64,000 nucleotides of DNA from Trichosphaerium sp. ATCC 40318 (lineage: Eukaryota > Protista > Tubulinea), in NCBI GenBank assembly GCA_038496445.1, contig JALMLS010000216.1, positions 434,001 through 498,000 on the forward strand. Reading direction: 5' to 3'. Made by a program: the position numbers and the translations under genes. The notes under the pieces were generated by a model. That model saw only the letters and a program-made list of their open reading frames with translations, searched no databases and was not told the DNA's origin. Shown here one piece after another: positions 1 through 64,000 of this stretch. Positions within the stretch are counted from its first letter, which is position 1, and the number at the start of each line of letters is the position of its first letter.

Positions 1-3000
1 GTACAGAACCGTTTTATTATTTTTTTTCCGTTAAACAAGAGAATCCCAGCAACATTCATTTTTTTTGGAAGATTTATTTACACTTCTTCCAATAGAATCC
101 GACCTCATTTTTGCGTACATAAAAGAAAACAGGCCTCTTAATCCTACTTTATTACCTCTATCTTCACATTGTCTCGAGGGATTCATAATTACATCAACAA
201 ACCTCTCAAGTGACACGGTTCGGTTTTTTGTTTTAAATGTTACAAAAACAAAAAAAGATGATTTTTTTTTCTAGGAGCGTCTTTCTCTCATTTCGAAATT
301 TTTGGGTGCAACGTATACACCAGATCTAATAGCTGGTACTACATGCCTTTTGACGACAGATCCAGTACAGCTCACTGATAAAATACGCGTAAGTTTAAAC
401 AGGTTTTATTTCCATCAAAATCTGATCGATTAGTCATTTCTCGAGCTGACTGTCCTGTAGGAAGCCATTAAAACTGGTGTTCAAATAATTAAGTATACAT
501 GGCTTACTACTTGTTGGGAGCATAGAAAGCGATTACGCTTAGCTAGTAAATATATATTGTGCACTCTTTTTAGAAATATGCGTATTTGTCCAAGTGGTCA
601 AAAAGGTACTACTAACCTCTTCGAGTTAGAGTTATATTTGTGGTATACAATCACCACCTTATATTTGATTTAGACAGACATGCATTAGAAGAGTTGGTTG
701 TCATAAATGGAGGAGAGTTTCACGCTGCTCTAACGAAAAAAACAGTCACACATTTAATAGTTGCGGTTAGTTTTTATCAAAGTACATTTTTGTCCTGCTT
801 ACTATCTTTCCTTAGCCAGAATCAAAGGACTTTAGGACACATGCCAAATCAAAATACGCACATGCTAAATCGTGGAATATACCCGTCGCGCGAACAGAAT
901 GGCTCTACGAGTGTGTTAAGCAAAAGAGTACGCGAAGCTATTTCACAAAAAACTGTTAACCACAATTTAGGGATTGTGGATATACAAGACTATTTGTATA
1001 CAGCTCCTGAAAATGGTGTTGAAACTAGTCAAACATCTACAGAGCGTAGTCTTATTATTGATGAGAACACGTACGTTCAGTTAATTGTTGAAAAACGAAA
1101 AAAATACCACTTTCTATCATTTTCTTCAATTTACATTTCCACGAACTCTTTTGCACCTCAATGCTTCTTCTCACTTCGAGTCTTGAATGTTGTGCTTTAG
1201 AGTAAGACTAATATTTGAAGCGTATTTATTTCAGTTTAAATTATTGTAGCTCATAATTTGCTCAAGCTAATTGTTGCTCTAGATCTGATTCAGTTCAAAT
1301 TAGAGGACAAAATAACTCACGATTACTTTCGTTTTTTGATAGTTGTCGGTTTTATCTTTGCGATTACAACGATAATGAACGTTACAGATACTCTAATAAT
1401 ATTGTTCATGGCGGTGGTCGTTGCGAGGATCGATTGACTAATGCTGTAACGCACATTATTGTACAAAACACAATTTCAAGGTGAGTGATGTTAGGATTTT
1501 TTTTGAAAATTATTTACACCCAATCAAGGAAAGATGCACAAACAATTAAGCATCTTGCAGTTCGACCTTACATTATAGATCATGCTTGGCTAATAAAAAG
1601 TCTCTCACAGTCAAAGAGGGTAGCTGAAAAAGGCTATGAGTTGAATGGTATGTTTTATTTTTAAGGAATTAACTTAATTTCTATGATTAGAATCATTGCT
1701 CGGTTTGGTGGAACCTGACAACAATCACATACAGAAATCAAATGTCCAACCAAACGCAAATCAAGGATTATCACATAATGTTCCAATCAGGAGCACAATG
1801 TTTGAAGAATTTGTATTTTTAATTAAGGATTTTCAGCCACGTGATGTACAACATTTATTATTTCATAAATGTCACTAATTATGTTTAGCTTGATAGACTT
1901 CAACGCGAATTAAGAGCTCAATCCGGAAAAGTGTACTTGGCAAATGATAATTATGAGCCTTCACAAATAAGTTACACAATTTGTCCTCATGGCACAGGTA
2001 TTCGCAATCATTTGCTTGTGAGCAAAAGCTTACAAATTGTTTTGTAATAGATTATGATAAAAAGAACTTTACACACCTCACAGCCACAGATACTGAAGGT
2101 GCAATACCTAAGATAACAATACAATGGGTTCAAGCTTGTATTAAGGTATATACGCCTTCTTTTTGTTGAAGACTAACACAACGAATGCCAGGCGAGAAAA
2201 GTACTTGACATCAACTCTAGGCTGTACTTTCGTCCACTTAAGTTTCCTTTGGATCACTTTCGTAGGACAGTGAATACAAGCAATTGGCTTATAGTATTCA
2301 GTGGTTTTAGAAAAGAAGAGAATGATTATACAAGAACATTAGCTCGTCTTGTTGGTGCACAGTGTACTCGTAAGCTTATTCTTGCAAGAACAACACATTT
2401 GATATGCAAAGAAGCTGCTGGTGAGAAGTATGATCTTTGTAGATCTACTTCTCATATTAAAGTTGTAAAAGTGGAATGGCTTGAGAGTGTTGCTAAGAAC
2501 GTAAGTGTTTTTACTGCTTTCTTTGTTTATTAGGTTTGTACAAACAAGTTTTTTGATTTTTTTCTAGGGCTATCATGTTCCTGAGTCTAAATTCTCGTTC
2601 TTTTATAATGAGATTCCATACGATAACTCTAATGTACAATCTGCTGTACCTGCATGGGATAAAAATGGTGAACTTGTTCAAGATCGATCAGAAAATCAGT
2701 ATTCTGAGGCTGCAGAGACTGGTGGTGTTGATTTAGATTATCGTAGAGTACCTCAGAACAATTTTGTAGACGTTGCTGGCGGTAATGAAGGTGGTTCGCT
2801 TGAGCGAGCTAATATATTCGATGACGCTATGGAAGCAGAACCTTATGTTGATGGTGATGGTCTTGTAAGTAATTACGCTGAAGATCCTTCTCCGTACCAA
2901 CCAGGCGATTCACTTAAGAACATACAACCTGAAGGTATACTTCGTTTCTGGGTGACGAGACTGTTAAGTAACGTTTTTGTAGATATGTATTCACCAAATT

Positions 3001-5882
3001 TTTCTTTGGGTTTGGCGAAAGTCAACCCTTCTCAAGAGGCGATGAACGTTGCAGACGCTGATCCTCTTGGTGCTGATCCAATAATGAGTGGTGTAGTCGT
3101 TTGCACGAGCGAAAAATTACTTGTGCGTGTTTAAACTAAAAGCGTGTAAACGTGAAACGCTCTGTACGTATTGACATGTTTCATTTAAAGGAAAGGCGAA
3201 GAACAGAAATTCATGCTTTGGTTCGAGAGTTGGGTGGTCGCTACACGAATACACTCGCCGAGGCCACGCATTTTGTATATAAAGGACAACCTTCTGGTTC
3301 AAACAGGCCGTACAAGCGTGCCAAGTAAGTCAGAAAAACTATGGTACTACTTTGTTGTTTACTTATTGTTTAGGGCGCTTCATATAGCCACTGTAGCTCC
3401 TGAATGGATATTCGCGTGCAAAGAGAGGAATAAACTTGTTTCTGTTCACTCTTACCCAGTCGGATACAAACCTGGCAAGGCATTGATGCTGCATGAATTC
3501 TCTCCTGTCAAGAAAGGTAAAAAACGCATCCGACCACTCACAGCCACGCCGAAGGTAGCCTTTCTCTATTCAATACTTGTTGTTTACGCATTGGTAGCCT
3601 TCTAGCCCTAAACGGCGAAAGACTAAGAAAAAATCTCCTTCTCAATCGTTAAAGTTCCCAACATCGCAAAAGCTAGCTAGCTTTCGATCAGAGCACGCAC
3701 TTGGCAGTGGTCTTTCGCAATCGCAGTTGTAAGAATAAGTTTATTCTCAATTGACGTCTAACTCATACTGTTGTAGTAATTTAGCATCGCCTCCTCTGGC
3801 TGATCAATCTTTGAAGTCTTTTAACAATGGTAGCTCTTTAAACGATAGCTTTAATATGGATATGAAGCAATCCTTATTAAAAGAGTCTTCAATTGATGTG
3901 GCAAGCCTTAATATCGGTGAGATCGTTTTTTTTGTTAAGTCGTGTAGTTTTTCTCATTTTTTTCTGTTTTAGATATTGATGACTCTCCGATGCCCGCTGT
4001 GAAACCTCAAGACACAAAAACAGATCACATGGTACTAGAGAATGCTGTAAAAGTTGAAGAACAAGAGGGAGAAGAAGATACCGCAATGAAAGATGCTAAA
4101 AAAGAGAAACTTGCTCAGGTTTTTAGTTTACTTCAAAGCGTTAATTCGTCAGCACCAATGGATGATATTGATCATGACAATAGTTTCGACTATATACCAC
4201 CTCAAGCAGGTCTACCTGCTGTTGCAACTTCAAGGCAACCATCCATGTTTGGTGGTAAACGTATGACAAGAGAAGAGCTTTTGGGGTCTTCTCAGATACC
4301 TAAGCCAAAAAGAGGTAAAAAGAGAAAAAATGAGGAAATTTTTTTGATTGACCTTTGTGCCCTAGATAAACAGAATGGTGATGGGTTTCATTTGGAGTAT
4401 CCTGGTGATATGGATGATTGTGATGATGTTATGGATTATGATGAAGGTGAATCTTCTCAGGTTGTGTATAGAAATAATGAGGAAGATGCAAAGAAAGAAC
4501 TTTTAATCACAGGAAAATACAAAGACACGGGTCATGATGTGAATGTACGTTTTTTTTTTAAAATCACACTATCTTTTTTCAGCAATTATATCTATATCCT
4601 TTCACATATGGCATCAATGAGAACTGAAACAAGGTCTAAAGTCCTTGACATATGATCAAAAAATTTGACTTTTTTTTCTCTGTTTTTGGCTTGGATGAAT
4701 TCTAAATCCCTTTGTTTTGTTTAGAGGGAGTTAGATGTACTTTGTGGCGCTTTTAACTCTCAAATACCGCCACCACAGATGCCAAGTCCGGTAAAGAAAA
4801 AGCCTAAACCTTCTCAAAGACGTTCACAAAAGAAAACACCAACAAAGCCTGTTCCTCCAAAACCACTTAGGTATGACTTCCCTATGTTCATTCACACAAC
4901 AAACCCAAAATACAGTACAATAACTAATTGTGGTGTGTAGGAGACTGATGATCTCTGGTTTCGATGAAGCTTCAAAACAGCAATATGGAGCTGAAGCAGA
5001 GAAGTTAGGCTTTGAAATGTTGACTTCTAGGACTCTTGATACTCGGTTAACACATTTACTAATAAAAACTCCTGCAAGGAGTGAGAAATTTTTGGGTGCT
5101 GTTGCTGGTGGTGTATGGTACGAACTAGTTCAAAATAGAGTTGTTCCATTTGAATCACAAGTCATCGTTTCGAAACTTATCCTTCTTTTAGTGTTCTCAC
5201 CACAAGCTACTTTGAAGCTTGTAAAAAGGATCCAAAGTGTATAGATAAAGAAGAGGATTATGAGTGGAATCTGGCAAAGCAACTTGACAGGAAAACCACT
5301 GGTAAGTATGCATACTATTTTTTTGTAAAGATAGTATCATTTGCTTGTTACGTCTTAGAACTTTTTTGATTATTATTAGATCTTGTAAAAAGTTATATTT
5401 GGTGGCGTAAGAGGATAGCTGATACCGGTAAAAAAGCGTATAGCGGTTGGCGTGTCATTTTAAACGTCAGCAGGTAAGCCTAAAACAAAATTTTCTTTTG
5501 GCTACTGTCATTCCTGTTTTATTTAACAGTTGCCCTTAGACCAGAAACAATAGCTCGTGTACTACAAGCTGGTGGAGCTGAGATATTATCAGATAAACTT
5601 ACAGTAGTAAGAAGCGTTGTAAGTGATAAATTCGAGGAGGAATGCTTTCGCTTTTCTTCCTTTTTTTTTTCTTTTTTTTTTTCTGATTAAGGTTTTCTTT
5701 TCTAGCTTGCACGTGTTACTCATGTGCTTGTTGATACAAGTTGTTCAAAGAATAAAAGTTTTGTGGAGACTTTTAAAAGTAGATGTAAAAAACCACTACT
5801 CCGCGCTGAGTACCTTAGTGCTGTATTACTTCGCTTGGGTGAATCTGCAGAATTAAAGAAAGAATATAAATATAAAATGTAA
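1..5882 (+). CDS. TOPBP1: DNA topoisomerase II-binding protein 1-like multi-BRCT checkpoint scaffold (multi-exon, starts upstream of window)
   Basis: Successive BRCT repeats across spliced exons (LGATYTPDL..TTCLL..WL; GGEFHAALTKKTVTHLIVA..EWL; IVFSGF..VGAQCTRKL..TTHLIC..GEKY..KVEWLES; GGRYTNT..ATH..APEWIFAC; C-terminal pair MISGF..THLLIK.P.RSEKFLGAVAGGVW). GT-AG introns; stop TAA 5880-5882. Confidence 0.85.
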
Positions 5883-5959
5883 AATAATTAAAACAACCAT
5901 TATAATAAACTAGCATTTGTACATATAGAACAGTCAAGACTGACAAACGATATTAAAGT

Positions 5960-6977
5960 ACCTCGGATGGATGAAATTAAAGGTCACATGCTTGCTCAGG
6001 AAAGAACTTGATGCAGTCTACAAGAAAAGATGTACGCCTACGATCAAGAGAGTCATTTGTTAAGAATGATGCTCGGATTTGTGTTAAACATAATGAGATT
6101 TTCGAGCGTCATTACTATGACGTTGCTTAAAATCACGTGTTAAACTGTTTATTTAGTTGACACAAAGTCTTCAGATACAAAACTGGAATGGGGTAAAGTA
6201 GACCCTTCCAAGTATTACCTTGATCATAATTTAATGATAAGAGATGGAATCTTTCACCAGGCACAAGAATCAGGTGTCTTTGATTACTTTACACCAAGGC
6301 TACTTTTAGAAAAGTTAGAATGATTATTGACGATTCTTACTTTCATCATGCTATACAACTTGGTGATATTTGTATAAATACAAGTAATGATGTGGGTATA
6401 GATTCCGTAAACGTAGACGCAGAAAAGTTGATATTAAACGATGGGATGATATGAAATACAAAAAAATAGCTGACTTTGATCAGTGTACTGTCTCTGAAAA
6501 ACACTTCAACTGCCATATTTACCTAACTTATTCCCTACTATTGCACCAACATTCCCTCTTATTTCTATTGATGAAGCAGGGGAGTTAAGCTTCCTATCAG
6601 CTCAATCAGCTGTTTCATTCAAGAGTATGTTAGATGACTATAAACCAGTAAAGAATTTCTTTGCCAAAAGCCCTTTTGCGAAGAAGAGAATGCCTACAGT
6701 GTATCATGATGTTGTTAAGGACTGGTACAAGAAGAATAACTTGAAGAGGACTACAGTATCTATAAATACAAACGAGACACCAGAGTCTATTGTTGAGTTT
6801 ATTACAAAAGAATTGGAAAATAAGACACAAGAAAAACAAGACAAGCTAGAATATGTAATGTTTGAGATCGGTATGCAAGTGTTGAGGTTTGTTCAAGCTG
6901 CAAAGCTGAAACCAACACCTGACATAATAGAGAAACTACCAAAACACGGGGAAATACCACAACATAAACATGTATGA
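5960..6977 (+). pseudogene. Decayed, apparently intronless coding remnant of unknown origin
   Basis: Coding-like frames (..KRRRKVDIKRWDDMKYKKIADFDQC..) join the 6627-6977 ORF only through a frameshift near 6520, and there are in-frame stops upstream. No recognisable domain. Confidence 0.35.
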
Positions 6978-7273
6978 GCGTACAAAATGGTTTTACAACA
7001 ATAACATTTTTTTTCAAAAATGGTTTGTACTAGTGCACGTGATTATCCTCCTTGTTGGGTGGTATCTTTTTAACATTCCTAGTTAAGGACTGTTTTCTCT
7101 TGCGTTTTTGAGCAAAGTAGCAGATCCCTACAGGTAAGCTTGCGAAGATTAGATTACGCTTGGTGGTTATATTACTGTGCGACACAAAGTGCCAAAGTAC
7201 TTTCAGTGAGCGAACCCTGGTAGTTGCCCTGGTAGTGGTATCACTAGCGTTACCAACAATAAACGCTACCAGA

Positions 7274-7897
7274 ATGACAGACTCAACACCTGCTCAGTAC
7301 AAAGGATCTTGTTTTTGCAAGGCAGTACAGTTTACTACCACTGGAAAACCGCTAATTTCTTGTTACTGCCACTGTACAATATGCCAGCGCATCACATGTT
7401 CACCATGCGAAATAGTTGTAAGACCTGAAAACAAAAAAAAAACAGTTGAAAACTTTTCGTAGCTTTGAGTTGGTTTATTAGGCAATTTACGCTGGACAGT
7501 TTTCTATTACTAAAGGTGCTGATAATATAGCCTATTTCAATAGCTCCGAGAATTTACAAAGAGGACATTGTAAGACATGTAGAACGCCTTGTGCTAGTAA
7601 ACTAAAGTCGAAAGGTGCTAGCTTGTTGATTTGGATCTAAGCTGAACATAACTAGATGGTAATTTCATGTATACAGCCCAACTTCCTCTGTATGAGGGTT
7701 ATGTAGATGGTAAACTAGCTGATGAATTGAAACCGAACATGCATATTTGGTACGGCAATCGTGTTATAGATATCAAGGACGGTTTGTTAAAGTGGAAAGT
7801 ACTTTTTTTTTTTCGAGTATTAACAATTGATGGTAACCTGGTTGCATAGGATATGCCAAAACAATTTGGTGGTTCTGGAGATAAAATTGAACATTAG
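7274..7897 (+). CDS. GFA/CENP-V (Mss4-like) zinc-binding protein
   Basis: YKGSCFCKAVQF..CYCHCTICQR..FNSSENLQRGHCKTCG..KPNMHIWY motif set, with 3 short introns. Confidence 0.88.
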
Positions 7898-8164
7898 GAA
7901 GGGTTGTAAGGGTAATTAATACAAGTACAGTATCTGACAATACGAATAAAATGAGAAGGGTTGGTGTCTTCCTTTTTTTTGCGACCGTACTTTTCAAAAC
8001 AAATCGTTTGTGGCTCAAAATACATGTATTTCATTAAAGGTACAAGTTTTCGGTATTGTCGCGATTTAGTAGTTTCGCACGGCGTCTCAATTCGTTTCAA
8101 CAAAAACAGTTGTTGATTTTTTGAGATTAGTCAACGGCTATTCCGCAATAAGTCACGTGTCACC

Positions 8165-9546
8165 ATGGATCGCGCAGAAGGTAATAAAAAACCGTTTGAT
8201 TCGGCGTATGATACAGTAAATCAAAGGTAAACGTTTTTGTTAGCTTGTATCGTTCTAAAACAATGTGTAGCACTCAAAAAACATTACTGGACATGCCTAC
8301 TGAGATTATAGCGACTATTTTAAGTCATACAACCAAATCTCGATTTGCAGCTTGTCAGACATGTCGTATCCTTTCTTCTATCATTCACGACATTATCGGA
8401 TACCATAGTATACGTATAACAACTGAAAATCAAGTGAAACAAGTTGTACAGCATTGTGGAATTATGAAACACACAAGGATCGATTTAGTACTTAACATAG
8501 ATTTTGGGTTTCCTTCTGACAAGATTGTGGAACAATTTGCAGGAGTTCATACAATTGCCTTGAAGGGTTGTCGACTTACAGACAAAGTAATGACATATTT
8601 GGCCGGAGTTCATACAATTGACCTGTTTTGGGCATCAGTGACAGATGAAGGAGTGAAAGCACTCAAAGGTGTTCATACTATTAACCTTTCTTGCACATCA
8701 GTGACAGATGAAGGAGTCAAAGCACTCAAAGGCGTTCATACTATTGACCTTTCTACGACCTTAGTGACAGATGAAGGAGTCAAAGCAATCGGAGGTGTTC
8801 ATACTATTAACCTTTGCCACATATCAGTGACAGATGAAGGAGTGAAAGCACTCAAAGGTGTTCATACTATTGACCTTTGCCACGCATCAGTGACGGATGA
8901 AGGAGTCAAAGCACTCGCCGGTGTACATACTATTCAACTTTCTTGCACATCTGTAACAGATGAAGGAGTGACAGCACTTGCAGGAGTTCATACAATTGAC
9001 TTGAGCTATACTAAAGTGACTGATAAGGGAGTTAAAGCACTTATTGGCGTTCATACTATTAACCTTTGTCGGACTGCAGTGTCAGATGAAGCACTCCAAA
9101 GTCTTGTTGGTGTACACACAATTGACCTAAAGAGTTGCAGTATTACAGTTGAAGGAATCAAAGCACTCAAAGACGTTCATGAGATTAGTCTTTCTTTCCC
9201 AAAAGACTCATGGCTTAAACATCTTTGCAATGTACACACTATCAATATTTCTCACGGGAGATATATAACAGATGATGGAATTAAATCATTGACCAATGTC
9301 AAACGCCTTGAGCTTCACAATTTCTCTAATATAACAGACTTGGGTTTTAAGACATTGGTCAACCTTGAGCACCTCACCATGGGTTACTGTCCACAGATTA
9401 CAAATGGTTGCTTGAAGCACTTACCATCTTTAAAATATGTTAAAGGATTGAGAAATACCAAAGTTACACAAGAAGCTGTTGAGTCATTGGGTATTCAATA
9501 TATTACCTCTAGAATCCAGTTCAATATGTTAGAATTAGCTAATTAA
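8165..9546 (+). CDS. F-box + leucine-rich repeat protein (22-aa 'GVHTIDL..T.VTDEGVKAL' LRRs)
   Basis: F-box LLDMPTEIIATILSH..CR.L, followed by roughly 13-15 LRRs. A short first exon from ATG 8165 splices in frame through intron 8227-8270; the rest is one ~1.27 kb exon. Confidence 0.88.
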
Positions 9547-10185
9547 ATAGGCAATTTATAAGCCATTGTAAAGTTGTTTTGTTATTGTACAATTTTCCAA
9601 CTTTTGGATTGTTGAGAGCGACGGCATTACGATTGATTTTCAGTGCTTAATCACATCTTCTCCCACATTTCGTCTCATAGTGATTATATCATTATTATTG
9701 ACGATTATTATTTCTGTATAAGTAAAGATGAACCCAAAAATCTGTTATGAATAACATACTAGTGGCAAAAAGGTCAGAATGACAATTTATCAGTACCTAT
9801 AAAAAACCTCTTTTGCCATTCTACATTTTGTAGTGTGGGAAAGAACGGTTCTACTAATGTTGTTCAGCTAGTCGCTTTTTAAGGAAAATACTTCACTTTC
9901 ATTTGTCTGCGTTGCACCAAACGACCCAATCACAGGCTAGCTTACACGGGTAAGACAGGTTTTTTTATGCCTATACATGTAATATCAGAAGTAGGTATTC
10001 TCACATGAGCATACTTTGGTTCAGGTGGATTGAATAGTACACGCATTTCGCTGTGCCCTTTTGAAAGGTACATTAGCCAGACTACCTTCAAACTCAAACT
10101 GATACTGATTGGGTTTTTGAAACTAAACTTTATTGCTAACTCGTTGATTGAGTTTTTGATTTGATGTGTTAATGTGAATGATTCA

Positions 10186-13100
10186 TCAGACAAGTACTAT
10201 CTCCCTGTATGACCAAGCGCTCTTATTCTTTTTGATCACATCACAACCACAACAATCTAAATTCCTCATGCAGACACAACTTCCGGTATTCTCTCCTCGG
10301 TAACCTTGCCTTCCTCTGTATGCGTTCATATATCTGTTATCACAATCAGGATCAGCTACAATAGCAGCTGCGCATTCATCATTAAACCACTGGTGATTAT
10401 AATCTCGTCCATTTACAAGGAGTTGCTTGAAGCAAAGCTGAGATTTTTGCTCTCTTGTACCGTTACAAGTGATAGATGATCCAGCACCTGACCAATCACC
10501 TTGTAATCCTTTACAAGCTCTGTACCCTGTTGCGTTGACAAATTTAATTTTCTTTGGTAACGGTGTTGTTGATGGCTCAAGATCGCAGTTGATGCATTTA
10601 TCTTGCAGCAGGAATCTAGGGAATGTTGATACAGTAATATCTCTATTTTTTTTGGCAGAGTAGCAATCTATACATTGATCTCCGTGTCGCCATGGAATAT
10701 CCTTTGTTGTCGGTTCAGGGTTGGAAGGGAATATATTGCCTTTGTTCTTCACATAACATGTTGCACCGTAAGCAGGGTCACCAGGAAGTACAGTCTCGTA
10801 TTGTCCTCTGGTATCGCTTCCACTTCTGGCGTATACGGCCATACACATGAATGCCTTGCTTGGATCTTCTTCTAGGTTGAGTTTCGTCATGTTTACAGTG
10901 TCTAAGCACTTTTGAGGTATGAGTTGAGCTTGAGAATACCACCTATTGCCTGGGACGGCTAGAGGAGCTATGTATACGCCTTGGCATATCTTCTTTCCTT
11001 CACAGAATTTGAGACAGTATTTTAAATTACTGAATACTCTTGTGCAACCTAGTACGTAAAGTCAACGAAGTGAACACTTTTGCTTTCAAAAAAAGAAAAT
11101 GAAAAAAAGAATGAAAAAGATATCTCTGTGGAACAAACACGTACCTCTTGTTGATTTAGGCGTAGGGAAGTAACAATGATCAACGCGCCTTCACACAAAA
11201 CAATAAGCAAAACAGAATTATACGTTCATGAATAACTATTGTTTTTTTTTTTCTCGCTAAAACTTACGTGTATCGTGCTCCAGGAGGAGGAGCTATACCA
11301 TAAATTTCGTCTACATGATGATCTACGTAATCTATATCTGTGCAATCACGGTATCCTTTCCATAACCAATGTACCTATATTGTATTGTAAACAATAAGAA
11401 TGTGACTAAAAAGGTAACGTGCACGTGATTTTTTTTCTAGAAACTAGACTTTTTTTTTTCAACGTACAATGTATCTTCCAAATCCAGCACGTCCAGGTAT
11501 TCTAAATTCGGCGACATCAGAGCTTGATGGTCTGTGAGAGGGGTGATTTGCTCTTAATACTGCTTCAATCCATGGATAGTCTGGGTGCTCATACTCGGCC
11601 CAATTATCTTTATGTAGCCCTTCTCTGTAGTTAACCAGCTTTTTAGTTGGCTTAGGTCCCCATCCAGTACTTCCTGAGAAAACACCTGGTCTCACAAGGT
11701 AGTCTGGAGAATCAGGTGGAATAATATCACCATATAAAGGACCAACACCGCTGTCAGATGTTCTGTAGTATATATTAACAGTAGAGATAGCTCCGGCAGG
11801 TGCATCCGCAAAGTACTTTTGGAAGAGTCTCTTGTTGTGGTACTTCAGCTTGTCTTCGTCTTTAGCATGTACGATAACAAAGTAACCAGGAGAAAAGTGA
11901 CCTGAAGCCCATTCGATTTGGAACTTTTGGTCAGGACCGATTTGAGTATGTGGGCCGTTTGTGACTTTTGGAGGACAAGGACCTTCTGTACTTGCGTGAC
12001 CAGCTCTCGCTGGGCTTCTGAGCCAGTTGTGCGCGCTTGCAGATGGTAATAGAAGTAAAGAGATGAGAGCGAGGCCAAGAATCATAGACGTTGTAGCGTG
12101 GCTCTTGCTGGTGAAGAAAGCTACGCCAAAACTGCACATAGCCAACAATAGGAACGAAGCAATAGGCCTTGATGATGAACTTCCCATGCTTCCGTCCCCT
12201 GTATTGTTTGGATCGTTTGGATCTGTTGGATCTGGTAGATCACCTGGAGCCAGTGTAACGGCAAGACATTTACAGAAGCGCAATCTATTTAAAAAAATGT
12301 TAGAAGTAAAAAAAACAGAAGCTGACCAACAGTGGCAATTCTTTCAATTTAGAGTACGTACCCGTCTTCTTCATTGGTGCTTTTAGCATCACATGTAGCA
12401 ACATCTGTTGAGCGACCATCTTCGCATGACATATCGTCGTAATAACACATGCCGTCTGTAGTTTGTGTTGTTCCCATAGCACTGCAACCGCTCAAAAATG
12501 GTTTTCTGCAAATAAAACCGGAAGGCTTCAAGAGTCTATTAATTTCCGAAACACTGTTTATGCCTTGAATAGATACAGTATCGCAAAGGAGGCTCTCTTT
12601 AGAGCATCTCTCTGTGCACGATTCTCCAAGCTAAGAAAAGAATAAGACGTCAAATCTTGAACTTGGTTTTTTTTTGGTTTTTTTTTTCGTTTAAAACGAT
12701 TAACTTACCTCTGTTTGGAACCATCCAGTGTTGGTTGGAAGAGAGTCTGAAGATTCTGTGAGTGAGAATTCATTACCTCCGTTTGGCCACCAGAAATCAC
12801 CAGTGTTGGCTGCGCCGCTCTTGATGAGAACATGAAAAGTGATTTTGCCTGTTCCAGCTGGAGGAGCGATGAAAGTTAATGTTGTCATGAGTGGTTTCGG
12901 TATAGCGTTCGCGTGCATAACACTACGTCCACAAGGATGCGAATCCTCCCAAGGTAGTGTGAATAAAGCTAAAAACCGAAAAAAGTAAGCAAAAAAAAAA
13001 TTGTTGTTTCGGCCAAAAAAAGATCCGAAATATTAAGCGCACGTGGTTCATCATTTGACAATTTCCATTCACCAACATGACTTCCAGTAGAATTTACAGC

Positions 13101-13566
13101 GTACCTATAACAAAAACATTAATTAGATGTCCGAGAGAGACTAATAGAGAAAAAAAAAGAAGAAAAAAACAAGATTATTGATTTTTATGTGTTTGCTTTT
13201 GTAAACGTACATTAGGATTCCCCTGTACTTTTTAGAATAGCTTGTTACAAGTATTGTAATATCTACAATGCTACCAGGTACGTATGTTGTTTGTGGAGAA
13301 TCCTCTTCACCAGCGAATACCTGATACTTTGAACTAGCCGTCACCTTAGAAGCCCAATGCATGTGTGGCTTTGGCGACTCGTTACAGACTAATCTGTTCT
13401 TGCCGCCGCTTTGCAGGGTAGCCCACTGTGCAGGGTCACATCCCCAGTTTGTAGAAGTTGCATCACAAGAGAATACATTCTCAGGGTTCGAGTTGGAAGC
13501 GCAAAAACTCTTTGCGATTACAAGTATTAGTAATAGCGAAATACCGCGGTACAGTACCGCGAGCAT
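10186..13566 (-). CDS. Secreted/membrane polyprotein: signal peptide, Reeler-like domain, Cys-rich domain, TM helix, internal signal peptide, His-brace LPMO-like domain, Cys-rich C-terminus
   Basis: Exons splice in frame through GT-AG introns. Reeler-like YVPGSIVDITI..KYRGILMYAVNS..VGEW..CGRSVMHANAIPK..TFIAPPAGTGKITFHVLI; internal ..LLLLPSASA|HNWLRSP..EWASGH..YIVHWLWKGYRDCTDID. Confidence 0.75.
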
Positions 13567-15239
13567 TGAATCTAAAACAGTATTAGGATGGGTAAAGCGA
13601 GAAGAGAAAAGAAAACAAAAAAAAAAAGATAAAAATATAACTCTAGCTTTGCCGTTGCTTCAGCTGTTCTTATACATTAATACGTACTTGTCATCATATT
13701 ATTACTACGCAAGAATTTCAGGTGTTGTTATTTGTGTTTGCGTTTCGAGTTTATGGTGTGGGATATCACTTTTGGTTAATCGTGAACAAACTTTAAGATG
13801 AGTTGTCAACGTCGCTTTTGAAATAAAATATTGATCAAAAAAGGCATTTGTAGGAAAATTCTGTCTATGTTGAACTTGTATTAATTTGTGCAAGGGGAGT
13901 TTAGGAGAGTTTTGGGGTGTAGACTAATCAATTTAAGAGTACATTACTCGAACGCTTCGCTTTATTTGTTTTGGAAAGAGTAATACGGACTTTAACTCTT
14001 AAAAAGAGAAATAGGCAAGCTTTTCGTTGTTTATATGCGTGTGACATCGTATACAGTACAGAAAAACTACGTTTTAGTTTTTTTGCTTTTAGTTTACTTT
14101 AAAAAAAGAGTTCCTTGGTGTATTCGTTGTATTCAAGTTCGTAATGGGCTTTCTATGGTTTGGAGCAACAAAGTTAAAAATGTGATTCCCAAAACGGTTA
14201 AACGGAAAGTTATCCCGTAAAATTGGTACCAGTATAACCACGTAATGATGGGCGACAAAGGTCGTTGTACTAAAAAGTGTGGAAAATCCGAAAACTGACC
14301 AATGTCTATCGAAAGCCTTCAATTGTATGCTATAGATTCTCCTCATATGTGCCATTGGTTACCACACCAAATTGTGAAGTAACATCGAGTTTAATCTGAA
14401 ATATTGGACTTTATTTGCTCGAGGCGACGACTTTTTAAAGCGTGCATTGTGATCTAGCAACTGCACGCAGTTGTTCTACCTAATCTCATTTCCAAGCGTA
14501 TGCCTGTATTACAAGCATAGTACCAGTGTTTTTCGGTCAAAACCCGAGCAGAGGCTGGAATCACCCCTTCCCAAATCCCTTCTCCAAGACGCTCTCTAGA
14601 GAACCTCACACAATAACCAATTACCCACAAGCCATAACTACTCATTGCGGCTAAACCTAATCTCCGCACTATGTTCACAAAAGATATCCTTGGGAAGTGC
14701 TCTAGCAAGGATCTTAGGCGAGGTCTCTTACTTTTGTTTTGAAGCACTTTTCTATCGTTACGAACTTTCCTCAGTTGTTTAACCGTTTATGGGCACAAGC
14801 TACTAGTCTTCGAACAATCCAGAGACTCATCGAATCTACATTGCTCTGTAATGACTGGAGTTTCTTACAAATCAAACCTAGCGCTGTCTTTGTCAACAGG
14901 CACTTTATCAAGTTGTAACAACAGTACTTGGCGTTGTCACTTGGATTGTTTCAAACATACAATATTCTTGGTTAAAACCGAAAGTACTTTTCGTAGTATC
15001 TAGAATGAACAACTCAACATAGCACTTTATTGAAAGTCAAAGTGCTGAAAGACAAAGAAGTTTTGCTTGCGTTAGTTCCAAGCACTCACAATCGTAGATA
15101 GTTGTTTGTTAATTATTTTTAATGTATCGATAGTGTTCAATGGTAGCTCTTAATTTCTCATACCCGAACCGGTTACAAATTGTCACAACCTGTTAACCAC
15201 GGTGGTTTTCTTGGAGCTCTATTTAGTGAAGTCCTTAAT

Positions 15240-15790
15240 ACTTGTATTTTGTTGCAGTACTAACCTTATCCATTATCATACTAAATGAACAAAGTTAGAA
15301 TGAAGTAACAAAAACTTGCACAAGCCCAAAAGTAGTAAACATGATTGATATTCCACCTCTTTATGTTATTTCATTTGCCATGACAACTTAAGGTGTGAAA
15401 GATACTATTGTAAAAGTGTTTTGTGGGCGTTTGCTAAGAGCAGTTGTATACACACTCGGTAGTAGCATAGTAGCCTGCTAGGTTTAAGGTGTATCACAGT
15501 CTTATGTACTGGTTTGTAGTGTACGAGAAAAGGTGTCATATCTTCTGATATAGACATTTTTGAAACCAACATACTCATAGATTATGTCGTGGAACTGTTT
15601 ACTCAGCGTTGTGATTGTTGATCTTGTTTTATCGGTTGCAAAGGCACATATTGTTGATATTACCTCTGGAGGTAGAGAATTCAATAGTATGCGGTTTGTG
15701 AATTGTCTTGTAGCTGTATTGGGTACAACGTTCTTTTGTTTGAATTTCGGCTCACTCATAGCTAACACACCTTTACAAGGAGTTGCTCTT
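15240..15790 (-). pseudogene. Truncated F-box(-LRR) pseudogene, inverted paralog of 17890-18800
   Basis: F-box LLNSLPPEVISTICAF..TLSKQFHDIIYEYVGF, then a stop. The tail at 15240-15362 is the reverse complement of 18600-18800 with an internal deletion. Confidence 0.7.
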
Positions 15791-16085
15791 CAAATCAGTT
15801 CTGTGTACAAGAAATTCCAACTAAATTAAACAACTATAGCTTGACGTACTCTGCGCTTAATACAATAACTAGAAAACAACTTAACTGATTTACAACTTGA
15901 CTTCCTCCCTTACATCAGTTTCGTAACAACAAATCGTGGCAGCTCAAAAAGCACATCCTGTTATTCTTTTATTCATTTATTTAGCTTAACTGGAGCTGTG
16001 GTATGCTCAGTTGCTAACGTACTTATCGTGTATTAGTATTTTACAGCGTTAGGAATCTCTTCAAAAAAAAAAAAGCAAAAGTATC

Positions 16086-17802
16086 TTAGAGCTCTATTGT
16101 AATTACAGGACCTCTTTCTTGTTGACCACCAATGAATTGGACAACACCTATTTAAAAAATAAGTAATGTGGCCTTTAAAAACACTAAGTTTTTTCATACC
16201 TTTATAATCAAACGCGTTGTAGAAAAAAAAGTTACACCAAGGAGCAGCATTTGCTGAAATAACCTAAAAATGAAAAAAATAAGAAAAACCAGCAAAATGA
16301 TATAATTTTCGAAAAAGAAATGCAACTCTAAACTCGGTGGTACCTTCATTATTTCTTGTCCTACCATTCCTCCTAGAATAGCTGCTACAGGACTCATTTG
16401 AAAAGTTGCATTAGCGCCCACCAGACTATTAAAAAAAGGGTTAAAAATCAATCAAAGCGTAATGTTATTTAAAGTTTTCATACGTTAAAAAATCGTTATT
16501 TAGACGTTTACTTGGTTCAACACCTTGCTTTTGAAGTACCGTGCTGGCGAATGAAACAAAATTTTCTGTATCATTTGTGCCAGGGTAACTACCATATTGA
16601 GATCTGAAAGCATGAAGACCTAGACATGAGTTAAAAAAATAGTTTTCTTTTTTTTTTCCATTTCAAAAACCATGCGTACAGTTCACTGCATGAAACATGT
16701 GATTGAATTTACCCTTAGCTTGTACTGCGTTTTGAAAAGAAGGGCAGTACGTAGTACCATTATGTTCCTTTGTTTCACCAGTCTTTTTATCTTTACTTCA
16801 GCAGTACGTCAGAGAAAGAATAACCAAAGAAAAAAAGAGCAAAAAAAATTAGTACGTTGTAGTTGTGTAATGATACTCCTTTAGGTCACTGAAGAAGTAT
16901 CCTTGGTATCCGAATGTTTCAACTATCATAAAATATGCACCCGTTCGTCTACATGACTCATCAAGTTGTATCTACACGTGATTTTAAAAGACAGTTCACC
17001 CAAAACAATAGAAATTAAAAAAAACAAACTAAAAAAAACTACATAACATGCTAACAAATCTGAGTGATTACTAGCTTATTAGTCCATACCATAAACTCTC
17101 TTGCACAATCACCAACACACACTACGTTAAATTGGCGTATCATATCGTCGTTGATACTTTCATAAGGGGCGTTTATCACTATAACAAAAAAGTCAGAAAA
17201 AAAAAACAATGAAACGAATTCTGCGTTTTGTGACATTTAAAAATGATTAATCAACCTACCGTCGATGTCTACAAGTGGATTAAGCTCGCGCAAACGCGAT
17301 ATGGAAGCTGCTGCTCGCTAAAAAACGTTTTATTAGAATGTTTCGCGTTTTGGTAGAGTTACGTTTTGACCGATGCGGTTAGGTTCTAGCAACAAGTGAG
17401 CCGGATAGTCACTCTCTGAGACTGCTTTATTGTCGATTAATCGGACCTATTTATTGTTAACACTACAATTGAGCGAAAATGTAACGTACATGGTTTAAAC
17501 CTGCCAGTACAACGTTTTTTGCTACCTAATAGTTCGTTAACACGTAATTTTTAGCGCGAATTTTTAAACGCACTTCTGATACGACAGCCGTAATGCCTAC
17601 GAATAGGACCTTCGCTGTGGCTAGTCTTTGTTGCGCCTTCAATCATTAGATGTAATAATACATTATTACGCCCACCTTTACTCCCCAGAGTCTTATTTGA
17701 CGATCATAAAGTTGTGCCTCTGTTTTTGTTATAGCACCGCCATTTCCTGGAGCCTAGTGGCGTTATAAATAGTCTTTTGTACTTCTGATGTACCTCTTCC
17801 AT
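16086..17802 (-). CDS. SAE1: SUMO-activating enzyme subunit 1 (Aos1)
   Basis: MEE|APGNGGAITKTEAQLYDRQIRLWGVK|AQQRLATAKVLFVG..E|VAKNVVLAG..LRELNPLV..QMSPVAAILGGMVGQEIMK; stop TAA at 16086-16088. Confidence 0.92.
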
Positions 17803-17889
17803 CACCACAACAGTCCTGAAGGCACTAGGATACCAGAATGCTTAAGGCTTAACTTACCTTAAGTGGCGAGCAATTTTAGACTCGCAAGC

Positions 17890-18800
17890 TTCACGTAGCA
17901 GAGTGAGCCAAAAATTCTAACAAAAGAACGCTGTACCAAATACGATGACCACAGGACAAGTAACAAACTGCATACTATTGAATTCTCTACCTCCAGAAGT
18001 AATATCAGCAATATGTGCCTTTACAACCGATAAAACAAGATCAACGATTGCAACACTTAGTAAACAATTCTACGACATAATCTATGAGTATGTTGGTTTC
18101 GACAACATTTACATCCCACAAACTACAACAGCGATCACAACGCTGAGTAAACAATTCTACGACATAATCTATGAGTATGTTGGTTTCAACAACATTTACA
18201 TCCCACAAACTACAACAGAAGGACTCGTAAACTACAAGCCAATACATAAAACTGCTATACATCTTGGTAGGACATGTGACGATAAAGTATGTAAACAAAT
18301 ACTCATAACAAGCCGCCCATGTAATATCTTTTGCAATAGTGCCTGAGGAGCCTCAAGAGATTTCATAATTTTGTCATCATATCAAATGAAACAATATTTC
18401 GTTACAGCCTATGTGATTGTGAAAACCTTCATACTATTGATCTATCATATTCAATCATTAATGATGACTGTATTTGCCATTTATCAGGTGCTCATACAGT
18501 CATCCTATCTAACACCAACGTGACAAATTGTTGTTTGACACACCTCACAAATGTGAAGCAAGTTGGTCTCAGTGGAACTAAAGTTGACAAGAACGCCATA
18601 AAGAGGTGGAATATCAATCATTGTCCTATTCTTAAAATAGTAAATGTTGCGTGTCCAAACCTTCTTCAACTTATTTACCTTGATGTTTATGAGTTTACTA
18701 CTTTTGGGTTTGTGCAAGTTTTTGTTTGTTTTACTTCATTCTAACTTTGTTTATTTAGTATGATGATGGATAAGGTTAGTACTGCAACAAAATACAAGTA
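17890..18800 (+). pseudogene. F-box-LRR pseudogene with internal 87-nt tandem duplication
   Basis: F-box LLNSLPPEVISAICAF and a duplicated 29-aa block, stop at 18346. Disconnected LRR remnants follow (NLHTIDLSYSIINDDCICHLSGAHTVILSNTNVTN). Confidence 0.72.
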
Positions 18801-19514
18801 TGTCACTTTGAATACAACATTACTTTAACAAAGTTCATGTTTATTACAACGTAACTTACATTGTACAAGGAAAGACATCTTTGAAATACACATTAGTACA
18901 ATCAAGAGAAAAATAGTAATATCTTCTGACAAAGAAATGTCAACACGTCTTGGAAATGGTGAACCCAACACTATTTTTTTATGATACTATTTTTTTCTAA
19001 CAAGTGTCTTTGTAGAGATTGACTTGTATCCAAATGTGTGTGGCGTTCACCTGATAAAACGAAGACCTGAGTTAGATGTACACAATAAAGGTTTTGGTAT
19101 CATGATTAATTATGTATTTTTTAGGAGAATCACTACCTATTTGACAACAGCCATCTTGATGTTGACGTATTATCAACCCTTATTCGAAGGCTTCGGACCA
19201 AGTAAGGGTACAAAATTGACATTACAGATACTGGGTATATAGAACACCAGTAACCCATATGGTGTCAAGGAAAAGTACAAACAGAATGTTAACTGTTATT
19301 TGAATAAAAGTTAGTTTTCGTACTACCAAACGTTGTTGTTTTCTAAGGTTATACCACGTAATATTCTACGTTTTATCTTGTGGTCTTACATACTCAGATA
19401 GAATACTATAGCTACAGTTATTGAAACTGTGGTTCAATCTATCGTGTCTGACTTGTATTATTGTCAGTCTTGTCTAGTCCAACCAAACGCTGTGTCACAT
19501 CTTCATATTGAGAA

Positions 19515-19655
19515 AGTTGGAGGTAGCGTTGGAGGTTGCTGGAGGAAGTGTTGTTGGAGGTAGCGTTGTAGGTAACGTTGGAGGCAGTGTTGTTGGAGGT
19601 AAATTCGTTGGGGTAATGATGGAGGTAACGTTGTAGGAGGAAGAGGAGGAAGTAA
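19515..19655. repeat. Degenerate short tandem repeat (GTTGGAGG-core units)
   Basis: Repeated gttggaggtagc / gttggagg variants. Confidence 0.6.
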
Positions 19656-19913
19656 CATTGTTGGGATGCAATACAAATTAAGAATGAACAAAACTTTAAC
19701 CTTTAATGATTTATTATTAGAAGAAACCCTGCAAATAAAACTAGTCTTGATTTCTTTTATTCTACAGAGATAATTAGAGATTGACTCGCACAATAACACG
19801 GTTTTCACATGATAGAAGACAATTTTTGTTTGCCAGTTTCTTGCGAAATGAGCCTCACAATAACATACAGTAAACACAAACTTTCTTTCTCTTGTATTCA
19901 GTGCAGGATGTTG

Positions 19914-21938
19914 CTACGCATCTGGTACAAAAAATAGGAAAGATGACTTCTGACCATTAAATTCACGTCTACTTTCCGGGTAGCATTGATTGTGCTTATG
20001 AAGAATGTTCAAAATATCAAAGATATCCTGTTCTTTAAAGTACATGTTCTCTACAGCAGCGGTATCTTGCTGTTGCGTCCATTTTTCTACAGCCCTAAAA
20101 AAAACACAACACAAAATTAGTAATCTAAAGTAAAACCAAATAAAACAAAATCACGTGGAGAGAATTAAAAAATCTCAAAAAATTCTTAACATTGAGGGGA
20201 GTAATAAAAACGATGGCGACAGGATTTGAACCTGCGAACCCCAAGGGTACTTGATTTCAAGTCAAGCTGCTTTAACCAGCTGGCTACACCACCTTTGCGT
20301 TGATTACTCACTACCACGGCAATGACCCGCCGCAATTGAAGCAAAATAAACAGTAAAAGCATATTGTGAAACAGAAAATCGAACCAAAAATCGTTCACTC
20401 CAAAAGTTTCCAAAAAAAAATCACAAGTACGTACTTTTTCCCTTTCTCCTCGTTTGCTAAACAATCATAAAATAAAACTTTGAGGACAGGCCTGAACCCT
20501 TTATGGCCTTCGCCATAATCACTCTCCTGGTTTGTGCACAGAAGATTATCCGAATTCATAAGAAGTACCAGAATACGCTCTTTTCCTTTTTCGTTACAAA
20601 TAAAAAATCGAAAACAAGTATGTGCTTGTGTTGCAGCTAAAAGCTTTGCTGATAAAAATGTCTCTAGTGTGTGGTTTGAGAATATATCATCACCTCCGAT
20701 ATTTGATTGAGACGTAACACAGTGTTTGTATAGTTCGTAATTGGTACTTAAGCCTTCTTTGGAGTGAAGTTAGCCGAATGAAAAAAAAGCCATGCCTCCA
20801 CTAGAGACCACTATGAATTTGATACGTACTCTTTGGTAGTAGTTCTACATAACCAATCTCATAAGCACATTGCTTACAACGAACTTGCGCCCACTTAGTG
20901 TCCCAATCAACAAGTTTCTAAAAACTGTTAAATTTGGCAATTCAAAAAAAAGGACTTTTAAAAGAAACTACGCACTTTGTGGCTATCTCTTTGTCGTGTT
21001 AGGCGTTGATTATGAAACTGCTGATTTGGTGGATTCTTGTTCGTATCTATCAATATATTCTACATGAATGTTACGCGCCGAACAACTTGTGGAAAAAAAA
21101 ATTACTTTTTTGTTAATGTTATCTCCATGGATGAGCATGTGATGGCGTCCTAGTAGCATTGTGTTTGTTTTAGCGCGTATAGGACCGTGTGCTACTATTG
21201 AGGTATCGAGCATTGAGCTAAATACAAGTAAGCAAATAGGAATCAAACGACCAAATAAAACGTGTTGAGATGCCTTGCCTGCAACAATAACAGACCCACA
21301 TATCGCTAAGCTCATGCCAATGATCACTGGGAAGCTTGGTGACATAATTTATATCTCCTTCCGTGTCTTCGCTTTGCGTTTCGGACCCTCCAACAACATT
21401 GCAACCGCAAAACCCGCAGAACAAATTTTTTACAGCGTCAGCTGCAGGTGCATGCTCTATAAATTCCTACCCACTAATTAACAAACCAAACGTAGTAGTG
21501 GATAACATACTTTGTGATAAGGGTTATCAAATCGCCTTTCAATCCTACTCACTGGTGCGCCAGGTAGCTTGCAGCGCAAAGACAAGTGATCCTGTTGAGG
21601 AAGGTGAAGTTTAGTTAATTTTCAGTTGTAGAGTGTACTTACTTTGTATGTTATTACGCGTATCGTGTCAGTAGCCACTTGCGCGCCAAAATCGAGGCGA
21701 AGAGGCTTCGTTGAGGCATTTTGAAAGGAAATTATACATACACTACCAGTAATTCTTACGTGTGGCTTTGTCTTGAGTAAACAATGAGTCTCTAGATAAT
21801 TTACCTTTCACGTACATTTTCTGCGTCCAATCTTACTAAGAGCTCAATCTGATTAATGCCAAGTTGCTTTTCTATAATATATATAGGTGCTGATGATGCT
21901 TCGTTAAGAGTTGCGGTTTTGTGGTTCACGGTATTCAT
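19914..21938 (-). CDS. UBE3D: E3 ubiquitin-protein ligase E3D / Ipa1-like (HECT_2 family)
   Basis: FCGFCG..LPSDHWHELSDMWVC, later CSKCA, PVLKVLF, and C-terminal NQCYPESRREFNG..FL. The last intron 20095-20434 splices in frame (AA|G). Confidence 0.78.
20211..20293 (-). tRNA. tRNA-Ser(UGA)
   Basis: GGTGGTG acceptor pairs with CGCCATC, G discriminator, anticodon arm CTTGA-CT[TGA]AA-TCAAG, long variable arm, GGTTCAAATCC T-loop, followed by a TTTTT Pol III terminator. Confidence 0.92.
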
Positions 21939-21993
21939 TTCATTCACAGTTGTGACACCCCTAAAAAAAATTTAAAGAGTTAACGCACCGCTT

Positions 21994-23621
21994 ATGCAAA
22001 AGTCAGACCTCCCTGCAATACGCTCTTCGATTAACGGATCGGTACGTTATTTTGTAGAGGTGGTTATAACTATCCCTCTTTAAATTAATCTATTTTGAAG
22101 ACCAATGAGTTTGTAGAGTTTTTTAACACTTGTATTTTAGGTGCAAGCATCCGGGGCTGGTAAAAAAAAGAAAAAAAAAACGTTTTTATTTTTGGTGCTT
22201 GTAGAATTAATAGAGGGTCTATTTAGCGCGCCTTTATAAAGCAAATGGCGGCAGTTGGGGCTATACAGGATTTGAAGGAGGAGCAGCCGTCGTTACTGAC
22301 GCGAACAAGAACCACTTCTTAAAGCTTGTTGATTTAGACGTAAGTTACACTATTCTTATCGAAAACGCTAAACAACCAAAAAACCAAAAAGACTTGAAAA
22401 AAAATATTTGAATTTAACACTCGCTTTCAAAGGGATCACGTGTTGTATTCAGCCAAGAATTTTATGAAGGCTTTATCTACAACGTCAGTTCAGAAAAACA
22501 GCTACACACTTTCGAGACAGACGGATGGGTCGGAGCATTGTAAATACCACACTCACGTGCTTTCTTTTTTTTCTTTTTTTTTTTTTTTCTAATTTCCCTT
22601 CACAAAGCTTTATTGCGCGTATTTTGGCCTTTTTTCTTTTTGTATGTTAACGTACGTTTTTTTAGCTCCTTCGCGGATAAGAAAGAAGCAGCAAAGTTTG
22701 CCAGTAAGGTAGCGTCTTTGAAAAAGAAGGTCGGCAAAGGCTCAAAAAAAAAGGCAAGCGACAACAGAATTTTTTTACAAAGGCGCCTTTATGCTTTTCT
22801 AACCTACGCTATAGAAGGGTAAAAAGGCTCCAGCAGGATTCTCGCTCTCCGGACCAAACAGTTTTAAGTATGTAATCATATTTAGAGCCTATCTTGAGCT
22901 TCTCCGTTTCTTCACCTTGAAAAAATACTTTGACAACAAAAAACGGAGCGCTAACAAAACCTAGACATGTGGGTCACGTCGGACGCGGGAGTTCAGGATT
23001 TGAGGTACGTGGGGTGCCCAAAGAGTTCGAGCAAGTCATGGGCGATGGAACACGCGTCACAGTGTCAGCCGGTGCGGGTTCTCCAGCACCACGTGCTCCA
23101 TTCCAACTCCCAGGTACTATAAAAAAAAACACTAGTTTTTGCAATTCTAAAACAAAAGAAACTGTACTGATTCCCTTGTAGGTGCCACAGGCGCCCCGCC
23201 TCCTCCGCCAATGGGAGGAGGTATGCCAGCACCGCCACCTCCACCTTGTACGTAAAAAAAATTCAACAAAAAACCTGAAAAGCTTTGATACGCTATTGTG
23301 AAGTGTTATTTGCGTTTTTAATGCGTAGCATAATACTTAGCGTACAAACAACCATAATTAAATTAAATAACGCTTCTAACACTCAAAAAAGCTGGAGGAG
23401 GAGTACCACCGCCTCCACCAATGGGTAAATCGTCAAAGAAAGGAAAAGGGAAAGGAAAACCACCAGCTGCAGCAGGAAGGTCCGCATACGCATAATAATA
23501 TGTATATAATTACTTACCGGCTGTTTTAAACAGAGGAGGTTTACTTTCGTCTATTCAAGGCTTTAAAAAAGGAGGGCTTCAAAAGACTGAGACCAATGAT
23601 AGATCTGGTCCGCTGGTATGA
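21994..23621 (+). CDS. WASP-like protein: WH1 - basic - CRIB - polyproline - WH2, with no C/A region
   Basis: WH1 (ARLYKANGGSWGYTG..QEFYEGFIY..HTFETDGWVGAF|SFADKKEA..F), CRIB (LSGPNSFK|HVGHVG), PPPPP runs, WH2 (GR|GGLLSSIQGFKKGGLQKTETNDRSGPLV*). Confidence 0.85.
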
Positions 23622-26600
23622 TTTCCTAAGTATTCTTTCTCTATCGTCTCTCGTGCAAAGTATTCAAAGTTTCTCTCGTGCCTTTTTTTTGTTTCTCAGT
23701 TTTCTGTCCCATCGAAATTCTCGAGTTTTCTGCAAGTGCTTTCATCAAGACAATCTGAAAAAGACAATCATTGATTTCATCTCTCTCTACTCTACTCTCC
23801 TTCTTTACAAATTAGTTTCTAACTCACCGTTTCCTATATCAGTTGTAGAATCATCACACAATTCTTATACTGTCTACGGCAATAATCACTGTACAATTGG
23901 ACACTAAAAGTATCATATACTCCACTCGTTGTTGGTTTTTTTTTTACAAATGTTATTTCACAACAAAGATCTATCTCGTTAAAGCTCTTTGCAACGAAAG
24001 AGGTCATTCATGTCACTCACAAAAATAAACGTTGTGATAGATTTATCAATAATCTATTTTTATCAGACATTTAGTCCAGTTATGCACGCCACTAACGTTG
24101 TCTTGTGCGTTCGACGAAGTGGTGAGTAATTTACTTTGCCACTATTGCCAATACTTGTCGATACTTTAACTCCTTTCTTGTTTCATTAGATACATTAACT
24201 CTAAGTGGTACAGGGCTATTTATATTTGGCGTTGGCTGCGCAGTAAAAATCAAGTAAAAAAAAAACAATCACGTGATTTACTTATTTAATCATTTTTGTA
24301 CTGTTCTGTTTACGGCACTTGACAGTACGTCAATTCTTGAGTACCTACTTTTTTTTATACGGCAATTAATGCTTCTGCGTAAATCACGTGCGCACAAAGA
24401 CATGCCAACAAAAACGGAAAAAAAAGAAAATAATTTGTACCCAATTTCATATTTGGGCTAAAAAGCGTAGTCATCCGTCTTGTGAAGTATACCAGCATCT
24501 CTAGCCGCGATTACAACCAAATACAATAGCTTTACGGAGGCTGTTTGGTTAAGGCTTTGGCTATTAAACTGTGAACTATCTATGCCAGCAATAAACTGTT
24601 GTTTACTTTACAAACCTCAACTAAGTAATTTTCGGTTATTTTCTCAACTGGTACTTCCGAACCAGACAACAAAGAATTGCGATATAAGTTAAAGAACCTA
24701 CCACACTAAAGTGCGAACGCGAAATAAGTTTTAATTGATCTCGTGGTGCAGTTTTTGCATAAATTAACAAGAACGCGTTTTTTGGGTGTACCCATTTAAA
24801 GGCGTTTGTGAATATGCACTATACAGTGTATAGGCGTATTAAAGCTATTCTTTTCATAAGAATTGTCTTACTATCTTTTATTTTAAGGTGTTTGTGTTTG
24901 TATGTATCTGAGGGTACACGTGAAGGAAGGTATAAAACAATTTTAAATCTGCAAGCGAGAATTTAAAAAAAAAGGAACGCACATTGAAAACCCGGCTCTG
25001 TCGTTTAAGTACTACGCTTCAGGAATATGAAAATGTATAATGGAAGGCGTCTAACTTATAATTTTCAGTACACATAAGGTTTTGAGAACATTCTGCTCAA
25101 AAGTCTATCGTCAGGAGTCAGTTATAGCTTCCTAACAACAAACCTTTCAAAGTATCTTAGAAAATTTTAATGGGCAAAAGAGTTACGAAAATCTTCTTTT
25201 GTGGCGCACTCTGTACGCTCCTTTTTCGCATCTGAACAATACCTAGTGTTGTATTGGGTTTTCAGTTGTGTGCACAAGGCGTTCGGGTTTATCCAGATGC
25301 TCATAAAGCGCTCAATTAAAGGTTTTATAAAAACCAATTGTTTTTTGTTTGTTCCGCAAGTCAAAGCATTGAAGTGTTCACGAGGCGCCAGAAATAGATC
25401 GCTGCATATACTGCAGGGGTACAAGGAGTTGTTGCCGCGGTAAACAGCTTCCCGCAACCCTATAAAACCGTTTTAGAAGAGCGGTTTTTGTCGCTTTAAA
25501 TAAAACCTTCGCTAGTAGTGTGAACGCACCTATACTTAGCTCATCACATGCAGCAGAGTTTATTCACGTGGTAAAGCGTTTTTGGGGCATGGAGGTGAGG
25601 GAACATTGTAATCGCTAGCTTTCTTAAAGGTCAATCCTGATACTATCTTTGTTTTAATGGTCCTGGACTTTGCAGCAGTCCGTCAAGTAGCAAAAATCCT
25701 GAATCAATTTTGAAACTTTCTTTAAACGTCATGCTTACTCACTTTTCCTTGCTTTCCTTGTGACACGACCCGGTGACATGCAATAAACCACATAACGACA
25801 TCATTTCAAAAAGGCGGAAGAGAATTTCGTCACAAACGCGTGGATAAGCGTATTTTTTATCCTAAACGCTAAGAATAAGTATAAAGAATACAGGTACAAA
25901 CAAAAAAGAAAAAGTTGAAGTTAACGACACCTTTGTGAGCCCGAACGTTTCACTTTTTAGTGCATGGTTCAACCACTTTGTCCGCCTTTATCTAACAAAA
26001 AAATTTAGGTATGGTACGTATATGAGGGAACTACACTAAGACATATAAGGAACTAAAACAAATAAGAAGAAGCACGAAAAAAAGAGAGAAAAAAAAAAAC
26101 TTGTAAGAATTTTGAGACGTTTTCTATATCTCGAAAGACGGAAATCTTTGATTACACACTTGCAGTTTTTTTGTGAACCCACAACCTTTCACACATTCAA
26201 AGGCTTATGCGCCAAATATAACTTCTTGCCTTAGAAATGATCTAACACGTGTTGAGAAGCGTCACTTTGATTTTTTTCAAAGGTACACCGATTTTTGCAC
26301 GATAAGTGGAATGTGTTGCCTGCTCGGTTCAAACTTGTCTCTTGCTTAAAAACAAAAAATTCCAAAGCCAGTAAAGAACCTTGAAAGCAATGCTAACACA
26401 CACTTCACATACACAGACATACAGTACCATGCATCAATGTAATAAGAACAATATTGAAGCAGTAAAGGCGTTGGGTTTCATTCTCCGTTCTATCGAGTTA
26501 TGCGGGGCTTGTAGCGATGTAATTTGTTGTACTGTACGTAATGAAACGATAAAACGCAGTGTTTTGGAGCAAATTGCCGTTTGGCTTTAGTATTTCGTAA

Positions 26601-27249
26601 ATTTTTTTTTTTTTGTTTTGGTTTTTGTTTTGTTCTTCTTCTGTTTTTTCTTTCGAAAAGAAACCAAACCACCTTTGGACCTTTATAAAAAAATCCAAGA
26701 GTTTCTTTTTCTTCATCAAACATTTAAGAAGTCTTTTCTTCGCCTTTAGCAAATCACGTTTCTTCTTTTAATTATGACCTTCTACGTTGAGGTTGTTCGG
26801 AGGTGCAAAATTGTTTAGAAACAACACTCTTTTTTTTCTTTCTTTCTTTTGGGTTGTGTTTTTGAAATCTTCCTCTCGGCCTTGAGACTTCCGCTTTTCG
26901 CAAACTGAAATAAAACCCATCATATTCTTTTCTTTGTGGATAAAATTGAATTCTAAACAGCCCAGTCCGAACTTCCTGAAAGCCAAAAAATTAAAAGAAA
27001 ACAATGTACAAATGACGTTACCCAAAAATCGACTTTTTTTTTCGCGACCAACCGCTTTGTGTACCAACTCATCTTTGTTAGGAAATATTCAGTAGACAGT
27101 GCTCTAAAGAATGGGAAACTTCCATAACGTTTCTAGTACAATGGAGATTCGTAACGGTGAGTGCACACTCACACTTGCGCTGAGTTTTTTTTTTGCCTAT
27201 CTTTCTTATTCCCGTTACTCACTCATACTTCGTTTAGATCAGTCGTACT

Positions 27250-28817
27250 ATGACTGTAGTTGTAGCTCCAATGTACCAGAATTTGACTAACCTAGTAACA
27301 GCCATAAGAACACAGGTACGGAAATAAAAATCTTGTTTTTTTGTTTTTGGTCCTATTGTGGGTTTTTTATTTTTTGACCTTTTTGTTATTCTAGTTTAAA
27401 GTTTGGGCGCCCATACCTCTACCGCCATTCAATCCATGCCTCAGCACAATGAAAGTCACCGACCCATCAATAGTAAGCATGTTCCTTGAATTCAATAATA
27501 GAGAATATAAAGAACAGGAAGCGAAAGATAAACTGTTGATGTACGTTCTCCTTCAATATTTTTTTGCAGTTTTTTTTCAAGTTTCAGTTTGGCCGGTTCT
27601 GTCTTCTGTAAGGCTCGGTTTATAAAACCCTAAATTTGTCCAGAACGTCACTTTAGTAACGCTTATGGTAATAATCTTCCATCATCAGGAAAATATCTCG
27701 CATAACCTTCTTTGTGTGATTTGACATTTTTGCTTCTTCCTTTGTTCTATGAACAATAAAATAAAAAAAACTTTGTTCGCTCTTCTCCTGACTCCTATTT
27801 CAGGCTTCATCGCGCTTGCTGCGAATCAGAAATAGAATATCCCCGTGGAATTATATCTCCTAAACCTCGTAAGGTCCGTGTGGTGTACAAAACCGGAGAC
27901 GAAAAAAAAAACGATAGTACTAACCTCTTGTTTACAGCGGTCACGTGAAGATTTTGAACTTCAAACTTCGACTGAAGAGACAGTGTATGGTTCCGACTGC
28001 GAAGATAAGATAAACTGCTTGTCCTTTTCTGACAGCGACGACTATTCACCTGAAGAATATAAGTACGTTATCCGTAATAATACGTAAAAAACTATAGTTG
28101 TTTGTTTTTTTTTTAGTTTTTTCTCATTCTTACCTCATTGTATAGTAGCGACACTGACGATAGCACACATTTAATGAGACCATCAAAGGCACTCAGACGA
28201 GAAGGTATAACTCGCGTTCAAAAAAAAAAAATCTGCAATTCTACTTTTTACCAACCGCCAAAAAAAAATCACGTGCGGAAAAAAAAAAAGAGAAATATGC
28301 CGCCCTCTCACTGTTTTCCTTTTTTAAATTCATCTGTAAACTATAGTGACTTACCTCCGTTCGTTTTAGGCATGTCCTGCATAACAAGTCCGGTGCGATC
28401 TGAAATGGACTTTCCAGAGAGTATGTCTTTAAAACAACATCGCCGAATTGCCAAGTGTCGAAAGAGGCGTACTGTTACAACAGAAGAGGAACGCGATTAC
28501 CTCGAGAGAATGTACACAGCCAATCCGTACCCTAGTAGAGAGCAATATGATGAGATTAGAAAGCATTTGAACTGGAAGAGCAGTAAGCGCGTTACAAAGG
28601 TATGTTGCTTTTAATAATCCGTACCTATGTATTTTTTATTTTCATTTTGTGTCTCTTTCGTTATTGTTCGCTGTATAGCTGCTATATTCGTCATTCAGCT
28701 AATTTATTTTTGGATTATAACTAGTACCTGTTTGGGTTTTACCTTCTTATACTGTTTGTCTAGTGGTTTAACAACAAACGTTATAATACAAAAGTTAGAC
28801 TGGTCACAAGTGTATGA
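27250..28817 (+). CDS. Homeobox transcription factor (non-TALE)
   Basis: Spliced homeodomain RKRRTVTTEEERDYLERMYTANPYPSREQYDEIRKHLNWKSSKRVTK|WFNNKRYN. Upstream exons splice in frame from ATG 27250. Confidence 0.85.
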
Positions 28818-29082
28818 TTAGAGACAAGAGACGACTGGCAGCCCTACGGTTGATGTTATTTAAATATGTATGAAAGAGTACTCGGATGTAAATATGTGGG
28901 TTGTAAATAAACTATGAATTGATTAAAATAGATAAGTGGTCAGTACCCATCCATGTTAATTAAGAGGTGATCAAATCTTTTCCGAACAAAAAAAAGAAAC
29001 AAGACCTAGCGTTGACCAAAGAGGAACCAAAAAAAATTTGATTGAAAAAAAATACTGAAAAAACAGGTGAGTACCTATTCAA

Positions 29083-29657
29083 ATGGAACCTGAGCGTCGT
29101 ATACGTTCATCATCTAGAAGAAGACCAGAGTCTGGTACAAAACGAAATGTATTGGGTTAAAATAATTTAAAAATGTCAAGTTCTGGGGGAGTGGGGCGCT
29201 TCGGACTTGCAAGCGCTTAAGCGTCAACGTAGAAAGTTGAATAGAGAAAATGTTATCCTAAAAGAAGAATACGCCAGGCTAAAGGCAGAAGGAGAATCAC
29301 TGGAGCGCAGGTTGAATAGAAAGGCGCAACATCTAAAAGAGGTGTGAAGTTTTGTTTTATCTTGGATAAAACCACGTGATTGACAGCTCTATGAGCTTGA
29401 GGATCTTAGAGATCAATCACAGAGCCTACGACAGGAGCAAATGCACATGGTTGCTACAGCTAATAGACTAAAAGAGCAGCAAAAGATGCTAAAGCGAGGT
29501 GCGTTGCGAACTCTTGCGTATTAAAACCGAATGAACAATCACATGCGTTTTTCATTTACAAACGTGATTTTATGGAATAATTAATAATCCAATGATAGAG
29601 ATAAAGGTTAAACAAGAGTGGTTGAAACGACGTAATGTATCTGCAAACGTGAATTGA
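29083..29657 (+). CDS. Small basic coiled-coil protein (bZIP-like)
   Basis: Four exons splice in frame: ..LQALKRQRRKLNRENVILKEEYARLKAEGESLERRLNRKAQHLKE|LYELEDLRDQSQSLRQEQ.. with heptad leucines. Missed by the ORF track. Confidence 0.65.
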
Positions 29658-30218
29658 AAAAAAAACCGAACAAAAAAAAAGTACTTCGATCCAAAGAAGT
29701 TGTACTTCTCCTTTTTTCCTCTATCACAAAACACCCAAACCTCCATTTTGTGATGTTCCGCGCTGAGATTGGTGTGGTTAGAGTCAGTAGGTTTTTAATA
29801 AAAACCCATCAAACACTCCCATTTCAGTGACTAATCTTTGACAGTACATTGCGAGATTTCACGCCAACAATTCACTAGCGAAACCCTTTAATTTTTACTA
29901 GCGGATGGATGAGAAGATGTACCGGAAAGGCATTTGTACATAACTTCGCCGCTTAGCGAGTATTTTTTTGCTTCCGTTCTTTTACTGCCAGAAGATAACA
30001 GACACTAGTGAGGGCAAGCGTAAGTACCACACGAATTGACAATTATTTAACCTGAGTCCGAAATTTCGCTTCTTTGACCAAAAAGAACAGTGTAAGTTTC
30101 CCTTTACACTTATATTCAGCTTGGTCACAGTATAAATCGTAGCTTGCTTTACTTGAGCACGTGATAAGAAAGCCGTCAAGCCTGTTCTAAATTAATTGTT
30201 GTCTTTTGTCATACGTAC

Positions 30219-31733
30219 ATGGAGGTCGAAGTTATTGGCGGCCTTGGCCGTAAATTGAACGTAGCAATAGACTCTGACTCAGAAAGCGACGAACAAGCAC
30301 TAACAAATGGAGTTAAAGATGAAACGTCTTTACAGGATCAAAAAGAGCTTGAATTGGAGAAAGAGATGACAGTGCGTTAACTTACAACGTATTATTCGCG
30401 TATCTAAGTGCTTCAAGTTAAAAGAGCAACAATGGCTTCTAAACTACGAATTCTTGTCCAATCTCAAGGAAATACGCACTATTATATACGTAGGTACAAT
30501 TTAACGCTTTTTTGGGGTTAACAAGTACAGGATTGCATGAGGTTTATCACACGCTCTGGGATAAAAGGAAAACACCCGGAGGAAGAAGATGAATCATGTT
30601 CGTTCAACTTTTCTGTAGAACTACTCTTATAATTTACCCAGCGCATCTATTTGAGCTAGAAGACTCAAGAATAGTATCATTTAAATCAGATAATGGTGTT
30701 TTAAGTGGTTTCGTGTCAATGGAAGGATTTAATATTGTAGAGGCGGTACGAATGACTAATTCCACTTCCAATTCGCTCTATTGACTCATAAACACATAGG
30801 AAGTAAATGTAAAATTTCCTAAACGCAAGAAAGGCGACTTTTCAACGATGATTGACCGCGCAGCTGCGTGGAGAATGACCCAGGTATGCCAAAAAATTAT
30901 TCTGTCCATTAACGTTTGAGTAAATGTCAAAAAAATTAAATCTCTTTTGTTTTAGATTTCTAACGCCTATCACATACTATATGAGGTTCTAGAAGACCTA
31001 GATGATGTAATAAAATTATCTCAAGTACCTAGAACTATTGAACAAGCGACACAGGTACGTACACGCAGTGTACATATAGATATTTAAAGTCTTTTTATTT
31101 TTTGGTTTATTTTTTTGACACATTGTTATTAGATTCTTCATAAAGTGGCTTCAGCTTTAAGTGCAGCTCAGTCAGAGCTTTTGATAGCACCTAGGTTACG
31201 CCAACCTAGGTCATTGTCATCTTCACAAAAGAGAGTACGTCATCTTTAGACATGTATGAATCAAAGAAACTCACTCATTTATTATTTCTTTTTAGTTTTT
31301 TCCAAAGCTGCCAAAGGATCTTGTTATTGAATTTGGTATTTCGCATAATGAACTGGTTGTTAGTGCGGTTTCTTTGCAACAAATCAAAGGGAAGAGACCT
31401 CCTGGAAAAGTAGCTGCGTTGTACGTTTTATTTTTTGTTGAAATCGAAAAGTTTTTTTTTGAATGAACTCAAAAGGCAACAGCGTTACTCTGTTTTTTTG
31501 TATGTTTACGCGTACTACGCGAGTAGCGTTGTTTTGTTTTTTTTTTGTTGTGAAAATACGCATCACGCTAATGTTGTTTTTGCTTTAGTACTGATGGTGA
31601 AAAATCGTACGAGTATCAAGAGAAGGCTAAAGTTAGGATAAACGCCAAAAAACTTAATTCAATTTTTTACCTTATAGAACAAGCTGAGGTTCTTTGTTCT
31701 GTGCTATCACATCAATTTGAATCATTACAGTAA
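30219..31733 (+). CDS. ROGDI: Rogdi/Rav2 family (RAVE/Rabconnectin-3 subunit); 3' end uncertain
   Basis: EQQWLL..L..I; LSGFVSMEGFNIVEA|EVNVKF; WRMTQ|ISNA; FFPKLPKDLVIEFGISHNELVV. Confidence 0.72.
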
Positions 31734-32053
31734 TAATTACGCAACATTAGATCAATGTACATAAGAGAAAACAAAATAAAAAGTCAGAAACAATAACTTT
31801 TGGATAGAACATTGCATGTTCAAGTACTTCCGTAGCATTTTATGTCGTTTTGCATGTCGTGGCCGTTTTTGGCGTAAGACAGCCTCGTTTTTGGAGTTGT
31901 GCGCTTTCCGGCCTTATATATTGCGTTCATTTAGCGTCATAGAACCTCTCCGGACTTTTTACTTAGTGCATATTACCATGGTGCACATTTGTCCCAAAAC
32001 TTCATCTCAACTCAAAATTTACCACCAACGGAGCCTGTCATTTCAATGCAGAG

Positions 32054-35050
32054 ATGAGTACGATTATGTTTTTAGTAATAAAATGGATAGTAGAGACCAG
32101 GATGAAGTTTTGTGTTATCGTCTCGCTTATTTAATTTTAGGCTCTTGTATTATCACGTATAAATACGGTTTTGTTATAGACACGTGATAATAGCTAAAAC
32201 GGAGCCTTTTTTTTTAGTACTCTTTGAATAATTTTCTTTTTTTTTTTGGCACATATATTCATAACTTTGATCTAGCGCATATTGAATACCCTACACAAGA
32301 TGATCTAGATAGTTTTACATCCTCAGATGAAGAAATCGATAACGCAGAATATGTTGACCCAGAAGAAGAAAGACGAAGGGTACATTAGAAGACTTAGATG
32401 CTTTTATTTTCATATAAATTGTTTTGTTTTTTTGCTCAGGTGATGATGAACTGTTTAGGAAGAAGAGCGTTTAAATAAATCAGCACAAGACTTACAAAGG
32501 TTATGGCGTGGTTACTTGGCAAGACAAGAAAGAGAAGAGCTTGAAAAAACAAAATATGTAGATAAATTAAAAGGACCAGCATCGAAACCTCTTAATCACG
32601 TGAGTATCGAGTTTTTTATTTTTATTTTTGTCTTTTGTTGTTTTTTTTTTTTGTTATTCTTGCTTTAGCTAACTATTTTTTTTGAAAATAGATACGCCGT
32701 GCACGTGGACCTAGGGGTAGACGACCACCAAGGAACCGAAAACCGCCTCAAGTGCGCACTAAGCGAAGTATCACAGCAGCAGAATTATTAATAAATAACC
32801 TAGGTTAAAACTATCGAAAAACCAACAGAACGCGCTCCACTTACAGCTGCTGGCAAGAGGGCTGCTGAAAGCGGTCCGTCAGAAGAGTCTTCGGGTGATG
32901 CTGCGCCTAGAAGGAGAATGCCAATGGGTGCAGGCATGGGAATGATGGGTACAAAACATGAGAATTTTCTGTGTTGTTTTTCTTGACCTGCAAAGTGCAG
33001 AGCTCGGTCGTTTGTAAGTGTGAACGCCCTTTTAAATTGATGTAGGTGGCATTGGACTTGGTGGTATGAAGATGGCAGATCTTAGAGCAGGTTTAAAAAA
33101 GAAACAAGCTGTTCCCAAAGCCACACCCAAATCACAACCAAAAAAGGCTGCAGCGCCTTTTGTTTTCAATTTAAAGTCTGTAAAAGCACCTGACGTTAAA
33201 AAGAGATCACAATCAGTTGCACCTAAGAAGATGGGAAAACCAAAACTCATGGTGGTGCGTCACAAGACGGACAAAAAGTAGTTTTATCTTGACTTCTAAA
33301 ATCTTCGCTTTTCTTTTTTCCCAACTCCTTGGATCAAGCAAAATACCTTGCTACTACTAGAACACAACTCAAAGTATTATCTCGGAGTATTGGAAAAAAG
33401 AAAAGAAATGATAATGAATAGTTCTTGTCGAAACAAAAAAAACACGTGATAATTTTTTTTCTTATTCCATTTCTTTTTTTAGAATCGTGTTAAGCCTCAC
33501 AGAGCGGATTCATTACCGCCAACACCACAAAGAAACAAAGAGCCTAAAAAAGTCATTAATCCATTCGTATCAAAAACTACTCCAATAGCCAAGTCTGTTT
33601 CTGTACCAGCAAGAACAACTCCTATTGTAACACCACAAAAGAAGGAGGAGCCTCCAATTGAAGTTATTGGAGATAAAAAGATGAACGGTACCTCTGAACC
33701 ACCAAAACCAGCAAAAGCTACTCCAGGTACGTTTGCATTATCAATAGTACTATTAACATAGTAACAAAGGAAAATTAAAGCTTCCTTCACAATTCACAGC
33801 TCAACTGAGTGCCGGAAATCCATGGAAGTACGTACATTGTATTTTGTGTAGAAATGCTTGATTTACAGCAAATTCCGTCTTTACCAACTCATCATTATTT
33901 CTCACGAACGTGTTGAAAGCAGTTTTCTTTTCATTTCTCGAATCGACAAATTTATATGTTACTCACATATTTCGCTTTCCTTAGGAAAAACTCAGCTCCA
34001 GAGATGTCATCCACTTCAACACGCCCAGCACCACCGGTACCAAAGCTCAGCGAGTCGGCACCAGAACCTCCAGCCCGTAAATTACCACCAAGAAGACCTT
34101 CATTTAACTCAATGATGCCAAAAGGAAAAGCGCCTGCTAGAGTACATTCAGTTGGTCCTAGTAACCCTTCAAGCACACCACCAATGGGAATGGCACCACC
34201 TAAACGTCCACCAAAACATTTAGCATCAGGACCACCAGCACCTCCACCAGGAAGACCATCAGGAGGACCTCCAAAAATTGCTCCTCGAAAAAACACTCTT
34301 GCTGCACCAGGTCCACCACCATCAAGCCTAAGATCAAGTGCACCTGCACCAAGTTTAGCAAAATCATCAAGTAAGTTGAGAAGTTATATCAACTTCACGT
34401 TTGAGTTTTCTTCTTAACATTTTTTCTACTGTAGAGCAAGGATCTCTTGCTGAAAGAATGAAAGCTTTGGGAGGATTCAACCCACAAATGCTCACGCAGC
34501 CACCTCCTGGATTTGGCAAAGATGGAAGAAGAGCTACGATTTCAGGACATCAACCACTGCCACCACAACCTGCAGGAGGAGGACCACCACCGGCAAGGCC
34601 AGCAGGAGCACCGCCAACCAAAGCATACTCAAACAGTGCCGCTCCTCCGCCAAAGCAAAGCTTTAGTGTTACAAATCCATTTGCTCCTGGACCGTATGTT
34701 CAATATCGCATATAATGTCAACGTATTAATATGTTTGTTGTAGGCCAGCACCTTCAATGGAGCCTAATCCACCTTCTTCTCAAGTAAGTTGTGTTGATAT
34801 TTATGTTTGGAAAAAAAACTGACTTTGCCATTTTAGACGGATGATGTTTCTGATAAAACAGCGCCTAATGATGCGCATGCTGCTACTGAAGCACAACCTG
34901 TAAAGAAAAAGAAAAAGGGAAAGTACGTAAACCCTCAAAGACACTGTCTTCTAAAACCAAATTCTTATTTTATTCTCACTTTCAACATTTCTTATTAATC
35001 ACGTGCGTTCTAGAAATAAAAATATCAAAAAGAAGTGCTCTATTATGTGA
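32054..35050 (+). CDS. Proline-rich actin-regulatory scaffold with IQ, CPI-like and WH2-like motifs and a polybasic CaaX tail
   Basis: AQDLQRLWRGYLARQE (IQ); LNH|IRRARGPRGRRPP (CPI-like); MADLRAGLKKK; long Pro-rich region; KKKKKGK|NKNIKKKCSIM*. The start is inferred from a 4-nt first exon. Confidence 0.7.
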
Positions 35051-35399
35051 TTATTACGTTGGAAATAATGATGAGACAAGAGAATCACATGCAGGAGTCG
35101 GAGTCGGTTTGCTTTTTGTATATTAAAAAAATGTAACCATAACAAAAAAAACCATCGTACTTGTTTTACCGTTTTTACGGAAAGTAAACGTGCAAAATTT
35201 TAAAACTGTATGTCAACGAGGTCTTTTGGTGGTACAATATACATAGCTTAGCGCCTCCATAAGTACTAAGATATGCAAAGAGAAAATGACCATGTTTTTA
35301 ATCTCTATCTCACAACATCTTTATTTTACGACTATGGCTTTCGCTGAACAAAACCCTACTGTAAGTTTGAAACCATAGTGATTAAACGTGCGATATTAA

Positions 35400-36575
35400 C
35401 AAAACAATTTCCTTTACGGTAGCACGCCAATAGTTGTACACAGTGGTTGTACCCCAATAGCTTTTTTTTTTTTTGCGTTGCCGATTGGATAGAGTGTGTA
35501 GGCGTCAGTATAACTTGTAATGCAATACCAAACCGTGCCTTTAATTCTGGGGAATGTAGCGGTTGGGGTAGTATGTGCACGATTAATCGTGCGGATTACC
35601 AAGTATGTCTGTACAAAATAATGGATTATTTCTTTATCCCTATGTTGGATTTTGAAGTACCCCAATTTTGTGAAATTTCTGATACCCCAAGCATTGCATA
35701 AACCAATAATCATACCGTAAACTCATCAACTGCTGCAATGAACAATTATAATACAGAATTTTCAATGGATAAACAACCTATCAATGGTATTACTTTACCA
35801 AGTTAAAAGACTTACTGTTTAAACAAGATCAAACAAAACGTATAAATATCCTTCAACTATATACCTGTGCTCTAGAGCATTTTGGACAGTTATTTCATTA
35901 GCCATGTTATACGTACGTGCATGAAATATTGTCCAATTACTGTAGTTGTTTTTCCTCTTTTTGGGCGAGTTTAATGCATTTTAGCTACCTATCAAATACT
36001 CTTTGAGTTCAAATTCTGCTGTAATATCTTTTGTTACATTCCTCATTGTACGTATTTTGATTAACAATATCGTCGTTGACTGGGTTTTTGATCGACAGTG
36101 TTGCTGACTGCTTTTTAGTTTTCATGGACCTTTGTCATTATCCTTCTTAACATATGTCAAATCTGTGTTTGTGTTTACATACTAAGAACGCAGAAACAGT
36201 TCCACACATTCTCTGGAGTAATGCAAATTTGTTACTTGGTTCAATTTATTACTCTCTTATCTTTCGGAATACCTCATAGTTTGGCTTTTTCCCCTGTGGT
36301 AATAGTATTCATCATGATAGATGTTGGTTTTGTACTTGTAGAACTAATAGCTCTTATATGCGTTGAGGTTATTACAAGCAAGAAATGTATTTGTGTTGGT
36401 CTTCTTTGTTGTTGCTCAAAGTACTCATCATTAGAAGAAATAAATTAGTTCGCGACATAAATGGCTTTAGTTTTTGGACTTTCGGAGAAAAAGCAGACTC
36501 CAGTTTTAATATATGCTGTATTGAACTCGCACAATATCTTGTACACTTTCACTTAAAGGGCTCAAACAAGTAGAA
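35400..36575 (-). mobile_element. Possible degenerate non-LTR retrotransposon remnant
   Basis: Stop-riddled intronless coding-like DNA. MIIGLCNAWGIRN weakly resembles the start of an APE endonuclease (IxTWNVRG). Confidence 0.25.
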
Positions 36576-36581
36576 TCTAGC

Positions 36582-36723
36582 ATACATTGTAGTGTTGCGA
36601 ACTGTGAAGACATGCATCCTACAAGCAGTTTAATAGAGCAATGCAACAAGGTCATTGGCAACCGAGATTCAGGTCACTATACCCGTGACGCATGTCTTCA
36701 CAGTTCGCACCAGTACAATGTAT
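36582..36723. mobile_element. ~140-bp inverted-repeat element (MITE-like or hairpin RNA)
   Basis: 34-bp terminal inverted repeats with 2 mismatches (atacattgtagtgttgcgaactgtgaagacatgc ... gcatgtcttcacagttcgcaccagtacaatgtat). Can be read as TA|CATTG...CAATG|TA. Confidence 0.65.
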
Positions 36724-36857
36724 CATGAATGTAGTGACAGTACTTGACGTGAGACTAAAAAAAAATGAGGTATTAAACTGTATTTCAGCGATGCTCTCAA
36801 GTAAGTCCACACGTGTGGAATTTTGATAGTTTTTTCTTTAGCAATCGGACAAGAGGA

Positions 36858-39192
36858 ATGGGAAACTCTAAATCGAAGCGAAAAATCAAGAGCGCACCTC
36901 CTGAGCAAGATGAAAGCGAAAGCGAAGTGAAACTGTTGATTTTTGGTACAGATATGTTAAAACCAATCAAAACACGTAACATAGCATAGGGGCAAGCATG
37001 AATGGTAACGTGGGCTCATTTTAGCAAGTTTTATACGCTCACAGAAAAGTTTAGGCAAAGCAGTACTCACAATGCTGTTCAGACGCGGAAATTTGTCTGA
37101 TGGTGACCGTGACTCCTATAGTTATCACGGATTATCGTTCATTAAGAGTTTTTTGTATGATTTAACGGAATTACCCGATTATTCGATCTTAGACAGCGTA
37201 AACTACCGTAAAACAATATTAAACGATCCTAACACTAAAAATAGGAAACACAAGACAATGTCAAGTCGTTTCTTGATATTCCTGGCGACTGCTGGACACA
37301 ACCACACATTGACGCTTTAAAACAGTACTTTCTTTGAAAACACTCTCTTTTTCACATTTTCCTTTTTTTTTCACTGTTGATGGCCCTTACTATTAGGTTG
37401 AAAGATAATCAAGGCATGTTGACTAAAATATTCACTAGTGACTCTACAAGTATTTGGATGAGTCTCAGAGAAAATGTAAAAGCGTGAGTGTTGAAGCAAT
37501 TTATTATTTATTTGTTGAAAAATTATTAAAAAGCTTGTCTGTAGTGTGATGGAATCAGTTTGCTCTCAATCCGCTGATTCTTATGTTGTGAGTGATAAAG
37601 AACTTGTTAATATATATAGAGTCATTACAGGGGTGACACAAACAAAGTATGAAATGGATGGTATCAAATATAATATACTGGCTATTGGACGTAAGTTGAT
37701 GATTGAATTTTTTTTTGACATTGTTTTGGTTTCCGCTCATAATTCGACAGTGAAATTATTACATTCCCTTGCTTAAATTGAAAGATACAGGAACGCGCAC
37801 AAGAGGAAAAAAATGGATTCATTGCTTTGATGATGTTCACGGTGTATTCTTTTGTGCCTCTCTTGTTGGGTAACCTTTTTATTGCTATCAACACGTGTTT
37901 TTTATCTTACTTTTTCCAATCCATTTAGATACTTGTATACCCTCTATGAAGACGATCAAATATGTTGCTTTGAGGAATCGTGTGAATTATTAAAACATAT
38001 TGGAAATTCTATGTTTTTCATTAAAACTGCTATTGTCATCGTAATGACACAACTTGATGTTTTCGACGAAGAAATACAGAATCGTCCAGAAAAGTTCAAA
38101 GACTTCTTCCCTGACTATCAAGGTACGACTCTTCTTTAGATTCTGTTGTTTCACAATTTAAATATCTAACAATTTATGCTCAAGGTAGCATGAATGCATA
38201 CGATTGTGGCGTGCACATGGTTAATGTTATGTGTTCAAGATTGGAGGTAAACAGAGGTGTTATTCATGTTCTTTTTGCTTCATTGACAGAAGAGAACCCA
38301 AATCTTATTCCACATCTCTTGAGACAAATGCCATCGTTTTCCAAACAAACCATAGAAGATTATAGGTCACGTGCGTTTAACAAAACTGTACAGAAGAGTC
38401 TTTATAATTTTGTTTGGTAGCAACAACAATCCGTCCTTTCATGTTCCCTAAAAGATCATCAACATTGATATCAGACCTTAAAAAGTTGAGTCAAGAACAG
38501 TACTCCCAAATCAACATGAAAAATGATTTTATTTGCTCTCTACGTGATAAAGGTCCTCTTGATATCAAAACGCTTACTGATTCTCTCAAAACATTATTTG
38601 ATTCAAAAGAAAAGGATTTTACCATCATTTCAGGAAAAGAGAGTATTAAATGTCACAAGGTAAGCCTTCAACGTAGTACTACTATTAAAGTGTTATTGAC
38701 TGTCATTTTAAATAGGCTATACTGATGTGTAGGTCTTCATTCTTTGAAGGTGCTATTCTATCAAAAGAAATTGGATCAAACAGTGATGATGAAGATGAGA
38801 ACTCAAGTGTAACTGTTGCTGATGATCCTTCAATTGTCGAGATTTTTATTCAATTTGCATACCTCGATTGCATACCTCCTAACCTTGATTTGGCCACTTT
38901 ATTCAACATTTTCAAGTTTGCTGATAAATATTGTGTGGACTCTCTACAATCTCTTGTCATCTATGATGTGTTCAATCGTCCACTTGATCATCATCACATT
39001 GAAAGAATGCATGAATGGCTTGAATATGGATTACTAACATCCGACACTATTGCAGTTAATTGTATCAGTGCATGGTTCATTTGTCAAGAATCTCAATTAG
39101 TACAAGAGTTCTTTAAAAACAAAAAGGACACAGCATCAGCAAAGCAGCTCGTATCAACGTATTCAACTCTCTTGATGAAATCAAAGAAATGA
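36858..39192 (+). CDS. G-protein alpha-like domain fused to BTB/POZ (copy A, pseudo-GTPase)
   Basis: MGN myristoylation start; VKLLIFG|ASMNG|KAV; YVVSDKEL..RVITGV; KKWIHCFDDVHGVFFCASL; LYEDD..FEES.ELL; VMTQLD. Intron 38371-38420 joins it to the BTB (DFTIISGKESIKCHK|AILMCRSSFFE..IQFAY.D..ADKYCVDSL). Confidence 0.85.
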
Positions 39193-39754
39193 AACAACAA
39201 GGATCTGCACGATTTTATTTTTGTCTTGGTTCTCATTTAACAGACAATCGATAGCATTCGTCATGGCTCATTGTTTTTTTTCCAAGTACTTATTATGTTG
39301 CGTATCCATGGAGTTGATTGAAAAGGATATGATGGAACTAGTGCTTGGTAAAAAGTACCAATTTCTTCAAAGCATAGTTTTTACCTTTTCTTTTGTAGTA
39401 ACCAATTGATGCCAATGCAAGCGCTGGCAAAGTAACTGCATCGTTGCGTACTGGAACGAGTTTGATTACCAGTTACTTAAGGGTTCCTAAAAGAGCCAAA
39501 AAAGAGTTTTCAATTAAAATAAACATTATGTACAGCCACCGACGTAGATTGCATACCCCAGTGAGTACTTGAATACTTTGCCTTAGTACTTCGGCGCTAT
39601 TTTTTGTAATCTCTAAATCGCAGGTTTTCAAGATGGTTGTGAGCACAGGTAGCCCTGCAAGCTAGCTATCCTATTGTTTTACCCTTACTTTGTAGTGAGT
39701 TTTTTTTTGGTACACGTGTTTTATTATTATTTGTTTTGCAAGTAAAATTGTTAT

Positions 39755-42700
39755 TTAATTTGTATCCATCTTATCAATTTTTGGTGCATGTAATGAAGGA
39801 GGTATATACCGCTGTGGATTAAGGATATTTGTAACATCAACTTTTTTGACTTGCAAGTCAGCTAAAGAGAAAACCATAAACAAATAATCGAACTGTCAAA
39901 ACTTTTTTTCAAACAACAAGTTCTCTGTAAAACAGCGCCTCTAACGTACCATTATTTGGTTGATTTGAACCTGAAGCTACACGAGATGATATTGACGTAT
40001 TATTTACAGCTTGATGATTCTAAGACAACATATAAGCAAGAACCCCAAACGAGAAAACAAAATGTGAAAGAAATCCAGTTTTAGTTCTACTTATTATTAT
40101 CTCTCTCACCTCTGTTTTTATTGTATTATCCAAAGAATGACCTAATCCACCAACTGCATCTTCCATTTTAATATCACTAGATAAAGGACCTTTAGGTTGT
40201 TTAATCTTCAATGGAGAGTCCTCCTTTTCGTATATTTTCCATTGTTCATTTAGTTCACAACAAGGCCTGTATGCACCTGCGTCCTGAAAGCAAAATTAAT
40301 CAATTACTCTAATAACAATAGACACCAAAAGCGAAGATAACAAACGTAAAAAGTAACTGCCAAACGTCAAAGTAACCAAGTTTTTTTGAGCTGAAATAAA
40401 AGGTTGTTTTTTGGTCGTTCTCCAAAAAATATGAATAAGAGATAATCTAGCGTTCGCACTTTAGGTGGATATTTGAATTCAGGACCAAAATTAGCCTTTA
40501 CAGAACCTCCCATGTACATAGATAAAGCTGGGTAGTACTGGCCATGGTAAATATCCTTAAAAGCCACGCCTTCAAAACAGAAAAGTTAGAACAAAAAAAC
40601 GACCAAAAAAAAACTCCGCGAAAAAAGTCTGACAGCTCGTACCTTTATTCTGACCATTGACGTAAAATACAACCTTCGAACCAGGGTTCTTAATACGCAC
40701 ATCTTTAAAGAATAAGTAAGATGCTATAGAGTGCGAAAATAATCGTAAAAGAAGAGTGAAAAATCAACTTTACCTTTACGCTTTTTACTAGATACTTTAC
40801 CATCCTTACTTTTCTCCCTCTCTTCCTCGTCAAGTTTCATTTGAATCTCTTGTTTGGCTCTTTCAACTTCCTCAATATCCATCTTTGGTAGGTAGATATA
40901 AAACCCTGTTAAGCGAGTTAGACGCCAAGTAATATAAAAAAAAGAACAACAAGCGGTTTTATATCTAATTGGTTTTATGTTTACGTACCGACTACATCTC
41001 CTACACCATATTTTATATCATAATCTATCTTTTCACATGCATGAAATACACCACCAGATGAACGACAGGAGTAAGAATAGGAGTCACACCCAACAGGGCC
41101 CTAAAAAAAAAGTAAGTGTAAAGAAAACCTTGAGGAATGGTACACACCTCTGTGTCACCTTTGAGTGTTGACCAACCACATCGTAATGCAAACTCAGGTA
41201 ATTTACTAGTTTTTTGGCGTTTATCTTGAAGTGGTACAACGATTGGTTTTTCAACTGTAGCTTCAAAATACCTTACGAAAAAAAGAAAATCAGCTGACAT
41301 TTTTTTCTCGCAGTACATAAAACCTGTTCCAAAATAAAATGTATTTTTATAACGTACCACGCTCCGTTTATCACTGGGAAAGAACTACGTGCTACCGAAT
41401 AACCCTTAAATCAAGAATTAACAAAATGAAAAAAAAATAAGAATGGAAAAATGTCAAAATGTGTCAAAGGCATCTAAATATCGACAAATGGCTTAATTGA
41501 CGATTAAACACCGCCCTTGACGTAATATTTATATATCGCAAGTTATAAACAAACACAAATTCTTGATATGCTAGCTCTGATCCCGCGAATGAAAAGCAAA
41601 AAAAAAAAAGAGGAATATCTAATACTCACACGTGGTGTTGTAGCTGTAGTGCCATCTTCAATCTTAACCCAACGATCAGAATTTTCACGAACAAGTTTAA
41701 CCTCTTTAGTTCTTCCAGGCTTATAAAATTTCGAATCCTTCAGAAATGCTTAGAAGAACAAGAAGAAGAAGTAAAACATAAATGATTATTTCTTACCATG
41801 ATAAAGTCTTCAACTATCTGATCTGTTGTTGTACGGCGTACTCTTCCTCTAACAGCATTTGGCTCAACTACATCATATGATGCAGCATCTTCTTCAGAGA
41901 TATAACCGTAATCATCAAAGTTATAGTCATCCTACACAAAACTGTAAGTCCATGCATAGTTTTCCCGCCTTTTAATAAACATACGTAATCCCTACGCTTC
42001 TTGCGTTGTCGCACACCTCTTCGTGGTTCTACTTCCTCTCTATCAGCTGTTCTACGTCCTGAAAGGCGTGTAGCTCTTCTTTTCTTCGATTGAGACTGTC
42101 TACCTGTATTCTTCATCCTCGGCCGGCTATTCAAACATTAACAAAAGTGAAAGATTAAGATGTATAAAAACATACCTTCGTGACGTCAAAGAAGGAGGCT
42201 TTAGTTTCCATGTCTTTAACCCCCAATACCCAGAACCTCTTGAATTACTTTTGAAAACATTTGGATGTGTTGACAATGCACTACGGATAGTATTTTGCCA
42301 TGTAGGTGTTCTTGTTCTTCCATAACATAATTGACTCCATTTTTGATCAATAAAAGGAATGATCTCTTGTTTAAGATGATAGAAATCCCTACATTGCAAC
42401 ACAAGTCAATAACCAAAGATCCTTGCTTGTACACGTATCTAAAACAAAGAGAAACGTACCTCTTGGATTGTAAGTAAAGGTTGTATAGAGCTACTTCAGT
42501 AAGATGAAGCCAAGGCTTAATTGTTCTTGTATAAGATTCTCTCCTTAGAGTTGAGCATTTCTTACACTGAAACTCGTAAAAGTAATCTCCAGCTAGAGGC
42601 GGTATTGTAACAATAGACTTATCAACAACCTCTACAGAACAAGCGTTAATAAAACGTATTTTGTTTTAAAACCGCAAGTTTTCGCGTTTTTCGTCTTTTG

Positions 42701-43426
42701 TTTACGCTTTGGGTGCTTTAAACGTTCCGTACCAAGCGGAAAGTATTTACGGCATCTGTAGCAATTGAGTTCTACGTCACCAGCCATCGTAGAAGCTGCG
42801 TCTTTTCCATAAACAGCTGGCCGTTTTTGTAAGTGCTCTAAGACGAGTTAATCTAACGCTTAACGCGTTCTCATGCTACGGGGAGTGCAGTGACGTACTT
42901 GGTTGCTGAAATACTTGTTTTGTAGGCGTTGGTAGCTGACGGACTGCTGGCATATTTATATTTGTCATTGGTGCTATGGGGTTGCGTACAGACATTCTTT
43001 TGAATTAATTAATTTGTAACTTGTTATAACTCGATATATAGTCACGCACGATGATGAGTGTTCGAATTTAACCTTTTTAAGGGGCGGTTGCTGTAATGGC
43101 GCGGTCGTTGATGTAAAAGTTGGCATATTAACCGACGACGTTATAGTGGGGTGATGTGTTGCTATTGGTTGCGTAGAAATCGTTTTTAATGCATTTGGTG
43201 TAGTATGTATCGGCAGATGCGTTTGAGGTGCTATATTCAATCCATGTAGTGGCTGAAGGCCTGAAAAGGCTGCAGAATTCTGTTTCAAATTTACAGATGT
43301 TGTATTGGCGTCACTGTGAGAAAATATTGGTTGATTCACAGACGTCTGTAGATTAGTGGCGGGAGATTGGACTTCTGGGTTTGCAGGATCTGTAATTGGT
43401 GTTAACCAGCTTGGAACGCCTGACAT
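39755..43426 (-). CDS. ASH2L: Set1/COMPASS subunit ASH2 (PHD-winged helix-SPRY)
   Basis: LAGDYFYEFQCKKC..ESY; ALYNL; FYHLKQEIIPFIDQKW..TWQNTIRSALS; SPRY (YSVARSSFP..YFEATV..RCGW..YGVGDVVG..AFKDIYHGQYYPALSMYMGGSVKANFGPEFKYPP). Confidence 0.92.
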
Positions 43427-43648
43427 TGTTCCCAATACTGTAGATAGCCAATAACCAAGTAATACAGGCAAAACAATAGCTTGAACTTAATAAATCCGCT
43501 AGCACTTAATCTCACGTCGTTGTTGCAGTGCAATTGTCTGCACTATGGTTGTTGTATGACTATTACGTGTACACAGTTGGTGATACTGTTGTTGGTGTTT
43601 TGTAGGCGAAATTTCAGGTTTTTTGCCAGAACTGTTACCACGGATTCA

Positions 43649-46600
43649 ATGAGAAAGCGTTTATCGTATCTACGTAAAATAGAAGAGGAGGCATTATCAA
43701 AGGAAGGCCTTTGGATTTTATCAGAAGGCAATCAAAAACGTTGGCTTTAACGTAACTTGTATTGCAGGTATTGGCCTCAAAATAGTCTTACAACGCGTAT
43801 TGCAGAAGATTCACGGCGATGTAAAGCGAATGAAGAATTGTGTCCTTGTTTTGAACCTAGAGCCAACGAGCTTACCTAATAGTAACACATATCCATCTTT
43901 AGGCGGTGTAGCACCAAAGGAGAGGTACTTTTAAATCACTCCGTTCAACCAATTAAGAAAGCCAACAACGGGGTAGAAAACGCGCTTATTTACAAGGTGG
44001 TGTTGTTTTTGGTACACCGCGTGTATTCATTGTCGATATGTTGAACAAAACAATGCCACTTCATCTAGTAGCAGGATTAATTATATACGATGCTCACAGG
44101 TACAGTTAAAATGATGTTAACTGCTCATTTTTTTTGTAACGTGCACGTTCTTCCATCTCATGTCATTATTAGTTGCACTCATGAGTCTGTGTTATCATTT
44201 ATATTGCGACTATATAGGAGACATAACAAGGTATTGTTAACGAAGCTAAAAAGTGTCAGATAGTCAATTATCACGTGATTTGTTATTTTTTTTTTCGTTT
44301 TTTTTCTTGCTAGTGTTTCTAATTGTGTAGGCTGGTTGGATAAAGGCTTTTTCTGATAAGCCTACTTCTTTTGTTATTGGATATGCTGCTATTGAAAAGA
44401 CAATGCAATCGTTGTTCGTCAAACACTTTTATTTTTGGCCCAGACAGCGAAAGGAAGTAACAGAGTGGTATGTCTTGTACTGTTTTGGATTGTTGCTGAC
44501 CATATTTAATCACAGTTTAAAGAAACATCAACCTGATGTATGTCAAGTTCATGTAGACCTTTCACCTGCAATGGCACTTGTACAAAATGCTATTATTGTA
44601 GTGATGAAAAGTATCTTGAAAGAGCTCAAATCATGTACAAAGAAAGTACGTAGCAGATTAAGTCTTTCGTTGCTGCCTTTAGCTACAATATAACCTTTAA
44701 AGTTTTTGTACATAACCTATAACAATATAGCTAACATGTTATGGCTTCTAGATTGACTTGTCTGATTTGAAAGTAGAAAATGGATTCTTGTATAAATCTT
44801 TCTACAGTATTCTTCATGGTCGTATAAGTCCTATTAGACATACACTATCTAAAAAGACGAGGCAGTTTATTCAAGATCTTGAAAGTCTTCGTAAAGTCCT
44901 AGAGTAAGGTTTTAATCACCCTGGGTTTCGTTAACTTTTATTGTTAAGTCTGTTACTTCGCTATGATTGTGTCACTTTTCTTGAACACCTTGAAATGTGG
45001 CACCGTGTTGAGCTCACTACGAAGAGTGTTGATTGGCTATTGAATGTAAAAGAAGCAGATGACTTATTTAGAGTATGCTTACTTTGTTAATGGTCACGTG
45101 TACTTATTTACTGGTTAGATATCTCAAAAGCGAGTTTATTCTACTATTAAACAAAAAAAACAAAATAAAAGAAAGTCAATCTCGCCACTTGCTCGTGTTG
45201 CCAAAAAGCGACGTAGGAGTGGTGTTAGTAAAGGAAAAGAGGAAGAAGAAGACCCTAACGCAGACGCTCAGCCTGGAAAAAGCAAACCTACCCATCCACT
45301 ACTGGAGCGAAGTAACAGTTACTCAAAAGGAACAAAGGTGTTGCTTTTTTTTGGAAAAGGGTTGTTAACGGTTTATCTTAGACTGACCAGGAACCTTCTT
45401 ATCGGTTGAATTTGGAAGCAAATCCTAAGTGGCAGCTTCTAAAAGACGTACTAGATGAGATAAAGCAAGAAAATAATAGCAAACAGAGTACACTGTCGTG
45501 TAAGAGTAATACTCTAATATCAAGTTTTTAGCTGGAGAACCTGGTGTTGTACTTGTATTAGTTGAAGAAGAACGCACGTGTTTCCAACTAAGAAGATTTC
45601 TAGAAAAGGGAGCAAGATCACTGTTGCTCGAAACATCTCAGAAGTACCTTCATAGAAAGAATAGACAACAGGTTGATTTTGTTCCTGTTGAAAGATATTG
45701 ATTAAATTGTTGTTCAGGTTAAAGTCCAAGTTAGACCACCTATGGGTGGTAAGAAAGGTAGACGTGTTAGTGGAAAAATCATAGCAAATAGAATGGCATT
45801 TAATCATGGTAAAAATACCGAACTCCTTGACTTGATAAGGCTTGAGTAAGTCGAAGTTTTTTTGTTGACGTCTGTTTTACTTTGATTAATACTAAACAAA
45901 AAAGGCAAGGAAAATTGGCATCGTTGAATCCACATCCAATGAATATTGATCTAACAGATGATGAGGGTATGGGAGACGACTTTTTTGAGTATTTTGGATT
46001 ACTACCAGCACCACATATTGTCATACATCCGTTTACGGATGGCTTGGTTTTAGAAGATGTAAGACCAAAGTTTGTCGTTTTATATGACCTTAACTTGAAG
46101 TAAGCAAAGCTTATCTACCTGAAGTACTAACTCTTATCCTTTTAGAGCCCTAAGAGAAATAGAAGTCTACAAAGCATCAAACCCTGGTAATGTATTGTTC
46201 GAAGTTTGTGATTTTAGAGCCAAAGTTTCAATCTTTCCAAGAAAGGAAAACTAAACTTTGATAGGTATGCCTTTACGGTTGTATATGTGCGCATACAACA
46301 ATGGATTTGATGAACAAAGATTTCTTTCAATGATAACACGTGAAGACGAAGCAATTGAGACCTTACAGTATAAATTCTCGGTAAACCTTGTCTCAGCTGT
46401 AAACACTTTTAACATCAACGAGGTAGAATATTGTTCCAACTGAGGAACAAGATGGGAAGAAAGAGCCTTCAAAGTTCATCAAAGATCAAGTATGTACTTC
46501 TAAAAGCAGTATAATCAAACTGTAATATACGTGCTAACAAACGTGATAGGTTCGTGATATTCAGCTTGAGCGTGTTACAAGTTCACGACAAGCAAAGAGA

Positions 46601-47557
46601 TTACGTTCCAGATTTGATAGCGAACCTATCGTTTTAGTGGATGCTCGAGAGTTCCGTAGTAAGCTTCCTGGGCTTTTAGATAAACTTGGCGTCAAAGTAA
46701 TACCTATAACATTAGTTGTTGGGTACGTGGTGGAGCAAAAACTCTACTAAAAGTTATGGTTAACACCAAGATTTTTTATTGTTATTTAGGGATTATATTT
46801 TATCTCCTGATATTGTTGTTGAGAGGAAGTCAATAGATGATCTAATAGGTTCTTTCGGATCTGGTAGATTATTCAAACAAGTCAAACAAATGACAGCAAC
46901 GTATAAACAGGCTATACTGCTAATTGAATTCGACGAGAGACGGTACGATCTCAAAACACAATCAAAAACCCCTTTTGAATTCGTTGGCAACAAATTTTGT
47001 TGTACTTCGTGTTGAATGTGCTGACGTATTTTCTGCTAGTCCCTTTACATTACATGAATACAGGCGAATGAAGGATAATGGAATTGAAGATGGAGACATT
47101 ATTTCTAAGATGGTTTTGTTGACGAAAACATTTCCTTCTCTACGAGTTCTTTGGGCAAAATCTCCTTTAGATGGTGCTCAAATACTACTAGATATAAAGG
47201 TATAGCATAAAAACATGGTCACAATTATCTCATGAACTTTTTAGGAAGGAAAACCAGAGCCTAACGTTGTAGCATCAATGGAAGCTGACGATCAAGCCAA
47301 AACAGAGCAAGCTGATCCTATTGCAATTTTAAGAAAATTTCCTGGTATGTTCATAAATACCTTTGTTCACATTACTGATTAAAATATTTCTAACAGGTGT
47401 AACAAATGGTAACTATAGAAGGCTGATATCACATGTAAATACTCTAGATCAATTATCAACAATGGAAAAAACTCATCTTATTGAAATTATTGGTAAAAAA
47501 AACGGACAGCTCCTGTGGGACTTTTTTAACAAAACGACTGATGTCACTCAGTTCTGA
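43649..47557 (+). CDS. ERCC4: DNA repair endonuclease XPF (Rad1)
   Basis: [19 protein letters not shown]; IKAFSDKP; LLRYDCVTF; LEANPKW; [17 protein letters not shown]; [12 protein letters not shown]; [31 protein letters not shown]; C-terminal HhH. Confidence 0.95.
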
Positions 47558-47961
47558 GACTAAGAATCACTCTACAAATAAAAGTACTTCCCTTTTCATT
47601 ATAATGTGCCGGCCATTTTTATATGCTATACGTTAGCCTACAACACCACGACAAACTACTGAAACAACCACAAAAAACTACAGTATTCCATAAGTGAAAC
47701 ATAAACCTCGCCCTTTGGACCTGAGAATGTGGTTGGAGTTTAAGAAGAATAGCTTGTCACCATGTGCTATACAGTGGTTCGTTTCTATCAGGTTTCTTGT
47801 AATTCACATGAAGACACGTGTTTTCAGTGATATTGAGCCTAATGTTAAATATGTACACAAAACAATCTATGAAAAATAAACGCTGTTACACGATAAAAAA
47901 AGCTCAAACCTGCTCTTTGTGTATAGAAAAAATATCGCATAGAAGCATGTAAAGTCTTGAG

Positions 47962-47990
47962 TACGAGATGCATGATGCATTTCAGACCAA
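47962..47990 (+). promoter_or_regulatory. Conserved upstream motif TACGAGATGCATGATGCATTTCA shared by both TIMP-repeat paralogs
   Basis: Its reverse complement lies at ~56411-56439, upstream of the second copy, while neighbouring sequence is much less similar. Confidence 0.45.
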
Positions 47991-48227
47991 AAAAAGTGTG
48001 AACTAAAAAAGTATTGTTTCATGTGAATGTCTCATGGATCAGGCTTCCCCAACATAACTTGTAATGTTGCGATATCACCCAAAAATTGTAAAACAGCTTT
48101 TTTTATGCGGGTTTTTTAGGGTGAATGATATACCCTCCGTTTTGTGAAACGTGATTGAACCAAGAAAGTCAAAACAGCTGAAAAAAACACTTAAACAAAA
48201 TAGTATTAAACTCAACAACAAACAACA

Positions 48228-50238
48228 ATGCACCTTCTCCTCATTGCTTGTTTAGCCATTGTATTTGTGGCTTTACCAACCAACGCATGTTCATGCTTGC
48301 CTCGAAGTGAAGAAGTGATCTATTGCGAATCAAGCACTGTACTGACAGTCAATGTATTACTCGAGCTCAACGACTTTCCCCTCAATCCATATCAAAGAAG
48401 TTTCTTGGCATTCGTCAAAGAGACACACAAGTTCCCAGGGACACCAACCAACTATGTCAAGATAATAACAGGGTACGCAAACGTAGTGATATAAAACTTT
48501 GGGTTCTCTGACGTTTCAATAGAGCAAACTCTGCAGCATGTGGTTTTAACTTTGATGTCGACTCAACTTCAAGACCAAAAGTACGTTCAGTCGCTTTTTC
48601 TCTTTGCAAACATGCTTGCTTTGTTCTGTACTAATTTGAGATTAATAGGTGTACCTCATTGCAAGTAGCAATGTCGTTAAAACAAATCCTTTCATGTACG
48701 ATGTACACGTGTCAAGTTGTGATATGGATGGGTTTTGTAACGTACCAGACACAGACTGCACAAAGACAAAGAGGTCAATCGAGAATCAGCAGAATTGCGT
48801 GATATGTACTCAACAAATCCCTGAATGCGATCCTGAATGCGAAAACTGCCGAGTCACTCCCCAAACATGCGATGCATGCGCTTCAGCAGAATGTCTGGAT
48901 GATAGATGTGTGATATGTCCTCAAGTCATTCCAGAGTGTGAAGAAGGATGTCAAAATTGTGTCGTCACTCCACAAACATGCGAATCTTGCGCCACAGCTC
49001 AATGTCAAGATGATTGTGTTTTCTGCCCTCAAGTCATTCCAGAGTGTGAACAAGGATGTCAAAACTGCGAAATCACTCCTCAAACATGCGACTCATGCCC
49101 TATCGCTACTTGCAAGGATAAACAACGTCTTACAACTCAAGCCAGCAACTGCGTTCTCTGTCCAGATGTTATTCCACAATGCGACCCTGGATGCGTACAC
49201 TGTGCTATCCGACCACGCACATGTCGCACGTGCGCTTCAGCAGAGTGCCTAGATGATCAATGTGTGGTATGCGCTCAAGTCGTTCCAGAATGCGATCCAG
49301 GCTGTGAAAATTGCGTAATCACTCCACAAACGTGTCAATCATGTGCTACAGCTCAATGCCAAGATGATTGCGTTATTTGCACTCAACAGATTCCAGAGTG
49401 TGAGCAAGGATGCGAAAACTGCGAGATCACTCCTCAAACTTGCGAATCATGCGCTTCCGCAGAATGTAAAGACGATTGCGTTTTCTGCCCTCAAGTGATC
49501 CCAGAATGCGTTGAAGGATGTAAAAACTGTGAAATCACTCCTCAAACATGTGACTCATGCGCTTCTGCGACTTGCCTTGATGATTGCGTATTCTGCACTC
49601 AAGAAGTTCCAACATGTGAAGGCGATTGTGAAAATTGTGTCATCACTCCTCAAACATGCCAATCATGTGCTTCAGCTCAATGTCAAGATGACTGCGTTAT
49701 TTGTACTCAACAGATTCCAGAATGTGATGAAGGATGTCAAACCTGCGAAATTACTCCTCAAACATGTGACTCTTGTGCCATCGCCACTTGCAAAGATAGA
49801 TCAGTATCAACTCAAGCAAGCGATTGTGTTCTATGTCCAGAAGTTGTTCCACAATGCGATCCTGGATGCGAAGACTGTGTTATTCTTCCACAAACATGTC
49901 AAACGTGTCCTTCAGCAGAGTGTCTTGATGATCATTGTGTACTATGCCCTCAAGTCATTCCACAATGCGAACCAGGATGTCAAAACTGTGAGATTACTCC
50001 TCAAACATGCCGATCATGTGCAACTGCTCAATGCCTTGATTGTGTTGTATGTCCACAGGTGATTCCAGAATGCGATGCTGATTGCAAGAACTGTATTGTC
50101 ACTCCACAAACTTGTAACGAATGTGCATCAGCACAATGTTGTGACAACCTCAAGTGTCTTCCTCGAATGCAAGAATGTACAACTGGTTGTACACCAAAAG
50201 GTTGCTGTGGCGGTAGTCAATGTATGCCCTCAGTGTAA
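48228..50238 (+). CDS. Secreted TIMP/NTR-domain protein with 12 eight-Cys (Opy2-like) repeats (copy A)
   Basis: Signal peptide ..TNA|CSCLP..YCES..KETHK..IITG|ANSAACG..YLIA; dibasic TKR site; 12 x CVxC..PxC...CxxC...PQTCxxC....C. Confidence 0.85.
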
Positions 50239-50514
50239 AGTGTAACCAACACAATAAATGCCTTTAGCTGCCTTTCACTTCGTTTACTTGCCTTGCTAGC
50301 CTTTTTAACATATTTTTCTTTGTTGCTTCTTTACTTTCAAGCATGTAGACTTTGCTACAAAATCGCTAAAGATCTGTAATCATTTGTTCTGCTTATGATT
50401 ACTCACATGAGAAATCTCATCGACTTTGAAGTCAAGTACGTATGAGATACAATCAAAGAAAGGAGGTATACTACTTCGTACTGTTTCAAGGAGTTTTTAT
50501 TATTGTTACATTAT

Positions 50515-51606
50515 TTACATTTGAGCAAGTGTTGCTCCCTTTTGAGAATCAACACGAGATGAAAGTCCTTTTACGTTATTGTAATGTCTTACAAACTTTA
50601 ACAAAAGTTTCCTACTACCTTTCTTTTTCTTCTTAGAAATACCTCTTAACCGAGTCAAATCCTTCTTTTTACAAACCTCACCCTTACTCTCACTATCAAC
50701 CTTTTGTGGAGCCCTTTTTTTCTTGTGATACTTCTTCTTCTTCAAAGAAGAATGAATCCCTTTTTGCACTTGTTCATTTATATTTTCTTTATCGTCATCA
50801 CCACGTGATTGTGGAGAAGCTGGAGCTTTCCCCTTTATATCTGTTGTAGTACTATTAAAATACTGCTTTATACTTCTATCCTATAGCAAAAAAAGATTAA
50901 AACGAGTCTTAGCAAGCAAGCTAAAAATCCAAAAGTGGCAAACAACAAAAAAAAAGTAATGCTTCTTTTCTCATACCTTTGTTTGAAGTACGTTGTACTT
51001 AAATTCAGGTAACCGCTTCCCTGCCTTTATAGAATCTAATATCCAATCCGGATGTACGACATGAACGAGCTTCTAAAATCATCAAGAATTAGCCACAAAA
51101 CCACCTGTCAAGGCAACTTTCAAGCCATGTTTTGTTCGATGTTTTTTTTTCTAAGTTGTTTGTTCATAAAACGTGCCTTTGAAGTGCTTTGCATACGGTC
51201 TAGCATCGTTGCAGCTTTAGCAGAGCATAATGCAGTACATACAATGTGTGATGTGTTCTTAATTTTGAAATAAAATCTATTTTGGCGGGTTTTCTTTCAG
51301 TGCACGGTTGTATGAAGGTTAAACGTACTTTACTACGCCGTCGTGCTCTTGTACATGTTTCTTTAAGTGTAGAGCAGATAGAGAATCAGTATAACCAAGA
51401 AAGTAGATAGATACGCCTTTGAATATTTGGCTTTTGCTCTACAAAACTGTCAAAAGTTGTATGGTGGTTATTGTGAATGCCTCTGGCTTGTTTTGATGCT
51501 CAATTTTATGTTCTCTTCGTTTCCAATAATGTTTACGGTTTGTATTAGTTTTGGTGCTTGGAGCCGCGTCAAATCGCTCCCCAGATAGCGATGGTCCATG
51601 AATCAT
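50515..51606 (-). CDS. Stand-alone REV1-type BRCT protein with Lys-rich tail
   Basis: YWKRREHKIEHQ..SQIFKGVSIYFLGYT..LKKHVQEHDG..SHIVCTALCSAK..VHVVHPDWILDSIKAGKRLPEFKY; no polymerase domain; the model needs two GC-AG introns. Confidence 0.8.
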
Positions 51607-51939
51607 GGCTATGTACGTATATGAGCGCTGGATTACTTCAAAAGGGTTCTAGACAAGTGCACGTACTCTAAACTACTAAATCGTGTATGTAGGAGCTGTT
51701 TTAGTGTAACGCGGGAATTCCAAATGAAAAAACGCGACTTCTCGCGAAATGTAATACCAAAGATTGCTGTCTTGTTCCTATAACCTAGTATCACTGGTGT
51801 TCTATTCGCTACTTATGGGCTATTTTTGAGAAGCCTCAAGCAAAAGACGTTTACGAAAAGTAACGAAATTTCTCCGTTTTTGTATTGGCTCGCTTTGAGA
51901 ATGGATGGTTTTGTGGTATTTTTTTGATTTATTCAGTAT

Positions 51940-54269
51940 TTATTTCGCTTTCTTTTTACCTTTGTCATCCAATAAGTTTGGGTACATTGATACGAGATGC
52001 TTTGCTGATGCTGTGTCCTTTTTGTTTTTAAAGAACTCACGGACTAATTGAGATTCTTGAGAAATGAACCATGCACTGATAAGCGTTATGCCTACAGAGT
52101 TACATGTTAATAGTCCATATTCAAGCCATTCATGCATTCTTTCAATGTGATGATGATCAAGTGGACGATTGAACACATCATAGATGACAAGAGATTGTAG
52201 AGAGTCCACACAATATTTATCAGCAAACTTGAAGATGTTGAATAAAGCGTCCAAATCAAGGTTAGGAGGTATGCAATCGAGGTATGCAAATTGAATAAAA
52301 ATCTCGACAATTGAAGGATCATCAGCAACAGTGATACTTGAGTTCTCATCTTCATCACTGTTTGATCCAATTTCTTTTGATAGAATAGCACCTTCAAAGA
52401 ATGAAGACCTACACATCAGTATAGCCTAGTTAAAATGACAGTCAATAACACTTTAATAGTAGTACTACGTTGAAGGCTTACCTTGTGACACTTAATGCTC
52501 TCTTTTCCTGAAATGATGGTAAAATCCTTTTCTTTTGAATCAAATAATGTTTTGAGACAATCAGTAAGCTTTTTGGTATCAGTTACACATTCAAGAGGAC
52601 CTTTATCACGTAGAGAGCAAATAAAATCATTTTTCATGTTGATTTGGGAGTACTGTTCTTGACTCAACTTTTTAAGGTCTGATATCAATGTTGATGATCT
52701 TTTAGGGAACATGAAAGGACGGATTGTTGTTGCTACCAAACAAAATTATAAAGACTCTTCTGTACAGTTTTGTTAAACGCACGTGACTTATAATCTTCTT
52801 CTGTGGTTTGTTTGTTAGTCGATGGTATTTGTCTCAAGAGATGTGGAATAAGATTTGGGTTCTCTTCTGTCAACGAAGCAAAAAGAACATGAATAACACC
52901 TCTGTTTTCCAATTTTGAACACATAACATTAACCATGTGCACGCCACAATCGTATGCATTCATACTACCTTGAGCATAAATTGTTAGATATTTAAATTGT
53001 GAAACAACAGAATCTAAAGAAGAGTCGTACCTTGATAGTCAGGGAAGAAGTCTTTGAACTTTTCTGGACGATTTTGTATTTCTTTTTCAAAAATATCAAG
53101 TTTTGTCATTACAAGGACAAACGTAGTATGTGAAAAGAACCTGCTGGACACAATTGCTTGAAATAAATCACAAGATTCATTAAAGTCCTTGATTGTATCA
53201 TCTTCATATAGGTTATGCAAGTATCTAGTGGATTGGGAAAAAGTAAGAAAAATCGTTGTTAGTCAAGGTAAAAAAAGGTTACCCAACAAGAGATACACAA
53301 AAGAATACACCATGAATATACTTATCAAAGCAATGAATCCATTTTGATCTTTCATTCCGAGTACCTACCAAAAGTCACAGCAAATCACAACCCTCAAACT
53401 AACCTCCAACATCAAACACTGAATATTTGGCATCATCCATCTCATACGATAACTCAATAATACCAGTAGTGCGAATACGCAAGTTATAAAGCTCTTTATC
53501 ACTCACAACATAAGAATCAGCGGATTGAGAGCAAACTGATTCCATCACACTACGAAGAAAGCAGTTTAATACAAAAAAAAAAATTTGTATGTATAAATTA
53601 ACAAAACCAATAAATAGTGATTGTTTGTAACTACGGACGCTATTACATTGGTACTGAGGCACCCCCTTATCGAGCTTGATTTATTGTATGCCATCATACT
53701 CACAAAAGCTTTATCATCTTTTAACCTAAGCGAGGATGTAAAAGAATGCGAAAAAAAAAGGAAAAAGGAAAAAAAAAAGAAAATGTTTTCAAAGAAAGTA
53801 CTGTTTTAAAGTGTCAATGTGTGGTTGTGTCCAGCAGTCACCAGGAATAGCAAGAAACGACTTGACATTGTTTTGTGTTCCCTATTTTTAGTGTTAGGAC
53901 CGTTTAATATTGTTTTACGGTAGTTTACGCTGTCTAAGGTCGAATAATCGGGTAGTTGCGTTAAATCATCAATAAAACTCCTAATAAACGATAATATATT
54001 AACTTGGTATGTGGAACGGTTATCATTGGTTATATTTGGGAGTCTAAATCGCATGAAAAGCGTTGATTTGCCTAAACTATCTGTAAGCCTGTAGAACTTT
54101 GCTAAAATACGCTGAAAATACCTGTCATAGATGCTCCTATGCTATATCAGTGTCTGATTGGTTTTTAACAAAAATATGTACCTAAAACCAATACTTTTAC
54201 ATCTAACTTTTTAGGCGGTTGTTTTACAACTACAGTCTTGAATTGTCGCTTTGTCGACTTGTTGCCCAT
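51940..54269 (-). CDS. G-protein alpha-like domain fused to BTB/POZ (copy B)
   Basis: MGN..VKVLVLG|ASMTG|KSTLF; LRIRTTGIIE; FDVGG|TRNERSKWIHCFD; VMTKLD. Same intron positions as copy A and a near-identical BTB. Confidence 0.88.
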
Positions 54270-54657
54270 GGCCGAAAAGATTACCAGACACTTGTGATTT
54301 CCCACTTAACCTGTGATATGGTTAAGTCTATTACACATGGGCACTATGGATTTTGTAGGAGGTTCGTTTAGAAACTTCCACGAAGATTTATGAGCCATAA
54401 TGGCAAACAAGACATGAGGATATAGTGTCAAACATGTTAATAATTGTAAAACCGAAAGACATAAACGAACTAAACAACCATCAAATATTCTCCATAAGAC
54501 TCCACTCCACTAAAAACATACGACAAAAAAATGCTACCGATGAAATAAATAAATTGGAAACAGCTAGTAGTTACTACTTAGTCTTCAACAACACAGTAGA
54601 GTGTATCTAAGTTTGTTACAAGTAAGAAAGCGGAAAGTAAAGGCGTTTATTGTGTGG

Positions 54658-56203
54658 TTACACTGAGGGCATACATTGACTACCTCCACAGCAACCTTTT
54701 GGTGTACAACCAGTTGTACATTCTTGCATTCGAGGAAGACACTTGAGGTTGTCACAGCATTGTGCTGATGCACATTCGTTACAAGTTTGTGGAGTGACAA
54801 TACAGTTCTTGCAATCAGCATCGCATTCTGGAATCACCTGTGGACATACAACACAATCAAGACATTGAGCAGTTGCACATGACCGGCATGTTTGAGGAGT
54901 AATCTCACAGTTTTGACATCCTGGTTCGCATTGTGGAATGAATTGAGGGCATAGTACACAATGATCATCAAGACACTCTGCTGAAGGACACGTTTGACAT
55001 GTTTGTGGAAGAAAAACACAGTTTTCGCATCCAGGATCGCATTGTGGAACAACTTCTGGACATAGAACACAATCACTTGCTTGAGTTGATACCGATCTAT
55101 CTTTGCAAGTGGCGATGGCACAAGAGTCACATGTTTGAGGAGTAATCTCGCAGTTTTGACATCCTTCATCACATTCTGGAATCTGTTGAGTACAAATAAC
55201 GCAGTCATCTTGACATTGAGCTGAAGCACATGATTGGCATGTTTGAGGAGTGATGACACAATTTTCACAATCGCCTTCGCATGTTGGAACTTCTTGAGTG
55301 CAGAATACGCAATCATCAAGGCAAGTCGCAGAAGCGCATGAGTCACATGTTTTAGGAGTGATTTCACAGTTTCGACATCCTTCAACGCATTCTGGGATGA
55401 CTTGAGGGCAGAAAACGCAATCATCTTGACATTGAGCTGTGGCGCAAGATTCGCATGTTTGTGGAGTGACGACACAATTTTCACATCCTTCTTCACACTC
55501 TGGAATGACTTGAGGACATATCACACATCTATCATCCAGACATTCTGCTGAAGCGCACGCATCGCATGTTTGGGGTGTGACTCGGCAGTTTTCGCATTCA
55601 GGATCGCATTGTGGGATTTGTTGAGTACATATCACGCAATTCTGTTGATTCTCGATTGACCTCTTTGCCTTTGTGCAGTCTGTGTCTGGTACGTTACAAA
55701 ACCCGTCCATATCACAACTAGACACGTGTACATCGTACATGAAAGGATTTGTTTTAACGACATTGCTACTTGCAATGAGGTACACCTATTAATCTCAAAT
55801 TAGTAAACAAAGCAAGCGTATTATAAAAAAGAGAAAAAGAGATTGACGTACTTTTGGTTTTGAAGTTGAGTCGACATCAAAGTTAAAACCGCATGCTGCA
55901 GAGTTCGCTCTATTGAAACGTCAGAGAACCCAAAATATTATTTTACTATGCGTATGCGTACCCTGTTATTATCTTGACATAGTTGGTTGGTGTCCCTGGG
56001 AACTTGTGTGTCTCTTTGACGAATGCCAAGAAACTTCTTTGATATGGATTGAGAGGAAAGTCGTTGAGCTCGAGTAACACATTGACTGTCAGTACAGCGC
56101 TTGATTCGCAATAGATCACTTCTTCACTTCGAGGCAAGCATGAACATGCGTTGGTTGGTAAAGCCACAAATACAATGGCTAAACAAGCAATGAGAAGGTG
56201 CAT
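54658..56203 (-). CDS. Secreted TIMP/NTR + 8 eight-Cys repeats (copy B)
   Basis: Near-identical to 48228-50238 but lacks repeats 3-6 (154 aa). Confidence 0.85.
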
Positions 56204-58859
56204 TGTTGTTGTATTGTTGTTGAGTTTAATACTATTTTGTTTAAGTGTTTTTCAGCTGTTTTGACTTTCTTGGTTCAATCACGTTTCACAAAACGGAGGG
56301 TAAATCATTCACCCTAAAAACCACGGATCATAAAACACTTAATAGCGCTAGGACATTATTCTGTACCATAATAAACATTGCGGAAAGCCTGATGTACAGG
56401 TGAAATATTATTGGTATGAAATGCATCATGCATCTCGTATGCATCATGCATGTGGTTATTCCAGGCTAAGTACACTGGCCAGCAATTATATCTCATTTCA
56501 AGTTTCCCAGGGAGTGAGCGGTGATTTCAAGATTGTTTGTTTCGTTATCAGAGAAAACACGTTTTCACGTGAATTAACAGATTGATTTAGTAAAAGTCCC
56601 AAAATAAAAATACCTTTTCATGTTTGACTAATTGAAACAAACCACTCCTATCACGCTGACATGATTATCTTGCTACACTTCGCAATGCAGGGAATGTAAA
56701 ACATGACTCATATGTTCTTCGAACCCACCTAGTTTGGAACAGTGTTCGCTGTCAACGCTTCTAACAACTAAGGCTTGTTCTTAATCAAAACATAATTGCC
56801 TGTGTAAAACTGCAGCCATGGAAAAGCGATGGATTAATGGTCAAGCCCTGAAATTGAATAATTTGAGAAGACAAGCATTGCTAACACTCTTGAGTAACTG
56901 TGGTAAGGTGTGGAATGACTATGCAAACCGTCTTAGGCTACAACATTTTTGCAAAACAAAAAGGGGAGATAGTAGAACGTGTTTTCGGTTTGCGCTGTAT
57001 TCTTTCCCATTCAAGGGAGGTGTCAGGAATCGCAATCTTGGGTTTGGTATTCGGACTGTCACACAAATTTGCATGATTCAGTCCTCCTTTAAGGATAGGA
57101 GTGTTTAAGGTAGTGATTCAATCAGTTAAGTTTGAACTTGGGTATTTAGTTTTTAGCATGATAGGAGCGATGTATTTTTCTACGAAGTAACCACGGTTCT
57201 TGGCAGCACAAATTATTACTATAATAACTACATGGACTTTACACTAGGTAAAGACTATGTAGGAATTCGTGCAGTAATGTTGCCGCTCCCCTAATACTGA
57301 ATAGTTTACAGTGAGTTTATGAACACTAAAAGATGACTTAGGGAAAAAAAAGTGGCATGTATTGCAAGGCGTTTTAAAGTAGAATAAGTGGTTAGATTGT
57401 TTTTTACTAATAGATTACTTATAAATAGAGAATAGGATGAAATCTACTTTAATTTCATTAGCTTCAATGAACAAAAAAGTGACACGTGTTTTTTCGTCTC
57501 TTCCGGAAGCTATTTAACCGATCTAAAACTTTAAAACGTCAAGCGTTTAGGTTAGTTTATGTAGACTATATTTATAGACTCGAATGGCTTGGTATAGGTA
57601 AGCACTGTAGCGAAGAACAACCACCAAATGGATTTAAAATATATTCTCGAGTACTTCTCTAGCGTCACTACTCTTACGTACTACCCCTCGTTGATAACTG
57701 CAACGAAACTTCATTTGAAAGGCCAACTAACAATAAACTAAAAAATCGCTTTTGCGTAGGTTCTACTGTTCTACATCTGCTGTCTCAAGGCCAAAGCGCA
57801 GCTTTCAAGTTTTTCCAAACTTTTATTTTCATGACACGTACGAATAAATAGACTGTGTACTGCGCAGCTAAAAAGACTAGGATAACGACAACAAACTTGT
57901 AAACAAGTATCTGTCTGTTTTAAATATTTAGCACATTTATTTACCCTTAAAAGGCCTACACCAACACCAAAAGAGATTCATCCTACGCCTTATAGTAACC
58001 TGCAACACTACGCAAATAATGCGAAGTACAGGCTTGAGATATCGAGCATGGCGATCACATTCTTTTGTTTGTCTTTTAACGACAAACCCAAGTTTCATTC
58101 ATTGCTCTCTGATGATCACGTGGAGAAACTGAGATAAAAATAACTTGGCGGTTATTGGTTTCGAAATAAATAAACCCCGATACTAGCGCAGCTGTGAATA
58201 CGCTAAAAACGTTCCGAAACAATGTAATATATATAGCCCGCCACGTGACATCATTTGAAACAACGTGACGGCGTTTTAGCAGTTCCTAAAGTGGTCTGTT
58301 GAAATAAAAATCCCTCCGCTTTCGACGTTTCACTGTCCAACCATTCGACACTACGAGCGTTTACAACAACTACCCCGCAACCCTATAACGAGGTTTTTAT
58401 TCAAAATAAAAATAAAATAAGCCGAAGAGACATAAGTACCCGGAGAATACATAACGACTCACCACAAGTTCAATGACATTAACCCCGATGAATTTGTTTT
58501 TTGTGCATAAAAACAACTGCAGCAGTTTTCCTAACAGCGAACACAAATAACACACACCCATCAACTCACAATGTTTTAATGCTATTGTGTCAAAAAAGAA
58601 AAAACTCAAAAGGCCACAATAGAACCTTTTAAAGTACATGTGAATACTATGATATTATAAAATTACAAGTTATTATTTTTTTTTTGTTATGTACAAGTTC
58701 CATTCTATTTACACTTTTTTCGCCTTTTGGTCGTTGGGGTTTTTGTAGTATTGTTATTGTCGTAAAGAACTCTTGTTTCTATACGTCTCATAGCCGTCAC
58801 CGCTTCGTTCCGATTTTTTTTTGTTGAGGTTTTTGAGGGTTTCGGTGTTTTGTTTCTTC

Positions 58860-60212
58860 TCAATCGGAGGACTCACCGACTTCGTGTATAGTACATAGCC
58901 TTCTTTGTTGAAAGTTCTTTGTTCTCACAGCTCTGTAATTATCCAATGTTCCCCTCCTTGGCTTTGTCACCTCAGGATAGTCCTCAGCACGTGGCCATAC
59001 ACCGCATAGGCTATCAATGAAGTCGGGGAATGTATCAGTCCGCAGAACTTTTGTGATTTCCTGTCTGGCGCCTTAAATAGCAAAAGTAAGCAAAACGATA
59101 ACAAAAGAGAAGAAAAAGTAAAGACGTGAATGTTGGTTTTGTTCCGATTTTTTTGTTGATTTTCGACGTTTGGAAGTCCCCAATGGGTACTACGTACCAT
59201 CAAAAAAAGTCTCTCCGAAGCGTGATAGTTCATCAGTATGTTCTTGAGCTTTTTGAATAATGCGCTAAAAAAAACGTTTTGTCAACACGTGTTTTTTGAA
59301 AACAAAAAAAAAGCAAACTACGAAAAAAATGGCTGTTGTAGCCTTACCTGTCTTTCTTTGCCAGTTATATTGATTATACTGCTTTCGGCTTCAGGTCTTA
59401 TATAATCTATTATAATCTGTTCTGCCATCATTTGACGCGCTTTTGAGCCTAGCATTAAGCGATATTTTGCTGTGAAAGGATTAGAAAAAAAAAACCCAAA
59501 AAACAAAAAAAAAATCAAAAGCAAATGTCAAACAACCGAAACTAGCGCTTTGAAGTAGAATATGTCCATGTGATATTATTATACGTACCAACAGCTATAA
59601 GAAAAGAAAGGTTTTCGCTTGTATGTCGTTGGTAACAAAATTCTCTAAAGCTAATAAATATCGGCTCATCTTCTCCCAAGAACAGGTCATCCCATGTAGG
59701 TTCAACGTAGTCTTTTTTGTGTTCTACTACTATTGACGGAGATGATCTACAAAAATAAATAAGTTTAAAACAGTTATAAATAGGCACTATAGAGTCAACA
59801 GGTCAGTGTTATGATCACGTGAGCGCCGTTTAAAAGTTTTTTTTTCTTGACCGAACAAAAGTTTATCCTCAAAAATCCTTTTTAGCCTCTGTGTAGTACT
59901 TACAATGTCCTAGCTGTTTTTTTACGTCTTTGTTCAGTCGTAATAGGTTTCTCCATGTCATCTAGAGACTTGTATTTTTTGTTCATTGCCTTTAGTTTAG
60001 GAGATTTTGATTTACCTAGCTTGCCTAGTGAAACAAATTATGTCAGACGAGAAATTCCATTGAAGTACATCGATTGTAAAACACAAAGAGACAGAGCGAG
60101 TAAGAGCCGTAGACTCTCTACTACTACTCTCTGTATGTTCCTTGTCTCTTAATGGCTCGTTTACGAACGTGTCACGCGTACGTTTAATTTTTTTAGAGAG
60201 CGAGAACGCCAT
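58860..60212 (-). CDS. Regulator of G-protein signalling (RGS) domain protein
   Basis: FREFCYQRHTSENLSFLIAV|AKY..AEQIIIDYIRPEAESSIINI..FDG|ARQEITKVLRTDTFPDFIDS. Confidence 0.88.
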
Positions 60213-60716
60213 TGTATAAGTGTTTGTCTTTGTCTAAGTTTCGGTCCTGGTAATGTTGCGGTGGTCGGGATAAATTGTTTTTTTAATAGTTTGCTTTCAA
60301 TACTGCACGACTTAATTATGAAGTGAAGCAAATAAGGTAACCATCCTTAATGAAAACGTAAACTAAAGGAAGTGCACATTTTTAAAGTTTTTATTGAAAT
60401 GAAAACTAGCGCTCAAGAAGCAGTTTTTTTTATTTGTTTATTAATACATAGGGGAATAACAGTTGTAAATCGTGGATCAATTCAATTTCAAATGCCTTTT
60501 TACCTTACTTCTCTGCCGAAGTTTTTTTTTCAATTTTTTTTGTCTGTTTTTTTTTTTCTTTTTCTTTTGTAGTTCATCACGTGCGCTTTTAGGTATTTGC
60601 GACTTCACTAGTTGGTATGTGTTCTTTTTTTCCTTAGTACGTAACTGTTAGTTCACTACTATGAAAGTATTTTTACCTCAACTACGAAACCTTTCCTACG
60701 CGGCTTTATTTTTTTT

Positions 60717-63700
60717 TTATTTCTCCTTCGTTACCAACGCTGTGTACGCGAAAACTCTGAATATTGTAGCTATACAGAGTAACCATATCCAACAATCGAG
60801 TGCGTCAGAAGCTTAAAAAAAAGGAATAGTCAGAAAATACTAATGACTGTTCGCATCACGTGATCAATATATTGTAAGCGTTTCACGCGAAAAGGAAAAA
60901 AGAAAAAAAAATTATCTCTACTTCAATTTTTTAAGTTTTTCTTTCCAACAACGAACACAAACAAAATGAGTGGATTACGTACGATAATATCCATATATCA
61001 ACTCCATAGGACCTTCAGTACCAGCTATATTTTTCGCTTCAATAAGATAGTGCATCTCCTGCGCCCAGCGTAGGTAGGACGCGTAGGAAGGATAGAACAG
61101 AATATTAGGAAGAAGTTTGTTTTCTTTAAGTAGCTTCAAAGTAGGATTTGCCCTATTTTAGACGTCAGTAACATCAAAACAAAACAAGAAACATAAATAC
61201 AGCATCCACCGTAAAAACCCTTACGACAAAGTGGTGTGAAACAAGGAGAAATGCCGGAGAAAGGAAAATAAAAAGTGTAATATCTTTTTTTTGTGAATCA
61301 AAAGTTTTAGTTGTTATGTATCTTCTACAGTACCCGGAGAATGTCATTAAACTTAGAACAGTCATGACGCCACACAGCTGCGCTAGTGATTTGGGTACTA
61401 TCAGTGATACAAAGTACGCAATGCCAGATGCGGTGAAATACACAAGCATCAGTAAAGCATAATGTTCCGTCCAACTTCCTTCTATAGGCGCAAGCGCTGC
61501 GAACGAGTACCAAAATATTAGAGGCGCTATTGTGATCAGAGGTAGATGACCTAGTGATTTACCAATATAATAAGCCTCGGTACTACACCCAACTAGGTAG
61601 AAAAGTTAATATCAAACCGACAAAAAAAAAGTTGAAAGAAAAAGAAGTGTTGACGATCACTTTGTGGGAAAAAAAAAAATCTCCAATAAAGTACAGTGGG
61701 TGACAACTTTTCATCTTATTAATTTTAAAAGCAAATTTGATTCTGTTGTATCAAAGGTCGTATATGGCGCAATTAGTTCGATAACTGTCCACGAGATTAA
61801 TCTCATGGCGTCATAAATCAGGTTTTATTCTGTTGAAAAAAAACGGTACTTCCAACTTTTTTTTCTTAATGCTCTCAATAAAACGCTTCATCGCGTCATT
61901 TTGGGAAAAAAAGGTTACCTTGATGTTCACGCATAAATACAGCTTCCTCATTTCCAAATACGCGTATAGAACTCGTTATGGCACCCAAAGAGACAGCCAA
62001 AGTTGTCAAACTTGCCACACCTTATAAATGTAAGCACTAGTGAAAAAAGTCTCACAAATGTACTTGGTATTGGGTCATCTAACGGAACTCTATACAAGAA
62101 ACATGCCGGAGGAAATATATCCATAAGTTCTGCTGGACATGGCACTACAAGTGCATCAGCAACAAAGACAAAAATAAAGAAACATTTTTTTCGAAAAGTA
62201 AAAAAATCTCTTAAAACATTTGTAATGAATGGCGGTTGTGTTGTTACCTGTTGAGGTTCCTATACCGAAACCCGATAGTATCGGACCACGATACTTCCTA
62301 TCATAGAACATAATACCCATAAATATTCCAACAGCAAACATGAGACCCAAATCAAATAAGATGGCAGGCCAGAAACGGACTTGTTGAACAATAGAACGCT
62401 CAAGGTTGACATATACTTGGAAAAAGAACCATGGTGTTTTCCTTTGAGAAACAAATTGTCGGTTATAAGTGTATGACAAAGCAAAAGGTATTTGTCGAAA
62501 AGGTAAACAGTAAACGAATTCGATAGAATCGAAGAAAAATAAGGAACAAAAAGCAAGGTACTAACCTGACAAGATGAGGATACGATTCATAGCGCCAAAA
62601 GAATACCCATACTATACAGCAACATGTAATTAATATGACAGCAACTGTAGCATGTGACCATGTAGGAAAGTCATGTTTAGAGGCAGTTACAGGATACCTA
62701 AAGTATCAATCAATACACCAAAAAACAAAGAAAAATAAAAACATAAAAACATACCAGAAACCACCTACAGTGCCCAATTGAAAGATAAAACTTCCAAATA
62801 GTACTGAACGTCGTTTAATAGATTTAGTTACAACTACTAGAATCAAAGAGAAAGGCCCACAAAGTACACCAGACACCTATTTCAATGAAAACATTTAATA
62901 AAACGTCAAACTCGGTTTTTTTTTGTTTGATTTGAAAGGGTAAAACTTTATGACTTACGAATAACCCAAGGAATCTAGGTTTAGATTCTCTAGTTGATTG
63001 AAATAATAATCTTAGTACGAGTACAAACAGAGTTAACAGTGCCCAACCCAATATAATACCGGCAAATACTTTGACATTAACCTCAGAACTAACACTCATT
63101 CCAATAAGCCTATACAGCAAAGACGTTTTAGTATGACGCGTATTGATAGTATAATAATGACATACGCCATCGCTGAAACACTTAACATTGCTCCTGTTAG
63201 GGACCCATATGCGCTCTGAAAACACGTGAGTATTTTGTGATTTTTTGTGCGAGGATTTTTTTGTTTGTGTACCATTATTGTATCTTCATCAAAGTAGTAA
63301 GGATACAAGGTAGCCCAAGGTACTAAGAATGACATGACAAGGTATGTGGCGAAATTTATTTTACTTCCAACTTGATCGAACACAGGTGTGAAGCTCTCTT
63401 AATTAAGAATGTTTTAGTCTTCAAAAAGAAGCAATCCAAAAAAAAAAACAACATTGTTACCTGACGTAGAGTCTTCTTCTTCATCACTACTACTACTCGA
63501 TTCCTGATGTCGGCACCACTGATCATGAAGGTAGTCACTTTGCTTATTTTTACCACGATCAACATTGGATGTTGTAGTGGATACATTATCGCCAAATATA
63601 TCAGACTCCTCATCATCTTCGTCACCCAAAGTGTACTTTTCTTCTTTTTGTTCAACTTCGCCTCCAATGACTAGATAAAATACATAGTTAGTACCAACAC

Positions 63701-64000
63701 TACTTAAAAAATAGAGTGTTCATACCATCCAAGTAAAAATCAGCTGGGTTTATGAATGGTGGACACTTATACCCAAGGTTCTCAAAGTACTCGGCAACAT
63801 CATCAGTAGGCCCTCTTTGAAAAAAAAATTAGCGTAAGTTGACTACTTCAACAAATCGCAAAATTTTGAGAATTGTATCACCGTCGTTGACATACAAATA
63901 AACTGTTCGCCCTCCTTTTCCAAGCAATACAACGTCATCAAATAGATTAAATATCTCATAACGCGGTTGATGAATAACAGCAACGACAGTCATACCACCT
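60717..64000 (-). CDS. ABCG-family half transporter (5' part outside window) with an extra hydrophobic insert
   Basis: TVVAVIHQPRYEIFNLFDDVVLLGKGGRTVY..EYFENLGYKCPPFINPADFYLD; ABC2-type TMD (RKTP..QVYVNLERSIVQQVR..YTRIWK..AQLCGV..SYLRWAQE). Confidence 0.9.

What the first reader, a model, noticed from the sequence alone, without database searches (positions are those of the whole stretch)
10186..13566. Polyprotein with an internal signal peptide that would unmask an LPMO-type histidine brace
Seen: within one exon, a low-complexity linker (DPTDPNDPNNTG) is followed by hydrophobic helix 1 (IASFLLLAMCSFGVAFF), a short polar loop, and hydrophobic helix 2 ending in A-S-A. Directly after comes H-N-W-L-R-S-P-x-R (His codon 12029-12031), a second His in EWASGH (~11897), and C-terminal YIVHWLWKGYRDCTDI. 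Known: LPMOs and LPMO-like copper proteins need His as residue 1 after signal cleavage, a second His, and a terminal W.W..[FY]xxCxD strand. Inference: one ORF yields two products, a membrane- or GPI-anchored Reeler protein and a separately released copper oxidase-like protein. Such virus-style signal-peptidase polyprotein processing is rare for cellular genes. Possible role in attacking prey or pathogen cell walls.
Basis: partly seen in the sequence, partly recalled or inferred. Interest (0 to 1): 0.85.

Follow-up and report, generated by a model that had tools for sequence, protein, structure and literature searches.

The report
Internal signal peptide unmasks LPMO-like histidine
One protist gene encodes a membrane-tethered Reeler protein and, after an internal signal peptide that probably gets cut, a secreted copper-enzyme-like domain starting with the histidine such enzymes need as first residue, a layout conserved across many protists and not reported for this enzyme class.

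Summary
A minus-strand gene of 8 exons (13566-10186) gives a clean 925-aa ORF. A single exon carries the linker, hydrophobic segment 1, an 8-residue polar loop, hydrophobic segment 2 ending A-S-A, and then His401-Asn-Trp.

A search of 1.84 billion representatives found 295 relatives.
- In 131 of the best 150 (42 N-terminal and 89 internal forms that passed the hydrophobicity filter), H-[NQ]-[WFY] directly follows a signal-peptide-like stretch.
- 42 forms have that stretch at the N-terminus.
- 89 have it internally. All 89 carry A/G/S at -1 and a small or V/T residue at -3.
- At least 69 representatives share the whole Reeler-hairpin-His layout, including complete Trinity transcripts from two amoebozoans.
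- An initiator Met before segment 2 is not conserved.

Best reading: a cellular polyprotein of the IGSF1 type, cut by signal peptidase to expose His1 of a new LPMO-like family. Cleavage, copper binding and activity are inferred, not shown. The scan's first readers noted two more such loci elsewhere in this genome.

The parts
10186..13566 (-). Whole gene. The 8 exons are 13566-13211, 13104-13043, 12968-12709, 12630-12362, 12284-11468, 11374-11268, 11188-11145 and 11048-10186. The ORF is 925 aa.
   Evidence: Spliced model with GT..AG introns and no stop. It is collinear with uninterrupted homologous ORFs.
13498..13566 (-). N-terminal signal peptide, about residues 1-23 (MLAVLYRGISLLLILVIAKSFCA).
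   Evidence: Hydropathy analysis. 22 complete relatives start with an equivalent signal peptide followed by an SSG..CD motif.
12742..13389 (-). Reeler domain, about residues 60-215, spread over exons 1-3.
   Evidence: The family profile A2 hits the F-spondin reeler domain 2zou at E 1.6e-5. Pfam Reeler matches 9 of 29 members, best E 1.5e-10. In the Atlas feature search, 73 of 100 hits are Reeler clusters (score 0.93).
12257..12711 (-). Cys-rich module resembling the C-terminal domain of GnT-V (MGAT5), residues about 226-325, ending in the conserved R-F-C-x-C motif.
   Evidence: Profile A2 hits GnT-V chains (6yjq and others) at E about 1e-4. Pfam Glyco_transf_18 C-terminal region matches 8 of 29 members. 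The RFCxC motif is seen upstream of segment 1 in many relatives.
12167..12256 (-). Low-complexity linker rich in D, P, N, S and G (residues 326-355). Its small residues could serve as a GPI omega site.
   Evidence: Read directly from the sequence. In relatives, small residues make up 0.59 of the 14 aa before segment 1, against a background of 0.45.
12110..12166 (-). Hydrophobic segment 1 (residues 356-374): a stop-transfer half of a hairpin, or a GPI-signal-like tail.
   Evidence: Hydropathy analysis. The family median core length is 14.5 aa.
12086..12109 (-). Short polar loop SKSHATTS (residues 375-382), predicted to be cytosolic.
   Evidence: The family median loop length is 6.5 aa and it usually contains K or R.
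12032..12085 (-). Hydrophobic segment 2, the internal signal peptide MILGLALISLLLLPSASA (residues 383-400). Cleavage is predicted after Ala400.
   Evidence: Across 89 internal relatives, -1 is A/G/S in 89 of 89, -3 is A/V/T/C/S/G in 89 of 89, and a Pro or Gly lies at -7..-4 in 68 of 89.
11149..12031 (-). HNW domain, LPMO-like (residues 401-637, exons 5-7). Key residues are His401 (12031-12029), Arg409, His445 (11899-11897), Tyr473, and the strand W-x-G-Y-x-D-C-x-D (within 11374-11327).
   Evidence: 295 homologues were found. H1, R9, H46 and Y76 are invariant in 94 sequences. The AF2 model of P0001:377-649 has pLDDT 91.3. The best structural matches are LaX325, AA15, AA13 and AA10. No Pfam family matches.
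10894..11148 (-). Small Cys-rich module, possibly PAN/apple-like (residues about 638-690).
   Evidence: The conserved pattern is C..C....C.GV.VVP in relatives. Only 3 members give weak PAN_4 hits. This assignment is tentative.
10189..10866 (-). C-terminal Cys-rich domain of unknown fold (residues about 700-925). It has no hydrophobic tail.
   Evidence: It is conserved in relatives, with 8 invariant Cys in alignment A3. It has no Pfam or PDB sequence match. A 324-nt contig of the RNA-labelled run X1 covers 10243-10566.

Best explanation
The gene encodes a secretory-pathway polyprotein.

The N-terminal signal peptide takes the Reeler plus GnT-V-C-terminal-like half into the ER lumen. Hydrophobic segment 1 stops transfer. 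The short basic loop stays cytosolic. Hydrophobic segment 2 re-initiates translocation as an internal signal peptide. Signal peptidase then cuts after A-S-A (Ala400).

This yields two products.
- (a) A Reeler protein held on the membrane by the hairpin, or possibly converted to a GPI anchor.
- (b) A soluble secreted protein whose first residue is His401.

The free amino group of His401, together with invariant His445 and a Tyr in the W-x-G-Y-x-D-C-x-D strand, would form a copper histidine brace in a beta-sandwich domain. That domain belongs to a new, sequence-distinct LPMO-like family. It is followed by Cys-rich, probably glycan-binding, modules.

Shown: the sequence anatomy, family-wide conservation of the cleavage-site rule and of His1 and His2, the single ORF or transcript in relatives, the Reeler identity, and the LPMO-like fold of a confident model.

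Inferred: the cleavage itself, copper binding, and oxidative action on a polysaccharide. I put action on a polysaccharide at about 0.45 and a copper-handling role like X325/Bim1 at about 0.25.
For: - Anatomy in one exon, with exactly three hydrophobic segments.
- 295 homologues. His1 aligns either at residues about 15-30 or internally at 200-900, and always follows a signal-peptide-like stretch.
- The -1/-3 rule holds in all 89 internal forms. A Pro or Gly lies in the c-region in 76% of them.
- 77 of 91 internal forms have two hydrophobic segments. Median lengths are 14.5 aa, 6.5 aa and 15 aa for segment 1, loop and segment 2.
- The N-terminal half is homologous in at least 69 fused representatives.
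- The fused ORF is found on transcripts from Flabellula baltica, Cavostelium apophysatum (ORF complete) and MMETSP assemblies. It is also an uninterrupted ORF with an upstream in-frame stop on a 2,994-nt contig.
- A standalone form has its own signal peptide, an upstream stop and a poly(A) tail.
- Fused and standalone states switch at least 11 times on the domain tree, while His stays at +1 of the predicted cleavage site.
- H1, R9, H46 and Y76 are invariant. The window keeps every conserved position.
- A review states that the His brace cannot bind Cu until the signal peptide is removed (PMC10952591).
- There is a cellular precedent with the same topology: IGSF1 (PMC5841168).
Against: - There is no experimental or read-level evidence for cleavage. 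The only RNA-labelled run covers just 324 nt of the last exon.
- The model is of a 46%-identical relative, not of the window protein. A single-sequence model of the window's exon 5 piece failed (pLDDT 36).
- No profile or sequence link to any CAZy AA family or Pfam LPMO model was found.
- Position 2 is Asn, not the Gly typical of AA10/AA15. That comparison rests on my own knowledge.
- Other conserved His residues (His428, His628) hint that the metal site may differ from a classical brace.
Confidence: 0.7

Rival explanations
1. The protein is an uncleaved two-pass membrane protein. The two hydrophobic segments form a permanent hairpin, and both large domains are displayed together on the cell surface. 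His401 is then an ordinary internal residue and no histidine brace forms.
For: Two adjacent hydrophobic segments with a short basic loop are what a helical hairpin looks like. Some relatives have a segment 2 of 20-23 residues, which is long enough for a stable anchor. There is no direct evidence of cleavage.
Against: - All 89 internal forms obey the -3/-1 rule, and 76% have Pro or Gly at -7..-4. A permanent anchor has no reason to conserve this.
- The median core of segment 2 is 15 aa, which is signal-peptide-like.
- In 42-47 relatives the same domain starts exactly at this His after a normal N-terminal signal peptide. The domain has moved between the two contexts repeatedly with His always kept at +1.
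Confidence: 0.12
2. There are two independent products made without proteolysis. An internal promoter or start site would give a second mRNA, or translation would initiate at Met383, so that MILGL...ASA acts as an ordinary N-terminal signal peptide of a nested gene.
For: The window protein has a Met exactly at the start of segment 2. The only RNA evidence covers the 3' exon alone, so a shorter transcript cannot be excluded here. Standalone relatives exist.
Against: - 42 of 69 fused relatives have no Met anywhere in -32..-11. Many of the Mets that do occur lie in segment 1 or in mid-helix.
- The reading frame stays open across the junction in at least 69 representatives that are 30-46% identical.
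- Full-length fused ORFs are found on assembled transcripts.
- The junction lies within one exon.
Confidence: 0.05
3. Processing occurs as proposed, but the His1 domain is a non-enzymatic copper-binding or copper-acquisition protein. It would resemble fungal X325/Bim1 rather than a polysaccharide-cleaving LPMO.
Against: - The product is a large multi-module secreted protein with appended Cys-rich modules. One relative carries a ConA-like lectin module (Laminin_G_3). This pattern is typical of carbohydrate-active enzymes rather than of small GPI-anchored X325 proteins.
- The N-terminal H-x-W-[LIV]-x-x-P-x-R and C-terminal Y-x-D-C-x-D-[VI] motifs resemble AA10/AA15 signatures. This comparison rests on my own knowledge and was not tested here.
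- AA15, AA13 and AA10 score close behind X325.
Confidence: 0.25

Closest known systems
LPMO-like copper protein X325 (LaX325, PDB 6ibh; Bim1 family)
   Different: There is no detectable sequence similarity. X325 proteins are small, single-domain and GPI-anchored, with an N-terminal signal peptide. Here the domain is about 235 aa and sits behind an internal signal peptide, with more modules after it. The GPI-like signal belongs to the upstream Reeler half.
AA10/AA15 lytic polysaccharide monooxygenases (e.g. TdAA15A 5msz, CelS2 4oy7, BtLPMO10A 5wsz)
   Different: Pfam LPMO_10 does not hit any of the 94 family members. Residue 2 is Asn rather than Gly. The second His comes at position 45 rather than about 85-115. 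According to the review, all known LPMOs have N-terminal signal peptides (PMC10952591). Most of this family does not.
IGSF1 (and astrotactin-1/2): cellular proteins split co-translationally by signal peptidase at an internal signal peptide
   Same: [quoted passage not shown]
   Different: The domains are unrelated (Ig loops; MACPF/FNIII). In those proteins nothing is known to depend on the chemical identity of the new N-terminal residue. Here the cut would create the metal-binding residue itself. Cleavage is experimentally shown for IGSF1 but not here.
Flavivirus, pestivirus, alphavirus and bunyavirus glycoprotein polyproteins
   Same: Short TM hairpins whose second helix serves as the signal sequence of the next protein, processed by host signal peptidase (papers listed).
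   Different: Those are viral and yield several products. This is a cellular gene family with introns, conserved among free-living protists.
Reeler-domain proteins (F-spondin, ferric-chelate reductase 1 / SDR2 with DOMON and cytochrome b561, insect Reeler-only proteins)
   Same: The N-terminal half contains a genuine Reeler domain. Reeler domains recur next to redox modules such as DOMON and cytochrome b561.
   Different: No DOMON or b561 module is found here. The Reeler domain is followed by a GnT-V-C-terminal-like Cys module. It also carries family-specific, nearly invariant Met and His residues that are absent from F-spondin.

Membership tests
LPMO / histidine-brace copper proteins (functional class) | His is residue 1 of the mature protein, directly after a signal-peptidase site. 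| tested here: met
   His is invariant in 94 of 94 sequences. Across the 131 analysed homologues, -1 is A/G/S in 128 and -3 is small, V or T in all 131; both hold in all 89 internal forms. In the window the sequence is P-S-A-S-A|H. This is an in-silico result only; cleavage was not observed.
LPMO / histidine-brace copper proteins (functional class) | A second conserved His that completes the brace. | tested here: met
   H46 of the domain (His445 in the window, codon 11899-11897) is invariant in 94 of 94 sequences, within the E-W-x-x-G-H motif. Its spatial proximity to His1 could not be measured.
LPMO / histidine-brace copper proteins (functional class) | T-shaped His-brace geometry and an axial Tyr or Phe from a C-terminal strand. 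| not testable with these tools
   A candidate Tyr (Y196 of P0001's domain, conserved in 89%; the window has W-K-G-Y-R-D-C-T-D in exon 6) lies in predicted strand E196-204. Model coordinates are not exposed, so no distances were obtained.
LPMO / histidine-brace copper proteins (functional class) | Immunoglobulin/FnIII-like beta-sandwich fold shared by the AA9-AA17 families and X325. | tested here: inconclusive
LPMO / histidine-brace copper proteins (functional class) | Copper binding and oxidative cleavage of a polysaccharide. | not testable with these tools
   This needs ICP-MS or EPR and product analysis on recombinant protein.
Existing CAZy/Pfam LPMO families (LPMO_10 / AA10-AA15, Glyco_hydro_61 / AA9, and others) | A significant match to the family's sequence profile. 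| tested here: not met
   There is no Pfam hit on the window's pieces or on any of the 94 family members at E up to 1. The family profile finds no LPMO among PDB sequences at E up to 10. I therefore do not file it in any known AA family.
Signal-peptidase-processed cellular polyproteins (IGSF1 type) | N-terminal signal peptide, luminal domain, TM1, short cytosolic loop, and a second hydrophobic segment with a signal-peptidase site before a second luminal domain. | tested here: met
   The window has three hydrophobic segments and an A-S-A site. The layout is conserved in 77 of 91 internal relatives. 22 relatives have complete N-terminal signal peptides.
Signal-peptidase-processed cellular polyproteins (IGSF1 type) | Demonstrated co-translational cleavage into two polypeptides. 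| not testable with these tools
   No proteomic data are available. The RNA run covers only 10243-10566.
Reeler domain (PF02014) | A match to the Reeler profile or fold. | tested here: met
   The window's exon pieces alone give no hit. The family profile hits the F-spondin reeler domain at E 1.6e-5. 9 of 29 members pass Pfam Reeler, best E 1.5e-10. 73 of 100 nearest Atlas clusters are Reeler. The window's N-terminal half is homologous to these members at E 1e-81.
GPI-anchored protein (for the Reeler half) | An omega site made of small residues, a polar spacer and a hydrophobic tail of 12-20 aa. | tested here: inconclusive
   The core of segment 1 has a median of 14.5 aa and is preceded by a stretch rich in small residues (0.59 against 0.45). 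An internal GPI signal has been shown to work in a DAF-hGH fusion (PMC2288913). No GPI predictor was available, and the tail is not C-terminal.

The most novel reading that the evidence does not exclude
This locus would belong to a new LPMO-type copper histidine-brace family that is found in amoebozoans and other microbial eukaryotes and is invisible to current Pfam and CAZy profiles. In most of its members the catalytic N-terminal histidine is created by signal-peptidase cleavage at an internal signal peptide of a cellular polyprotein, not by removal of an N-terminal signal peptide. The co-translated Reeler half stays on the membrane in 1:1 stoichiometry as the enzyme's partner. It might act as a docking, substrate-binding or electron-delivering module. 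Its family-specific invariant Met and His could be metal or haem ligands.
Probability: 0.45. Interest if true: 0.88.

Novelty: new variant of a known kind. Interest (0 to 1): 0.8.

Why it matters
Histidine-brace copper proteins are thought to be activated only by removal of an N-terminal signal peptide. A 2023 review states that all known LPMOs and related classes carry N-terminal signal peptides, and that cleavage demasks the copper-binding amine (PMC10952591). For this reason LPMO domains are searched for only at protein N-termini.

This family would show a second route: an internal signal peptide inside a cellular polyprotein. Internal His-brace domains are then systematically missed by annotation.

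It would also add a sequence-novel LPMO-like family from poorly studied predatory or free-living protists. It would give a rare non-viral example of signal-peptidase polyprotein processing under clear selective constraint. And it would offer a natural pairing (Reeler protein plus copper domain, made 1:1) that could point to the physiological partner or electron source of such enzymes.

Tried and rejected
- Pfam on each exon translation gave nothing significant. Reeler became visible only through family profiles.
- phmmer of the domain against PDB sequences, and the family profile against PDB, found no LPMO. The only hit was a chance riDHC motif match to chondroitinase B.
- The word-indexed homologue search with the 188-aa piece gave zero hits, because of its length window and word limits. 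Later searches with P0001 and with A1 returned only 5-6 proteins. The exhaustive HMMER search was what worked.
- The Atlas feature search on the domain found no meaningful neighbour (0.78).
As a result the Reeler half and the C-terminal Cys domain could not be modelled.
- Foldseek against PDB and AFDB clusters gave only weak E-values (1e-3 or worse) with LPMOs mixed among other sandwiches.
- One small RNA-labelled run held only a 324-nt contig of the last exon. It says nothing about the junction.
- No paralogue was found elsewhere in the window by tblastn.
- The two-adjacent-genes or gene-model-artefact reading was rejected: single exon, no stop, fused transcripts in relatives, and a non-conserved Met.
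- Literature searches for LPMO together with an internal signal peptide, a Reeler domain or amoebae found no prior description.
- Two look-ups of cluster names gave few taxa. Only Flabellula, Cavostelium and MMETSP assemblies are named.
Full report
**1. What is in the sequence**

The region 13566-10186 carries a minus-strand eukaryotic gene. Joining eight exons at GT..AG boundaries gives a 2,778-nt, stop-free ORF of 925 aa. The exons are 13566-13211, 13104-13043, 12968-12709, 12630-12362, 12284-11468, 11374-11268, 11188-11145 and 11048-10186.

The model is collinear with uninterrupted homologous ORFs from other organisms. For P0001 the N-terminal half aligns at E 1e-81 and the C-terminal half at E 1e-88, each as a single aligned stretch.

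Hydropathy analysis finds exactly three hydrophobic segments:
- residues 1-23, an N-terminal signal peptide;
- residues 356-374 (PIASFLLLAMCSFGVAFFT);
- residues 383-400 (MILGLALISLLLLPSASA).

The last two are separated by the loop SKSHATTS.

His401 (codon 12031-12029) follows A-S-A directly. The second His of E-W-A-S-G-H is His445 (11899-11897).

One exon, inside one 274-aa ORF, holds all of the following: the end of the upstream Cys-rich module (LRFCKC), the D/P/N/S/G linker, both hydrophobic segments, His401, and 188 aa of the downstream domain. The junction therefore does not depend on my splicing model.

It lies in the next exon (11374-11327).

**2. Homologues**

Pfam, PDB-sequence and word-indexed searches with the window's pieces found nothing.

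An exhaustive HMMER search of 1.84 billion cluster representatives, using the 188-aa piece that starts at His401, found 295 proteins at E up to 1e-3 and 117 at E up to 1e-10. The best hit is 46% identical.

Query residue 1 aligns in one of two places. In some proteins it falls at residues about 15-30. In others it falls internally, at 200-900, in proteins of 800-1,700 aa. In every case I inspected it is H-N-W-[LIVM]-x-x-P-S-R preceded by a signal-peptide-like stretch.

Counts over the best 150 hits, plus the window:
- 42 N-terminal and 89 internal forms pass a hydrophobicity filter.
- In all 89 internal forms, -1 is A (71), G (10) or S (8), and -3 is A, V, T, C, S or G.
- 68 of 89 have Pro or Gly at -7..-4.
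- The N-terminal forms show the same pattern.
- 77 of 91 internal forms have two hydrophobic segments within 70 aa upstream.
- Median core lengths are 14.5 aa for segment 1, 6.5 aa for the loop (usually with K or R) and 15 aa for segment 2.

**3. One gene, one ORF**

The N-terminal 330 aa of the window protein are homologous to the N-terminal parts of at least 69 of these representatives (E down to 1e-81). Twenty-two of them have complete N-termini with their own signal peptides. The whole architecture is therefore conserved at 30-46% identity.

Named sources are Trinity transcripts of the amoebozoans Flabellula baltica (P0006) and Cavostelium apophysatum (P0103, 'ORF type:complete'), and MMETSP transcriptome assemblies (P0177, P0183).

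P0001 is a 976-aa uninterrupted ORF that fills a 2,994-nt contig, with an in-frame stop before its ATG. P0046 is an uninterrupted 1,340-aa ORF on an NCBI genome contig.

A Met at the start of segment 2 is present in the window but is not conserved. 42 of 69 fused relatives have no Met between -32 and -11. Independent translation of the downstream half cannot be the family's mechanism.

Conversely, a standalone member (P0027) has an in-frame stop directly before its ATG, an ordinary signal peptide, His at residue 19 and a poly(A) tail on its contig. The domain demonstrably also works with His as the mature N-terminus.

On a maximum-likelihood tree of 94 domains, well-supported branches force at least 11 switches between fused and standalone states. 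Some of these may be fragmentary gene calls. What stays constant through the switches is His at +1 of a signal-peptidase site.

**4. What the downstream domain is**

Alignment A1 (94 domains) has invariant H1, R9, H46 and Y76. It has nearly invariant N2, W3, P19, Q31, Q36, D142, Y147, P153, D172, G185, W193, G195, D198, D201, G214 and H227. The window keeps all of these that fall in exon 5. Exon 6 supplies W-x-G-Y-x-D-C-x-D.

No member hits any Pfam family, LPMO models included.

AlphaFold2 with A1, run on the closest relative's complete domain (P0001:377-649), gives a confident beta-sandwich (pLDDT 91.3, pTM 0.86).

- then many AA10 enzymes, plus AA9, AA11, AA16 and fusolin.

16 of the top 40 are LPMO or LPMO-like proteins. 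Most are aligned from model residue 1 to chain residue 1.

**5. The other parts**

The N-terminal half is a Reeler domain:
- The family profile hits the F-spondin reeler domain at E 1.6e-5.
- Pfam Reeler matches 9 of 29 members.
- 73 of 100 Atlas neighbours are Reeler clusters.

It is followed by a Cys-rich module homologous to the C-terminal domain of GnT-V (E about 1e-4), ending in R-F-C-x-C.

After the His1 domain come two more modules. One is a small Cys module, weakly PAN-like. The other is a conserved Cys-rich domain of about 225 aa with no Pfam or PDB sequence match.

The window protein has no C-terminal hydrophobic tail, so the downstream product should be soluble.

**6. Mechanism**

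The topology that fits all of this has four steps:
- The N-terminal signal peptide is removed and the Reeler half enters the lumen.
- Segment 1 stops transfer.
- The basic loop remains cytosolic.
- Segment 2 re-inserts as a signal peptide and is cut by signal peptidase at its luminal end.

[quoted passage not shown] The same is reported for astrotactins (bioRxiv 10.1101/493858). It is also the logic of flavivirus and bunyavirus glycoprotein precursors.

A review of histidine-brace proteins states that the brace cannot bind Cu until the signal peptide is cut, and that all known LPMOs and related classes have N-terminal signal peptides (PMC10952591). That explains why selection would keep a signal-peptidase site immediately before this His in every context. 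It also shows why an internal version is unexpected.

How the Reeler half stays attached is open. It may be held by the hairpin. Alternatively, segment 1 is short and preceded by small residues, so a GPI anchor is possible. An internally placed GPI signal has been shown to function (PMC2288913).

**7. Function**

I favour a secreted, modular copper oxidase acting on a polysaccharide, at about 0.45. The reasons are the AA10/AA15-like terminal motifs, the appended Cys-rich modules, and a ConA-like lectin module in one relative.

I put a copper-handling role like X325/Bim1 at about 0.25, because X325 is the top structural match.

Extra conserved His residues (His428; His628 in the D-H-C motif) leave room for a different metal site.

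**8. Novelty and context**

No paper in the searchable library links LPMOs with internal signal peptides, Reeler domains or amoebae.

The processing principle has cellular precedents, and the fold class is known. I therefore rate this a new variant of a known kind: a sequence-novel LPMO-like family with a new way of generating His1.

The scan's index holds two further first-reader notes on other pieces of this genome that describe the same architecture (s1-387260, s1-390497). These are unverified, but they are consistent with a small paralogous family.

RNA evidence at this locus is limited to a 324-nt contig over 10243-10566.

Noticed in passing
window 8245-9546 (+): A 433-aa ORF with an F-box-like N-terminus (LLDMPTEIIATILSH). 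It is followed by about 13 tandem 24-residue LRR-like repeats of the form GVHTIDLsxTxVTDEGVKALxx.
   Followed up: no
window 13389-12742 (-); alignment A2: The Reeler half has family-specific, nearly invariant Met and His residues (M51 and H141 of P0001:10-315; in the window, P-H-M-H-W and V-M-H-A-N-A). F-spondin's reeler domain lacks the His at the aligned position. They might be metal or haem ligands. Reeler domains elsewhere sit next to DOMON and cytochrome b561 redox modules.
   Followed up: partly
P0003 versus P0012 (homologues, not in the window): A standalone form (His24, 269 aa) and a fused form (His438, 952 aa) have almost identical HNW domains but different upstream signal sequences. 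Overall, well-supported branches of the domain tree force at least 11 fused/standalone switches. Some 'standalone' forms may be fragmentary gene calls.
   Followed up: partly
window 11181-11173 (-), R-V-D-H-C-Y-F: A strongly conserved [RK]-x-D-H-C-[QYF]-[YF] motif marks the end of the HNW domain (His 93%, Cys 87%). Its only PDB sequence echo is a repeated riDHC.f motif in chondroitinase B, which is probably chance.
   Followed up: no
window 10243-10566: The single RNA-labelled public run that holds this locus has one 324-nt contig over the last exon, with one G>C difference at 10532. The run is tiny (13 million letters) and its RNA status is only guessed.
   Followed up: yes
P0027 residues 529-673 (locus L004): One standalone family member carries a C-terminal ConA-like lectin/glucanase module (Laminin_G_3, E 1e-10) in place of the window's Cys-rich domain. 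This suggests the C-terminal modules are interchangeable glycan-binding parts.
   Followed up: no

Follow-up and report, generated by a model that had tools for sequence, protein, structure and literature searches.

RhoBTB proteins are components of Cullin-3 ligases, and Rab40, with its SOCS box, is a further GTPase in a cullin-ligase adaptor (PMC13236570). Lineage-specific GTPases of the ARF family have been found fused to BTB or F-box domains (PMC8358228). In parallel, the Cullin-3 (Cul3) ligases of KCTD5, KCTD2 and KCTD17 ubiquitinate G-beta-gamma (PMC11047111, PMC9976452). GTPase-BTB fusions are known for Rho, in RhoBTB, and in scattered cases for ARF; no report of a heterotrimeric G-alpha-BTB protein was found in the literature searched.

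Two genes, A and B, that appear to encode such proteins lie in the window, the whole 64,000-nucleotide stretch of Trichosphaerium sp. ATCC 40318 DNA that was analysed. The G-alpha-BTB fusion is presented here as a well-supported prediction drawn from gene models in one genome.

Two neighbouring genes with a common exon plan

An earlier note had proposed two genes on opposite strands, each combining a Met-Gly (MG) start, a G-alpha-like domain and one BTB domain. Both were recovered where it had placed them, at 36858-39192 on the plus strand (copy A; ATG 36858, stop 39192, ORF of 551 aa) and at 51940-54269 on the minus strand (copy B; ATG 54269, stop 51940, ORF of 559 aa), and the gene models together with Pfam and PDB matches agree with that composition. 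In the gene models the copies are neighbouring convergent paralogs of 10 exons each, with one ORF that runs uninterrupted in both. The order of parts is the same, namely the MG start, a divergent G-alpha domain, a linker of about 80 aa, the BTB domain and a helical tail resembling BACK/3-box. The exon joins come from predicted splicing; all introns are GT..AG and 39-201 nt long, and their positions and phases agree between copies. Of the boundaries, the 3' end of exon 3 in copy A (donor GTAAAA) is the one placed with least certainty, this donor being the sole phase-compatible one common to both copies.

Copy A
36858..39192, plus: whole gene, 10 exons, 551 aa; G-alpha-like probable pseudo-GTPase, linker, BTB, helical tail
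36858..36945, plus: exon 1, MGNSKSKRK start (Gly2, Ser6, basic run; myristoylation-type) and beta1; motif read directly
36990..37004, plus: micro-exon 2, 15 nt, completing P-loop GASMNGKAV; same position and length in B
37055..37207, plus: exon 3, P-loop end and beginning of the shortened helical part; gene model
37405..37483, plus: exon 4, divergent helical-part exon, 79 nt in A and B; gene model
37545..37690, plus: exon 5, switch I region to AIG, with Y137 and I140 instead of Arg and Thr; Pfam, gene model
37791..37869, plus: exon 6, switch II (RTRTRGKKWIHCF), alternative acceptor 6 nt upstream; gene model
37929..38122, plus: exon 7, alpha3 to G4 motif TQLD, FFPDYQG; Pfam G-alpha 6.1e-12
38185..38370, plus: exon 8, presumed beta6-alpha5 equivalent, no recognisable G-alpha; Pfam, gene model
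38371..38420, plus: intron 8, GTGCGT..TAG, 50 nt; predicted in the gene model
38421..38659, plus: exon 9, linker, first BTB strands and helix, 12-nt in-frame indel relative to B; gene model
38716..39192, plus: exon 10, remaining BTB and helical BACK/3-box-like tail; Pfam BTB 3e-4

Copy B
51940..54269, minus: whole gene, 10 exons, 559 aa; nucleotide-binding motifs intact, Thr for catalytic Gln; linker, BTB, helical tail
54182..54269, minus: exon 1, MGNKSTKRQ start (Gly2, Thr6, basic run) and beta1; gene model
54122..54136, minus: micro-exon 2, 15 nt, completing P-loop GASMTGKST; gene model
53919..54071, minus: exon 3; gene model, no PDB G-alpha match
53639..53717, minus: exon 4; gene model
53404..53549, minus: exon 5, switch I with R137 and T140, to DVGG; Pfam 2.1e-7, aligned to Gs 164-215
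53283..53364, minus: exon 6, T162 at the catalytic Gln position, switch II; aligned to Gi/Go 205-228
53031..53224, minus: exon 7, alpha3 to TKLD, FFPDYQG; Pfam 1.7e-16, best PDB match yeast Gpa1 at 1.9e-10
52783..52968, minus: exon 8; gene model, no G-alpha match
52733..52782, minus: intron 8, identical to intron 8 of A; gene model, copy comparison
52482..52732, minus: exon 9, linker and BTB start; gene model
51940..52425, minus: exon 10, BTB core and helical tail; Pfam BTB 1.9e-4, Atlas BTB clusters 0.94, AF2 and Foldseek SPOP, BTB+BACK TM 0.52

Comparison of the copies shows that both are under coding constraint. Exon lengths of 88, 15, 153, 79, 146, 194 and 186 nt are common to A and B at a sequence identity of 60-93%, and intron lengths have drifted (for example 61 vs 89 and 100 vs 39 nt). 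The clean indels of exons 8-10 (3, 3, 12 and 3 nt) are all in frame. dN/dS between the copies is 0.34-0.78, with 0.37-0.43 for exons 9 and 10, and stays below 1 in every exon, so that an arms race gets no support. The 31-mers lying wholly in exons were calculated to make up about 0.56 of the locus. Runs labelled as RNA contain 0.45-0.53 of the words of the locus, which is near the value for a transcript free of introns and well below the 1.0 that genomic DNA would give, and is a weak hint of expression. Protein and metagenome searches found no relatives of the G-alpha-BTB module and yielded no orthologue against which to check whether the fusion is conserved.

A divergent and shortened G-alpha domain

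By sequence comparison the domain is of G-alpha type in both copies, well above chance. When single exons were compared with PF00503 (cut-off 48.8 bits), B exon 7 reached 60.8 bits (1.7e-16), A exon 7 45.8 bits (6.1e-12) and B exon 5 30.9 bits (2.1e-7). In PDB searches, exons 5, 6 and 7 of B were colinear with Gs 164-215, Gi/Go 205-228 and Gi 234-293. The stretch recognisable by Pfam and PDB searches covers only profile positions 152-281, spanning switch I through the G4 region, and neither search recognised G-alpha in exons 3, 4 and 8, which correspond to the helical part and, presumably, to beta6-alpha5.

Several elements are reduced. An insert does separate the P-loop from switch I, but from the P-loop to the switch I Arg there are 99 residues vs 131 in Gi, about 32 fewer, and exons 3 and 4 in between are without G-alpha match. 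In the spliced model the free C-terminal alpha5 tail that couples to receptors is absent, exon 8 running on into linker and BTB. The case for G-beta-gamma as a partner is weakened by the N-terminal helix, the element in contact with G-beta, which falls about 14 residues short of its Gi counterpart and includes Pro-Pro. Both copies retain KWIHCF of switch II.

Predicted nucleotide state

The motifs that had been ascribed to copy B (GxxxxGKST, the switch I Arg and Thr, DVGGT and TKxD) hold up in the gene model and the PDB alignments. Its P-loop, GASMTGKST, matches GxxxxGK[ST], R137 and T140 of switch I align with R201 and T204 of Gs, and G3 reads DVGG followed by a Thr aligned to Q204 of Gi. Copy A is indeed more degenerate, as had been claimed, and more widely so: its P-loop, GASMNGKAV, has lost the Ser and does not match GxxxxGK[ST], and both the Arg and the Thr of switch I are replaced, by Y137 and I140. 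In either copy the P-loop exists only when the 15-nt micro-exon is included. DxxGQ with its catalytic Gln is found in neither copy, in agreement with the earlier note.

Other points needed amendment. For copy A, GKAV and TQLD were confirmed; AIGHT appears only with one of two intron 5 acceptors, whose AGs lie 6 nt apart, and the acceptor that preserves the length found in B gives AIGRT. The G4 motifs, TKLD in B and TQLD in A, align with NKID of yeast Gpa1. TKLD and TQxD are natural and functional G4 motifs of Rac1 and Cdc42, so the change in A need not by itself amount to a loss. In the same way, the description of the fold as locked or dead may be too strong for B. Rap GTPases naturally carry Thr at the position of the catalytic Gln and still cycle with a dedicated GAP; B may therefore be a slow rather than a locked switch and, by analogy with Rap, probably still binds GTP and hydrolyses it slowly. 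Judged from its residues, copy A is a probable pseudo-GTPase: since it lacks the P-loop Ser, both of the switch I residues and DxxG, it would be held in a fixed state without normal binding of nucleotide and Mg.

BTB domain and helical tail

PF00651 matched the last exon alone in A (3e-4, 21.4 bits) and in B (1.9e-4, 22.0 bits), just above the cut-off of 20.5 and over only profile positions 28-100; a PDB sequence search with the BTB gave no match at E<=10. Atlas feature matches placed B exon 10 in BTB clusters (0.94). The AF2 model of this exon, a partial domain with a pLDDT of 71, had SPOP structures as its top Foldseek matches (E 0.07-0.3, TM 0.35-0.42), and the Atlas shape search returned BTB+BACK at TM 0.52. 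Four helices are predicted after the BTB core in the AF2 model. Like that of the G-alpha domain, the identity of the BTB lies well above chance, though each match is weak; the BTB is very divergent and resembles SPOP and BTB-BACK at the level of the fold only. The phi-x-E motif for Cul3 contact could not be placed by eye in the long acidic alpha3-beta4 loop.

Alternative explanations

The joining of the G-alpha part to the BTB part would depend on removal of intron 8, whose 50 nt are typical of the gene of copy A (44-62 nt). Its donor, GTGCGT, is weaker than most in the gene and no clear branch-point consensus was found close to its 3' end, features that would suit retention of the intron, whether constitutive or conditional. 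In that case the gene would mainly yield a free-standing G-alpha-like protein of about 330 aa, with its end in copy A at the in-frame TAG 38418-38420, which is the acceptor itself, or at the equivalent site in B, and the BTB would be untranslated or confined to a minor isoform. This is improbable, because both copies have kept exons 9 and 10 open: the indels there, of 12 and 3 nt, preserve the frame and dN/dS is 0.37-0.43, which argues that these exons are translated. Moreover, the next ATG lies only 20 nt beyond the TAG, too short a gap for a second transcription unit or an independent gene. It is more improbable still that A and B are decaying by-products of a lineage-specific expansion, devoid of present function. 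The loss of most nucleotide-binding residues in A, a dN/dS that is fairly high in several exons (0.5-0.8) and the failure of protein and metagenome searches to find relatives elsewhere would fit such decay; on the contrary, stops and frameshifts are absent from all 10 exons of both copies, every splice site is intact, and exon lengths have remained constant with in-frame indels while introns drifted in length.

Another explanation accepts the fusion and takes the BTB as a dimerisation or oligomerisation module that does not engage Cul3. Membrane-bound dimers of state-locked G-alpha mimics would then sequester G-beta-gamma, receptors or RGS proteins, acting as built-in dominant-negative or dominant-active regulators. 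Engineered G-alpha mutants at the P-loop Ser or at the second Gly of DxxG act as dominant negatives, and it is at these positions that A is altered (Ser to Ala, second Gly lost). Many BTB proteins do not bind Cul3, and the lack of a recognisable phi-x-E motif and of a PDB sequence match for this BTB goes in the same direction. The helical extension after the BTB, however, resembles the 3-box/BACK of Cul3 adaptors, and we consider dimerisation alone unlikely, if conceivable.

Proposed function

The reading that we favour is that of membrane-anchored Cul3 adaptors targeting proteins that read G-alpha. The Met-Gly start, with Ser or Thr at position 6 and a basic run, predicts N-myristoylation and thereby anchoring at the membrane. 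The layout would be that of an SPOP-type Cul3 adaptor in which a G-alpha-derived domain, with its shortened helical insert and without a free receptor-coupling C-terminus, stands where SPOP has MATH, its substrate-binding domain. The BTB would dimerise and recruit Cul3, and the G-alpha-like domain would serve as recognition module for readers of G-alpha surfaces, with G-beta-gamma, regulators of RGS or GoLoco type and effectors as candidate partners. That the fold serves as bait, for G-alpha partners or for pathogen effectors that target G proteins, as the earlier note had put forward, is conjectural. Copy B would probably still bind GTP, with slow hydrolysis, and copy A would be a fixed-state pseudo-GTPase. 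Removal of intron 8, attachment of a lipid, recruitment of Cul3 and the choice of partners are all predicted features, and analogy with RhoBTB, SPOP and the action of KCTD5 on G-beta-gamma suggests the adaptor role. As a whole, this explanation, under which the two copies are genuine paralogous genes of expressed type, from a lineage-specific family, and their products carry one long-form BTB with a helical 3-box/BACK-like extension, stands in our judgement at about even chances.

A broader and rather doubtful extension would be a cullin-ligase adaptor system, with BTB or F-box, that employs state-locked mimics of signalling GTPases as recognition modules, G-alpha in the present case. Their fixed on or off surfaces would capture regulators or effectors that read the state in question and mark them for degradation; A and B would be 'off-like' and 'on-like' baits of one design, and the concentration of variation in exons would be a sign of retargeting. 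If the fusion and Cul3 binding are true, they would represent a natural reuse of the G-alpha fold as a degradation-targeting module, and the pair formed by a nucleotide-dead A and a Gln-lacking B could show which G-alpha state gets read.

Comparison with known systems

RhoBTB, an atypical Rho GTPase that is both adaptor and substrate of Cul3, also has a GTPase with non-canonical catalytic residues N-terminal to BTB in one chain. Nevertheless, the GTPase of A and B is of heterotrimeric G-alpha type, a type with helical insert and built-in Arg finger, whereas that of RhoBTB is of Rho type; A and B carry a single BTB and an N-terminal myristoylation motif where RhoBTB has two BTBs, and sequence kinship is absent beyond the domain families. 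Assignment to RhoBTB was ruled out on the G-alpha type of the GTPase (Pfam, PDB) and the single BTB. ARF-BTB and ARF-F-box proteins and Rab40 likewise illustrate that GTPase domains have repeatedly been drawn into cullin-ligase adaptors, but theirs are small GTPases. With SPOP and other MATH-BTB proteins, A and B have in common a layout of N-terminal recognition domain (presumed for A and B), BTB and helical extension, predicted to be 3-box/BACK-like in A and B; they differ by the G-alpha-like domain at the place of MATH, and resemblance in structure is weak (E 0.07, TM 0.35-0.42) with no match in sequence.

On the side of G-alpha, the closest protein is yeast Gpa1, a fungal group I G-alpha, which is the best PDB match of B exon 7 (1.9e-10) and shares FPDYQG and the MG start. 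A and B depart from it by Thr in place of the catalytic Gln, by a shorter putative helical part and a shortened alphaN, and by a linker and BTB that replace the receptor-coupling tail of alpha5. Finally, the KCTD ligases follow the logic proposed for A and B, in which BTB-Cul3 machinery is aimed at subunits of heterotrimeric G proteins. Their BTB, however, is pentameric and of T1 type, G-beta-gamma is bound through a C-terminal domain and there is no G-alpha-like module, so that A and B, if the proposal is true, would connect signalling through heterotrimeric G proteins with cullin ligases in a way distinct from that of KCTD5 and G-beta-gamma.

Gene models and neighbouring features

The window consists of eukaryotic DNA with a G+C content of about 37% and short introns. 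Two genes, referred to as copies A and B, were each modelled in it as a G-alpha-like domain followed by a BTB domain; an earlier note made from the sequence alone had proposed two such genes, and both the gene models and the Pfam domain matches agree with it; the interpretation given in that note finds partial support. They lie among the following features:

36858-39192 (+), copy A gene, ATG at 36858 and stop at 39192, 10-exon model with an uninterrupted ORF of 551 aa
54269-51940 (-), copy B gene, ATG at 54269 and stop at 51940, 10-exon model with an uninterrupted ORF of 559 aa
48649-50238 (+) and 54658-55785 (-), long Cys-rich repeat ORF, two inverted copies flanking B
8245-9546 (+), F-box and leucine-rich-repeat gene, single ORF of 433 aa (LRR_6 2.6e-25, F-box 1.5e-4)
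17945-18346 (+), second F-box-like ORF, weak
28138-28614 (+), homeodomain ORF (7.1e-7)
640-1200 (+), BRCT-containing ORF (2e-5)

The F-box gene at 8245-9546 and the weak F-box-like ORF at 17945-18346 bring ubiquitin-ligase adaptor genes into the window.

A and B are paralogs in convergent orientation, and no further copies were found within the window. Their models, restricted to canonical GT..AG sites, share intron positions and phases, with introns of 39-201 nt, mostly 44-62. A 15-nt micro-exon, kept in place and length in both copies, is required for a complete P-loop in each. Two boundaries are less certain, namely the end of exon 3, where GTAAAA is the sole good phase-compatible donor common to A and B, and the intron 5 acceptor of A, where two AGs 6 nt apart lead to either AIGRT or AIGHT.

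The G-alpha-like domain

The G-alpha profile of Pfam was matched by single exons of B (1.7e-16 and 2.1e-7) and of A (6.1e-12). In a PDB search, exons 5 (switch I), 6 (switch II) and 7 (alpha3 to G4) of B were colinear with Gs 164-215, Gi/Go 205-228 and Gi 234-293, respectively, and yeast Gpa1, which has FPDYQG in common with B, was the top match for exon 7. No recognisable G-alpha was detected by Pfam and PDB searches in exons 3 and 4, corresponding to the helical part, nor in exon 8, the presumed equivalent of beta6-alpha5. The stretch from the P-loop to the switch I Arg position comprises 99 residues in the A and B models; in Gi, 131 residues lie between these two elements. At the expected alpha5 position, exon 8 of B (52784-52966, -) carries the segment ENPNLIPHLLRQI, for which no G-alpha match was obtained and which weakly and non-significantly matched the XPC-binding domain of RAD23B (E 0.6).

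Nucleotide-binding motifs of the two copies
P-loop: GASMTGKST in B; GASMNGKAV in A
Switch I Arg / Thr: R137 / T140 in B, aligned to Gs R201 / T204; Y137 / I140 in A
G3: DVGG then T162 in B, aligned to Gi Q204; AIGRT in A
G4: TKLD in B; TQLD in A

The motifs previously read in B (GxxxxGKST, the switch I R..T pair, Thr in place of the catalytic Gln, TKxD) are all recovered by the gene model and the Gs/Gi alignments. For A, GKAV and TQLD stand, but the AIGHT of the earlier note requires the alternative intron 5 acceptor, the other AG giving AIGRT. Switch II (KWIHCF) is preserved in both copies. Thr naturally occupies the catalytic Gln position in Rap, and G4 reads TKLD in Rac1 and TQID in Cdc42. 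The substitutions of A occur where engineered mutations turn G-alpha into a dominant negative. For these reasons the description of both domains as GTPase-crippled has to be tempered: the catalytic Gln is indeed lost in both and A is best described as a pseudo-GTPase, but B, with its Rap-like Thr, would probably bind GTP and hydrolyse it slowly. Both N-termini, read directly, begin with MGN, have Ser/Thr at position 6 and continue with a basic run, a good predicted context for N-myristoylation.

The BTB domain and the search for relatives

Pfam BTB was matched by the last exon (exon 10) at about 2-3e-4, although only profile positions 28-100 fall in that exon. Atlas feature matches assigned it to BTB clusters (0.94), and an Atlas shape search ranked a BTB+BACK cluster first (TM 0.52). 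The AlphaFold model of the exon (pLDDT 71) displays the BTB helices followed by four additional helices, and SPOP chains were its best Foldseek matches (E 0.07-0.3); yet the exon 10 profile found no match among PDB sequences, so that the BTB is real but very divergent. Among the structural matches of this exon, the highest identity (23%) was that of the AlphaFold DB entry A0A397IT85 (rank 14), a protein of 594 aa with a BTB at 475-576, whose overall length and layout resemble those of the A and B proteins.

When exon 10 was compared exhaustively by HMMER against 1.84 billion representatives, the one match was the ankyrin-repeat protein P0001 of 1355 aa (5.1e-18, a repeat-inflated value). The C-terminal tail of B (last ~26 residues, 51943-52020, -) matches an inter-repeat segment of P0001 13 times; as solely these last 26 residues were aligned, P0001 was rejected as a relative of the BTB exon and the match considered a spurious repeat match. 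Ankyrin exons, sought 3' of both A and B after this tail match, were not found, and neither the last-exon ORF of B nor P0001 was on record in exact look-ups. A word-indexed protein search with the BTB exon gave no relatives, and none emerged when metagenome contigs were scanned with this exon and with exon 7 of the G-alpha part. No report of a G-alpha-BTB protein was found in the searchable literature, in agreement with the earlier note, which knew of no characterised heterotrimeric fusion of this type, and BTB is not mentioned in the survey of de Mendoza et al. 2014.

Coding constraint and mosaic divergence

Exon length is identical between A and B in 7 of the 10 exons, at 60-93% identity, while the lengths of introns 4 and 5 are very different. 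Exons 8-10 contain clean indels of 3, 3, 12 and 3 nt, and dN/dS is 0.34-0.78 in every exon. Equal exon lengths, in-frame indels and these ratios all indicate that both copies are maintained as coding genes, exons 9 and 10 included.

Divergence between the copies is uneven, with a dS of 0.36-1.5 in exons 1-7 and of 0.04-0.17 in exons 8-10, a roughly ten-fold contrast between the 5' and 3' parts, and a 209-nt stretch spanning intron 8 is identical in both. This contrast and this stretch argue that the two halves differ in history, as a result of gene conversion or sequence exchange among the paralogs, and not in selection. We reject positive selection as an explanation of this mosaic, given that no exon reaches a dN/dS of 1 and that the ten-fold contrast is seen in dS itself. 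Introns 7-9 (38123-38184, 38371-38420 and 38660-38715 in A, and their equivalents in B) are identical at 62/62, 50/50 and 55/56 positions, and the exons between them, within 38185-39192 and the B equivalents, are 91-93% identical. Substitutions in the 3' part affect 49 of 984 exon positions versus 1 of 168 intron positions (Fisher p = 0.006); the exon differences form small clusters in which synonymous sites are hit as well. Neither plain gene conversion nor dN/dS accounts for this excess of variation in exons.

Predicted splicing of intron 8 and possible function

A single G-alpha-BTB protein rests on the predicted removal of intron 8 (38371-38420 in A, 52733-52782 in B). If the intron were retained, the TAG of its acceptor would end translation after the G-alpha part, an outcome that we regard as improbable: exons 9-10 are clearly constrained as coding, the intron is of typical size and its removal preserves the frame, and the next ATG lies just 20 nt past the TAG, all of which favour splicing. 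RNA-labelled runs contain 0.45-0.53 of the locus words, which is near the value calculated for an intron-free transcript, 31-mers wholly inside exons making up about 0.56 of the locus. Decay of the A and B genes is more improbable still.

For the spliced product, the proposed chain is that of a Cul3 adaptor that would sit at the membrane, form dimers and bind, by way of its G-alpha-like domain, proteins that read G-alpha surfaces. To this chain as a whole we give roughly an even chance. Its main rival, in which the BTB would solely dimerise and the product would be a G-alpha mimic that sequesters, appears unlikely, though less so than retention of intron 8. The Cul3-adaptor reading is favoured because GTPase domains have repeatedly been incorporated in cullin adaptors, as in RhoBTB (PMC13236570), the ARF-BTB and ARF-F-box fusions (PMC8358228) and Rab40, because BTB ligases target G-beta-gamma in the case of KCTD5-Cul3 (PMC11047111), and because the A and B proteins present the same order of parts as Cul3 adaptors of the SPOP type, namely a recognition domain, a BTB and a helical extension.
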